64,000 nt of DNA from Ranitomeya imitator (lineage: Eukaryota): assembly GCF_032444005.1 (NCBI RefSeq), contig NC_091286.1, forward strand, positions 708,474,001 to 708,538,000, read 5' to 3'. The position numbers and the translations under genes were made by a program. Under the pieces are notes generated by a model. It saw only the letters and a list, made by a program, of their open reading frames with translations. It had not been told where the DNA came from and ran no database searches. Below are positions 1 to 64,000 of the stretch, piece by piece; position 1 is the first letter of the stretch, and the number at the start of each line of letters is the position of its first letter.

Positions 1-914
1 TACACAGCATATAGGGGGCAGATAACACATGACCTGTAATATGGAGGATACACAGCATATAGGGGCAGATAACATAACCTGTAATATGGAGGATACACGG
101 CATATAGGGGCAGATAACACATGACCTGTAATATGGAGGATACACGGCATATAGGGGCAGATAACACATGACCTGTAATATGGAGGATACACGGCATATA
201 GGGGCAGATAACACATGACCTGTAATATGGAGGATACATAGTATATGGGGGCAAATATGTGACTTGTAACATGGAGGATACACGGTATCTAGGGGGCAGA
301 TAACATGTGACCTGTAATATGGAGGATACACGGCATATAGGGGCACATAACACATGACCTGTAATATGGAGGATACACGGCATATAGGGGCACATAACAC
401 ATGACCTGTAATATGGAGGATACACGGCATATAGGGGCAGATAACACATGACCTGTAATATGGAGGATACACGGCATATAGGGGCAGATAACACATGACC
501 TGTAATATGGAGGATACATAGTATATGGGGGCAAATATGTGACTTGTAACATGGAGGATACACGGTATCTAGGGGGCAGATAACATGCGACCTGTAATAT
601 GGAGGATGCATAGTACAATGTAGAATGTAAGTCCGCAAGGACAGGGTCCTCTCCCCTCTGCACCAGTCTGTCATTGTAAATTTGTTTACTGTTAACGTTA
701 TCTATAACCCTGTACGTAACACCTTTCTCACGTACAGTACCATGGAATTAATGGCGCTATATAAATAAATAATAATAATAATAGTACACGGAGGCAGATA
801 ACACATGACCTGTAATATGGAGGATATACCGTATACAGGGAGCAGATAACACATGACCTGTAATATGGAGGATATACCGTATACAGGGAGCAGATAACAC
901 ATGACCTGTAATAT
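1..914. repeat. ~47-bp minisatellite (gatacacggcatataggggcagataacacatgacctgtaatatggag)n, interrupted by an L2 tail
   Basis: Directly visible tandem units at 1-610 and 784-914. Confidence 0.95.
619..783 (+). mobile_element. L2 LINE 3' tail fragment
   Basis: Near-identical to the L2 3' end at 5123-5275 (gtagaatgtaagtccgcaaggacagg...(aat)n). Confidence 0.88.
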
Positions 915-3900
915 ACCTGTAACCATTTTGAATGGTTTTAGTTGAATGAAGCAGGTCAGATATGACTTTGGTCAGATGCGACATCATTTGAAGTGACATC
1001 TTTAAAGTGTAACATCAGAAATATACCTGAGTGGTAACCCATGGTATATTCTCCTTCATACTGTCATGTCCCGATCCATCTGCTTTCATCCACAGGTACG
1101 TCTGAACGGTCTCTTAATCCAGAATACACACTGCACCCCAGAATCCCATGGACTCCTGTTCCTCTGTTCTAACTGGTACGCTGCTGCTTTTTCCCTAACT
1201 TTAATTCCATGTATCATACTTAAAATTTACTGATTGCTGATTGATATATCCACGTTCCTCACACCTTCACACCTGGAGCAGGTCAGATATGACACCTTTA
1301 AAGTGTAACATCAGAAATATACCAGAAATAGTCCAAAAATCGGTCAAAAGGTAAGAATAATCACTGTCTTCTAATTTTACTTGCCTTCTTTTCTTCCCCT
1401 GCTCTTTAACCATGGTCACATTTGCCCTCACCGTTTTTGCTCCACTAATCCTCACTCTCCTTCGCTAACCCCAAACCCCTGCACCCTCGAACCAAATAAC
1501 TATCTCCCCCTCTCTCCTACCCCCCACCTTGCTTCATCCGCAGACCTGCTCCTTAACCTCAGACCTCTCCTGCTAAAACATGCTATAAGCCGACTGCTCT
1601 CCTTCACCCACCTGCTTTCCCTTTCTCTGCTCCTTCCCACTGCTGGCGACAAATCCCCCAATCCTGACCCCGCCTCACACATCCCACTAATCCTCACCCC
1701 TATCCTTTCCACACTAAGAGAAACTACCGCAACCCCTCACACTTAAAACCTGTGCCACTGACCCCCCACCCCCTTGCTTCCTCTCTCTGGGGCACTTTGG
1801 AATGTCTGCTCCGTCTGCAACAAGCTCCACGTGATCCACGATCTCTTTACTTCCCGCAACCTTTCTTTCCTGGCCCTCACTGAGACCTGGCTGACACCTC
1901 CTGACACGGCCTCCCCTGCTGCACTGAGTTACAGTGGCCTCCACTTTACCCACACTCCTCGCTCTGGCAACAAACACGGCGGAGGAGTGGGTTTCCTTCT
2001 CTCTAAAAACTGCTCCTTCAACCCTATCCAACCCCAACCCTCCTGTATCCTCCCTTCTTTCGAGGTTCACTCTGTCCATATCTACTCTCCCTCTAATCTC
2101 CAAATGGCTGTCATATACTGTCCGCCGGGCTCAGCCACTGCCTTCATTGAACAATTCTCCACCTGGCTTCTTCACTTCCTCTCTGCTGACATCCCCATCA
2201 TCATCATCATCATCATCATCGGTGACTTTAATATCCCTACTGACACCCACCAGCCAGCAGCCTCCAAACTACTGGCCCTTACTTCATCCTTTGGACTTAC
2301 TCAGTGGTCCTCCACAGCTACCACACAGATGGACATACACTAGACCTCATCTTAACCCGCCTCTGTTCCTTATCTACTCTCACAACCTCTCCCTTCCCCC
2401 TATCTGACCACCACCTACTCACCTTCTCATCCTTGTCTTCCTCACCCGCCCCGCACGTCCAGCCACTACCACATCCTCGCAGAAACCTCACACACTTAGA
2501 CATTCACAGACTCTCATCTTCCTCTGTCCTCCATAGCTTCACTCCACGACATGGACAGCGCCACCGCTTTCTATAACTTCACCCTCACATTAGCCATAGA
2601 CTCTCATGCATGGCAAAGTGCGACAAATCAGTAGGCAACCCAGGCATAACAATCTCACCAAAAAACTCCGACAAGCATCCAGAGTCGCGGAGCAGCGTTG
2701 GAAGAAAACACGCCTGCCAGACGACTTCACTGCTTTCAAACAAACTACACTTGCCTTCAAACTAGTCCTCACTTATGCTAAACAGATCTATTTCAGTAAC
2801 CTTGTATCTTCACTATCCTACAACCCAAAACAACTGTTCTCCGCCCACCACTGCCACCTCCAATTTCTCTCATCTCTTCCGAGGACTTTGTCACCTATTT
2901 CAAAAACCAGATCGACCAAACAAGGCAAACCTTTACTGTTCCACCACAACCACTCCATGTACCAGACCTCTGCCCTTCCCTAATAACCTCCCTCTCCAAC
3001 ATCACTGAAGAAAAGCTTACTCGCCTCTTTTCCAAATCACACCTCACCACCTGTGCATTTGACCCCATCCCTTCCCACCTACTCCCCTAACTCACTAACA
3101 CGCTCATTCCAGCCCTAACCCATCTCTTCAACCTATCCCTATCTTCTGGTACCTTCCCCTCTGCCTTCAAACATGCCACATCACACCCATCCTCAAAAAA
3201 CAAACCTTGACCCAACCGCTATGCCCAGCTATCGCCCCATATCACTGCTCCCATTTGCTTCAAAACTCCTTGAGCAGCATGTCCATGCTCAACTTTCCTC
3301 CCACCTCTCATCTAACTCTCTCCTTGACAACCTCCAATCTGGCTTCCGCCCCCACCACTCCACCGAAACTGCCCTGACCAAACGTACTAATGACTTACTC
3401 ACAGCCAAAGCTGACAGACAGTTCTCCATCCTCCTCCTTCTTGATCTGTCCTCTGCTTTCGACACAGTCGACCACTGCCTACTGCTACAGATTATTTCTT
3501 CCCTTGGAATCAAAGACCTTGCTCTGTCCTGGATTGCCTCATACATTTCGGACCGCACATTTAGTGTTTCCCACTCCCACACCACCTCCTCATCCCACCC
3601 TCTCTCTGTTGGAGTCCCTCAAGGCTCTGTCCAGGGCCCCTACTTTTTTTCATCTATACCCTTGGCCTAGGACAACTCAAAATCCCACGGCTTCCAGTAC
3701 CATCTGTATACGGACGACACTCAAATCTACCTCTCTGGCCCAGATGTCACCGCTCTGCTGTCCAGAATCCCAGAGTGTCTATCAGCCATAACCTCCTTCT
3801 TCAAGTCTCGCTTCCTAAAACTCAATGTAGAAAAACCTGAACTCATCATCTTTCCTCCCTACCCGACCTATCATTTATGGTAAACGGTATCACGCTAACT

Positions 3901-5272
3901 CCCGCACCTGAAATCCGCTGCCTCGGAGTAAGTCTCGACTCTGCCCTGTCTTTCAAACTGCACGTCCAAACTCTTGCCACCTCCTGTCGCCTCCAACTCA
4001 AAAATATTGCCAGAATCCATCCGTTCCTCAGCCCCCAATCAACTAAAACTCTTGTGCATGCCATCATCATCTCCCGCCTCGATTACTCCTCTGTGGCCTC
4101 CCCGCTAACTCTCTTGCACCACTCCTGTCTGTCCTCAACTCTGCTGCCCGGCTAATCCGCCTCTCTCCTCGCTACTCCCCTGCTTCTCCCCTCTGCAAAT
4201 CCCTCCACTGGCTCCCCATTCCCCAACGAATCCAGTTCAAACTACTAACACTGACCTACAAAGCCATCCACAACCTGCCCCTCCCTATATCTCTGAACTA
4301 ATCTCCCAATATCTTCCCTCGCGTAATCTCCGATCCTCCCAAAACCTCCTACTCTCCTCCACACTTATTCGTTCCTCACACAACCGCCTCCAAGATTTCT
4401 CCCGAATATCCCCCATCCTCTGGAATTCCATGCCTCAACACATCCGATTATTCACCACCCTCGGATCCTTCAGACGGAACCTGAAAACCCATCTCTTCAG
4501 GAAAGCCTACAGCCTGCAATAACCATTCTGCCGCCTCACCACCACCCGAGCAGCCGCCTCACCACCATCCGAGCTGCCGCCTCACCACCATCCGAGCTGC
4601 CGCCTCACCACCATCCGAGCTGCCGCCTCACCACCATCCGAGCTGCCGCCTCACCACCATCCGAGCTGCCGCCTCACCACCATCCGAGCTGCCGCCTCAC
4701 CACCATCCGAGCTGCCGCCTCACCACCATCCGAGCTGCCGCCTCACCACCATCCGAGCTGCTGCCGCCTCACCATCACCAGAGCTGCCGCCTCACCACCA
4801 TCCGAGCTGCCGCCTCACCACCATCCGAGCTGCCGCCTCACCACCATCCGAGCTGCCGCCTCACCACCATCCGAGCAGCCGCCTCACCATCACCAGAGCT
4901 GCCGCCTCACCACCATCCGAGCTGCTGCCTCACCACCAACCGAGCAGCTGCCTCACCACCATCCGAGCTGCTGCCTCACCACCATCCGAGCTGCCGCCTC
5001 ACCACCATCCGAGCTGCCGCCTCACCACCATCCGAGCTGCCGCCTCACCACCATCCGAGCTGCCGCCTCACCATCACCAGAGCTGCCACACTCCCAACCT
5101 TCTGTCTCTTCCCCATTATCCCGTAGAATGTAAGTCCGCAAGGACAGGATCCTCTCCCCTCTGTACCAGTCTGTCATTGTAAATTTGTTTACTGTAAATA
5201 ATATCTATAACTCTATGTAACCTCTTTCTCATGTACAGCACCATGGAATTAATGGTGCTATATAAATAATAA
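915..5272 (+). mobile_element. L2 (CR1/L2 clade) LINE, near full length, frameshifted ORF2 (APE endonuclease + RT)
   Basis: APE motifs (LWNVCSVCNK, LALTETWL, GGGVG, GDFN, SDHH), RT motifs ([43 protein letters not shown]), (AAT)n tail. The host minisatellite stops at TAATAT 909-914 and resumes at TAATAT 5273-5278 (candidate TSD). Confidence 0.92.
4520..5090 (+). repeat. 23-bp minisatellite (ccgagctgccgcctcaccaccat)n inside the L2 3' UTR
   Basis: About 24 directly visible units. Confidence 0.95.
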
Positions 5273-5360
5273 TAATATGGAGGATCAACGGTATAGAGGG
5301 GGCAGATTCTCTGGTTCTCTGTAAATCGAAGGGTAATATGATGGGTGCGAATATTTTCAC

Positions 5361-5459
5361 CTGCCGAGGATGTGGGGGTCAGAGTCCTCCTTTAAACCTT
5401 CTCTTCTGATGCAGAATGGAGGGGAGGTCGTCTGCAGGGGGAGATAGATCTCAGCCTCA
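5361..5459 (-). CDS. gtf3c2: gtf3c2 coding exon 7 (EAEIYLPLQTTSPPFCIRREGLKEDSDPHILGR)
   Basis: Aligns with human [33 protein letters not shown]; acceptor tttctttggcag|, donor AG|GTGAAA. Confidence 0.93.
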
Positions 5460-5847
5460 CTGCCAAAGAAACAGAAAAAACACTAAGCATACAACGCTTA
5501 GCCGGCAAAAAGGTGATGGTGCCCAAACACTCCAACACCACCAATCCTGAAGCTCAGCAGACAGTCAAGAGACCAGTGTGTGACCCAGTCTTCATGCAGA
5601 ATCAGACAAGGTCATGAGACCAGTGAGTGATCCACACCTCAGGCAGAATCTGACAGTCATGCAAAAAGCATGTGATCCATTTCTCAAACATGGAGCAGAC
5701 AGTCATAAGATTCCAGATGTGATCTAGACCTCAAACATGGATCAGACAAATTCATGAAAGCAGCATGTGATCCACAGCTGATCCTGCAGGTTCTGCACCC
5801 TGAAGGACCACACATGATGTCCCCTGCCACAGTCATACATATCTTAC

Positions 5848-5925
5848 CTGTGTGAAAGTAAATGCCATCTGTCCGCATGTGGGATCCATTCTGGGTACTC
5901 CCAGTCCGAGTACTGTGCTTCCCGG
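5848..5925 (-). CDS. gtf3c2: gtf3c2 coding exon 6 (REAQYSDWEYPEWIPHADRWHLLSHS)
   Basis: Aligns with human [25 protein letters not shown]; acceptor ctctcctctgtag|, donor AG|GTAAGA. Confidence 0.95.
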
Positions 5926-6000
5926 CTACAGAGGAGAGACAGACTTGTTAAGACAAGGGGCACACACAACGCAGTTCCACTAAACAGAAAGTTGTCTTAC

Positions 6001-6095
6001 AAGTCCATAGTGATCCGCGCAGAGCTCCACACCGGCGCCATGATGGTATTGTGCAGGCCGTTCTCAGCATAGCCTCTCACAAGAGAATGGACCTT
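6001..6095 (-). CDS. gtf3c2: gtf3c2 coding exon 5 (KVHSLVRGYAENGLHNTIMAPVWSSARITMDF)
   Basis: Aligns with human [26 protein letters not shown]; acceptor ttgttttccag|, donor TT|GTAAGA. Confidence 0.95.
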
Positions 6096-7430
6096 CTGGA
6101 AAACAAAAGGAATGGGTGGTCATCGAGAGAGGGAACTAAGAGGAACCGGCAATCTCCCTCTCCCATGAGTGGTGGCATGGTAACACCGTGATATTACTGA
6201 GGGATCATGTTCCTGTGACATCAACATTACCCCGGTCAGGCACAGGTAATCTGACAGCACAGATCAATTGGTTTCGTCTCTCTCTCCTCCACAAACTATG
6301 AGAAAATCTCCCCTTGCCAGTTATTTCCGGTCTTTACATGCTCTTTGAAGCTTGATCTCACAGTGTTACAGCAGACTTCTGTCTTCAGTGTTACAGCAGA
6401 CCTTCTGTGGAGCACATCTGACCTTGGTGGCTTCCGAAGCTCACTGCCCCTGAGCTCGTCTCACATTTGAAGGTTTGTACTTTCTCTTTTTATTCATCAC
6501 AATTGTTTATGTAGCTTGTTTTATGAATGAATAATGCATAATTACTTATGAATAAATTAATTAATAATGAATAATTTTGTGGAAATAAGTAGGGTTTTCT
6601 TAGAAGAGAGGGTGGCCTCTAAGGCACATTGCGTCCCCAAATGTACACTCTCTCTCGCTTCAGATTATCTGCTGAAATGGAAAGTAAAATGTATGACTTA
6701 TGTAACCCCCTTCGTGATGAAGAAATGAAGAATCTGCTGATGAATGATGATTAAGTCGCATCCACACAGAGTGAAGATCTAGGGGAAGAGAGTGACAAGT
6801 CACCTGAAGATGAGGTGGAAGAACGTAAAAGTGATTCAGAAACAGGGCAGGATGGTGCGGAGACTGATGAAGATGAACAAGATACAGATAACACCTATTA
6901 TTTGGGCAAAGATAAAAAGATCAAGTGGGCAAGAAGCCACTTACAGCATTAGCCGAAAAACCAAGCGCTGGCCAATGGACATCTTCGCGATCTTGAATGT
7001 GCGTGGTATCAATACACAAGTGATTTACCTCGGTTATCAACTGCAACCATTGTGTAGAATTTACCTGGAAACTTTGGCTAGTGAACTGGTGGGTGGCGAG
7101 CTACGCCGAAGACGTCTGCAGATGAGTGGAATCGCATGTAGCCTGAAAGATTTCATCCCAAAGATGATCGAAAAAAAATCCCCACCTCCCAAAAGTCGTA
7201 GATGCAACACCTGCCCCGTTGAAAATGGTGGCAGAAGGATGTCAAATTATGAATGCAAAAATGTCACAACGCGATCTGCCTGACCCATGCAAATATCATC
7301 TGATAGCTTTGTTTCTGTGTTTCTTCTGATGGACATGTAACCTCTGAATATGAGTGAATAACAATCTAGTAGCATCTGGTGCATTATCATTAAGTTTTTA
7401 TTCCCTAATTTTAATGTTCAGTAATAGCTA

Positions 7431-9001
7431 CTAACAGCTAAATCTAATGGTCACTACTCCATGCTAATTCTCTTGGATCTCTCTGCAGCATTCGACACTG
7501 TGGATCATCAGCTCCTCCTCACTATGCTCCGCTCCATCGGCCTCAAGGACACCGTTCTCTCCTGGTTCTCCTCCTATCTCTCTGACCGATCCTTCACTGT
7601 ATGTTTTGCTGGTTCCTCCTCCTCTCACCTTCCCCTTACTGTTGGGGTTCCTCAAGGATCAGTCCTAGGCCCCCTACTCTTCTCGTTGTATACTGCCCCT
7701 ATTGGACAAACAATCAGTAGATTTGGTTTCCAGTACCATCTCTATGCTGACGACACCCAATTATACACTTCTGCTCCCGATATCACACCGACCTTTTTAG
7801 AAAACACCAGTGATTGTCTTACCGCTGTCTCTAACATCATGTTCTCCCTCTATCTGAAACTAAACCTGTCAAAAACTGAACTCCTCGTGTTCTCTCCCTC
7901 TACTAACCTACCTTTGCCTGACATTGCCATCTCCGTGTGCGGTTCCACCATTACTCCAAAGCAACATGCCCGCTGCCTTGGGGTCATCCTTGATTCTGAC
8001 CTTTCATTCACCCCCTACATCCGATCACTGGCTCGCTCTTCTTACCTGCATCTCAAAAACATTTCTAGAATTCGCCCTTTTCTTAATTTCGACTCTGCAA
8101 AAACTCTGACTGTTTCACTTATTCATTCTCGTCTGGACTATTGTAACTCTCTACTAATCGGTCTCCCTCTTGCAAAACTCTCCCCGCTCCAATCTGTCCT
8201 GAATGCTGCAGCCAGGATCATATTCCTCACCAACCGTTACACCGATGCCTCTACCCTGTGCCAGTCATTACACTGGCTACCCATCCACTCCAGAATCCAG
8301 TACAAAACTACTACCCTCATCCACAAAGCACTCCATGGCTCAGCACCACCCTACATCTCCTCCCTGGTATCAGTCTACCACCCTACCCGTGCCCTCCGCT
8401 CCGCTAATGACCTCAGGTTAGCATCCTCAATAATCAGAACCTCCCACTCCCGTCTCCAAGACTTTACACGTGCTGCGCCGATTCTTTGGAATGCACTACC
8501 TAGGTTAATACGATTAATCCCCAATCCCCACAGTTTTAAGCGTGCCCTAAAAACTCATTTGTTCAGACTGGCCTACCGCCTCAATGCATTAACCTAACGA
8601 TCCCTGTGTGGCCTATTTATAATAAAAAAAAAAAAAAAAAAAAAAAAGGTTCCTCGCATCATGTTCTCATACACTTTATGCAGTATTAGCCCTCTGTGTC
8701 TGTACTGCTACATACTTAGGCTGATAACTGGTTCATGCAGCTTTACATGAACACCTGAGCCTTACACTATAGCTGGTCCGAATAACTAAAGCAATTGTTA
8801 CCATCCACCTCTCGTGTCTCCCCTTTTCCCCATAGTTTGTAAGCTTGCGAGCAGGGCCCTCATTCCTCCTGGTATCTGTTTTGAACTGTATTTCTGTTAT
8901 GCTGTAATGTCTATTGTCTGTACAAGTCCCCTCTATAATTTGTAAAGCGCTGCGGAATATGTTGGCGCTATATAAATAAAATTATTATTATTATTATTAT
9001 T
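7431..9001 (+). mobile_element. 5'-truncated L2 LINE with an intact RT C-terminal frame (7461-8597)
   Basis: [26 protein letters not shown]; (ATT)n tail; 7-bp TSD ATAGCTA at 7424-7430 and 9002-9008. Confidence 0.95.
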
Positions 9002-9039
9002 ATAGCTATGTCATGGAAACTGGAGGCTATTTGACGGTA

Positions 9040-9860
9040 GTTGAGAAATGTGCCACTTTTTGTTTTAACGTCATACAGTAGAGGACATCTCACTTTCATA
9101 TTGCTTGTAGCATCTAGTGTGTTATAGAGGTCTGTTCCAGAGGTCCACCGAAAAAATCTTCTGTTACTAACGTCACACAGTAGGCGACATCTCACTTTCA
9201 AATTGTTTATATTATCTAGTGTGTTATAGATGCCTATTCCATAGGCCACCAAAAATTCTTTTTGTTACCAACATCATACAGTAGGCGACATCTCACTTTC
9301 AAATTGTTTATATCATCTAGTGTTATAGAGGCCTATTCCATAGGCCACAGAAAAATTATTCTGTTACTAAAGTCATACAGTAGGCAACATCTCACTTTTA
9401 AATTGTTTGTAGCATACAGTGTGTTATAGAGGCCTGTTCCAGAGGCCACCAAAAATTCCTTCTGTTACTAACATCATACAGTAGGGGACCTCTCACTTTC
9501 AAATTGTTTGTAGCATTTAGTGTTATAGAGGTCTGTTCCAGAGGTCCCCCAAAATTCTTCTGTTACTAACGTCATACAGTAGGGGACATCTCACTTTCAA
9601 ATTGTTTGTAGCATCTAGTGTGTTATAGAGGCCTGATCCAGAGACCACAGAAAAATTATTCTGTTACTAACGTCATACAGTAGGCAACATCTCACTTTCA
9701 AATTCTTTGTATCATCTAGTGTGTTATAGAGGCCACTAAAAAATTCTTCTGTTACTAACATTATACAGTAGGGGACATCTCACTTTCAAATTGTTTGTAG
9801 AATCTAGTGTGTAAGAGGCCTGATCCAGAGGCCACCAAAAAGTTATTTTGTTATTAATAT
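9040..9860. repeat. ~100-bp tandem repeat, about 8 copies
   Basis: ctgttactaacgtcatacagtagg...ctcactttcaaattgttt recurs about every 100 bp. Confidence 0.9.
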
Positions 9861-10159
9861 GTTTATGGTCATTAAATGTTTGTTTGTTTGTTTTGGGGGG
9901 GCATCTGATTTTGTGTACTGTCTTTTAATACATCCCTATGAGGGTCACAGATTACTATTAGAGTCTTGGAATTGAGATAGTTAGATGTTATAGATAGTTT
10001 TATAACCTCTGCCTGTCAGGCACACTGCACCTGAACTCGGGAGTGCCAGAGGTGCACCTCACAGAGGGTTAACAAAGGAGTCCAAAAAAAAAAAATCAAA
10101 GACAAGAACAAGGGCAACCACTGACATTACAGTGGAGACAAAACTTATAATTACTACAT

Positions 10160-11345
10160 CCTGGAGAGGCAGCAAGAAGCAGAGCGAGAGAGGCGGAAAG
10201 AGGAAAAGAGGGGGGGAAGTATAGAAGAGGAGAGAGGCTGGAAGAGGAAGGGAAGAGAGGAAGGGAAGAGAGGAAAAGAGTAAAGAAGAACGGCAGAGAA
10301 GTGGGGAGAGGAAGTAAGGAGGAAGGGGAGAGAGGCAGAGAGAGAAACAGGAGGAGCAAAAAAGCATATAGAGGAAAAAGAGAGGCAGGGTGAGGAAAAG
10401 AGTGGCAAAAAACTATAGCAGAGGAGAGAGAATGGGAGAGGAAGGAGAGCGGGAAAGAGTAAGGAAGAAAGGGAAAGAGTAAGGAAGAAAGGGAGAGAAA
10501 TGGGGACTGGAACGAAGGAGGATGGGGAGAAAGACCGGGAGAGAAACGGGAGATGGGCAAAAAATAGTAGAAAAGAAAAGGAGAGAGGCAGGAGAGGAAT
10601 GAGAAAAAGATGGAAAGAGAAATGGGAGAGGGGCAAAAAATGTAGAGAAGAAAAGGAGAGAAGCAGGAGAGGAAGGAAGAAGGGGAGAGAGGAAGGGAGA
10701 CGTAGAAAAAGAAAACATGAAAGGAGGAGCGTCTGGGAGCGCAAGCAAGAAAGGGAGGCTGGGAAAGGAAGCAGGGAGGCTGGGAAAGGAAGCAAGGGGC
10801 AGAGCAAAAACAAAAGTAAGAGTGGGAAGAGAGAAGGAAGACGGAATGGTTGGAAGAAGGAAAGGGAGAGAGGCAGAAAAAGGAATGGGAAATGAAGAGA
10901 GGCTGGAAGAGTAAAGACAGCGAAAAAACAGAGAGGCAGGGAGAGTAAGGAAGAAGGGGAGAGAGTAAGGAAAAGGGGGAAAAAGGAAAGAAAGAGTGGA
11001 GGAAAAAAGGCAGAAGGGGAGGAAGACTGGGAGAAGGAAAAGGAGGGAAAGAGAAAGAGCCCAGCAAAGGGAAGGAAGAAGTGGAGGGAGGTTGGGAGAG
11101 TAAGAATGGGAGAGTCATGGAGAGGGAGGAGAAAGTGAAGCAGGGTAGGAAGAGAGGCATAGAGAGGAAGAAGAAAGGAATGAGAGGTTGGGAAAGAAAG
11201 GAAAGCTAGAGGTGGGAAGAGAAAAGAAAGAGAAAATGAAGAAAAGCTGGGAAAGGAATGGAGAAGGAAGGGGCAGAGGAAAAACAAAAGAAAGAGGAAA
11301 AGGAGAGCTGAGGAAGTGGAGGATGGAGAGGAAGGCCAAATCTTG
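10160..11345. repeat. Polypurine (GA-rich) low-complexity tract
   Basis: Almost exclusively G/A on the plus strand. Confidence 0.95.
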
Positions 11346-12030
11346 AAAAGCAAATAGCACCATCTGATTTTTGGAATGCAAACTTGGACACCATGTTGTA
11401 TTTGTAGAGCCCCTAAGGTGACAAAAAAGCAGAAACACCCACAATTAACGACATTTGGCAAATTAATCCCCATGGGGAGTTCATCTATGGGTGTAGTGAG
11501 TCATGTTTATCCAACAAACTACATCACAGAATTTTAGAAGATTGACCCGTGAAAACACAGTGTGCCCCCCATATGGTGTAGCGCCATCAAAAATTGTATT
11601 CCCATACAGTGTAGTGACCCCTATACATTGTGACGCCACACAATGTAGAGCCCCCAAATATTGTAGTTCCCCCATACACTGTAAAGCCCCTATAAATTGG
11701 GGCCACATATATCGTAGCGACCCCGTTAATTGTGCCCAGCTTGTACTTTCGGTGACATGCACCCGTAAAGTGTTAAGTGCTCTCTCCACTACAGTAATGG
11801 TAAACATGCTGCCGCTTACTGGGGGGACTCAGAAGGAGGGGGGCATTTGGATTTGGCAGCACATATTTAACTGGATTTCATTTGAGGGGGGTTTGGGAGA
11901 CGTGACGCTTTTCCAGAGACTTCGCTCTCTCCAGTGACAGGTGACGGACCTGAGTGGGGGCTGGTTTTGTGCGGGATAAGTTAAAGGTTTTTATTGACAA
12001 CATTTTGGGGTACTTAACATTTTTTTATTG
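11346..12030. mobile_element. Probable non-autonomous DNA-transposon-derived interspersed repeat
   Basis: Internal short repeats (tgtagagcccc, ccccatacactg) and resemblance to common anuran repeats; termini not resolved. Confidence 0.35.
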
Positions 12031-12779
12031 CTTTTAGTATACCGCTGTCAAAATGAGGCAGATGGAGACACTTTGGACTCCATTTGGCGTCTGTTTTAGT
12101 AGTTTCCATCTTTTTAAGGAATCACCGAACTTTGGTCAACTACATTTGTGCGCTTAACAGACACCTAAAATGATGGGGCACCCCCTGAAGAGAGACCAGA
12201 TGGAGTCCAAAGTGACTCCATGTTCCTCATAAGTGAGTGGTTCCATTGGGGGTTTTGTCTGAATTGCTGTGTTGGGAATGTAAGAGGGTGTAAGCGCTCA
12301 GCGGAGAGCACAGGATAAATGGGAGCTGAGCCTCATTCTGATTTTTGGGAGGTGGAAAGAACATAGACAGCAGTACAAGAACAGTTCTTATTTATATTTT
12401 TGTGCAGTATAAGTGATGAGATGACATTATTCATCAGGTCAGTGCGATTACAGTGGGAGAGCAGGAGTTATTTATCTATCCTGACTCCATTTTGGTTATT
12501 CTACATGCATCTCCTTGCTTTCCAAAATGGAGTCTATGTTTCGAGATAAGGGGTTCTTGTAATTTCTTTGTCTAACAGGACTTCGAGATAACAGGAAAGT
12601 GAAAGTAAAGACGCGAGAACCACACCGAGGGTGTCGATGGTGTTAACTTTATCCAATGAGATGTATGTATGATAGTGCCAGCAGATATGGAGAAATAAGC
12701 TGATCCAATTATACTGCTACAATGTATTCCCAATAAAAATATATATAAAACCTTACCAATGATGTAATAAAGAGTTCTG

Positions 12780-13620
12780 CTTAGATACATAAGTGTACGT
12801 CTATAAAAAAGTCAAAGATCATGCAAAGGACAACTCCACTACAGCCAAAGGCAACCACCCGGCCGATCGGGCTGCAAAATGTACAACTTACCAACCAAGA
12901 GACAACCCTGACTTGGTGGCAGCTGCACAACTGGTCTCTGCCACAGACCCTCCTGTGACCTATGACCTTCTTCAGAAGCTTTAACAACAGGAGAATGGAG
13001 CTTTGCAGTCACCAAAAGGATTGTGGCACGTGGAGGACAAAGTTTGCCTTCCCGGGGTTCTGCATTCCATGATGGCTTAAGCCACTCATAGCAATACCCA
13101 CCAATCGAAGGCTGCCATGACAGACCTCGTCCACCGCCATTGGTATACTCCTCGGTTCAGTGTCACTGCAGCCAAATACGTTCAAGCCTGTCTGACCTTC
13201 ACGCTCAATAATATGGGACGCACCACCAAGACGTTTATGAGACACGCACCGAGGCCTCTTTACCCATTCCAGTGTCTTCAGATCGACTACATTCAACTTC
13301 CCAAGACACAAACCTACGAGTATGTACTTGTGTGCGTCAACCTCCTCTCAGGATGGTCAGAAACGTACCCGATGTGTAAAGCCATCACCAAGGCTACAGT
13401 GGAGAAACTAATCTCAAAAGTCATCTGCAGATACAGGATGCCTGAGACCATAGAAAGTGACCGAAGCACACATTTTACTGGAGAAGCAACGCAGGAAATA
13501 ATGTCTGCCCTGGGAGTGGAACAGGCCTTCCATACGTTTGTGGAAGGAAGCCAACCCCTGCAGCCTGCAGACAGGGTGGTGGCCAAAAGACATGTCAGGA
13601 GAGCCCTTGTTTCTCGATTT
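12780..13620 (+). mobile_element. Endogenous retrovirus (class I/epsilon-like) pol fragment: RNase H end plus integrase, decayed
   Basis: KVKDH...KGNHPADRAAK, HHCC region, FQCLQIDYIQLP, SGWSETYP, IESDRSTHFTG; the segment carrying the catalytic E is deleted after EQAFHT. Confidence 0.8.
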
Positions 13621-14037
13621 GACGTCACCGCTGTGCTTTACGGCCGGCGCTCACAGTCAGTGCGGGAAGCTGACGTCGGGGGACGTGACAGACCCCGGGA
13701 TGTGAGTATGTACTGTTTTTTTTTTTTTTTTTACATTTACAATGGTAACCAGGGTAAATATCAGGTTACTAAGCGCGGCCCTGCGCTTAGTTACCCGATG
13801 TTTACCCTGGTTACCAGTGAACACATTGCTTGATCGGCGTCACACACGCCGATCCAGCGATGACAGCGGGTGATCAGCGACCAAAAAAAGGTCCTGATCA
13901 TTCCCAGCGACCAACGATCTCCCAGCAGGGGCCTGATCGTTGGTCGCTGTCACACATAACGATTTTGTTAACGATATCGTTGCTACATCACAAAAAGCAA
14001 CGATATCGTTAAAGAAATTGTTATGTGTGACGGTACC
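13617..14037. mobile_element. One-ended Harbinger-like MITE fragment
   Basis: Ends ...ttatgtgtgacggtacc; internal palindromes (aacgatatcgtt, ggtaaccagggtaaa/tttaccctggttacc). Confidence 0.55.
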
Positions 14038-14155
14038 ATTAGACCTGTCAGTTCTGCTCTGGCACAGCCTGTTACACCCTGCTTATTGTTGGATCTAATA
14101 GGTCACCATACCCTTAAGAAAAAAAAAATGTTCCACATTATTGAGCAGACAGAGG

Positions 14156-15739
14156 TGTGAAGAAACCAGATTATATCTTAATTACCCAGATGACTATGCT
14201 TAGCAAACCAAGAAGAATGGACTTTTTAGCTGTATGTTGGCTTTTGGATTTAAGTGTCGATTTCTGGTTGGTCAAGAAAACAGACTTTTGCTTGTGTAAG
14301 CCTGGAATAGTGACTTGTAAGGCCTCTTTCACACTTCAGTTGTTTGGCGTCAGTCACTACCAACATAGTGACGGATTGACGGTTCCGTCACAATTGTTGA
14401 GAAAACGGTTCTAACGGATCCGTTTTTTTGACGGATCCGTTACTTGGGGGTTGTCTGGGAAAAGTATCTACTTTTTGGAGCATGCGCAATTGAAAAAACG
14501 GATTGGGGCGACGGATCCGCCGAAAAAACGTTTGCGGGGGATCCGTCGCCCATAGGCGGCCATTCTATGGAATGGCGGACGCGACGGATCCGTCGCGATC
14601 CGCCATTTCGGCGTTGACAAAAAACGTTTCAATGTCCGTCTATTTTCAGAAAATGTCCGCCAAATTTCGACGGATCCGTCTCATGGCGGATGGAACGGAC
14701 GACCATCCGTCACAATCTGTCGCTAATGCAAGTCTATGGGAAAATAACGGATCCGTCAAAAAAAATTGACGGATCCGTTATTTGAGGAAAATGGCGGTTT
14801 TAGACTGACGCCAAACAACTGAAGTGTGAAAGAGGCCTAAGCTGATAGTTCATATAACCTAGTGTGTTCTTATCTTTGATGACTAGGGGGATGTTTGCTG
14901 ATATGCTAATTATGCATTGTATTATGGAGCCAGTTTGTTGACTCTGAAAGTAGCAAGGGAAAAACTATGCAAACAGAGCAAATAATCAAGTAATGCTACT
15001 TGATCTCGTCACCATTGTTTCCCCGTATCTTGATGCTGGACACTTGTTAAATCTAAAAATAGGTTACATGCCTCGGGTATAAGGAGACTCAGAGACAGAG
15101 AGAGCGACACAGCCGGACATTCTGTAAAACACCCAACGGACGAGACGACAGGACTGCAGCCAGTCCATCATGGCACCATCACGAGGGACACGGATCTATC
15201 ATTCTATAGGAAACAACCTGGGGGTTTTCGGCTCCAGTTGTAAGGATACAGATCTGTTCCAATGACCATCGCTGAACCATGGATATATTTGGAGAAAGCC
15301 AGGATTGGGATCCGCTGGCCGCCTGGCTCCATGGAGATGTTCGGATAAGCCAGGTGGTGACTCTCGTGTCAACTGGCTTTGGACCTCGTATGGACTGTCA
15401 TCTCCCTACGCTTGTCGTCACCTCCTTTGTGTGTATCAGAGGTGGGGTAGCGACCCTGGAAGCTGTGAAGTAACAGCTGCCATTATCCCGGCGAGTCAGC
15501 GGAAGGGTGAGACTCTAATGTGCACCATCTTGGGGAATTTTGCTGGGACTGTTCTATGTGTTATCTGTCTGTTTTGTGGTTCAATAAAGCATTGCCACAC
15601 TGTTTTACCCTCACCCTGTGTTGTCTGAGTAGCGTTACGCCCACGTTAACGGGAGAGTGGGAGTTAGACAGGACGATCCCTGGTCCATGCGGTTCTGGCT
15701 AGCGGACTTGGATGCCCGCCGAACCCCCGTTTCCCCACA
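14156..15739 (+). mobile_element. Solo LTR of a Gypsy (Gmr1-like family B) element, interrupted by a MITE
   Basis: TGTG...CACA termini, AATAAA at ~15583, flanks AGAGG/ATAGG (degenerate 5-bp TSD). Homologous to 17022-17835 (-) and to the LTR end preceding a PBS at 63483-63566. Confidence 0.7.
14321..14837. mobile_element. PIF/Harbinger MITE
   Basis: Perfect ~35-bp TIRs (ggcctctttcacacttcagttgtttggcgtcagtc) and TAA TSD at 14318-14320 and 14838-14840. Confidence 0.93.
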
Positions 15740-15769
15740 ATAGGTTTCCAGCAATGGGGGGGGGGGGGG

Positions 15770-16400
15770 GGGGGAAATCTCCTGCCGAAGAGAGTCACAT
15801 AGCGCAATGCCTCAGACAAGGTATGAAAACTCTATATATTTCACCAACACTTAAGTTCGATCATTGTACTGTGAAGAGATTTGTGGCCGATAGAGCACAG
15901 ACAGATTCGTGTAGATAAAGGCATAATGAGGAAGGTTTCTGCCAGACAAATTCATTGGATTAAGAGAGCAGCGGATTACAAAGCAATGCGCTGTCCATAG
16001 CAAAATCACCTTCATGCTGACAATGCCCCATCTCATGCGGCAAAGAAATCTCCCAGTCATTGGCTAAAATAGGCATAGAAGGAAAGAAACTCATGGCGCG
16101 TCCACCATCCTCCCCTAACCTGTGCCCTATTGAGAACCTTTGGAGAAACCTCAAGTAAAAGATCTATGAGGGTGGAAGGCTGATCACATCAAAACAGCGG
16201 CTCTGGGGGCGATTCGGACATCCGGGAAAGAAAGTCAAGCAGAAACTCAGCGAAAACTCAAGTTCAATGAAGCAAGAATTGCGGAGGTGACATCACAGAA
16301 GGGTGCAGTGTTACACGGACGTCATCCTCTTAAGATGTTTGTGATTGATAATATTGAAAAAGGTTTGATCTCAGTAACGTGACATCTTACTGCTGCAGAT
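15770..16400 (+). mobile_element. Internally deleted Tc1 transposase remnant
   Basis: HTH-like N-terminus (QCLRQGMKTL...HCTVKRFV) joined to DNAPSHAAK and SPNLCPIENLW. Confidence 0.7.
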
Positions 16401-16479
16401 TCCACAAATCACCGATCTCAGCTCTTTACAACCTATAAAATGTTCGGATCCTCTGTTGTGTCGAACAATTTGGTGCATT

Positions 16480-16700
16480 TTTAGATTTTTTTTTTCAGTT
16501 TTGAAAAAATCCTGTTCTCATTGCGAAATTTGTCCAATAGAATTAATTTATCCTCGAACGGTCGATGACTGAACATGATACGACTCATCTGCGACCAATG
16601 CAGAAGCTGTGAAATCTTTTCCTGGGAGACAGCTTGCTGATGCAGTTTAACTACCCCATGTCTTGTTGCTGAGCTCAGTCTGTCCATGGTGTGTGACCCG
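16480..16700 (-). mobile_element. Tc1 N-terminal remnant
   Basis: MDRLSSATRHGVVKLHQQAVSQEKIS resembles a Tc1 paired-like HTH. Confidence 0.55.
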
Positions 16701-17021
16701 TGACAAGAAACCGTCTTCTACAGCCTCACCTTTGTAGTGGAGTTTTGCTCTTCCTCACTTAGCTTTAATCCTCTAACCAGCTGTTACTGTTTAGGACTGT
16801 TTGTCCTCAATGTGAAAATGCCGATGATGATCCCCTGTCTAGTAGAACTGGTCACTCATAACCCAACTAAAAGAATACAGAATCCCTGATTGTGTAGATT
16901 CACAGAGAAGTGATGGATGTCACCAGATACTGATGATAAAGGCGACAGGCCACCAGTCACTGATGATGGTGACTGGCATGACGGAGGCGACGGGCGGTCA
17001 CCAGACACCGATGACGGAGGG

Positions 17022-17835
17022 TGTAGAGACACGGGGGTCAGTGGGTGTTCTTGCTGCTGGCCCGACTGTCTTTAGAAAGACTGCATGGACCAGGGCTCAA
17101 ACCACTGACCGCTCTCTCTTCCGGTGGGCAGAACACTACTCAGACAACACAGGGTGAAGGTAAAATAGTATGGCAATAATTTACTGAACCACCAACACAC
17201 AATAGCATACAGAACAGTCCCAGTAAATACCCAAGATGGTGCAAATTATGGAGTCTCACCCTTCCGCTGACTCGCCGGGATTAAAGCTTCTAACAGGGCT
17301 GAATACCCTCACCAGTGGCTCCCCTCCAGTGGCTTCCCACTTTTGGCGGGCTCCCACAGAGAGGCGGTAACAACAATCTTGGGAAGCTAACCGAGAGCAG
17401 TCAGGTATGTGGCCAGGTGAACCGATTGTCCCAACCTGGATTCTTTAAGATGTCTCTGGGGTTTCAGTGATGGTCAATGAAGCAGTCCTGTGTTCTTCCA
17501 GCTGGGGTCGTGGTCTTCTAAGCTGACATCCTGTAAAATCACTTGGACCAGAAGAATAATTCTGGCCTTCAACCAGCATCCAAAGGTCAGAGAGATGTGA
17601 ATGAGGCCAACCTGCATTGTTCGATTATATAATATATTTGAATAGGTTTTCCTCCTCTCTTTTGAATGCCAACAACCTGTCTGGCCTGGACAATGTATAA
17701 TGATCATATCAGCAAACATCACTAGTCATCCAGTATAAGAGCATATTATATCAAATGTCAACTTACAAAACAAGACTGCAGGCTTACACAAGCAGAAGTC
17801 TGTTTTCTTGACCAAACAGAAAGAAATACATTCAA
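17022..17835 (-). mobile_element. Partial LTR of family B
   Basis: Reverse-complement homology to 14156-15739 (e.g. ttttaccttcaccctgtgttgtctgagtag) and to 63483-63566. Confidence 0.75.
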
Positions 17836-18065
17836 AAGTCATCAGATACTGATAACGGAAGTGACAGGCAGTCATCAGATACTGATAACGGAAGTGACAG
17901 GCAGTCATCAGATACTGATAACGGAAGCGACAGACGGTCATCAGATACTGATAACGGAAGTGACAGGCTGTCATCAGATACAGACAACGGAAGTGACAGG
18001 CAGTCATCAGAAACTGATGACGGAGGGGACGGGCATGATGGAGGAGACGGGCGGTCATCAGAAAC
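17836..18065. repeat. 33-bp minisatellite (gtcatcagatactgataacggaagtgacaggca)n; related units at 16915-17021
   Basis: Directly visible; flanks the LTR fragment on both sides. Confidence 0.9.
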
Positions 18066-18469
18066 TGATGGGTTTTACATTTCTTTTTTCTTCAGTCACT
18101 TTGTATTTTGTTCGTTGATAAAAAAAAACTATTAACTTTTCGTTGTCTGAAGCTTCGGACTCTGGAGAATTTATTCCACACGACTAACAGTTTTTCACAG
18201 CACTGTAAAAATACATTAAAAACTAAAGTTAAAAAAAAAAGTTCTACATAAAATCACATGACGGGAAAGGAAAGATTCAAGTGTAAAATCTGTTAAGATA
18301 CCAAATATGTGATTTGTAAACAATGATCGTAAACAAAATCCAAAGCTCAACTGAAAACCAAAGTAAAATAAGAAATCACAGACGATCCCATGTGTGAATT
18401 CTGTCATGACAGCTCATGCTGTGTCTGTATGTATCCCGACATCCCATAATGCAATCAGTGTATGAGCGC

Positions 18470-20150
18470 ACCCCTTGCCTGGCCACATCACACGCCTGGC
18501 CACTCATCCTCCCCCCGCCGGCCGCCTCCCTTGCCTGGCCACTCATCCTCCCCCCGCCGGCCACCTCCCTTGCCTGGCCACTCATCCTCCCCCCCGCCGG
18601 CCACCTCCCTTGCCTGGCCACTCATCCTCCCCACGCCGGCCGCCTCCCTTGCCTGGCCACTCATCCTCCCCCCGCCGGCCGCCTCCCTTGCCTGGCCATT
18701 CATCCTCCCCCCGCCGGCCGCCTCCCTTGCCTGGCCACTCATCCTCCCCCTGCCGGCCGCCTCCCTTGCCTGGCCACTCATCCTCCCCCTGCCCGGATGC
18801 CTCCCTTGCCTGGCCACTCATTCTCCCCCTGCCAGGCCACCTCCCTTGCCTGGCCACTCATCCTCCCCCTGCCCGGCCGCCTCCCTTGCCTGGCCACTCA
18901 TCCTCCCCCTGCCCAGCCACTCAATCTCCCTCTGACGGCCGCCTCCCTTGCCTGGCCACTCATCCTCCCCCTGCCCGCCGCCTCCCTTGCCTGGCCACTC
19001 ATCCTCCCCCTGCCGGCAGCCTCCCTTGCCTGGCCACTCATCCTCCCCCTGCCCAGCCACCTCCCTTGCCTGGCCACTCATCCTCCCCCTGCCGGCCGCC
19101 TCCCTTGCCTGGCCACTCATCCTCCCCCTGCCCGGCCGCCTCCCTTGCCTGGCCACTCATCCTCCCCCTGCCCAGCCACCTCCCTTGCCTGGCCACTCAT
19201 CCTCCCCCTGCCCAGCCACCTCCCTTGCCTGGCCACTCAATCTCCCTCTGACGGCCGCCTCCCTTGCCTGGCCACTCATCCTCCCCCTGCCGGCCGCCTC
19301 CCTTGCCTGGTCACTCATCCTCCCCCTGCCGGCCGCCTCCCTTGCCTGGCCACTCATCCTCCCCCTGCCCAGCCACCTCCCTTGCCTGGCCACTCATCCT
19401 CCCCCTGCCCAGCCACCTCCCTTGCCTGGCCACTCATCCTCCCCCTGCCCAGCCACCTCCCTTGCCTGGCCACTCAATCTCCCCCTGCCCAGCCACCTCC
19501 CTTGCCTGGCCACTCAATCTCCCTCTGACGGCCGCCTCCCTTGCCTGGCCACTCATCCTCCCCCTGCCGGCCGCCTCCCTTGCCTGGCCACTCATCCTCC
19601 CCCTGCCGGCCGCCTCCCTTGCCTGGCCACTCATCCTCCCCCTGCCCAGCCACCTCCCTTGCCTGGCCACTCATCCTCCCCCTGCCCAGCCACCTCCCTT
19701 GCCTGGCCACTCAATCTCCCTCTGACGGCCGCCTCCCTTGCCTGGCCACTCATCCTCCCCCTGCCGGCCGCCTCCCTTGCCTGGCCACTCATCCTCCCCC
19801 TGCCGGCCGCCTCCCTTGCCTGGCCACTCATCCTCCCCCTGCCCAGCCACCTCCCTTGCCTGGCCACTCATCCTCCCCCTGCCCAGCCACCTCCCTTGCC
19901 TGGCCACTCAATCTCCCTCTGACGGCCGCCTCCCTTGCCTGGCCACTCATCCTCCCCCTGCCCGCCGCTTCCCTTACCTGGCTACTCATCCTCCCCCTGC
20001 CGGCTGCCTCCCTTGCCTGGCCACTCATCCTCCCCCTGCCGGCCGCACCCCTGCCTGGCCACTCATCCTCCCCCTGCCGGCCGCACCCCTGCCTGGCCAA
20101 TCATCCTCCCCCTGCCGGCCGCACCCCTGCCTGGCCAATCATCCTCCCCC
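18470..20150. repeat. 39/40-bp GC-rich minisatellite (cctcccttgcctggccactcatcctccccctgccggccg)n
   Basis: More than 40 visible units, starting about 20 bp into the intron after coding exon 4. Confidence 0.97.
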
Positions 20151-20170
20151 TCACTACACTTATATCCCAC

Positions 20171-20438
20171 CTCTCCTGGAACAGAGCCGCTCTTCCTGTT
20201 GAAGCAGAGGTCGTTGTCAGACTCCTCCTCGCTCAGGCCCACATCCTCCACTTCTTCTTCCTGCTCCAGGATGTCATCTGACACTACAAAATCCATGTCA
20301 TCGTCAGAGTCATCTCGCTTTCTCTTCCTGCGTTGTTTCTTCCCAGTGTCCTCCGGCAGCTTCTTCTCTAATTTTGGGGGAGAGGTCAGTCCACATTCCT
20401 CCCATTCATCAACTATATCTTGAAAATGCTTCATGGCC
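20171..20438 (-). CDS. gtf3c2: gtf3c2 coding exon 4 (AMKHFQDIVDEWEECG...acidic region...SVPGE)
   Basis: Acceptor ttctcctgtag|; the phase 2 join gives T-A-M-K-H-F-Q (human ALLYLQELAEE); acidic tract. Donor GAG|GTGGGA is inferred from the phase 0 match to the next exon. Confidence 0.85.
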
Positions 20439-20682
20439 CTACAGGAGAAGAAAGCAACAGTCAGAGGAGAAAGGGCAGATAACACAGAAAGTCCTCCAAG
20501 CATGGACTGCTGCAATTCTGATAGTGTCAGCTCAGAGGTCCGAAGATGTCACCTGTGGGGGCAACTCCTGGACCACTGCAATGAAGGGCTCGACAGGATG
20601 GCCCATTGTCTGTGACTTCTGGGCTCAGTATAATTTATAGAACCCACTAATAAGCTGATACTGGCAGTCGGTGGGGACTCAC

Positions 20683-20917
20683 GTTTTGGCTGCGCGTCTC
20701 CTCGGCCGACCACTTGGTGTTAGTTCCACTTCCACGTTCTCCGAGTCGCTCTGCCTGTTCTCCACAAAGGTTTGCGCCTCCAGCTCCTGAGCCGCCTTTA
20801 TCAACAGTAACTCGGCTTTGGACTTGCGGCCTCGCTTCTTTGGGACCTTCACGGGTGTTTGCTGGAGGAGAGAGTCTTCATCAGCTAAAGATTTAGCCAC
20901 AAAGTCAGAAGAAGGCT
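20683..20917 (-). CDS. gtf3c2: gtf3c2 coding exon 3 (EPSSDF...PKKRGRKSKAELLL...TPSGRPRRRAAKT)
   Basis: Matches human GTF3C2 as recalled (MPKKRGRKSKAELLLLK...ETPSGERPRRRAAQV). Branch point ctaat, acceptor tatttcag|, donor AC|GTGAGT. Confidence 0.93.
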
Positions 20918-20944
20918 CTGAAATATAAAATACAGTACATCATC

Positions 20945-23900
20945 ATTAGTAGAAAAAGGAAAGCGGGGAAAGGAAGAGGAAAGAAGGAGGGAAAAATAAG
21001 GGAGAAAAGGAAGTGGAAGGAGAAAGGGAGAGGAGAAAAGGGAAAGGGAGAGGAAGGAGGGAGAGGAAGATGAAGGAGGGAGAGGAAGATGAAGATGAAG
21101 GAGGGAGTGGAAGGGAGGGCATGGAGAGGAGGAAGAGGAAGGAATGGGAAAAGGAAAGGAGGAATAGGAAAAATGGATGGGCAAAACAGGTGGGAGAGGA
21201 GGAAGAGGAAGGATGGAGGGGAAAGGCAAAAAAGAAAAAAGAGCAAGAGGAAGGACAGAAATGAAAAAGGGAAGTGATGGAAGAAGAAGGGAAGGGAAAA
21301 GGAAGAAAAAGCAGCCAAAAAAGGGAGGCTAGGGAGCGGAGGAAGAGGAAAGACAGAAGGAAAAGGGAGAGGAGGGGAAAAAAGAGAGGAGGGAAGGAAA
21401 ATAGATAGTAGGGAAGGAAAAGAGAGAGGAGGGAAGGGAAAGGAAGTAAATTAAGAAAAGAGGAAGAGAATAAGTGTAAGAATGAAATGAAAAGGGAGAG
21501 AGGGATGGAAAAATAGGAGGAAGAGAAAGGAGGCAAAGAAAAGGAAAGGGAGGAAGCGTACTAAGAGGGAGGAGGAGGAGGAAGTAGAAAAGGAGAGGGA
21601 GAGGAGGAAGAGGAAGGATGGAGGATAACGGCAGAGAAGGGAGAGAATGAATGAGGGAAGGGGGAGGACAAAGGAGGGATAGGAAAGGAAGAGGAGAGAA
21701 AGGAAAAGGAAAAGAAATGCAGAGGAGGAAGCGGTAGGAGAATGGAAAGGAGGGGAGGAAGACAAAGGAGGGAGGGGAAAGGGAGAGGTGAGAGAGAAAG
21801 GAGGGAAGGAAAAGGAAGAGGAGTTAGAGTAAGGAGGGGGAAGGGAAAAGAAGGAAGAGGAAGGATGCTGGGGAAGGAGAAGATGAATGAGGGAGGGGAA
21901 AATGAGAAGAGGAAGACGAGGAAGGTGAAAGAAGGAAGGAAGGAAAAAGGGAGAGGACGAAAAAGGAAAAATGAGATGAGGAAGGAGGAGAGGAAATTGA
22001 GAAGGAGGGAAGGAAAGGAGGAAGAGGAAGTATGGAGGGGAAAAAGGAGGGATAGGAGAGGAAGTTTGGAGGGTAAGGTGGGAGGAGAAAGTGAGAGGCA
22101 GAAGAGTAAGCAGAGGAGAAAGGGACAGGCGGAAGAGTAAGGATGTACGGGAAAAGGAGAGGAAGAAGATGAAGGAGAAAGGGACAGGAAAATTAGGAAG
22201 GAAGGAAAGGGGAGAGGAAGGATAAAGGGAAAAGTGAGAGGAAGAAGAGTAGGGACAGAGGGGAAAGGGAGGGAAATGAGAGTAGGAAGAGGAAGGACAG
22301 AGGGAAAAGGAAATAGGAGGCAGGGAGAGGAGGAAGGAGACTAAATGGAGAGAAGGAAGGAGGTAGGGGAAAGGGAGAAAAGGAAGAGAAAGAAGGGGAA
22401 AAAAAGAAGGAGGAAGGTAAAAGAGGAAGGAGGGAGGGAGAAGAAAGAAGAAGGAGGATGGAAGGGAAGAGAGGGAGAGGAGGATAGCAGGAGAGGCAGG
22501 AGGAGGGAGAGGCAGGAGGAGGGAGGGGAAAGGTAAAGAAAAAAGGAAGGCGGCAGGGAGGAAAAAGGGGAATGAGGAAAGGGAAAGGGAGAGAAAGAAG
22601 GAGGTAAGGGAAAAGGAGAGAAGAGGAAGGAAAAAAGCAGATAAGCAAGAGGAAGGGAAAAGGGAGAGGAGGAAGAGGGAGGGAGGGGAAGAGAAAGGAA
22701 GAGGGGGAGGAGGAAGGGATAAGAGAAAAACATAGAAGAGAGAAAAGAGAAGGAAGTAGGGGAAAAAATAGGAGAAAGGGGAAAGAGGAGGAAGATGAAA
22801 GGGAGAGGGGGCAGGAGAAAGAGGGAGGAAAAGGGATAGTAAAGAGGGAGGTAAAGGGAGAAGAGGAAGGAGAGAGAAGAGAAGAAGAGGGAGAATACAC
22901 AGAGAAGGGAGAGGAAAGAACTAGAGTTGGAAGATGAATGGGGAGGAGATGGAAGAAGAAAAAGAAAAGGATGAAGAAAAAGCAGAAAAGAAAAAAAGAG
23001 GGAGAGACAGAAAAGGAAGGGGTGAAAGAGGAAGACAACTGAAATAGGAGGAAGGGGAGAAAACTGAAGCGGAGGAAGAGGGAGTCAGGGGAAGGGGAAA
23101 GAGGAGGAAGGGGAAATGAAGAGGAGAAAAAGGGAGCATCTAGAGAGGAGGAATTGGAAAGAAATAGAAAGGGAAGAGGAAAAGTGGAAGAAAAAGGGTG
23201 AAGAGGAAGCGGAAAAGTAAGTGGAAGGAGGAAGGGGGAGGGGAAAGGGGTAGGAGAAAGAAGAAGGCAGTGGGGGAAGAAAAGGGTGGGAAAAGAAAAA
23301 GGAAGAAGGGAAATGGGTGAAAGGAAGATGGTGGGGAAAAGGTAAAGGATGAAAAGGAAGGAAAGGGAAAAGGGAGAGGAGGTAGAGGAAGGGGAGAGTG
23401 GAATAGAAGAAAAAAAAGAGGAAGGAGTGAGGGGAAAGGGAAATAAGTAGGAGTAAGGAAGAAAGGGAGACAAGGAAAATAAGTTAGGGGAAGATGAAAA
23501 AGAGGAGGAAGAGGAAAGAGGGAGAATACAGAGGAATGATGGGGAGGAGGATGAGGAAAAATGGAGAGGAGGAAGGATGGAGAGGAGGAAGGATGGATAG
23601 GAGGAAGAAGAGGAAGGATGGCGAGGAGGAAGGATGGCGAAGAGGAAGGATGGAGAGGAGGAAGAGGAAGGATGGAGAGGAGGAAGAGGAAGGATGGCGA
23701 GGAGGAAGAGGAAGGATGGAGGAGGATGAGGAAGGATGGAGAGGAGGAAGAGGTAGGATGGAAGGAAAAGGGGAAGAGGAAGCAGAAAAGTAAGAGGATG
23801 GAGGAAGGGAAAGGAAGAGGAAGAAGAGGAGAAAGAGGAAGGAGGTGAGGAAGAAAAGAAGAAGGAGGTAGAGGAAAGGGAGAGGAGTAAATAGGTAGGG

Positions 23901-24400
23901 ATAAAGGAGAGGATGAAGAGGAAGGAGGGATGAAAAGGGAGAGGAGTAAAAATAAGGGTGAAGAGAAAGACAGGAAAAAGTAGGAGAAAAGAAGGAAAGG
24001 GGAAAGCATAAAAAAGGGACAGAAGAGGAAGAAGGGAGGACTAAGGAGGGGAGAGAAGAAGAGGAAGGAGGGAAGGGTAGAGTAGAGGAAGGAGGGATGG
24101 GATGTGGAGGAAGAAACGGGAAAGGGAGGGATGTGAAAAAGGAGAAAAGGATGGATGGAGGGGACAGGGACATGAGAAAGCAATGATGGAGGGGAAGGAA
24201 GGGGAAGAGGAGGAAAAGGAAGGAAGGAGGGCTAAGAGAGAGGTAGGAGAAAGCGGAATGGAGAGGATGGTTGGACAGAGAAGGGAGTGGAAGAAGAGTA
24301 AGGTGGGAGGAAGAAGAGGGGATTAGAAAAGGAAGAAGGACCATTGACTTAAAATAAGAGGGTAATCGGGAAGCATGAACAAGCATAAACAGAAGGGAGA
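20945..24400. repeat. 3.5-kb polypurine (GGA/GAA-derived) tract filling the intron between coding exons 2 and 3
   Basis: Almost exclusively G/A on the plus strand. Confidence 0.95.
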
Positions 24401-24476
24401 AGGTCTGAAATGACAGATGGAGTAGAAATTAGACAGCCTGGGAGAAGTACTGCAGTGTGAGAGAACAGTCACATAC

Positions 24477-24884
24477 CAGTAGTAGCCTGCTGGACGTCCT
24501 GTGATGCCGGGATAGTGGACACAGACTTTTTCTGGATGCTGTCATTGTGCACAGTGATAGAGTTTACTGGAGACTGAATGACACCAAGACCTTTCCTGTC
24601 AGGAGGAGGTATGAGAGGGGCTGCAGACAACTGAGTCATCTTCATTTTAGTTTTAGACTTACAGCCTTTTCTCTTAGGCACCTTCACAGGTCTTTGACTG
24701 AGCAGGGGAGAATTCTGTAATACATTGACCGGACAAGGAGTTGAGGGCTCCTCTGCATCAGTCATAGCAGAGCGACTCTGTTCTAGAGTCCGTGAACACT
24801 TGGTGTTGGAATTCGGAGTTTGTGGGACACTAGCGGAGTCTTCAGCAACCAAACATCTATCGCTGCCATCCATAAGAGTAGGAC
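24477..24884 (-). CDS. gtf3c2: gtf3c2 coding exon 2 (GPTLMDGSD...PVKVPKRKGCKSK...SQDVQQATT), symmetric 408-nt phase 1-1 exon
   Basis: Acceptor tatgtgcag| and donor G|GTATGT; open frame; contains a second copy of the PVKVPKKRGRKSK motif. Confidence 0.75.
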
Positions 24885-25189
24885 CTGCACATACATGACA
24901 ACACACCAAATTACTGAAGAGAAGACGAGGGATGGGAACAAAGAAGAGCAAAAAAGTGTGAGAGAACGAGGGCTCAAGAGAGAGAGGAGAAGAAAAAAGA
25001 AAACGAGGGCTGGGGACAGAGAGGGGCAGAAAGAAAAAGAATGAGGGAAGGGTATAGATAAGCAAAAAAAGTGAGAAAAAGAGGGATGGGGACAAAGGTG
25101 CAGAAAAAAGAGAAAACGAAGGCTGGGGACAGAGGAGCAGAGAGACAGAACAATGGCTGTGGACAGAGGTGCATAAAGAGAGAGAATGA

Positions 25190-27790
25190 GGGCTCGGAAC
25201 AGAGAGGAGCAGAGAGAGAACAAGGGCTCGGGACAGAGAAGCAGAGAGAACAAGGGCTCGGGACAGAGAGAAGCAGAGAGAACAAGGCTCGGGACAGAGG
25301 AGCAGAGAGAACAAGGGCGCGGGACAGAGAGAAGCAGAGAGAACAAGGGCTCGGGACTGAGAGGAGCAGAGAGAACAAGGGCCCGGGACAGAGAGAAGCA
25401 GAGAGAACAAGGGCTCGGGACAGAGAGAAGCAGAGAGAACAAGGGCTCGGGACAGAGAGGAGCAGAGAGAATAAGGGCCCGGGACAGAGAGGAGCAGAGA
25501 GAACAAGGGCCCGGGACGGAGAAGCAGAGAGAACAAGGGCTCGGGACAGAGAGGAGAAGAGAGAACAAGGGCTCGGGACAGAGAGGAGCAGAGAGAACAA
25601 GGGCCCGGGACAGAGAGAAGCAGAGAGAACAAGGCTCGGGACAGAGAGGAGCAGAGAGAACAAGGGCTCGGGACAGAGAAGCAGAGAGAACAAGGGCTCG
25701 GGACAGAGAAGCAGAGAGAACAAGGGCTCGGGACAGAGAAGCAGAGAGAACAAGGGCTCGGGACAGAGAGGAGCAGAGAGAACAAGGGCTCGGGACAGAG
25801 AGGAGAGGAGAGAACAAGGGCTCGGGACAGAGAGGAGAGGAGAGAACAAGGGCTCAGGACAGAGAGAAGCAGAGAGAACAAGGGCCCGAGACGGAGAAGC
25901 AGAGAGAACAAGGGCTCGGGACAGAGAGGAGAAGAGAGAACAAGGGCTCGGGACAGAGAGGAGAAGAGAGAACAAGGGCTCGGGACAGAGAGAAGCAGAG
26001 AGAACAAGAACTCGGGACAGAGAGGAGCAGAGAGAACAAGGGTTCGGGAAAGAGGAGCAGAGAGAACAAGGGCTCGGGAAAGAGAGGAGCAGAGAGAGAA
26101 CAAGGGATCGGGACAGAGAGAAGCAGAGAGATCAAGGGCTCGGGACAGAGAGAAGCAGAGAGAACAAGGGCTCGGAACAGAGAGGAGCAGAGAGAGAATA
26201 AGGGCTCGGGACAGAGAGGAGCAGAGAGAACAAGGGCCCGGGACAGAGAGGAGCAGACAGAACAAGGGCACGGGACAAAGAGGAGCAGAGAGAACAAAAG
26301 CCCGGGACAGAGAGGAGCAGACAGAACAAGGGCTCGGAACAGAGAGGAGCAGAGAGAAAACAAGGGCTCGGACCAGAAAAAAGCAGAGAGAACAAGGGCC
26401 CGGGGCAGAGAGGAGCAGAGAGAGAACAAGGGCCCGGGACAGAGAGGAGCAGAGAGAGAACAAGGGCTCGGCCCAGAGAGAAGCAGAGAGAACAAAGGCT
26501 CGGGACAGAGAGGAGCAGAGAGAACGAGGGCTCGGACCAGAGAGAAGCAGAGAGAACAAGGGCTCGGGACAGAGGAGCAGAGAGAGAACAAGGGCTCGGG
26601 ACAGAGAGGAGCAGAGAGAGAACAAGGGCTCGGGACAGAGAGAACAAGGGCTCGGGACAGAGAGAACAAGGGCTCGGGACAGAGAGAACAAGGGCTTGGG
26701 ACAGAGAGAACAAGGGCTCGGGACAGAGGAGCAGAGAGAGAACAAGGGCTCGGGACAGAGGAGCAGAGAGAGAACAAGGGCTCGGGACAGAGGAGCAGAG
26801 AGAACAAGGGCTCGGGACAGAGAGGAGCAGAGAGAGAACAAGGGCTCGGGACAGAGAGGAGCAGAGAGAACAAGGGCTCGGGACAGAGGAGCAGAGAGAG
26901 AACAAGGGCTCGGGACAGAGGAGCAGAGAGAAAACAAGGGCTCGGGACAGAGGAGCAGAGAGAAAACAAGGGCTCGGGACAGAGAGGAGCAGAAAGAACA
27001 AGGGCTCGGGACAGAGAGGAGCAGAGAGAGAACAAGGGCTCGGGATAGAGGAGCAGAGAGAACAAAGGCTCAGGACAGAGGAGCAGAGAGAGAACAAGGG
27101 CTCAGGACAGAGAGGAGCAGAGAGAACAAGGGCTTGGGACAGAGAGGAGCAGAGAGAGAACAAGGGCTCGGGACAGAGGAGCAGAGATAACAAGGGCTCG
27201 GGACAGAGAGGAGCAGACCGAGAACAAGGGCTCGGGACAGAGGAGCAGAGAGATAACAAGGGCTCGGGACAGAGAGGAGCAGAGAGAGAACAAGGGCTCG
27301 GGACAGAGAGGAGCAGAACGAACAAGGGCTCGGGACAGAGAGGAGCACAGAGAACAAGGGCTCGGGACAGAGAGAAGCACAGAGAACAAGGGCTCGGGAC
27401 AGAGAGGAGCAGAGAGAGAACAAGGGCTCGGGAATGAGAGAAGCAGAGAGAACAAGGGCTCGGGACAGAGAGGAACAGAGCGAAAACAAGGGCTCGGGAC
27501 AGAGGAGCAGAGCGAGAACAAGGGCTCGGGACAGAGAGGAGCAGAAAGAACAAGGGCTCGGGACAGAGAGGAGCAGAGCGAGAATAAGGGCTCGGGACAG
27601 AGGAGCAGAGCGAGAACAAGGGCTCGGGACAGAGGAGCAGAGCGAGAACAAGGGCTCGGGACAGAGAGAAGCAGAGAGAACAAGTGCTCGGGACAGAGAG
27701 GAGCAGAGAGAACGAGGGCTCGGGACAGAGAGGAGCAGAGAGAACGAGGGCTCGGGACAGAGCGAGAACAAGGGCTTGGGACAGAGAAGA
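25190..27790. repeat. ~32-36-bp purine-rich minisatellite (gagaacaagggctcgggacagagaggagcaga)n
   Basis: Directly visible tandem units with purine-rich flanks at 24900-25190 and 27790-28000. Confidence 0.97.
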
Positions 27791-28068
27791 GCAGAAAGAG
27801 AGAATGAGGGCTTGGACAAAGAAGTCTGTGAGAAAGAGGAGAGTGATGTGAGAAAGAGGAGAGTGAAGATGACAGATTGGATGAAAAAGGGTAGAGAAGA
27901 CAAGGGTCTAAAACAAAAAGGCAAGAGGATGGGGCCTCAGAAGTGGGGTATAGAAGACATGGGTGTGAAATGAAGAAGAGGAGAAAGAGATGATGTGTGG
28001 GACAATGAAGCCAAGGACCACGGTCTAAACAGGGAGGTGTGGAGCTGATGGACCTCTAAGCCACATAC

Positions 28069-28357
28069 CATTAGTGTCCAAAACGATGTCCTGAGAAAGC
28101 GGGAGAGAGGAGAGCGGCTTCTTCTGGGGGTTGTCACTGGGGAGAGCTGCAGCGTTTACAGGGGAATGGTATACACCAAGACTCTTCTTGCCAGAAGGTA
28201 TGAGGGGAGCAACAGACTCCTGCATAGTGACCCCGGTGGTAGGAGCGCTGACACCTAGGGGCAAGACAGCGGGGGAGGGTAGATTCTCGTCTTCTCGGCT
28301 TATTATCATGACCTCTGCACAGAGTGTATCACAGTCCTCAAGTTCTGATCCGGCCAT
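28069..28357 (-). CDS. gtf3c2: gtf3c2 coding exon 1 (MAGSELEDCD...SQDIVLDTN); exon probably starts at the acceptor at 28408
   Basis: ATG at 28357, acceptor ctctctcttgctgcag| at 28408, donor G|GTATGT at 28068. The 289 nt give phase 1, matching the next exon. No direct homology recognised; assigned by frame continuity with the downstream exons. Confidence 0.7.
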
Positions 28358-28524
28358 TAACAGCAAAGACTATCAGATCACCGCCATCTTATCTTTCAAC
28401 GCCATCACCTGCAGCAAGAGAGAGCGCCAACTATCACATCACGAGCCATAATACACGAGAGCGTCACGAGCGCGCCAACTATGACATCACGAGCCATAAT
28501 ACACGAGAGCTCCAACTATGACAT

Positions 28525-28980
28525 CAAGCGCATGTATATATGCACACAGGTATATACTATATACAGGAGGAGATGGCATACAGGTATATACTATATTCAG
28601 GAGAGATGACACAGGTATATACTATATACAGGGGAGATGACACAGGTATATATTATATACAGGGGAGATGACACACATATATACTATATACAGGAGGAGA
28701 TGGCACAGGTATATATTATATACAGGGGAGATGACACACATATATACTATATACAGGANNNNNNNNNNNNNNNNNNNNNNNNNNNNNNNNNNNNNNNNNN
28801 NNNNNNNNNNNNNNNNNNNNNNNNNNNNNNNNNNNNNNNNNNNNNNNNNNNNNNNNNNNNNNNNNNNNNNNNNNNNNNNNNNNNNNATCCTGTGTAATAT
28901 AGGAGAGGCCTCCATTCTGTGTAATGCTGGAGAGGTCTTCCATCCTGTGTAATATAGGAGACGCCTCCATCCTGTGTAAT
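28525..28980. repeat. ~31-bp minisatellite on the left of the gap and a different short repeat on the right
   Basis: tatactatatacaggggagatgacacagg units; tcctgtgtaatataggaga units after the gap. Confidence 0.85.
28759..28886. other. Assembly gap (128 N)
   Basis: Run of N. Confidence 1.
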
Positions 28981-29122
28981 AATCTAGTTGCCCACTTTTG
29001 AACTGAGCCCAAAATTGGATCCCATGCTCTAGATGTGGCCTCACCAATGATTTGCAAAGAGGTAACAATACGTTGGGATCATGGGATTTTCTCTCTCTTT
29101 ATTCACCCTAAAAATAGAATTC

Positions 29123-29790
29123 GGCCTCTTTCACACTTCCGTCTTTCAGCTCCCGTCACAATCCGTCGTTTTTTGAGAATGCAGGATCCTGCATTTTCCC
29201 ATAGACTTGTATTAGTGATGGATTGTGACGGATGGCCGGCCTTTCATCCATCTTTCACTGGATCCTGCATAAAAAAAACGGTCCGTCGGGCAGAGAAAAC
29301 GTTCAGAGGAATGTCGGAAAATCCGTCAGCGACGCATCCTGCGCTGCCCGTCACTGGCTACAATGGAAGCCTATGGGCGCAAGATGCATCGCTGACAGTG
29401 AAAAGCAGGAATCCAGGGAAATTCTCGCTCGCTCTCTTTCTCTTTTTACTATTGATGCTGCCTATGCAGCATCAATAGTGACAAGATATAATGTTCAAAA
29501 TAATAAAAAAATTTAAAAAAAAAAAAAAAATCGCAATATTCTCACCTTCCGGCGATCCCGTGCAGTGTCACCGATGCTCCGGTAGCTACCATTCCTAGTA
29601 ATACATTGCGAGACCGCGACTTCTCGCGAGATTTCACAATGTATTACTAGGAATGCTAGCTGCCAGAAGCATCGCCGCGCGGGAACGCCGGTAACTGAGA
29701 ATACCGCTGCGAAGACGCATACACAACAAGTCAGAAAGCCGGGCCCAGTGCACACGTTTTCCACAATCTGCACAGGATACAGAAAGGAGC
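29123..29790. mobile_element. Truncated Harbinger-type MITE / repeat mosaic
   Basis: Starts ggcctctttcacactt (same TIR as 14321); contains the palindrome actattgatgctgcctatgcagcatcaatagt; no closing TIR seen. Confidence 0.6.
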
Positions 29791-30565
29791 TGTGGATATA
29801 TAGTATATAATATACAGAGCGTGTGACTACATAGAGGAGCTGTGGATACATAGTATATACAGGGCATGTGACTACAGAGGAGCTGTGGATATATAGTATA
29901 TACAGAGTGTGTGACTACAGAGAGGAGCTGTGGATATATAGTATATACAGAGTGTGTGACTACAGAGAGGAGCTGTGGATATATAGTATATACAGAGAGT
30001 GACTACAGAGGGGAGCTGTGGATATATAGTATATACAGAGTGTGTGACTACATAGAGGAGCTGTGGATATATAGTATATACAGAGAGTGACTACAGAGAG
30101 GAGCTGTGGATATATAGTATATACAGAGCGTGTGACTACATAGAGGAGCTGTGGATATATAGTATATACAGAGAGTGACTACAGAGAGGAGCTGTGGATA
30201 TATAGTATATACAGAGAGTGACTACAGAGGGGAGCTGTGGATATATAGTATATACAGAGTGTGTGACTACATAGAGGAGCTGTGGATATATAGTATATAC
30301 AGAGAGTGACTACAGAGAGGAGCTGTGGATATATAGTATATACAGAGCGTGTGACTACATAGAGGAGCTGTGGATATATAGTATATACAGAGCGTGTGAC
30401 TACATAGAGGAGCTGTGGATATATAGTATATACAGAGTGTGTGACTACATAGAGGAGCTGTGGATATATAGTATATACAAAGCGTGTGACTACAGAGAGG
30501 AGCTGTGGAAATATATTGTATAGACAGAGCGTGTAACTACATAGAGGAGCTGTGGATATATAGTA

Positions 30566-32126
30566 CAGGTCCTTCTCAAAAAATTAGCATATAGTGTTAA
30601 ATTTCATTATTTACCATAATGTAATGATTACAATTAAACTTTCATATATTATAGATTCATTATCCACCAACTGAAATTTGTCAGGTCTTTTATTGTTTAA
30701 ATACTGATGATTTTGGCATACAACTCCTGATAACCCAAAAAACCTGTCTCAAAAAATTAGCATATTTCACCCATCCAATCAAATAAAAGTGTTTTTTAAT
30801 AACAAACAAAAAAACCATCAAATAATAATGTTCAGTTATGCACTCAATACTTGGTCGGGAATCCTTTGGCAGAAATGACTGCTTCAATGCGGCGTGGCAT
30901 GGAGGCAATCAGCCTGTGACACTGCTGAGATGTTATGGAGGCCCAGGATGCTTCAATAGCGGCCTTAAGCTCATCCAGAGTGTTGGGTCTTGCGTCTCTC
31001 AACTTTCTCTTCACAATATCCCACAGATTCTCTATGGGGTTCAGGTCAGGAGAGTTGGCAGGCCAATTGAGCACAGTAATACCATGGTCAGTAAACCATT
31101 TACCAGTGGTTTTGGCACTGTGAGCAGCCGATGGAAGCATGAAGTGCTCCAAAATCTCCTGATAGCTAGCTGCATTGACCCTGCCCTTGATGAAACACAG
31201 TGGACCAACACCAGCAGCTGACAAGGCACCCCACACCATCACTGACTGTGGGTACTTGACACTGGACTTCAGGCATTTTGGCATTTCCTTCTCCCCAGTC
31301 TTCCTCCAGACTCTGGCACCTTGATTTCCGAATGACATGCAAAATTTGCTTTCATCAGAAAAAAGTGCTTGGGACCACTTAGCAACAGTCCAGTGCTGCT
31401 TCTCTGTAGCCCAGGTCAGGCGCCTCTGCCGCTGTTTATGGTTCAAAAGTGGCTTTACCTGGGGAATGCGGCACCTGTAGCCCATTTCCTGCACACGCCT
31501 GTGCACGGTGGCTCTGGATGTTTCCACACCAGACTCAGTCCACTGCTTCCTCAGGTTCCCCAAGGTCTGGAATCGGTCCTTCTCCACAATCTTCCTCAGG
31601 GTCCGGTCTCCTCTTCTCGTTGTACAGCGTTTTCTGCCACATTGTTTCCTTCCAACAGACTTACCATTGAGGTGCCTTGATACAGCACTCTGGGAACAGC
31701 CTATTTGTTGAGAAATTTCTTTCTGGGTCTTACCCTCTTGCTTGAGGGTGTCAATGATGGCCTTCTTGACATCTGTCAGGTCGCTAGTCTTACTCATGAT
31801 GGGGGTTTTGAGTAATGAACCAGGCAGGGAGTTTATAAAAGCCTCAGGTATCGTTTGCATGTGTTTAGAGTTAATTAGTTGATTCAGAAGATTAGGGTAA
31901 TAGGTCGTTTAGAGAACCTTTTCTTGATATGCTAATTTTTTGAGACAGGTTTTTTGGGTTATCAGGAGTTGTATGCCAAAATCATCAGTATTTAAACAAT
32001 AAAAGACCTGACAAATTTCAGTTGGTGGATAATGAATCTATAATATATGAAAGTTTAATTGTAATCATTACATTATGGTAAATAATGAAATTTAACACTA
32101 TATGCTAATTTTTTGAGAAGGACCTG
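30566..32126 (-). mobile_element. Tc1 element with ~200-bp IR/DR-type TIRs; transposase ORF open but missing the second catalytic Asp
   Basis: TA TSDs at 30564-65 and 32127-28; ctcaaaaaattagcatat at both ends of each TIR; FSDESKF and [11 protein letters not shown] present, QQDxAP segment absent. Confidence 0.95.
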
Positions 32127-33682
32127 TATATACGGAGCGTGTGACTACATAGAGGAGCTGTGGATATATAGTATATACAGAGCGTGTGACTACATAGAGG
32201 AGCTGTGGATATATAGTATATACAGAGCGTGTGACTACAGAGAGGAGCTGTGGATATATAGTATATACAGAGCGTATGACTACAGAGAGGAGCTGTGGAT
32301 ATATAGTATATACAAAGCGTGTGACTACAGAGAGGAGCTGTGGATATATAGTATATACAGAGTGTGTGACTACAGAGAGGAGCGGTGGATATATAGTATA
32401 TACAGAGTGTGTGACTACAGAGAGGAGCGGTGGATATATAGTATATACAGAGTGTGTGACTACAGAGAGGAGCTGTGGGTACATAGTATATACAGAGCGT
32501 GTGACTACAGAGAGGAGCTGTGGATATATAGTATATACAGAGCGGGTGACTACAGAGGAGCTGTGGATATATAGTATATACAAAGCGTGTGACTACAGAG
32601 AGGAGCTGTGGATATATAGTATATACAGAGTGTGTGACTACAGAGAGGAGCTGTGGATATATAGTACATACAGAGTGTGTGACTACAGAGGAGCTGTGGA
32701 TATATAGTATATACAGAGCATGTGACTACAGAGAGGAGCGGTGGATATATAGTATATACAGAGTGTGTGACTACAGAGAGGAGCTGTGGGTATATAGTAT
32801 ATACAGAGCGTGTGACTACAGAGAGGAGCTGTGGATATATAGTATATACAGAGCGGGTGACTACAGAGGAGCTGTGGATATATAGTATATACAAAGCGTG
32901 TGACTACAGAGAGGAGCTGTGGATATATAGTATATACAGAGTGTGTGACTACAGAGAGGAGCTGTGGATATATAGTACATACAGAGTGTGTGACTACAGA
33001 GGAGCTGTGGATATATAGTATATACAGAGCATGTGACTACAGAGAGGAGCGGTGGATATATAGTATATACAGAGCATGTGACTACAGAGAGGAGCGGTGG
33101 ATATATAGTATATACAGAGTGTGTGACTACAGAGAGGAGCTGTGGGTATATAGTATATACAGAGCGTGTGACTACAGAGAGGAGCTGTGGATATATAGTA
33201 TATACAGAGCGGGTGACTACAGAGGAGCTGTGGATATATAGTATATACAGAGCGTGTGACTACAGAGAGGAGCGGTGGATATATAGTATATACAGAGTGT
33301 GTGACTACAGAGAGGAGCTGTGGGTATATAGTATATACAGAGCGTGTGACTACAGAGAGGAGCTGTGGATATATAGTATATACAGAGCGGGTGACTACAG
33401 AGGAGCTGTGGATATATAGTATATACAGAGCATGTGACTACAGAGAGGAGCGGTGGATATATAGTATATACAGAGTGTGTGACTACAGAGAGGAGCTGTG
33501 GGTATATAGTATATACAGAGCGTGTGACTACAGAGAGGAGCTGTGGATATATAGTATATACAGAGCGGGTGACTACAGAGGAGCTGTGGATATATAGTAT
33601 ATACAAAGCGTGTGACTACAGAGAGGAGCTGTGGATATATAGTATATACAGAGTGTGTGACTACAGAGAGGAGCTGTGGATA

Positions 33683-34867
33683 TCTATATATATAATTGTC
33701 TAAGGGTCATTTCCGTCTGTCTGTCCTGTCACGGTTATTCGTTCGCTGATTGGTCTCAGCAGCTGCCTGTCATGGCTGCCGCGACGAATCAGCGACGGGC
33801 ACAGTCCGATTAGTCCCTCCCCTACACTCACTGCCCGGCGCCCGCTCCGTAATCCCCTCCACTCACCGCTCACAAAGGGTTAATGGCAGCGGTAACGGCC
33901 CACGGTGTAAGGCACTCCGTTATCGCTGCTATTAACCCTGTGTGTCCCCAACTATTTACTATTGATGCTGCCTATGCAGCATCAATAGTAAAAATAGGTC
34001 ATGTTAAAAATAATAAAAAAAAACAAAAAACCTGCTATACTTACCCTCCGCCGCCTTTGCCGCTCCTCTCCATGCTCCCGGGACCGCTCCATTGCAAGCG
34101 GCAGCTTCCGGTCCCAGGGCTGGTATGCGACAAGGACCTGCCGTGACGTCACGGTCATGTGACCGCAATGTCATCATAGGTCCTGCTCACACCAGCCCTG
34201 GGACCGGAAGCTGCCGCTTGCAATGGAGCGGTCCCGGGAGCGTGGAGAGGAGCGGCAAAGGCGGCGGAGGGTAAGTATAGCAGGACTTCAACGGGCCTTC
34301 GGAAGGTGAGTTTATGTTTATTTATTTTCTTAAGTCTCTATACTACGTGGCTCTGTGCTGGGCAATATACTACGTGACTGGGCAATATACTACGTGACTG
34401 GGCAATATACTACGTCGCTGGGCAATATACTACGTGACTGGGCAATATACTACGTCGCTGGGCAATATACTACATGGCTGGGCAAAATACTACGTGGCTG
34501 GACAATATACTACGTGACTGGGCAATATACTACGTGGCTATGCAATATACTACGTGGCTGGGCAATATACTACGTGGCTGGGCAATATACTACGTGACTG
34601 GGCAATATACTACGTCGCTGGGCAACATACTACGTCACTGGGCAATATACTACGTGACTGGACAATATACTACGTGACTGGGCAATATACTACGTGACTG
34701 GGCAATATACTACGTGACTGGGCAATATACTACGTCGCTGGGCAATATACTACGTGACTGGGCAATATACTACGTCGCTGGGCAATATACTACGTGGCTG
34801 GGCAATATACTACGTGGACATGCATATTCTAGAATACCCGATGCGTTAGAATCGGGCCACCATCTAG
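33683..34867 (+). mobile_element. Non-autonomous Helitron
   Basis: 5' TC, 3' CTAG preceded by the hairpin cccgat-gcgttaga-atcggg. Inserted between A and T without a TSD; removing it restores the satellite unit exactly. Confidence 0.9.
34358..34815. repeat. 20-bp minisatellite (gggcaatatactacgtgact)n inside the Helitron
   Basis: About 22 visible units. Confidence 0.95.
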
Positions 34868-36691
34868 TATAGTATATACAGAGTGTGTGACTACAGGGAG
34901 GAGCTGTGGATATATAGTATATACAGAGCATGTGACTACAGAGAGGAGCTGTGGATATATAGTATATACAGAGTGTGACTACAGAGAGGAGCTGTGGATA
35001 TATAGTATATACAGAGTGTGTGACTACAGAGAGGAGCTGTGGATATATAGTATACACAGAGCATGTGACTACAGAGGAGCTGTGGATATATAGTATATAC
35101 AGAGTGTGACTACAGAGAGGAGCTGTGGATATATAGTATATACAGATCATGTGACTATAGAGAGGAGCTGTGGAAATATATTATATACAGAGTGTGTGAC
35201 TACAGAGAGGAGCTGTGGATATATAGTATATACAGAGTGTGACTACAGGGAGGAGCTGTGGATATATAGTATACACAGAGCATGTGACTACAGAGGAGCT
35301 GTGGATATATAGTATATACAGAGTGTGACTACAGAGAGGAGCTGTGGATATATAGTATATACAGATCATGTGACTATAGAGAGGAGCTGTGGAAATATAT
35401 TATATACAGAGTGTGTGACTACAGAGAGGAGCTGTGGATATATAGTATATACAGAGTGTGACTACAGGGAGGAGCTGTGGATATATAGTATACACAGAGC
35501 ATGTGACTACAGAGGAGCTGTGGATATATAGTATATACAGAGTGTGACTACAGAGAGGCGCTGTGGATATATAGTATATACAGATCATGTGACTATAGAG
35601 AGGAGCTGTGGAAATATATTATATACAGAGTGTGTGACTACATAGAGGAGCTGTGGATATATAGTATATACAGAACGTGTGACTACAGAGAAGAGCTGTG
35701 GATATATAGTGTATATATAGAGCGTGTGCCTACAGGGAAGAGCTGTGGATATATAGTATATACAGATCGTGTGACTACAGAGGAGCTGTGGATATATAGT
35801 ATATACAGAGCGTGTGACTACAGAGGAGCTGTGGATAAATAGTATATACAGACCATGTGACTACAAAAAAGAGCTGTGGATATATAGTATACTATACATA
35901 GAGAGTGACTACAGAGAGGAGCTGTGGATATATAGTATATACAAAGTGTGACTACAGAGGAGCTGTGGATATATAGTATATACAGAGTGTGTGACTACAG
36001 AGAGGAGCTGTGGATATATAGTATATACAGAGCGTGTGACTACATAGGGGAGCTGTGGATATATAGTGTATATATAGAGCGTGTGCCTACAGGGAAGAGC
36101 TGTGGATATATAGTATATACAGATCGTGTGACTACAGAGGAGCTGTGGATATATAGTATATACAGAGCGTGTGACTACAGAGGAGCTGTGGATAAATAGT
36201 ATATACAGACCATGTGACTACAAAAAAGAGCTGTGGATATATAGTATACTATACATAGAGAGTGACTACAGAGAGGAGCTGTGGATATATAGTATATACA
36301 AAGTGTGACTACAGAGGAGCTGTGGAAATATAGTATATACAGAGTGTGTGACTACAGAGAGGAGCTGAGGATATATAGTATATACAGAGTGTATGACTAC
36401 ACAGGAGCAGTGGACATATAGTATATACAGACCGTGTGACTATAGGGAGGAGCTGTGGACACATAGTATATACAGAGCATGTGACTACAGAGGGGAGCTG
36501 TGGCTATATAGTATATACAGAGCATGTGACTATAGGGAGGAGCTGTGGACACATAGTATATACAGAGCGTGTGACTACAGAGTGGAGCTGTGCATATATA
36601 GCATATAGAGAGTGTGGGACTACAGAGGAGCTGTAGACACATAGTATATAAACAGCATGTGACTAGAGGGGAGTTGTGCATATACATATAG

Positions 36692-39600
36692 TGTTACGTG
36701 TTACGGAACCACTCAGCACCCAGAATATGTTGTGCAGTTATATGTACAGTCATGGCCAAAAATTTTGAGAATGAGACAAATATTAATTTTTCCAAAGTCT
36801 ACTGCTTCATTTTTCCTAATGGCAATTTGCATATACTCCTGAATGTCAGAGTGATCAGCTTAACAGCAATTACTGTACTTGCAAAGTCAATATTTGCCCA
36901 GAAAATGAACTTTAACCCCCAAAACACGTTTCAACATCATTGCAGTCCTGCCTTAAAAGGAGCAGCTAACATGGTTTTAGTGATTGATCCATTAACACAG
37001 GTGTGGGTGTTGATGAGGACAGGGCTGGTGATCAATCAGTCATGATTAAGTAAGAATGACATCACTGGACACTTTAAAAGGAGGCTGGTGCTTGGTATCA
37101 TTGTTTCTCTTCAGTTAACCATGGTTATCTCTAAAGAAACACGTGCAGCCATCATTGCACTGCACAAAAATGGCCTAACAGGGAAGAGTATCTCAGCTAC
37201 GAAGACTGCACCTCAGTCAACAATCTATCGCATCATCAAGAACTTCAAGGAGAGAGCTTCCATTGTTGTCAAAAAGGCTCCAGGGCGCCCAAGAAAGACC
37301 AGCAAGCGCCAGGACCGTATCTTAAAACTGTTTCAGCTGTGGGATCGGACTACCAGCAGTGCCGAGCTTGCTCAGGAATGGCAGCGGGCTGGTGGGAGTG
37401 CTTCTGCACGCACTGTGAGGCGGAGACTCTTTGAGCAAGGCCTGGTTTCAAGGAGGGCAGCAAAGAAGCCACTTCTCTCCAGAAAAAACATCAGGGACCG
37501 ACTGATATTCTGCAAAAGGTACAGGGAGTGGACTGCTGAGGACTGGGGCAAAGTCATTTTCTCTGATGAATCCCCTTTTTGATTGTTTGGGACATCTGGA
37601 AAACAGCTTATTCGGAGAAGAAGAGGTGAGCGCTACCACCAGTCTTGTCTCATGCCAACTGTAAAGCATCCTGAAACTATTCATGTGTGGGGTTGCTTCT
37701 CAGGAAAGGGAATCGGCCTAAATACACAGCCATGAATAAAGAATGGTACCAGAATGTCCTCCAAGAGCAACTTCTCCCAACCGTCCAAGAGCAGTTTGGC
37801 GCCCAACAATGCCTTTTCCAGCATGATGGAGCACCTTGCCATAAAGCAAAGATGATAACTAAATGGCTCATGGAACAAAACATAGAGATTTTGGGTCCAT
37901 GGCCTGGAAACTCCCCAGATCTTAATCCCATTGAGAACTTGTGGTCAATCATCAAGAGACGGGTGGACAAACAAAAACCAACAAATTCTGGCAAAATGCA
38001 AGCATTGATTATGCAAAAATGGACTGCTATCAGTCAGGATTTGGTCCAGAAGTTGATTGAGAGCATGCCAGGGAGAATTGCAGAGGTCTTGAAGAAGAAG
38101 GGTCAACACTGCAAATATTGACTTGCTGCATTAACTCATTCTAACTGTCAATATAACCTATTGGTACTCATAATATGATTGCAATTATATTTCTGTATGT
38201 GATATAAACATCAGACAAACACTAATAAAAACCAGAGGGCAGCAGATCATGTGAAAATATAATTTTGGTGTCATTTTCAAAACTTTTGGCCATGACTGTA
38301 TGTATAATAGGTTCCATGTGAGATGCATGTCCCTAATGCATCAGCCCACAGGCTGCGCCCCTGGGCAGAGGGGACACGATATTCCCCTTTTGTCTGCCCC
38401 CACCTTTGTAATTCCCACAGTAAATATCGGCAGGCTCCAGCCGCCTGCGGCTATTGTAATGTATGTCTGGCCTGACGCTTTTCTATTGGCCTGCCGTGGA
38501 GAAGCAGTGATCTGTTATATGCGCCCATGTAACCAAGCAATTCCAGCCAGCGTCCTTCATTCAGACTCCAGCCAAAGCAAAGCGGACCTCCGGAAACACG
38601 GGGTGGTAACTGAAAGAGGTACCCCAGCTTGGTAGACCCCGTTACACTGGTGGCAGACAGCGGGATATGATACCCCTTCTACAGGAGGAAAGGAATGAAT
38701 GCAAAACAACTACCAGAAGTTAAAGAGGACTACATTAAAAGATCTGGTGGAAGCCCGAGGGTTAATCGCCAGCAACAAAACAAAAGTGGATTTGATAGCA
38801 GCCATCATGGAACACGACAGTGCAACGCCCCCCAATATGAACGTGGAGGAGACTGAATTCCAGAGGGAGGTAAAGAACAGACTGGCGTTCTATGGCCCAA
38901 ACCCTGCAGTAGAGATCATACGAGAGGTGATGGCTGATGTGCGTACTGATCTGAAGGAAGAGATGGCCGAGCGGACCAGGATAGAGCTAGCCAAGATCGA
39001 GATGGCAGAGCGGACCAAAGTGGAGCTGGCCAAGATGGAGATGGCAGAGCGGAGAGGAGAGTCAGAGAGCAGGGGGAGCTCTGGCCTTCGACCAGGTACC
39101 TTCAACAGTAAGCCACAAAAAGATCCAGTATAATGCCTTCCGACAGTTGGGGGAGGCAGAGGAAGACATTGATGGCTTTCTGCAGGACTTTGAGCGGCAG
39201 TGTGCCCTTCATCAAGTGAAGCCGGAGGAACGGGTTCAGATTCTGGCCAGCAAGCTGACCGGCCGGGCAGCGGACGCCTGTCGCACGGTACCTGATGAGG
39301 ACTGTATGGACTATGAGCGGATCAAAGAAGTTATCTTGGCCCGGTATGCGCTGACACCAGAGGCATACCGCCAAAAGTTCCGCGGACTTATAAAACGAGT
39401 AACCGATACCCATGCTGAATGGGCCTGTAAATTACAGCAGTCACTGCTACAGTGGGTACAAGGGAGCCAAGCAACCACTAAGGAGGACGTCCTCCAGCTC
39501 TTCTTGTTAGAACAATTCTTTAATGGACTAAACCCCGAGACACAGGAATGGCTTCAGGACAGGCGGCCAACGACTCTTGAGGAAGCCGCTCGTCTGCCGA

Positions 39601-42600
39601 TGAACATCATGATGCCAGGAGGCCTCAGTTGTCCGGATCAAAGATGGTCACTAGGGGTCCGCCCATGGACCTGGAGGGCCCCAAACCACCGAAGATTGTA
39701 GGGGGACCAGCTAGAAACTCGGCCTACCACAGTCCCCCTGGGGCACGATGCTACACCTGCCATCAGCTGGGCCACCTGCAAAGACAATGTCCCAACCGTA
39801 CTCAGCATACCCAGTGGCCAAAGGCGGGAACAGCTACCTTCCGCCGGGCCACTGTACACTGCTACCAAGGCGAAGCTGACCCGGCATTGGGGGCTACAAC
39901 TAACCAAGGGATGGAAGAGATGAAGGAAATGCTGCATGAAGTAGACCCCGTGCAGGCAGCCCGGGCAGATAATCGACAACAGCATCGACAGGTCGTGTGG
40001 GTTAATGGGAAACGCATGCAGGGACTAAGAGATTCCGGGGCAACTTTGACCCTTGTGAAGCCTCATCTCGTCAGGGACCAAGAGAAGATGGACCGGACAG
40101 TGGCAGTCCGTGTAGCAGGGGGAGCCATACATCATCTGCCGACTGCCAGGATTCACCTGAACTGGGGAGTCGGGGATGGCCTTGTTGAGGTCGGCTTGAT
40201 GGAGGATTTGCCTGCAGACGTTTTGCTGGGAAATGACTTGGGGCCCATGTTGTCTGCCTTCTTGGTTGCCCCTCTGGCTGAGACATATCCTGTGACCACC
40301 CGGAGATAAGCTCGAGCTGCGGAGGTGGAATCACACTCACAGGAGGCCCAGGTAAAACATCCCAGCCCTACACGTATTCCCATAGCCAGACACATTTCTT
40401 GGGCCACCCCAGATGAATTTAAGAGGGCGTTACTTGAGGATCCTTCATTGGAGGGATATCGTGGGAAGGCACAGGAGGGGAGAGGGGTACTGGAAGGGGA
40501 ACAGTTTATATGGAAGCAGGGACTCCTCTACCGGATCACAGAGCAGCACCACACAGGGACGAGCCCCACTATAAAACGACAGCTGGTAGTTCCCAAGAAG
40601 TATAGGCAGGAGTTACTGCGAGTCTCTCATGTCATACCCTTGGCCAGGCACTTCGGCGTCAGTCGCACCAGGCATCTTCTGACACAAAACTTCTTTTGGC
40701 TGGGGGTAACCTGTGATGTTCGTCAATACTGCCAGACCTGTGACAGTTGCCAGCGCATTGGCAAGAGGGGAGATCGATGCAAGGCCAAATTACGCCCCCT
40801 CCCCATTGTGGAGGAACCATTTAGCTGAGTAGCGGTCGATCTGATAGGGCCGTTAGCCAAACCCAGTCCGTCAGGGAAAAGGTATATACTGACAGTGGTA
40901 GATTATGCCACACGATATGCAGAGGCAGTGGCGTTACCCAACATACTGGCAGAGACAGTGGCGGCTGCCCTGCTCCAGGTTTTCTCACGGGTTGGATTTC
41001 CCCGGGAGATTATCTCGGACCAGGGTACCCAGTTTACAGCAGAGGTGACCAACCAACTGTGGAAGCTGTGCAGCGTAAAGTCCATTAGAAGCGCCCCGTA
41101 CCACCCGCAAACCAATGGGTTGTGTGAACGCTTTAACGGGACGTTAAAACAACTCATTGGGACTTTTACCAGGACCTACAGGGACTGGGAGAAATTCTTG
41201 CCACACCTCCTGTTTGCCTATCGGGAGGTGCCCCAAGAATCCACGGGGTTCTCCCCATTCGAACTGGTATACGGGAGACGGGTAAGGGGACCCCTAGACT
41301 TAGTGCTAGAACACTGGGAAGGGCATCATAGAAGGGGTACCTATTGTACCCTATGTGCTGGAATTCCGGTATCGCCTACAGGAGCTGACCCAGGCTGTAC
41401 GTGGGAACATGCAAGAGGCCCAGCGGCGCCATCGCGTATGGTACGATCAGAGGGCCAGAGAGCGCACCTTGGAAATAGGGCAGAAGGTCCTGGTGTTAGA
41501 GCCCACTAGGCAGAACAAGTTCCAAGCTGCATGGCAGGGGCTCTACCAGGTAGTGGGGAAAATAGCCGACACCACCTATAATGTCGCCGATTGTGACGAC
41601 CCCAGGGTTATCTGCATGTTCCACGTGAATATGCTGAAGCCCTACCGGGAGCGCCCTGAAGAAGTAGTGGCCATCTGTGCACCTGAAGCAGAGGATTTAG
41701 CGACCTTCCAGAGGCTGGCTGACCGGCTTCTGGATGGTCTTCAGGACTATGCGTGTGCCTACCTGGATGACCGCCATCTACAGCGCGACATGGGAAGAGC
41801 ATCTAAATCACCTAGAGACAGTATTAGACAGGATCCAAAAGGCCGGAATCACCCTGAACCCAAACAAGTGTCACGTGGGCAAAGCAGAGGTTCAGTATTT
41901 AGGGCATTGGGTGGGAAGTGGGAAACAGAGACCAGAACCAGCCAAGATTGAGGCCATAGCCAAATTGCCCAATCACGCACTAAAACCCAGGTCATGGCGT
42001 TTCTAGGGACAGCGGGTATTACAGGAAATTCGTTCCCAATTACAGCAGCGTAGCCAAGCCCCTCACTGATCTGACCCGTAAGAACCAACCCCGCCAGGTA
42101 ACCTGGACCCCAGAGTGTGAGGAAGCCTTCCGCCAGCTAAAGGACGCCCTCACCAATACACCTGTATTGGCCACACCCGATCCAACTAAACGTTTCCTTG
42201 TCCACACAGACGCTTCTATGTTTGGATTGGGGGCAGTACTGAGCCAAGTCGGGCCGGACGGCCAAGAACACCCGTTAGCTTACCTGAGTCGGAAACTACT
42301 GCCCCCTGAAGTAAACTATGCGGCCATCGAGAAGGAGTGCCTGGCAATAGTATGGGCACTCAAAAAGTTGCAACCATATTTGTATGGACAACAGTTTTCC
42401 CTCCTAACGGACCATAATCCCCTAGTCTGGCTTAATCGGGTCTCCGGAGACAACGCCAGATTACTGCGGTGGAGTTTAGCCCTACAACCTCTGGACTTCA
42501 CCATCCACTACAGACCCAGCAAACAAAACGGAAACGCCGATGGACTAAGTCGACAAACGGAACTTGTACCAACCCCATAAACTTCAGTTATCCTCAAACC

Positions 42601-43118
42601 GATCGTTAAGGATCAGACTGTGTATGCCGATCGCGTAGCTGAAAAGGGGAGCCGTGTTATGTGTTACGTAACCACTCAGCACCCAGAATATGTTGTGCAG
42701 TTATATGTATGTATAATAGGTTCCATGTGAGGTGCATGTCCCTAATGCATCAGCCCACAGGCTGCGCCCCTGGGCAGAGGGGACACGATATTCCCCTTTT
42801 GTTCTCCCCCCACCTTTGTAATTCCCACAGTAAATATCGGCAGGCTCCGGCCACCTGCGGCTATTGTAATGTATGTCTGGCCTGCCGCTTTTCTATTGGC
42901 CTGCCCTCTGTATCTGTGTGATATATTCTGTGTCCTGTGAGTAAAGTGTTGTCAGACTGGAAATACGTGGAGAAGCAGTGATCTTTTATATGCGCCCATG
43001 TAACCAAGTAATTCCAGCCAGCATCCTTCATTCAGACTCCAGCCAAAGCAGAGTGGACCTCCTGAAACACGGGGTGGTACTGAAAGAGGTTACCCCAAGC
43101 TTGGTAGACCCCGTTACA
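36692..43118 (+). mobile_element. Gmr1-like Gypsy LTR retrotransposon (gag-PR-IN-RT-RH), decayed; 5' LTR 36692-38646 (Tc1-interrupted), 3' LTR 42655-43118
   Basis: TGT...ACA LTRs, PBS TGGTGGCAG at 38648 (tRNA-Leu type), PPT gaaaagggga, SCAN-like capsid, CCHC knuckle CYTCHQLGHLQRQC, protease DSGA, integrase SDQGTQF/YHPQTNGLCERFN upstream of RT YLDD and RNase H TDAS. Confidence 0.95.
36747..38298 (+). mobile_element. Tc1 element inserted in the 5' LTR; transposase disrupted
   Basis: TIRs cagtcatggccaaaa, TA TSDs at 36745-46 and 38299-300, FSDES followed by a stop, [20 protein letters not shown]. Confidence 0.95.
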
Positions 43119-44850
43119 GTCACCACTCCACATTTTAAGCCAGAGGGGCCTGCGGGCGGAATTAGACTGGACTAAGGATCTTGCCGCGATCCTGATTGAC
43201 TCCATAGATGCGTCCGCTAAAAAAGCTGAGGCCTTTTGGAGCACGGGAAGGCAGTCCAGTAGTTCCCCTCTGGAGGTACCCTGAGAAATGTGTTTCTCTA
43301 GTTCGTCTGTCCAACGAGACAGGGCTCTGGCAACACAGGTGGCAGCAATGTTAGATTTTAACCCCGAGGTAGATGTTTCCCAAGACTTTTTTAACAGGCT
43401 TTCCATCTTTCTGTCGAGCGGATCTCTCAATTGTGAAGAGTCCTCAAAGGGTAGAGAGGTTTTCTTTGCCACCCTCGCCACCTGGATGTCCACTTTAGGT
43501 ATGTCCCAAGAAGGGGAACCTTCCTCTAAGGGAAACCTGTGTTTCATTTTAGAGGGCGTGGATAAGCGTTTCTCGGGGAGCTCCCACTCCTGAGAAATTA
43601 AATCCAAGACATTTTTATGTACCGGAAACCTAATTTGTCCCTCTGTCCTCAATCCACCAAACATTTCGTCCTGTATGGATTGCGGGACAGATTCCTCATG
43701 TAACCCCATCGTGTTACGTACAGCCATAACCAAATCTTCAGTATATTCGGAGGAGAAAAAAATACTTTCTTGCCTCCGAAAATTTAGGGGACGAAGATTC
43801 ACCCCATTTTTCAGAGGAGGATGAAAAAGAGTGATCGGACTCAGAGGCCGAATCCTCAAATTGTATTTTCCTTTTTTTAGAAGGAGAAGGACCCTGCGTC
43901 TGTGGAGGAGGATTGAAGGCAGCTAGAGAAGTCTGGACTTCATGCTTGACCAGGGCCCGGATTTCATCAAGGAGGGAAGGTTGGTCGGCTCTGACGACTT
44001 TATCTGTGCACCCCTGACACCGCTTCTTCTCCCATAGAGAGGGAAGCTTTGCATTGCAGATTGCACATTTAGGCAATTTTTTGGCCAGGATTCTCTGGGC
44101 AGACTTGTCTCCCAGCAAAGAGAGGGAGAGTAGTGTAAGGATCAGAAGGGTCCCACTAATCCTAGTCTCGGACCCACCCCGCAACGGACTTACTGGAGCA
44201 GGGGTAGCGCTGGGCTCTGCAGATGCAGGGCAGGAAGCACCCTCTATTATGACAGGATCAGTCTTACCTGGAGGTGTCTTCAGACTGGTTTATATACAAA
44301 TAAATCCAGCCCCCAGCGCAGGTGAAACACGTTCTCCTCCTCCTCCCCGTGTCCTAGAGCAGGCCTCCATGAGGAAAGGTGTGCTCTGTGCGGCGTCGGT
44401 AGTCCTGGGGGCGCTAGGAGGCCAAACCAGGAAGTCTATGCGCTCCAGCAGAGAGCGCAGGACCGGAAGTGACGCTATGCGCAACCATGATGTCACTTCT
44501 GGAACGCCGAACAGGAGAGGAAGATGAAGCGGTGAGCTCAGGTAGGCCACCGCCGGGGATCACTGGCCCACTTTACCTCCGCAGAGGCGCAGGTGGGCCA
44601 GGAAGGTCCTGAGTCCAGGGGAGACGGGAGCAGCACACAGAGTAAGGCAGAACCCCGACCGCAACTGCCCAGCAGAGAAAGCTTACAGGTACTCCGCAGT
44701 TGCCGGCCACGCAGCATACCAGGACCTCTGCATGCCCCATGGGGGACAGGAAAGACACTGGCGATTTGGAAGGAGGAGGGGCTTTTAACCTCTCGTGCTT
44801 CCTGTCCCCCATTAGGGAATGGAGACATCCTCCTATGCTGTCGTGGAAGG
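43119..44850 (-). mobile_element. DIRS-type retrotransposon 5' part (gag with LAP2alpha-like domain), truncated
   Basis: CxxC...CxxC zinc motif followed by FPVHK...EWELPEKR...PKVDIQVARVAKKTSLPFEDSSQLRDPLDRKME...ASAFLADAS...ARRPLWL; frameshift near 43760. Confidence 0.85.
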
Positions 44851-45369
44851 TGACTAGACAAAACTAGTACATGCCCTTATCTCCCGCCTTGACTATTCCA
44901 ACTGTTATAGCAGGATCCATTTTATCTTGCTTGCCTCCATTTTGTGTAAGTGTTACTAAAGGTCAGAAAAACAAGTTGTTATTCACTATTCTTCATTGTG
45001 CTGTTATTGCTGATTGCTAAGAACTAATTGTAGCAGGGAATGTCCTTGGTAAAATAACGAATAATGTACTGTGCAAAAATATGTTTTCGAAACCATAGGG
45101 AGAAGGGAGTAATACACTCCGACGCTTAGCCCATATATGGAAAATCCGCCTCCGACAAGAATGCATAAAAAGTGTGTGTAAGCTTAATAAAACTAGAGAT
45201 ATTTCAGATACAGCCCTGGTGCATTGTGTCTTATCTCTCCGCTGCCATGACGTCATCTCTACGGTGGACTCAGAGAGTAGGTCGAGACCTGTGACAACAC
45301 AACCTCCTACTCTCTGGCCTCCCCTCTAGCACCACTCCAATCCATCCTACACTCTGCTGCCCGACTAAT

Positions 45370-47849
45370 TATTATTATTTATTATAGCGCCATTTTTTCC
45401 ATGGCGCTTTACATGTGAGGAGGGGTATACATAATAAAACAAGTACAATAATCTTGAACAATACAAGTCATAACTGGTACAGGAGGAGAGAGGACCCTGC
45501 CCGCGAGGGCTCACAATCTACAAGGGATGGGTGAGGATACAGGAGGAGAGAGGACCCTGCCCGCGAGGGATCACAATCTACAAGGGATGGGTGAGGATAC
45601 AGGAGGAGAGAGGACCCTGCCCGCGAGGGCTCACAATCTACAAGGGATGGGTGAGGATGCAGGAGGAGAGAGGACCCTGCCCGCAAGGGCTCACAATCTA
45701 CAAGGGATGGGTGAGGATACAGGAGGAGAGAGGACCCTGCCTGCGAAGGCTCACAATCTACAAGGGATGGGTGAGGATACAGGAGGAGAGAGGACCCTGC
45801 CCGCGAGGGATCACAATCTACAAGGGATGGGTGAGGATACAGGAGGAGAGAGGACCCTGCCCGCGAGGGCTCACAATCTACAAGGGATGGGTGAGGATGC
45901 AGGAGGAGAGAGGACCCTGCCCGCGAGGGCTCACAATCTACAAGGGATGGGTGAGGATACAGGAGGAGAGAGGACCCTGCCCGCGAGGGATCACAATCTA
46001 CAAGGGATGGGTGAGGATACAGGAGGAGAGAGGACCCTGCCCGCGAGGGCTCACAATCTACAAGGGATGGGTGAGGATGCAGGAGGAGAGAGGACCCTGC
46101 CCGCAAGGGCTCACAATCTACAAGGGATGGATGAGGATACAGGAGGAGAGAGGACCTTGCCCGCAAGGGCTCACAATCTACAAGGGATGGGTGAGGATAC
46201 AGTAGTTGAGGGTAGAGCTGGTCATGCAGCGGTTTGGTCAATCGGTGGTCACTGCAGGTTGTAGGCTTGTCATAAGAGGTGGGTCTTCAGGCTCTTTTTG
46301 AAGGTTTCGATGGTAGGCGAGAGTCTGATGTGTTGTGGTAGAGAGTTCCAGAGTAGGGGGGAAGCACGAGAGAAATCTTGTGCGCGATTGTGGGAAGAGG
46401 AGATAAGAGGGGAGTAGAGAAGGAGATCTTGTGAGGATCGGAGGTTGCGTGTAGGTAAGTACCGGGAGACGAGGTCACAGATGTATGGAGGAGACAGGTT
46501 GTGGATGGCTTTGTACGTCATCGTTAGGGTTTTGTAGTGGAGTCTCTGGGCAATGGGGAGCCAGTGAAGGGATTGACAGAGGGGAGAGGCCGGGGAATAG
46601 CTGGGGGACAGGTGGATTAATCGGGTAGCAGAGTTTAGAATAGATTGGAGGGGTGCGAGAGTGTTAGAGGGGAGGCCACAGAACAGGAGGTTACAGTAGT
46701 CGAGGTGGGAGATGATGAGGGCATGGACTAGGGTTTTTGCAGATTCTTGGTTGAGGAATGTACGGATCCGTGAAATATTTTTGAGTTGAAGGCGGCAGGA
46801 AGTGGAAAGGGCTTGGATATGCGGTTTGAAGGAGAGATCAGTGTCAAGGATTACCCCGAGGCAGCGAGCTTGTGGGACTGGGGAGAGTGGGCAGCTGTTT
46901 ACTGTAATGGATAGGTTCGTTGGGGGGTCATGTGAGATGGGGAAAGATGATGAATTCTGTTTTGTCCATGTTAAGTTTTAGAAATCTAGCGGAGAAGAAG
47001 GATGAAATAGTGGACAGACATTGAGGGATTCTGGTTAGTAGGGAGGTGATATCTGGTCCAGAGATGTAGATCTGTGTGTCGTCAGCATAGAGGTGATACT
47101 GAAAGCCGTGAGATTCTATGAGCTGTCCCAGGCCAAAGGTGTAAATGGAGAAGAGCAGGGGTCCTAGAACTGAACCTTGCGGGACTCCGACAGATAGAGG
47201 GCGAGGTGAGGAGGTGGTGTGTGAGTGGGAGACGCTGAATGTCCGGTCAGTTAGGTATGATGAGATCCAGGATAGGGCCAAGTCTGTGATGCCAAGGGAT
47301 GAGAGGGTCTGTAGTAATAGGGAATGGTCCACTGTGTCAAAGGCAGAGGACAGGTCCAGGAGGAGGAGGACAGAGTAGTGTCGCTTGCTCTTGGCGGTTA
47401 ATAAGTCATTGGTGACCTTAGTTAGGGCAGTTTCAGTGGAATGGTGTGACCGGAAGCCAGATTGAAAGCGGTCGAAGAGGGAGCAGGAAGATAGATGGGA
47501 GGACAGTTCAAGGTAAACGGGTTGTTCCAGTAGTTTGGAGGCATAGGGGAGAAGTGATATAGGGCGATAGCTAGATACAGAGGATGGGTCAAGAGAGGGC
47601 TTTTTGAAGATAGGTGTGATGGAGGCATGTTTAAAGCTTGAGGGAAAAACACCAGTTGTTAGAGATAGGTTGAAGAGATGGGTTAGGGTTGGGATGAAGA
47701 CTGTGGTGAGGTTTGGGATGAAGTGGGATGGGAGCGGGTCAAGTGCACAGGTGGTGAGATGCGATCTTGAGAGTAGAGTCGATCTTCTGTAATGGTGGAG
47801 AAGTTGATTTTGGAGGTGGAGGGCTGGGTGTTTACTAAAACTGTCTCTG
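45370..47849 (-). mobile_element. 5'-truncated L2 LINE
   Basis: RT ORF 46928-47854 ([33 protein letters not shown]); (AAT)n tail at ~45370. Confidence 0.93.
45478..46200. repeat. 60-bp tandem repeat (12 copies) in the L2 3' UTR
   Basis: Exact 60-bp periodicity visible line by line. Confidence 0.97.
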
Positions 47850-48619
47850 TCCACCCGCTATTCCCCGGCCTCCCCCCATCCCAAGCCCTTCACTGGCTTC
47901 CTATCGCCCAGAGACTCCAATACAAAACCCTAACCATGACGTACAAAGCCATCCACAACCTGTCTCCTCCATACATCTGTGACCTCGTCTCCCGGTACTT
48001 ACCTGCACACAACCTCCGATCCTCACAAGATCTCCTTCTCTACTCCCCTCTTATCTCATCTTGCCACAATCGCATCCAAGACTTCTCCCGTGCTTCCCCC
48101 ATACTCAGGAACACTCTACCCCAACACATCAGACTCTCGCCTACCATAGAAACCTTCAAAAAGAACCTGAAGACCCACCTCTTCCGACAAGCCTACAACG
48201 TGCAGTGACCCTCAACCTACTAAACCGCCGCACAACCAGCTCTACCCTCTACTAGTGTATCCTCACCCATCCACTTTAAACTGTGAGCCCTCGCGGGCAG
48301 GGTCCTCCTAGTGTATCCTCACCCATCCCCTGCAGACTGAGCCCTCGCGGGCAGGGTCCTCCCTCCTTCTGTACCTGTTAGTGCCTTGTTTTTTGCTCAT
48401 GCTTAGTTGTATTTGTCTATATTTGCCCCTTTTCACATGTAAAACTCCATGGAATAAATGGCGCTATAAAAATGTATAATAATAATATTATAGTATATAC
48501 CTCACACTGTCCTATAAAAATACTATATACAGGTGTTTCTCAAAAAATTAGAATATCATCAAAAAGTGAATTTATTTCAGTTCTTCAATACAAAAAGATA
48601 ATCTCATATTATATAGAGT

Positions 48620-49622
48620 ATTACCGTACAGGGGTCCCCCACAGCCTCACACACACACACACACACACGGTACCGTACAGGGGTCCCCCACAGCCTAACA
48701 CACAGTACCGTACAGGGGTCCCCCGCAGCCTCACACACACACACGGTACCGTACAGGGGTCCCCCGCAGCCTCACACACACACGGTACCGTACAGGGGTC
48801 CCCCGCAGCCTCACACACACACACGGTACCGTACAGGGGTCCCCCACAGCCTAACACACAGTACCGTACAGGGGTCCCCCGCAGCCTCACACACACACAC
48901 GGTACCGTACAGGGGTCCCCCACAGCCTAACACACAGTACCGTACAGGGGTCCCCCGCAGCCTCACACACACACACGGTACCGTACAGGGGTCCCCCGCA
49001 GCCTCACACACACACACGGTACCGTACAGGGGTCCCCCGCAGCCTCACACACACACACGGTACCGTACAGGGGTCCCCCGCAGCCTCACACACGGTACCG
49101 TACAGTGGTCCCCCGCAGCCTCACATACACACACGGTACCGTACAGTGGTCCCCCGCAGCCTCACACACACACACGGTACCGTACAGGGGTCCCCCACAG
49201 CCTAACACACAGTACCGTACAGGGGTCCCCCGCAGCCACACACACACACGGTACCATACAGGGGTCCCCCGCAGCCTCACACACACAGTACCGTACAGGG
49301 GTCCCCCGCAGCCTCACACACACGGTATCATACAGGTGTCCCCCCCAGCAGCCTCACACACACACACACGGTACCATACAGGTGTCCCCCGCAGCCTTAC
49401 ACACACGGTACCATACAGGGGTCCCCCGCAGCCTCACACACACGGTACCATACAGGTGTCCCCCGCAGCCTTACACACACGGTACCATACAGGGGTTCCC
49501 CACAGCCTCACACACACACACGGTACCATACAGGTGTCCCCCGCAGCCTCACACACACACACTGTACCATACAGGTGTCCCCCGCAGCCTCTCACACGGT
49601 ACCATACAGGTGTCTTCCGCAG

Positions 49623-49672
<50 letters not shown>

Positions 49673-51152
49673 CCATACAGGTGTCCCCGGCAGCCTCACA
49701 CACACGGTACCATACAGGTGTCCCCCGCAGCCTCAAACACACACACGGAACCATACAGGTGTCCCCCGCAGCCTCACACACGGTACCATACAGGGGTCCC
49801 CCGCAGCCTCACACACACACGGTACTATACAGGTGTCCCCCGCAGCCTCACACACACACGGTACCATACAGGTGTCCCCCGCAGCCTCACACACGGTACC
49901 ATACAGGTGTCCCCCGCAGCCAGCCACACACACACACGGAACCATACAGGTGTCCCCCGCAGCCTCACACACGGTACCATACAGGTGTCCCCCGCAGCCA
50001 CACACACACACACGGAACCATACAGGGGTCCCCCGCAGCCTCACACACACACGGTACCATACAGGTGTCCCCCGCAGCCTCACACACACACGGAACCATA
50101 CAGGTGTCCCCCGCAGACACACACACACACACACACACACACGGAACCATACAGGGGTCCCCCGCAGCCTCACACACACACGGTACCATACAGGTGTCCC
50201 CCGCAGCCTCACACACGGAACCATACAGGTGTCCCCCGCAGCCTCACACACACACGGAACCATACAGGTGTCCCCCGCAGCCTCACACACGGAACCATAC
50301 AGGTGTCCCCCGCAGCCTCACACACGGAACCATACAGGTGTCCCCCGCAGCCTCACACACGGTACCATACAGGGGTCCCCCGCAGCCTCACACACACACG
50401 GTAACATACAGGTGTCCCTGCAGCCTCACACACGGAACCATACAGGTGTCCCCCGCAGCCTCACACACGGAACCATACAGGTGTCCCCCGCAGCCTCACA
50501 CACACACTGTACCATACAGGTGTCCCCCGCAGCCTCACACACGGAACCATACAGGGGTCCCCCGCAGCCTCACACACACACACACGGAACCATACAGGTG
50601 TCCCCCGCAGCCTCACACACGGTACCATACAGGTGTCCCCCGCAGCCTCACACACGGTACCATACAGGGGTCCCCCGCAGCCTCACACACACACACACGG
50701 TACCATACAGGTGTCCCCTGCAGCCTCACACACACGGTACCATACAGGTGTCCCCCGCAGCCTCAAACACACACACGGAACCATACAGGTGTCCCCCGCA
50801 GCCTCACACACGGTACCATACAGGGGTCCCCCGCAGCCTCACACACACACGGTACTATACAGGTGTCCCCCGCAGCCTCACACACACACGGTACCATACA
50901 GGTGTCCCCCGCAGCCTCACACACGGTACCATACAGGTGTCCCCCGCAGCCAGCCACACACACACACACACACGGAACCATACAGGTGTCCCCCGCAGCC
51001 TCACACACGGTACCATACAGGTGTCCCCCGCAGCCACACACACACACACGGAACCATACAGGGGTCCCCCGCAGCCTCACACACACACGGTACCATACAG
51101 GTGTCCCCCGCAGCCTCACACACACACGGAACCATACAGGTGTCCCCCGCAG

Positions 51153-51184
<32 letters not shown>

Positions 51185-52451
51185 CCATACAGGGGTCCCC
51201 CGCAGCCTCACACACACACGGTACCATACAGGTGTCCCCCGCAGCCTCACACACGGAACCATACAGGTGTCCCCCGCAGCCTCACACACACACGGAACCA
51301 TACAGGTGTCCCCCGCAGCCTCACACACGGAACCATACAGGTGTCCCCCGCAGCCTCACACACGGAACCATACAGGTGTCCCCCGCAGCCTCACACACGG
51401 TACCATACAGGGGTCCCCCGCAGCCTCACACACACACGGTAACATACAGGTGTCCCTGCAGCCTCACACACGGAACCATACAGGTGTCCCCCGCAGCCTC
51501 ACACACGGAACCATACAGGTGTCCCCCGCAGCCTCACACACGGAACCATACAGGTGTCCCCCGCAGCCTCACACACACACTGTACCATACAGGTGTCCCC
51601 CGCAGCCTCACACACGGTACCATACAGGTGTCCCCCGCAGCCTCACACACGGTACCATACAGGTGTCCCCCGCAGCCTCACACACACACAGTACCATACA
51701 GGTGTCCCCCGCAGCCTCAAACACACACACGGAACCATACAGGTGTCCCCCGCAGCCTCACACACGGTACCATACAGGTGTCCCCCGCAGCCTCACACAC
51801 GGTACCATACAGGTGTCCCCCGCAGCCTCACACACACACAGTACCATACAGGTGTCCCCCGCAGCCTCAAACACACACACGGAACCATACAGGTGTCCCC
51901 CGCAGCCTCACACACGGTACCATACAGATGTCCCCCACAGCCTCACACACGGTACCATACAGGGGTCCCCCGCAGCCTCACACACACACACACGGTACCA
52001 TACAGGTGTCCCCTGCAGCCTCACACACACGGTACCATACAGGTGTCCCCCGCAGCCTCAAACACACACACGGAACCATACAGGTGTCCCCCGCAGCCTC
52101 ACACACGGTACCATACAGGGGTCCCCCGCAGCCTCACACACACACGGTACTATACAGGTGTCCCCCGCAGCCTCACACACACACGGTACCATACAGGTGT
52201 CCCCCGCAGCCTCACACACGGTACCATACAGGTGTCCCCCGCAGCCAGCCACACACACACACACACACACACGGAACCATACAGGTGTCCCCCGCAGCCT
52301 CACACACGGTACCATACAGGTGTCCCCCGCAGCCACACACACACACACGGAACCATACAGGGGTCCCCCGCAGCCTCACACACACACGGTACCATACAGG
52401 TGTCCCCCGCAGCCTCACACACACACGGAACCATACAGGTGTCCCCCGCAG

Positions 52452-52483
<32 letters not shown>

Positions 52484-54563
52484 CCATACAGGGGTCCCCC
52501 GCAGCCTCACACACACACGGTACCATACAGGTGTCCCCCGCAGCCTCACACACGGAACCATACAGGTGTCCCCCGCAGCCTCACACACACACGGAACCAT
52601 ACAGGTGTCCCCCGCAGCCTCACACACGGAACCATACAGGTGTCCCCCGCAGCCTCACACACGGAACCATACAGGTGTCCCCCGCAGCCTCACACACGGT
52701 ACCATACAGGGGTCCCCCGCAGCCTCACACACACACGGTAACATACAGGTGTCCCTGCAGCCTCACACACGGAACCATACAGGTGTCCCCCGCAGCCTCA
52801 CACACGGAACCATACAGGTGTCCCCCGCAGCCTCACACACGGAACCATACAGGTGTCCCCCGCAGCCTCACACACACACTGTACCATACAGGTGTCCCCC
52901 GCAGCCTCACACACGGTACCATACAGGTGTCCCCCGCAGCCTCACACACGGTACCATACAGGTGTCCCCCGCAGCCTCACACACACACAGTACCATACAG
53001 GTGTCCCCCGCAGCCTCAAACACACACACGGAACCATACAGGTGTCCCCCGCAGCCTCACACACGGTACCATACAGGTGTCCCCCGCAGCCTCACACACG
53101 GTACCATACAGGTGTCCCCCGCAGCCTCACACACACACAGTACCATACAGGTGTCCCCCGCAGCCTCAAACACACACACGGAACCATACAGGTGTCCCCC
53201 GCAGCCTCACACACGGTACCATACAGATGTCCCCCACAGCCTCACACACGGTACCATACAGGGGTCCCCCGCAGCCTCACACACACACAGTACCATACAG
53301 GGGTCCCCCACAGCCTCACACACACACACACTGTACCATACAGGGGTCCCCCACAGCCTCACACACGGTACCATAGAGGGGTCCCCCACAGCCACACACA
53401 CACACACACTGTACCATACAGGGGTCCCCCGCAGCCTCACACACACACTGTACCATACAGGTGTCCCCCGCAGCCTCACACACGGTACCATACAGGTGTC
53501 CCCCACAGCCTCACACACGGTACCATAGAGGGGTCCCCCACAGCCACACACACACACACACTGTACCATACAGGGGTCCCCCACAGCCTCACACACGGTA
53601 CCATAGAGGGGTCCCCCACAGCCACACACACACACACACACTGTACCATACAGGGGTCCCCCGCAGCCTCACACACACACTGTACCATACAGGTGTCCCC
53701 CACAGCCTCACACACGGTACCATAGAGGGGTCCCCCACAGCCACACACACACACACACTGTACCATACAGGGGTCCCCCACAGCCTCACACACACACGGT
53801 ACCATACAGGTGTCCCCCGCAGCCTCACACACGGTACCATACAGGTGTCCCCCGCAGCCTCACACACACACGGTACCATACAGAGGTCCCCCGCAGCCTC
53901 ACACACACACGGTACCATACAGGGGTCCCCAACAGCCTCACACACACACATGGTACCATACAGGGGTCCCCAACAGCCTCACACACACGCACATACACGG
54001 AACCATACAGGGGTCCCCCGCAGCCTCACACACACACGGTACCATACAGGGGTCCCCAACAGCCTCACACGCACACTGTACCATACAGGAGTCCCCCGCA
54101 GCCTCACACACACACACACAGTACCATACAGGGGTCCCTCGCAGCCTCACACACACTGTACCATACAGGGGTCCCCCACAGCCTCACACACACACGGTAC
54201 CATACAGGGGTCCCCCGCAGCCTCACACACACACGGTACCATACAGGGGTCCCCCGCAGCCTCACACACACTGTACCATACAGGGGTCCCCACAGCCTCA
54301 CACACACACACTGTACCATACAGGGGTCCCCCACAGTCTCACACACACACACGGTACCATACAGGGGTCCCCCACAGCCACACACACACACACTGTACCG
54401 TACAGGGGTCCCCGCAGCCTCACACACGGTACCGTACAGGGGTCCCCCGCAGCCTCACACACACACACTGTACCGTACAGGGGTCCCCCGCAGCCTCACA
54501 CACACACACAGGTCCCCCGCAGCCTCACACACACACACACTACCATACAGGGGTCCCCCGCAG

Positions 54564-54599
<36 letters not shown>

Positions 54600-54715
54600 C
54601 CGTACAGGGGTCCCCCGCAGCCTCACACACACACACGGTACCATACAGGGGTCCCCGCAGCCTCACACACACACACAGGTCCCCCGCAGCCTCACACACA
54701 CACGGTACCGTACAG
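48620..54715. repeat. ~33-40-bp satellite with a variable (CA)n core (ggtaccatacaggtgtcccccgcagcctcacacac)n
   Basis: Directly visible; 6.1 kb. Confidence 0.98.
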
Positions 54716-54739
54716 GAGCCACGAACGGACACACACAGG

Positions 54740-55130
54740 GATGCCGGACACTACATGCACAGAATCAGCGCACGGGGAGGAGTTATATGAGCGACCAATC
54801 ACGCTCCGGCTATTATTTCTCAGGAGTCAGTTTGATCATGAAAGCCTCCACGTGATTGGCTGTCAGTCCCGCTCGCACGGTTCTATACCATTTGAAGACA
54901 CAGTTTCTGTACCGTTTATCAGCTGCCGCCGTCCACCGTGAGGCCCGGATCCGGGGCTAATTCTCTGTGTAACGTTTAAAGCCGGCGCCCGTGTGTCTGT
55001 GCGGGCGCGCTCCGGTGACGTCACGCCGACGACTAAGTGTTCTCGGTGTGAGTCTCTAGGAAAATGGCGCCCGGGAGCTGCAGCGGCCATGTTACCGGAG
55101 TCCTGACTACAGGAACATGGCGGCTCCGGC
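54740..55130. promoter_or_regulatory. CpG-rich, probably bidirectional promoter
   Basis: A unique CpG-rich island between two satellites. It has CCAAT boxes (gaccaatca ~54793, tgattggct ~54854), E-box CACGTG ~54849, CRE TGACGTCA ~55016, YY1-like AAAATGGCG 55061-55069, and a minus-strand TATA-like CATATAAC ~54783-54790. Confidence 0.7.
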
Positions 55131-55254
55131 TGTGGAGCTGCTCACTGACGGCTGGTTGTTATTATTACCTGTGTTCTTATTGTTTCTACTTCTCTATGAA
55201 ATCTGTGTGTAATGGGGCCGAGGATTTGGGTTTTCTGTACTGTTTTCGGAATGA

Positions 55255-56608
55255 TGGCCGTGCTTGGTTTCTACGGAGTCCCCGCGCTTGGTTTCTGCAG
55301 ACGCCTCGTGCTTGGTTTCTGTGGACCCCCCGCGCTTGGTTTCTGCTGACGCCTCCGTGCTTGGTTTCTGTGGACCCCCCGCGCTTGGTTTCTGCAGACG
55401 CCTCCGCGCTTGGTTTCTGCAGACGCCTCCGTGCTTGGTTTCTGTGGACCCTCCAGGCTTGGTTTCTGTGGACCCCCCGCGCTTGGTTTCTGCAGACGCC
55501 TCCATGCTTGGTTTCTGTGGACCCTCCGCGCTTGGTTTCTACGGAGTTCCCACACTTGGTTTCTGTGGACCCCCCGCGCTTGGTTTCTGCAGACGCCTCC
55601 GTGCTTTGTTTCTGTGGACCCTCCGGGCTTGGTTTCTACGGAGTTCCCACACTTGGTTTCTGTGGACCCTCGTGCTTGGTTTCTACAGCGTCCCCGCGCT
55701 TGGTTTCTATGGACTCTCCGCGCTTGGTTTCTGCTGACGCCTCCGTGCTTGGTTTCTGTGGACCCTCCGCGCTTGGTTTCTATGGACCCTCCGCGCTTGG
55801 TTTCTGCTGACGCCTCCGTGCTTGGTTTCTATGGACCCTCCGCGCTTGGTTTCTGCTGACGCCTCCGTGCTTGGTTTCTGTGGACCCCCCGCGCTTGGTT
55901 TCTGCAGACGCCTCCGTGCTTGGTTTCTGTGGACCCCCCGCGCTTGGTTTCTGCAGACGCCTCCGTGCTTGGTTTCTGTGGACCCTCCGGGCTTGGTTTC
56001 TATGGACCCTCCGCGCTTGGTTTCTGCTGACGCCTCCGTGCTTGGTTTCTGTGGACCCTCCGGGCTTGGTTTCTATGGACCCCCTGTGCTTGGTTTCTGC
56101 AGATGCCTCCGTGCTTGGTTTCTGCTGACGCCTCCGTGCTTGGTTTCTATGGACCCTCCGCGCTTGGTTTCTGCTGACGCCTCCGTGCTTGGTTTCTGTG
56201 GACCCTCCGGGCTTGGTTTCTATGGACCCTCCGCGCTTGGTTTCTGCTGACGCCTCCGTGCTTGGTTTCTGTGGACCCTCCGGGCTTGGTTTCTATGGAC
56301 CCTCCGCGCTTGGTTTCTGCTGACGCCTCCGTGCTTGGTTTCTGTGGACCCTCCGGGCTTGGTTTCTATGGACCCCCCGCGCTTGGTTTCTGCTGACGCC
56401 TCCGTGCTTGGTTTCTGTGGACCCTCCGGGCTTGGTTTCTATGGACCCCCTGTGCTTGGTTTCTGCAGATGCCTCCGTGCTTGGTTTCTGTGGACCCTCC
56501 AGGCTTGGTTTCTATGGACCCTCCGTTCTTGGTTTCTGCTGACGCCTCCGTGCTTGGTTTCTGTGGACCCTCCGCGCTTGGTTTCTGCTGACACCTCCGT
56601 GCTTGGTT
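55255..56608. repeat. Compound ~24-bp minisatellite (gcttggtttctgtggaccctccgc / gcttggtttctgcagacgcctccgt)n
   Basis: Two alternating unit variants visible. Confidence 0.97.
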
Positions 56609-56654
56609 GGGAGAATCCACTTTGGATTGCAGGACATCTCCGTCCACTCCTGGA

Positions 56655-56671
56655 ATGTGCGCACACACACG

Positions 56672-56708
<37 letters not shown>
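56655..56708. repeat. (CA)n microsatellite
   Basis: Directly visible. Confidence 0.95.
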
Positions 56709-56710
<2 letters not shown>

Positions 56711-57636
56711 TCATCCCCTCAGGCCATAAAAAGCCATGCAGTCTTTATCTTTAATTAAAAAGCCAGGACCAAACCCTTTGAAGCTCTCAACACAATGGAT
56801 GTGAATACTTTTCTGCCCAATGATGTCAGAAGTATTCTAGGAGTGATACCTTTATTGGCTAACCAGAAAATAATATGTTTGTAGCTTTCAGAGCACAGTG
56901 GCTCCTACTTCAGGCAAAATTACAAATAGATTAATAATAAGAAACAAGCACAACATTTAAAGAATAGTACAGAAGGACATTTGTTAGGGGGTGGGAAGTG
57001 TGAGGAGTCCATAGATAAGCCAAGGAAATCAAATTAAAATAAGTGAAAGCAGTCAGAGGGGAGCACAGAGGAATCTCGACCCAGGGAAGGGGAGATAAAA
57101 GGAGTTGTCGAGCACCACCGCAGTTCCAGCTGAATACCTCCAAGGGAGGATAAGAGCATGTGTCAAACAGAAATCAGTCCCGGGAGCGCTGAAGAAAACC
57201 CAGACAACATATGTAGTTTACCAAAACGCGTTTTGACGGTAAACACCGTCTTCTTCAGGTGGGAGTTTCACAAGGCAATCTTGCCTTGTGCAGGCGTGTA
57301 CTATGGAGGACAGAGAATGAACTTCAATTCAATATTGCAGCCAGCGGGTAAGGAAAGGGTGAATCAAACACCCGAAAACCCCGCCCCTATGGCTGAAGAT
57401 TGCTCCCTCCAAATTCAGGTGACAGAGTCCCTTTAAATCTGTCATACTGTGTCCAGGTCCAGAGAAATGTTTTCCCACCGGTGCGTCCACTTCATTCCTG
57501 ATTGTGTCCGTGTAGGTTCATCCTAGTTTGTAGTCTTTGCATAGTTTCCCCAATATAGAGACTTCCAGGGCACCTCGTACATTGTATCATGTACACCACG
57601 TTGGAGGATGTACAAGAAAAGGAGCCCATGACCTTA

Positions 57637-57987
57637 GGCTATGCTCACACTTTGCGGATTCCACTGCGGAATTTTCCGCAGCGGAATTCCAAAATCCGCA
57701 GTGAAAACCCGTCGCGGTTTTTACTGCGGATTAATCGCGGTTTTTACTGCGGTTTCTTATGCAGATTTTCATCAGCATTTTCCTATTGGAGCAGGTGAAA
57801 ATCCGCAGTAAAGAAGTGACATGCTGCGGAATGTAATCCGCTGCGTTTCCGCGCGTTTTTTTCCGCAGCATGTGCACAGCGTTTTTTGTTTCCCATAGGT
57901 TTACATTGTACTGTAAACTCATGGGAAACTGCTGCGGATCCGCAGCGGTCGGATCCGCAGCAAAATCCGCAAAGTGTGAACATAGCC
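57637..57987. mobile_element. PIF/Harbinger MITE
   Basis: TIRs ggctatgctcacactttgcgga / tccgcaaagtgtgaacatagcc; TTA TSD at 57634-36 and 57988-90. Confidence 0.92.
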
Positions 57988-58905
57988 TTATAGTCCTGAT
58001 TTGGGTTTGGTACACGGACTATATCTGTTGGTAATATGCGGGGACACGTTTTTAATTTTTTATTGTTACAGGGGAATGTGCCGGTCACTGATGGTGATGA
58101 GGACACTTCTAACAAGGAGATTCCTTAAGTTAGGGGGCTGTTTATAGGAGAGAAGTGGTAGTTCTGGGACTAGGTCTTTCAATTTGTGATCTCTATGGAA
58201 TATGGGTTGGAGATCAGCACCGATTTTCCTTAGGATGCTCATGTGGGGGTTGTATGTGGAGGTGCCCTGTTGTTATCCTCTCTCAGTCTGTAATCCAGGA
58301 GGCTGTTTCTTGGGATCCTTGTAGCCCTGTGGATCTGCTCATCTATTACCAGTGGATGGGATCCTTGTTGTAGGAATGTGTTCCTCAGTGATGGCAGCTG
58401 TAGTTCCCTGTCTTTGCTGTCTGAACAGATCCGAATATACCTCAGAGCTTGACTGTAGATGATGGATTTTTTTGTGTCTTGGATGAAAGCTGTTCCATCT
58501 GAGATAAGCCGGACGTCCGGTGGGCTTGTGGTAAATGGATGTCTGTATGGCATTGTCCTTGATGTATATGGTCATGTCCGGAAAATGTATTTGGGTCTTT
58601 GATAAGTTGAGGGAGAGCTTGATGGTTGGGTGGAACTTGTTGAAGTTATTGTGGAAGGTGAGTAGATCATCTTTTGAGCCTTTCCATATTATTAGCAGAT
58701 CATCAATGTAGTGGAAGTATGCAAAAGGTTTAACAGAACAAGATGACAAAAATTCTTCCTCTAGTTTCGCCATAAATAAGTTAGCATATTGTGGGGACAT
58801 TTTGCTTCCCATGGCGCTGCCCATACACTGTTGGTATAAATTGTTCCCAAAACTAGTTGTGATGGAGCACATCAACCAATAGTTGGTGAGGCGCACACCC
58901 AGCTA

Positions 58906-60512
58906 CAGTGGGGCAAAAAAGTATTTAGTCAGTCAGCAATAGTGCAAGTTCCACCACTTAAAAAGATGAGAGGCGTCTGTAATTTACATCATAGGTAGAC
59001 CTCAACTATGGGAGACAAACTGAGAAAAAAAAAATCCAGAAAATCACATTGTCTGTTTTTTTAACAATTTATTTGCATATTATTGTGGAAAATAAGTATT
59101 TGGTCAGAAACAAACAATCAAGATTTCTGGCTCTCACAGACCTGTAACTTCTTCTTTAAGAGTCTCCTCTTTCCTCCACTCATTACCTTTAGTAATGGCA
59201 CCTGTTTAAACTTGTTATCTGTATAAAAAGACACCTGTGCACACCCTCAAACAGTCTGACTCCAAACTCCACTATGGTGAAGACCAAAGAGCTGTCAAAG
59301 GACACCAGAAACAAAATTGCAGCCCTGCACCAGGCTGGGAAGACCGAATCTGCAATAGCCAACCAGCTTGGAGTGAAGAAATCAACAGTGGGAGCAATAA
59401 TTAGAAAATGGAAGACATACAAGACCACTGATAATCTCCCTCGATCTGGGGCTCCACGCAAAATCCCACCCCGTGGGGTCAGAATGATCACAAGAACGGT
59501 GAGCAAAAATCCCAGAACCACGCGGGGGGACCTAGTGAATGAACTGCAGAGAGCTGGGACCAATGTAACAAGGCCTACCATAAGTAACACACTACGCCAC
59601 CATGGACTCAGATCCTGCAGTGCCAGACGTGTCCCACTGCTTAAGCCAGTACATGTCCGGGCCCGTCTGAAGTTTGCTAGAGAGCATTTGGATGATCCAG
59701 AGGAGTTTTGGGAGAATGTCCTATGGTCTGATGAAACCAAACTGGAACTGTTTGGCAGAAACACAACTTGTCGTGTTTGGAGGAAAAAGAATACTGAGTT
59801 GCATCCATCAAACACTATACCTACTGTAAAGCATGGTGGTGGAAACATCATGCTTTGGGGCTGTTTCTCTGCAAAGGGGCCAGGACGACTGATCCGGGTA
59901 CATGAAAGAATGAATGGGGCCATGTATCGTGAGATTTTGAGTGCAAACCTCCTTCCATCAGCAAGGGCATTGAAGATGAAACGTGGCTGGGTCTTTCAAC
60001 ATGACAATGATCCAAAGCACACCGCCAGGGCAATGAAGGAGTGGCTTCGTAAGAAGCATTTCAAGGTCCTGGAGTGGCCTAGCCAGTCTCCAGATCTCAA
60101 CCCTATAGAAAACCTTTAGAGGGAGTTGAAAGTCCGTGTTGCCAAGCGAAAAGCCAAAAACATCACTGCTTTGGAGGAGATCTGCATGGAGGAATGGGCC
60201 AACATACCAACAACAGTGTGTGGCAACCTTGTGAAGACTTACAGAAAACGTTTGACCTCTGTCATTGCCAACAAAGGATATATTACAAAGTATTGAGATG
60301 AAATTTTGTTTCTGACCAAATACTTATTTTCCACCATAATATGCAAATAAAATGTTAAAAAAACAGACAATGTGATTTTCTGGATTTTTTTTTCTCAGTT
60401 TGTCTCCCATAGTTGAGGTCTACCTATGATGTAAATTACAGACGCCTCTCATCTTTTTAAGTGGTGGAACTTGCACTATTGCTAACTGCCTAAATACTTT
60501 TTTGCCCCACTG
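58906..60512 (+). mobile_element. Tc1 element with long TIRs; transposase 59274-60296 with a single nonsense codon at 60117
   Basis: TIRs cagtggggcaaaaaagtattt, TA TSDs, [25 protein letters not shown] (TAG at the usual Trp codon); the frame continues to KGYITKY*. Confidence 0.96.
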
Positions 60513-61145
60513 TATATCCAGGACACCACGGATATTCTTTGCAGATTGTCAGTGCTGGGCCCACTTCCAGAGAACACGCAACTAGCCACCATGGATGTAG
60601 AGTATCTCTATTCCAACATTCCTCATGATGATGATGGAATTGCAGCATGTAAATATTTCCTTCAAAAGAACGATATAGCCACAGAACCAACACTGCAATT
60701 TATGAGGTTTGTGCTACATCACAACTATTTTTCTTTTGGGAACAATTTATACCAAAAGTTGGCTGTACATTCTTCAGCCAATGGGGCTGCTTGCTCTGGA
60801 GTGTCGGGCTTCTGGTCGGCTACCCACTCTCGAATTTCTGGGGCCATGTTCTCCATAAGTTGTTTAAGCACAATCACGTAGGGCAGCAGTGAAGTGGGCA
60901 GCCCTACAGCCGAGCCAACGGTTGCAGTGTCTCCAAAGTTGACTGCCAAATGCTACATCATAACATAAGTGAAAGCAGTCAGAGGGGAGCGCAGAGGAAT
61001 TGACCCAGGGAACTGGAGATGAAAGGGAGTTGTCGAGCACCACCGCAGCTCCAGTTGAATACCTCCAAAGGAGGATAAGAATGTGTGTCAAACAGAAATC
61101 AGTCCCAGGAGCGCTGAAGGAAACTCAGACAACATATGTCGTTTG

Positions 61146-61187
61146 CCACAACGCGTTTCAACGATAAACACCATCTTCTTCAGGTGG
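61146..61187 (-). ncRNA. Minimal type I hammerhead ribozyme motif
   Basis: CCAC-CUGAAGA-A-GAUGGU(GUUU)AUCGUU-GAAAC-GC-GUU-GUGG. Confidence 0.7.
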
Positions 61188-61192
61188 GAGTA

Positions 61193-61233
61193 CACCTGAA
61201 GAAGACGGTGTTTACCGTTGAAACGCGTTGTGG
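61193..61233 (+). ncRNA. Minimal type I hammerhead ribozyme motif
   Basis: CAC-CUGAAGA-A-GACGGU(GUUU)ACCGUU-GAAAC-GC-GUU-GUG. Confidence 0.7.
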
Positions 61234-62009
61234 CAAACGACATATGTTGTCTGAGTTTCCTTCAGCGCTCCTGAGACTGATTTCTGTTTGACACAAATGC
61301 TACATCGTAAACCCCCTGGGAGACAATGTACGGAACTTGGTGCAATATCTCTCGGGGGTGGTGGTAAAAAGTGCCAGCAGGGTATCCTTAATAGTTCCAT
61401 AGTCCAGGCAGTATTGAAGCCCAAGTGACCGTGCAAGCATCCCGTGCCCGACCAGTCAAACTAGTCCACAGGTATTTAGTCCAATCAGCTATGGGCACCT
61501 GATGCATTATCATCAGAGTTTCAAAATCTTGCAGATGTTCTTCAACCTCTGTGTTGGACTCATTAAACACTGTCACATCTCTGTAGTGAAGATGATTTCC
61601 TTGGTGGGCCATCACGGAGGTAGGGTCCGGCGTTAGTGGTAGGGGTAATGGAACTCTCAAAACTGATTCAATAACACAAGCCCTCTCCTCACTTTAAGTC
61701 TCTGGGTCCCAATGCAATCAACAATTCCTGGTTTCGGGCTGCTGGTGAATGGGTATTAGATTCCAGACTACCAATGGATTCTGGATTTGGCAAGCAGCTT
61801 AATTCCTCTGGGTCAACTTCAGCAGAGTTTTCATCATCTTCCACAATGTTCTGGGCATCCCAACTAACATTCTTTGGTCAAATCTGACCGAGTGTCCGTG
61901 GTCCGGTATTCAAACCATCAAAGCTGTCACAGCTCCTATAGTTGTTTCTTGTTGCGGCTATACATCCACTTTAGTCCTCTTCCCAAGGCGGAGTTGGTGG
62001 GGGTTCAAC

Positions 62010-62130
62010 ACGGTGGCTTGGCCATGAAAAGATTTGCAAACTGTGGGGCCATTTTACTTCCCATTGCTGTGCCAGTCTCCTGTAGATAGATCTTCTTGTC
62101 AAACTCAAATTTGACACGCTCACTGACAGA
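62010..62130 (-). mobile_element. Small Penelope RT fragment
   Basis: FEFDKKIYLQETGTAMGSKMAPQFANLFMAK. Confidence 0.75.
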
Positions 62131-62355
62131 ATGAATGTGTCACACGAATTTATGTCTTTTTACATCAACTAAGGAACTTGCCCCTCAGACCAAGAAGGGT
62201 CATCACAACAGAGACCATAATCACAGGACAATACAACAATCCTTATCTAAGAATTGGCCCAATATTTATGGACGTAACTGTTTATCTGGTAATTCTGCTT
62301 CATGTCACCTGGCTTATCCATGGTTTTTTTTTCCCCTTTTTTTTCTTCTATACTA

Positions 62356-63147
62356 CCCTGTTTCCCCGAAAGTAGGACCCCCCCGAAAGTAAGACAGGGT
62401 GGGGGTTTCGGGGGGGTCCTCCAATGTAAGGCCTCCCCCGAATGTAAGGCAGGGTTGGGGGGGCCGCTGTGAAATGTAAGGCCCTTACCTTTGGGCCGCC
62501 GCTGTCCCCCATTGGGTCCCCAGGCTCCAGAGGTGTCCTCAGGTGCAGCTGGGCGGGTCCAGCGCTCATGGGGTTAACTCGCCGTGTTAACCCCGCAATC
62601 CGCCCAGCTCAACAGCTCATTGGCCGCCCCTGCTCCCCACGTCACCGCCGGCCCCCGGCTCGAGCGCTGATTGGCCAATCAGCTCGAGTGCTGATTGGCC
62701 CAGCAGCTCGGGCTGTAATTGGCCGCCCCAGCCTCACGTCACCGCTGTTTCCCTGCTGATTGGCACAGCGTTCCCTGCAGCACAGGCCTTCCGCACCCAC
62801 AGCCGCACAGCAGAGAAAAACGTCCAGCATTTAAAAACCAAGTAGGGAAACATGTACTGTATAGGGTATGGGGCTGTGTGCAGTGGGATACGGCACTGTT
62901 ATGGTATGCAGGCAGAGGGTATACGGCAATTACCGTACAGTACCGTACCGTAGTGTGTTACTGTTACCGTACTTTGATTTGTTATCTGCTTTCCAGTTGA
63001 ACGGTGTAACATTAAGTACTGTACTGAATTTGAAAATTGTCATTTTTTTTTCCGGCTAATGTAAGACCTCCCCCGAAAGTAAGACAGGGTGGGACTTTTT
63101 GGGGTAAAATTAATGTAAGACAGGGTCTTACTTTCGGGGAAACACGG
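62356..63147. mobile_element. Tigger/pogo-like MITE
   Basis: TIRs cc(c/g)tgtttccccgaaagta, TA TSDs at 62354-55 and 63148-49, internal repeats of cccgaaagtaagacaggg. Confidence 0.85.
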
Positions 63148-63149
63148 TA

Positions 63150-63340
63150 TGTTGTGCATAAATATGTGATTCTTCAGAATGTCTTTGCCTGATGAAGAGA
63201 CGTATGTAGTCTCGAAAGCTGCAATTTGTTACCATCTTTTCAGTTAGCCATTAAAAGGTATCAACCACTGAGGACTCTCAATTCTAAATATTTTTCTATC
63301 CACTGGCTAACACGGTACCAAGATATATTTCTTTCCTGTA
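63150..63340 (+). mobile_element. Penelope terminal-repeat fragment with a hammerhead motif (63185-63224)
   Basis: TTGC-CTGATGA-A-GAGAC(gtatgta)GTCTC-GAAA-GCT-GCAA; related to the minus-strand 56835-56920 segment. Confidence 0.7.
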
Positions 63341-63482
63341 ATAAACTATGTAAGATTCACTTTTTGTATTGAGGAAATGAAATAAATTCACTTTTTAATA
63401 TTCTAATGTTGTGATATGCACCTGAGTATATATATATCACACACAGTTATGGCCAGAAACGTTGGCACCCTTGAAAATGTTC

Positions 63483-64000
63483 AGTGGGATGAGCCCAGGC
63501 CAGTGCGGTCTTTTTAAAGACAGCCAGGCCAGCGGATGAGCACTCACTGACCCCCGTGTCTCCACACTTGGCGGCAGCAGTGGGATACTACTCCGCTCAG
63601 CTGATCAGTGGGAGCTGATGGGGCTGGTGTGCGCAGACCATAGGTGAGGCATACACAGTAGGCTGCTGAAGCCATCATGTCCAAACCCCCCCTCGTCCTT
63701 GAAATAAGGAGAGGAGTAGATATACAGCCTCAACGGGAAACTGCACCTACATGACCTGTGCCAGCTTTGATGGATCAAATACTGAGCCACCAACACTGTC
63801 AGATTTGATCCAGGAATTGGTCCTTTGGGATGCCTAGAAGGTCGTCGAGAACGATAAGGTTGACCAAGAGGAATTGAACTGTATGTCAAATCAAGGAAAC
63901 AGTGTAAGTCTGGAATCAAATACCCAGTCCCAAGCAGCCCGGATCCAGGAGTTGTTGGCACTGTGACCTGAAGCCACAAACTGGGAGAGGGCTTGTGCTA
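63483..64000 (+). mobile_element. Family B LTR end, PBS and start of gag region (runs off the window)
   Basis: LTR ends ...ctccaca at 63566; PBS TGGCGGCAGCAGTGGGAT at 63569-63586 (tRNA-Leu type); downstream homology to 61680-61950 (-). Confidence 0.75.

Follow-up and report, generated by a model that had tools for sequence, protein, structure and literature searches.

Where does a coding exon come from whose 5′ part resembles the exon that follows it and whose 3′ part resembles the exon that precedes it? This question is raised by the 5′ end of the Ranitomeya imitator gtf3c2 gene, which encodes TFIIIC110, the WD40 subunit of the Pol III factor TFIIIC, and which lies on the minus strand of the 64,000-nucleotide stretch of DNA analysed here (the window). 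The translations of coding exons 1, 2 and 3 are exact substrings of the two RefSeq R. imitator GTF3C2 models, X1 (XP_069584712.1) and X2 (XP_069584713.1), and exon 3 is matched by residues 145-202 of human GTF3C2 (PDB chain 8cli_C, E 1.6e-6), with which it shares the N-terminal block KKRGRKSKAELL...RPRRRAA. The three exons were searched singly, and the identical database protein P0057 stood in for the joined model; PF00400 (WD40) matches this protein at residues 722-759 with 28.4 bits (cut-off 27), and several propeller families match residues 611-769 with scores below their cut-offs. The part of gtf3c2 that encodes the WD40 repeats lies mostly beyond the window.

Direct reading of the minus strand gave the exon boundaries and confirmed what had been described in an earlier annotation made from the letters alone (hereafter the sequence-only reading). 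Coding exon 1 (28069-28357), equated with the ancestral exon A, begins with the ATG at 28357 and ends in phase 1 at the donor G|GTATGT after 28069; its A3′ segment, from QESVAPLI up to the donor (28069-28222), is the source-type copy of the 3′ part of exon 2 and holds a weaker motif copy, PSGKKSLGVYHSPVN, at 28201-28154. Coding exon 2 (24477-24884), found like exon 1 in RefSeq X1 and X2, measures 408 nt and is symmetric (phase 1-1), as had been noted, with the acceptor tgtgcag|GT and the donor G|GTATGT. Its B5′-derived part (24634-24884) contains the ancestral exon-B acceptor, GPTLMDGSD..QTPNSNTK, ..LQNSP.. and the basic motif KRKGCKSK (24675-24652), and reaches the junction, beyond which the A3′-derived part (24477-24633) runs from QLSAAPLIPPP to the donor G|GTATGTG and holds PPxRKGLGVIQSPVN, the best-conserved motif copy (24609-24562). 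Coding exon 3 (20683-20917; acceptor tttcag|AG, donor AC|GTGAGT), equated with the ancestral exon B minus about 47 codons, carries the invariant KKRGRKSKAELL with its basic core KKRGRKSK at 20840-20817, a predicted helix and RPRRRAAK. Coding exon 4 (20147-20438) provides context; its acceptor precedes 20438, and its 3′ end is approximate, being derived from tblastn.

The two introns that flank exon 2 are alike in composition, as the sequence-only reading had remarked: intron 1 (24885-28068) is 80% and intron 2 (20918-24476) 91% C+T on the gene strand, that is, both are pyrimidine-rich. A 32-bp minisatellite of 83 copies (25109-27762) fills most of intron 1, and its unit resembles those of the orthologous introns of Rhinoderma (4/2000 shuffles reach the score) and Eleutherodactylus coqui (5/2000); intron 2 is of low complexity. 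The introns around the chimeric exon are pyrimidine-rich and minisatellite-laden in all hyloids checked, and the acceptor-proximal stretch ..catgt[ag]tgtg..gcag is alike in both introns across species. When intron 1 was compared with intron 2 by blastn, only low-complexity matches were obtained and no alignable homology, so that a duplicated intron is not directly visible.

The resemblance of exon 2 to its neighbours is well above chance. BLASTP aligns the 3′ third of exon 2 with the 3′ half of exon 1 (26/58 identical, E 8e-12), both ending at the same donor, G|GTATGTG, and the 26 identities in 53 residues counted earlier by hand were reproduced as a 52-column alignment plus the shared split glycine codon. 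The alignment score of 113 compares with 32.1 ± 5.8 in residue shuffles, none of 2000 reaching it, and at the DNA level 110/162 positions are identical, the similarity extending 10 nt into the donor (GGTATGTG). The basic core of exon 2 likewise matches exon 3 (13/21 identical, E 7e-7; score 68 vs 29.2 ± 5.3 in shuffles, 0/2000 reaching it; DNA identity 34/45). In the window sequence by itself the first 44 residues of exon 2 show no significant similarity to exon 3 (549/2000 shuffles reach the score). The homology of the exon 2 start to exon 3 is nevertheless settled, since it is the comparative alignment and not the window comparison that shows it: across species, exon 2 covers the entire 5′ part of an ancestral long exon B, and exon 3 represents the same region with a gap of about 47 residues. 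In E. coqui the acceptors and first codons of the chimeric exon and of exon 3 are visibly alike. On this alignment, exon 2 consists of ancestral exon-B sequence throughout its 5′ part, beginning with the acceptor. Two details of the sequence-only reading have to be revised in consequence: the EPST/EPSS match proposed between exons 2 and 3 is coincidental, as EPSS of exon 3 aligns with GPTL, the first residues of exon 2; and a gcag string is indeed present upstream of EEPST, at 24759-24745, but it need not be a relic acceptor and is coincidental too, exon 2 aligning from its real acceptor onwards.

The change from GRK to GCK in the basic motif, read as the mark of a second, degenerate AT-hook copy, is plain from KRKGCKSK in exon 2 and KKRGRKSK in exon 3. 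The second basic copy stands, but the AT-hook label does not. Canonical AT-hooks have the core R-G-R-P, which is found neither in KKRGRKSK nor in KRKGCKSK, and neither gave a Pfam AT_hook match at E up to 1. Like an AT-hook, each is a short basic Gly-Arg patch in the predicted disordered tail of a DNA-bound factor, a likeness to be taken as a lead only; unlike it, each is without GRP. A GRP-type hook does occur further upstream in exon B of non-neobatrachian amphibians (RRRGRPPKHK in Spea, KKRGRPRK in Rhinatrema), and GPTLMDGSD..QTPNSNTK of exon 2 occupies the place of this lost hook.

Exon 2 is expressed and, on reads over 24331-24920, spliced constitutively between exons 1 and 3. The idea that it is never spliced in is contradicted by R. 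imitator transcript contigs from four runs of four different studies, in each of which the exon is included in frame: exactly 24477-24885 is covered, with 0 mismatches and no depth in the intron flanks, the loose contig ends are the end of exon 1 and the start of exon 3, and both junctions (1|2 and 2|3) are exact. One contig continues from exon 2 into 28070-28099 of exon 1. The reads were aligned to exon 2 with short flanks, a scope that takes in the two junctions of exon 2. In Dendrobates tinctorius, RefSeq X2 equals X1 minus 136 amino acids, a predicted isoform that skips exactly exon 2.

The state before the exon existed can be read in the genomic DNA of Mixophyes fleayi (locus L005), where exon A (1001-1288; donor CTGG|GTAAGT) is followed by an intron of 206 nt and by a single long exon B that starts at about 1495 and opens with GPSLLDGS. 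The A-B interval has 0 Ns and no space for a third exon, the 5′ part of hyloid exon 2 and hyloid exon 3 both map to this one exon B, and the B5′-derived part of exon 2 can be aligned over its full length with the one long exon B found in both Mixophyes and Lithobates. Mixophyes thus shows the unduplicated counterpart of the A, B5′/A3′, B layout that the sequence-only reading had attributed to a duplication from mid-exon A to mid-exon B. Among 1.84 billion representative sequences, the exon 2 peptide matched hyloid GTF3C2 only. The chimeric exon is present in at least five hyloid families (Dendrobatidae, Aromobatidae, Hylidae, Leptodactylidae, Eleutherodactylidae), and the unit aligns column by column in two species of Ranitomeya, Dendrobates, Phyllobates, Anomaloglossus, E. 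coqui, Leptodactylus, Hyla, Dendropsophus and Engystomops. In the DNA of E. coqui (L002), Leptodactylus (L004) and Engystomops (L003) it is a single phase 1-1 exon with a conserved acceptor flank, catgtatgtgcag|G, and a conserved donor, G|GTATGTGAC. The fusion junction is legible in less diverged species (..KAAQEL|MAPLIHPPGRKGLG in E. coqui, ..QAQES|GVPL in Engystomops). Runs of N are found at 28759-28886 of the window, at 1357-4856 of the E. coqui locus and at 31137-31336 of locus L001.

Models from ranids, pipids, pelobatoids, caecilians, salamanders and amniotes, mostly protein models (the genomic outgroup check being Mixophyes), lack the exon, and the repeat was seen in none of the non-hyloid tetrapod models. 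The hyloid Rhinoderma has no chimeric exon within its 1.5-kb intron. A further search with Leptodactylus residues 30-225 brought in no new species, and no search returned a sequence from bufonids or from several other hyloid families. Human GTF3C2, in which the sequence-only reading had expected no such repeat, indeed lacks the B5′/A3′ arrangement, and the exon 1 and exon 2 peptides found no match in its PDB chain at E up to 10. A similar two-motif layout in human TFIIIC110, considered as a sign of an ancient repeat, was rejected on this absence of exon 1 and exon 2 matches and because the older upstream hook is a different, GRP-type motif. The chimeric exon is an old, lineage-wide hyloid feature of an annotated gene, and is not particular to the R. 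imitator genome.

The history that we consider very probable is a tandem duplication in the hyloid stem that made the chimeric exon, followed by the deletion in exon 3, by complementary decay of the copies and by their subfunctionalisation at the level of motifs. The event would have taken place in the stem of the hyloid frogs, after their split from Myobatrachoidea. A single tandem segmental duplication would have started midway through ancestral exon A (right behind ..MQE), crossed the A-B intron and ended midway through exon B (..AAQE), and the join probably lies at the common CAGGAG (within 28225-28214 in exon 1 and within 20792-20781 in exon 3), a microhomology read in present-day and not in ancestral sequences. 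Its product would have been the acceptor and 5′ part of B fused in frame to the 3′ part and donor of A; with two parent exons of phase 1, the resulting exon of 408 nt would have been phase 1-1 and could have been spliced from the outset. The age of the event is also supported by the tree of A3′ copies, in which the exon 1 copies of dendrobatoids and their chimeric copies group apart, with support of 100/99 for each clade. The distal copy of B, now exon 3, later lost about 47 codons. Skipping exon 2, which had been expected to restore the ancestral form, gives A plus this shortened B instead.

The copies decayed in a complementary way. Identity of the 15-residue PPGRKGLGVIQSPVN motif is 0.81 in the chimeric copy vs 0.41 in exon 1, and Hyla has lost the exon 1 copy by deletion; identity of the basic motif is 0.48 in the chimeric copy vs 0.83 in exon 3. 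Exon 2 thus holds the better preserved PPGRKGLGVIQSPVN, and exon 3 the better preserved basic KKRGRKSKAELL together with the helix. Omega of the chimeric exon is 0.49-0.59 in 6/6 species pairs (Fisher p 0.0015-0.02; the pairs are non-independent and dS is high), that of exon 3 0.17-0.43 and that of exon 1 0.27-0.76. Motif-level subfunctionalisation may be what keeps the chimeric exon under purifying selection, with an omega of about 0.5. The exon would add 136 residues to a disordered N-terminal tail, including a candidate short linear motif and a weakened basic patch. The AF2 model places no secondary structure before residue 266 and helices only at 266-282 and 309-325; its alignment had 10 rows only, and low pLDDT is thus weak evidence of disorder. 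In the literature we found nothing on this duplication, on the function of the TFIIIC110 N-terminus or on tests of either motif.

The same origin would also be compatible with a more modest fate, namely that the exon is inert filler in a disordered tail, retained as it is in frame and has strong splice sites. The omega of the chimeric exon, which is above that of exon 3, speaks for such a neutral passenger, as do the degenerate basic motif of the chimeric exon in most species (KRKGCKSK, AKQSRKSK, RKQGRKRV), the predicted lack of structure, the absence of the exon from Rhinoderma and the predicted D. tinctorius isoform. However, omega lies significantly under 1 in each of the six pairs, at least ten species from five families have kept the reading frame together with the two splice sites, and 4/4 R. 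imitator contig sets include the exon. The contrast between the two copies of the 15-residue motif, together with the Hyla deletion, is what would be expected if the chimeric exon now carried the working copy. We regard the passenger explanation as less likely than not.

Hyloid-stem duplication followed by subfunctionalisation may also be set within a broader picture, which we hold to be unlikely as a whole. There, the TFIIIC110 tail would be a hot spot of exon-breaking duplication in amphibians, with pyrimidine-rich intronic minisatellites and paralogous exon pieces seeding the duplications, and the hyloid copy would have been fixed because it restored a second basic patch, the older GRP-type AT-hook having been lost in neobatrachians, and then locked in by subfunctionalisation of the motifs, the chimeric exon being the only fully functional copy of a putative PPGRKGLGVIQSPVN docking or phospho-motif needed by TFIIIC. 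Examples would be the hyloid chimeric exon itself, Engystomops, in which a further chimeric exon joins a short B5′ to A3′, Anomaloglossus, with two to five exon-3 units and isoforms that differ by multiples of the 55-aa unit, the loss in Rhinoderma, and Discoglossus and the salamanders, with N-terminal expansions unrelated to that of hyloids. On the history that we favour, the later copy-number changes (the Engystomops gain, the Anomaloglossus exon-3 units and the Rhinoderma loss) would have come about by unequal recombination, the substrates being either the paralogous pieces or the flanking intronic minisatellites.

As the locus clearly does re-duplicate, similar exon-breaking duplications might have arisen independently in several hyloid families, and the unrelated expansions outside hyloids would fit such a prone locus. 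The tree of A3′ copies could be read in the same sense: it shows no single chimeric clade, and an AU test is mildly against grouping all the chimeric copies together (p 0.048, 53 columns). Residues are also shared within lineages, such as QKK in dendrobatoids vs QKR elsewhere, or SDGPQKRALSSLP in both Dendropsophus copies, but gene conversion explains these more simply, and the borderline AU result suggests either gene conversion or weak signal. Because the backbone of the copy tree is poorly supported, it is the shared architecture, and not the tree, that speaks for a single origin. All species agree in junction position and phase, in the long B5′ form of the chimeric exon and in the loss of about 47 codons from exon 3, and the intron flanks conserved at the chimeric acceptor and donor are held in common, which makes recurrent origin very improbable. 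It is more improbable still that the three-exon layout was ancestral to anurans or tetrapods and that the exon was repeatedly lost outside Hyloidea or missed, even if models can omit it (the Rhinoderma model, D. tinctorius X2) and outgroups were mostly seen as protein models, since Mixophyes DNA has just its 206-nt intron between A and long B, since A-type sequence leads straight to one basic motif of this kind in the ranid-like transcript-derived protein P0020 and in all sequences from pipids, pelobatoids, caecilians, salamanders, reptiles, marsupials and human, since paralogue dS (0.43-0.71) is not above that between hyloid families (0.45-0.95), and since hyloid copies are nearer to one another than to exon A of Mixophyes or Lithobates.

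Proteins are well known to lengthen by internal tandem duplication, and as far as sequence comparison goes the hyloid event is a clean example of this known kind. Tandem exon duplications within genes are said to have been surveyed by Kondrashov and Koonin in 2001 and by Letunic, Copley and Bork in 2002. Like these classic cases, the gtf3c2 duplication is head-to-tail within one gene, adds a symmetric exon in frame and makes the protein longer by repeating existing modules; differently from them, its breakpoints lie inside two different exons, so that a fusion exon and not a whole-exon copy resulted. Unlike mutually exclusive alternative exons, exon 2 is included constitutively on the reads considered above. 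A further parallel is duplication-degeneration-complementation, reportedly put forward by Force and colleagues in 1999: exon 2 appears to keep the SPVN-type motif and exon 3 the basic motif with its helix, which would preserve both copies, but here short motifs in two exons of one gene are concerned and not regulatory modules of two genes. The human orthologue GTF3C2/TFIIIC110 is chain C of three TFIIIC structures (PDB 8cli, 8clj, 8cll), in which its N-terminal tail was not described [Seifert-Davila et al. 2023 (PMC11811891)]; it resembles the frog protein in the exon 3 block and differs in lacking exon 1 and exon 2 matches and the repeat.

What is known of TFIIIC is not changed by these observations, and the chimeric exon is already contained in RefSeq models. 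The locus offers a legible natural case in which breakpoints inside two exons yielded a new exon that worked from the start, the phases being compatible and the acceptor and donor both inherited. An outgroup displays the state before the event, and ten species display its aftermath: a deletion, motifs that decayed in complementary fashion, further duplication, and loss. For Pol III biology, the two conserved short motifs in the N-terminal tail of TFIIIC110 are candidates for function.

The gene gtf3c2, which encodes TFIIIC110, is read from the minus strand, where coding exon 1 (28357-28069, ATG at 28357, donor G|GTATGT) is followed by coding exon 2 (24884-24477, 408 nt, phase 1-1, acceptor tgtgcag|GT, donor G|GTATGT), coding exon 3 (20917-20683, acceptor tttcag|AG, donor AC|GTGAGT) and exons 4 (~20438-20147), 5 (~6098-5850) and 6 (~5461-5321). 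In the human GTF3C2 structure (PDB 8cli chain C), residues 145-202 are matched by exon 3 (E 1.6e-6), and the translations of exons 1, 2 and 3 are exact substrings of the RefSeq R. imitator GTF3C2 isoforms X1 and X2, so that the gene in the window is R. imitator gtf3c2 and exon 2 already belongs to the annotated protein. The exons were searched one at a time, with the identical database protein taken for the joined sequence. The sole Pfam match of this protein is a WD40 region at its C-terminus, AT_hook giving no Pfam match. In human TFIIIC110 the WD40 domain is placed in the tauB core and contacts DNA that lies downstream of the B-box; the paper describing the human TFIIIC structure makes no mention of the N-terminal tail (PMC11811891). 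About 200-600 bp upstream of the start codon, 31/63-bp and 27-bp tandem repeats (28544-28981) stand on both sides of a run of Ns (28759-28886), and this gap leaves the gtf3c2 promoter and 5' UTR region incompletely assembled. Upstream of the gene lies a 5.6-kb tandem array (49007-54577) of ~145 copies of a 35-39-bp unit (CACACACACACGGTACCATACAGGTGTCCCCCGCAGCCT), open in several frames, so that spurious ORFs as long as 1423 aa arise; the intron immediately downstream of exon 4 is filled by a 38-bp tandem repeat (CCCCTGCCTGGCCAATCATCCTCCCCCTGCCGGCCGCA, 18400-20151), in which numerous Pro-rich ORFs overlap on either strand. ORFs resembling LINE endonuclease and reverse transcriptase were seen by eye in a gtf3c2 intron at 1774-4155 and 7461-8597 (plus strand), the latter an intact ORF of 378 aa.

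Exon 2 is contained in 20 public runs, four of which, from four studies, were mapped onto 24331-24920. Each yielded one contig of 1.5-2.5 kb spanning exactly 24477-24885 with 0 mismatches and with overhangs equal to window positions 20888-20917 (start of exon 3) and 28070-28099 (end of exon 1), and the intron flanks of exon 2 within the mapped interval had zero depth in all four contig sets. Since the molecules are spliced and the contig sets (65-145 Mb) are far below the R. imitator genome size, the contigs are transcripts; exon 2, proposed as a coding exon by the sequence-only reading, is thus spliced between exons 1 and 3 in 4/4 runs mapped. For Dendrobates tinctorius, RefSeq predicts an exact skip of exon 2, isoform X2 being X1 minus 136 residues.

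The resemblance of exon 2 to both its neighbours, first noticed by hand alignment, is confirmed: 26/58 residues are identical to exon 1 (E 8e-12) and 13/21 to exon 3 (E 7e-7), with scores of 113 and 68 against 32 +/- 6 and 29 +/- 5 for shuffled sequences, and 0/2000 shuffles as high in either case. Compared as DNA, the exon 1-type copies agree at 110/162 positions, the match continuing across the donor (GGTATGTG) and ending ~10 nt inside the introns, and the basic cores of exons 2 and 3 are identical at 34/45. The pyrimidine share on the gene strand is 80% in intron 1 and 91% in intron 2, and the two introns have no alignable homology with each other.

Direct support for a tandem duplication from the middle of one exon (A) to the middle of the next (B), which would give the order A, B5'/A3', B, comes from the genomic locus of Mixophyes fleayi (L005, no Ns), where the unduplicated arrangement is found: a non-repetitive intron of 206 nt separates exon A from a single long exon B, which starts GPSLLDGS.., extends to ..RPRRRAAKT and is matched by hyloid exon 3 as well as by the 5' stretch of hyloid exon 2. 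In the multi-species alignment exon 2 follows ancestral exon B from its first residues (GPTLMDGSD.. versus GPSLLDGSN..) via ..QTPTSN.., ..L(Q/E)N(S/G)P.. and the basic motif, which makes the exon 2 acceptor the duplicated ancestral acceptor; the acceptor-like gcag inside exon 2, previously taken for a relic, and the EPST/EPSS match beside it are therefore coincidental. Hyloid exon 3 matches both ends of this B stretch, with a single gap, ~47 residues long, lying between ..ED.. and ..LQTPVKVPKK and common to every hyloid, Rhinoderma included. Exon 3 was thus shortened after the duplication, and skipping exon 2 would not rebuild the ancestral protein, contrary to what had been suggested. In the species that have diverged less, ..AAQE(L/S) runs into (V/G/M)APL.. 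at the junction, and the parents read ..MQES-VAPL.. (exon 1) and ..AAQEL-EAQ.. (exon 3). In the window both parents carry CAGGAG at the presumed breakpoint (within 28225-28214 and 20792-20781), which would suit a microhomology-mediated join.

Among 1.84 billion representative proteins only four, all of them hyloid GTF3C2, were matched by the exon 2 peptide; a word search started from the N-terminus of the E. coqui protein brought in further species, and the presence of the chimeric unit was judged by column-by-column alignment. It is present in Dendrobatidae (Ranitomeya imitator, R. variabilis, Dendrobates, Phyllobates), Aromobatidae (Anomaloglossus), Eleutherodactylidae (Eleutherodactylus coqui), Leptodactylidae (Leptodactylus, Engystomops) and Hylidae (Hyla, Dendropsophus); the family was taken from NCBI taxonomy for Ranitomeya and E. 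coqui. As genomic DNA shows, E. coqui, Leptodactylus and Engystomops have the unit as a single phase 1-1 exon, and its acceptor- and donor-side intron flanks are conserved. The chimeric exon is missing from the models of Mixophyes (placed by NCBI taxonomy outside Hyloidea, in Myobatrachoidea), Lithobates, a ranid-like transcript-derived protein, Xenopus, Rhinophrynus, Spea and Pelodytes, and likewise from caecilian, salamander, reptile and marsupial models. It is also missing from the human chain, in line with the sequence-only reading, and, the non-hyloid models examined being without it, the repeat is not shared by all tetrapod orthologues.

R. imitator has a dS of 0.71 between its paralogous A3' pieces and E. 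coqui one of 0.43; orthologues compared across hyloid families give 0.45-0.95. In a tree of the copies, dendrobatoids have their exon 1 copies in one clade and their chimeric copies in another (100/99 support each), the deeper backbone is unresolved, and a single clade of all chimeric copies is mildly disfavoured (AU test, p 0.048). QKK occurs in both copies of dendrobatoids and QKR elsewhere; such residues, common to both copies within a lineage, suggest some gene conversion. A single origin of the chimeric exon is argued not from the tree but from features that the species share: junction, phase, flanks and the pattern of long and short B. The 2017 frog timetree of Feng et al. is reported to put the hyloid radiation near the Cretaceous-Paleogene boundary; on this dating the duplication falls before the radiation and after the split from Myobatrachoidea. 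The chimeric exon is thus real and well supported, but it is older and more widespread than a reading of a single genome implied.

Copy number has changed since. Engystomops has a second chimeric exon, bordered by tiny introns and composed of a short exon 3-type 5' part and an A3' part, exactly what unequal crossing-over between both basic-motif regions would yield. In Anomaloglossus baeobatrachus, multiples of a 55-residue exon-3 unit (..PPPLDPVDKSLASED..KRGR(K/R)SKAELLLIKAAQELEAPTHVENN) account for the length differences among isoforms P0061, P0006, P0062 and P0001 (1260, 1205, 1205 and 1095 residues); the front of exon 3 is present in 2 to 5 tandem copies, apparently cassette exons. In Rhinoderma just exon 1 and an exon 3 of the short type are present, with a 1.5-kb intron free of Ns between them. 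The Rhinoderma exon 3 carries the post-duplication deletion, from which we infer a secondary loss of the chimeric exon; an assembly collapse between repeat arrays may instead be the cause. Apart from the hyloids, Discoglossus (P0014) repeats the whole hook-to-RPRR block of GTF3C2, and in Pleurodeles (P0031) and Ambystoma (P0047) short acidic repeats extend over long stretches of the N-terminus; these large expansions are independent, in proteins of 1269-1512 residues.

Pyrimidine-rich minisatellites occur in the introns flanking the chimeric exon in every hyloid checked: 32 bp, ~83 copies, over most of Ranitomeya intron 1 (25109-27762); 36 bp x40 in Rhinoderma (L001 10388-11782); 34 bp x149 in Engystomops (L003 1349-6433); 36 bp x2 in E. 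coqui (L002 653-732); and 22 bp x47 in Leptodactylus intron 2 (L004 2945-3979). The score was reached by 4/2000 shuffles for the Ranitomeya-Rhinoderma pair of units, 5/2000 for Ranitomeya-E. coqui and 26/2000 for Engystomops-Rhinoderma; the remaining unit pairs were no better than shuffles, and the 206-nt Mixophyes intron has no minisatellite. Unit similarity suggests an old hyloid intronic minisatellite behind these arrays, and it may drive the copy-number changes.

Nei-Gojobori omega of the chimeric exon is 0.49-0.59 in 6/6 pairs of four species (Fisher p 0.0015-0.02), with 0.17-0.43 for exon 3 and 0.27-0.76 for exon 1. The 15-residue motif PPGRKGLGVIQSPVN has a mean pairwise identity of 0.81 in chimeric copies versus 0.41 in exon 1 copies, the latter copy being deleted in Hyla, and the basic motif KVPKKRGRKSKAELL has 0.48 in chimeric copies versus 0.83 in exon 3. 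The basic patch of exon 2 is decaying, the degenerate copy noted earlier (GRK to GCK) reading KRKGCKSK in R. imitator. An AlphaFold2 model (10-row alignment, mean pLDDT 48) has no secondary structure before residue 266 and helices at 266-282, directly after the exon 3 basic motif, and 309-325; the first was cut by the duplication, and the corresponding place in exon 2 is without a predicted helix. We infer that exon 2, under moderate constraint, extends a predicted disordered tail and is probably retained because it holds the better copy of a candidate short linear motif.

Comparison of database GTF3C2 proteins of amphibians (P0019, P0018, P0024, P0033 and P0017 versus P0060, P0021 and window 24884-24760) places a GRP-type AT-hook upstream of KKRGRKSK in the non-neobatrachian Spea, Pelodytes and caecilians (e.g., RRRGRPPKHK, KKRGRPRK), with a degenerate version in X. 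laevis, whereas Mixophyes, Lithobates and hyloid exon 2 have QTPTSN.. in its place. Judged from these alignments, the older basic hook looks to have been lost in neobatrachians, hyloids later gaining a second basic patch by duplication; that the two changes are connected is speculation. In the annotated gene gtf3c2 the chimeric exon is a clean further case of an event type already known.
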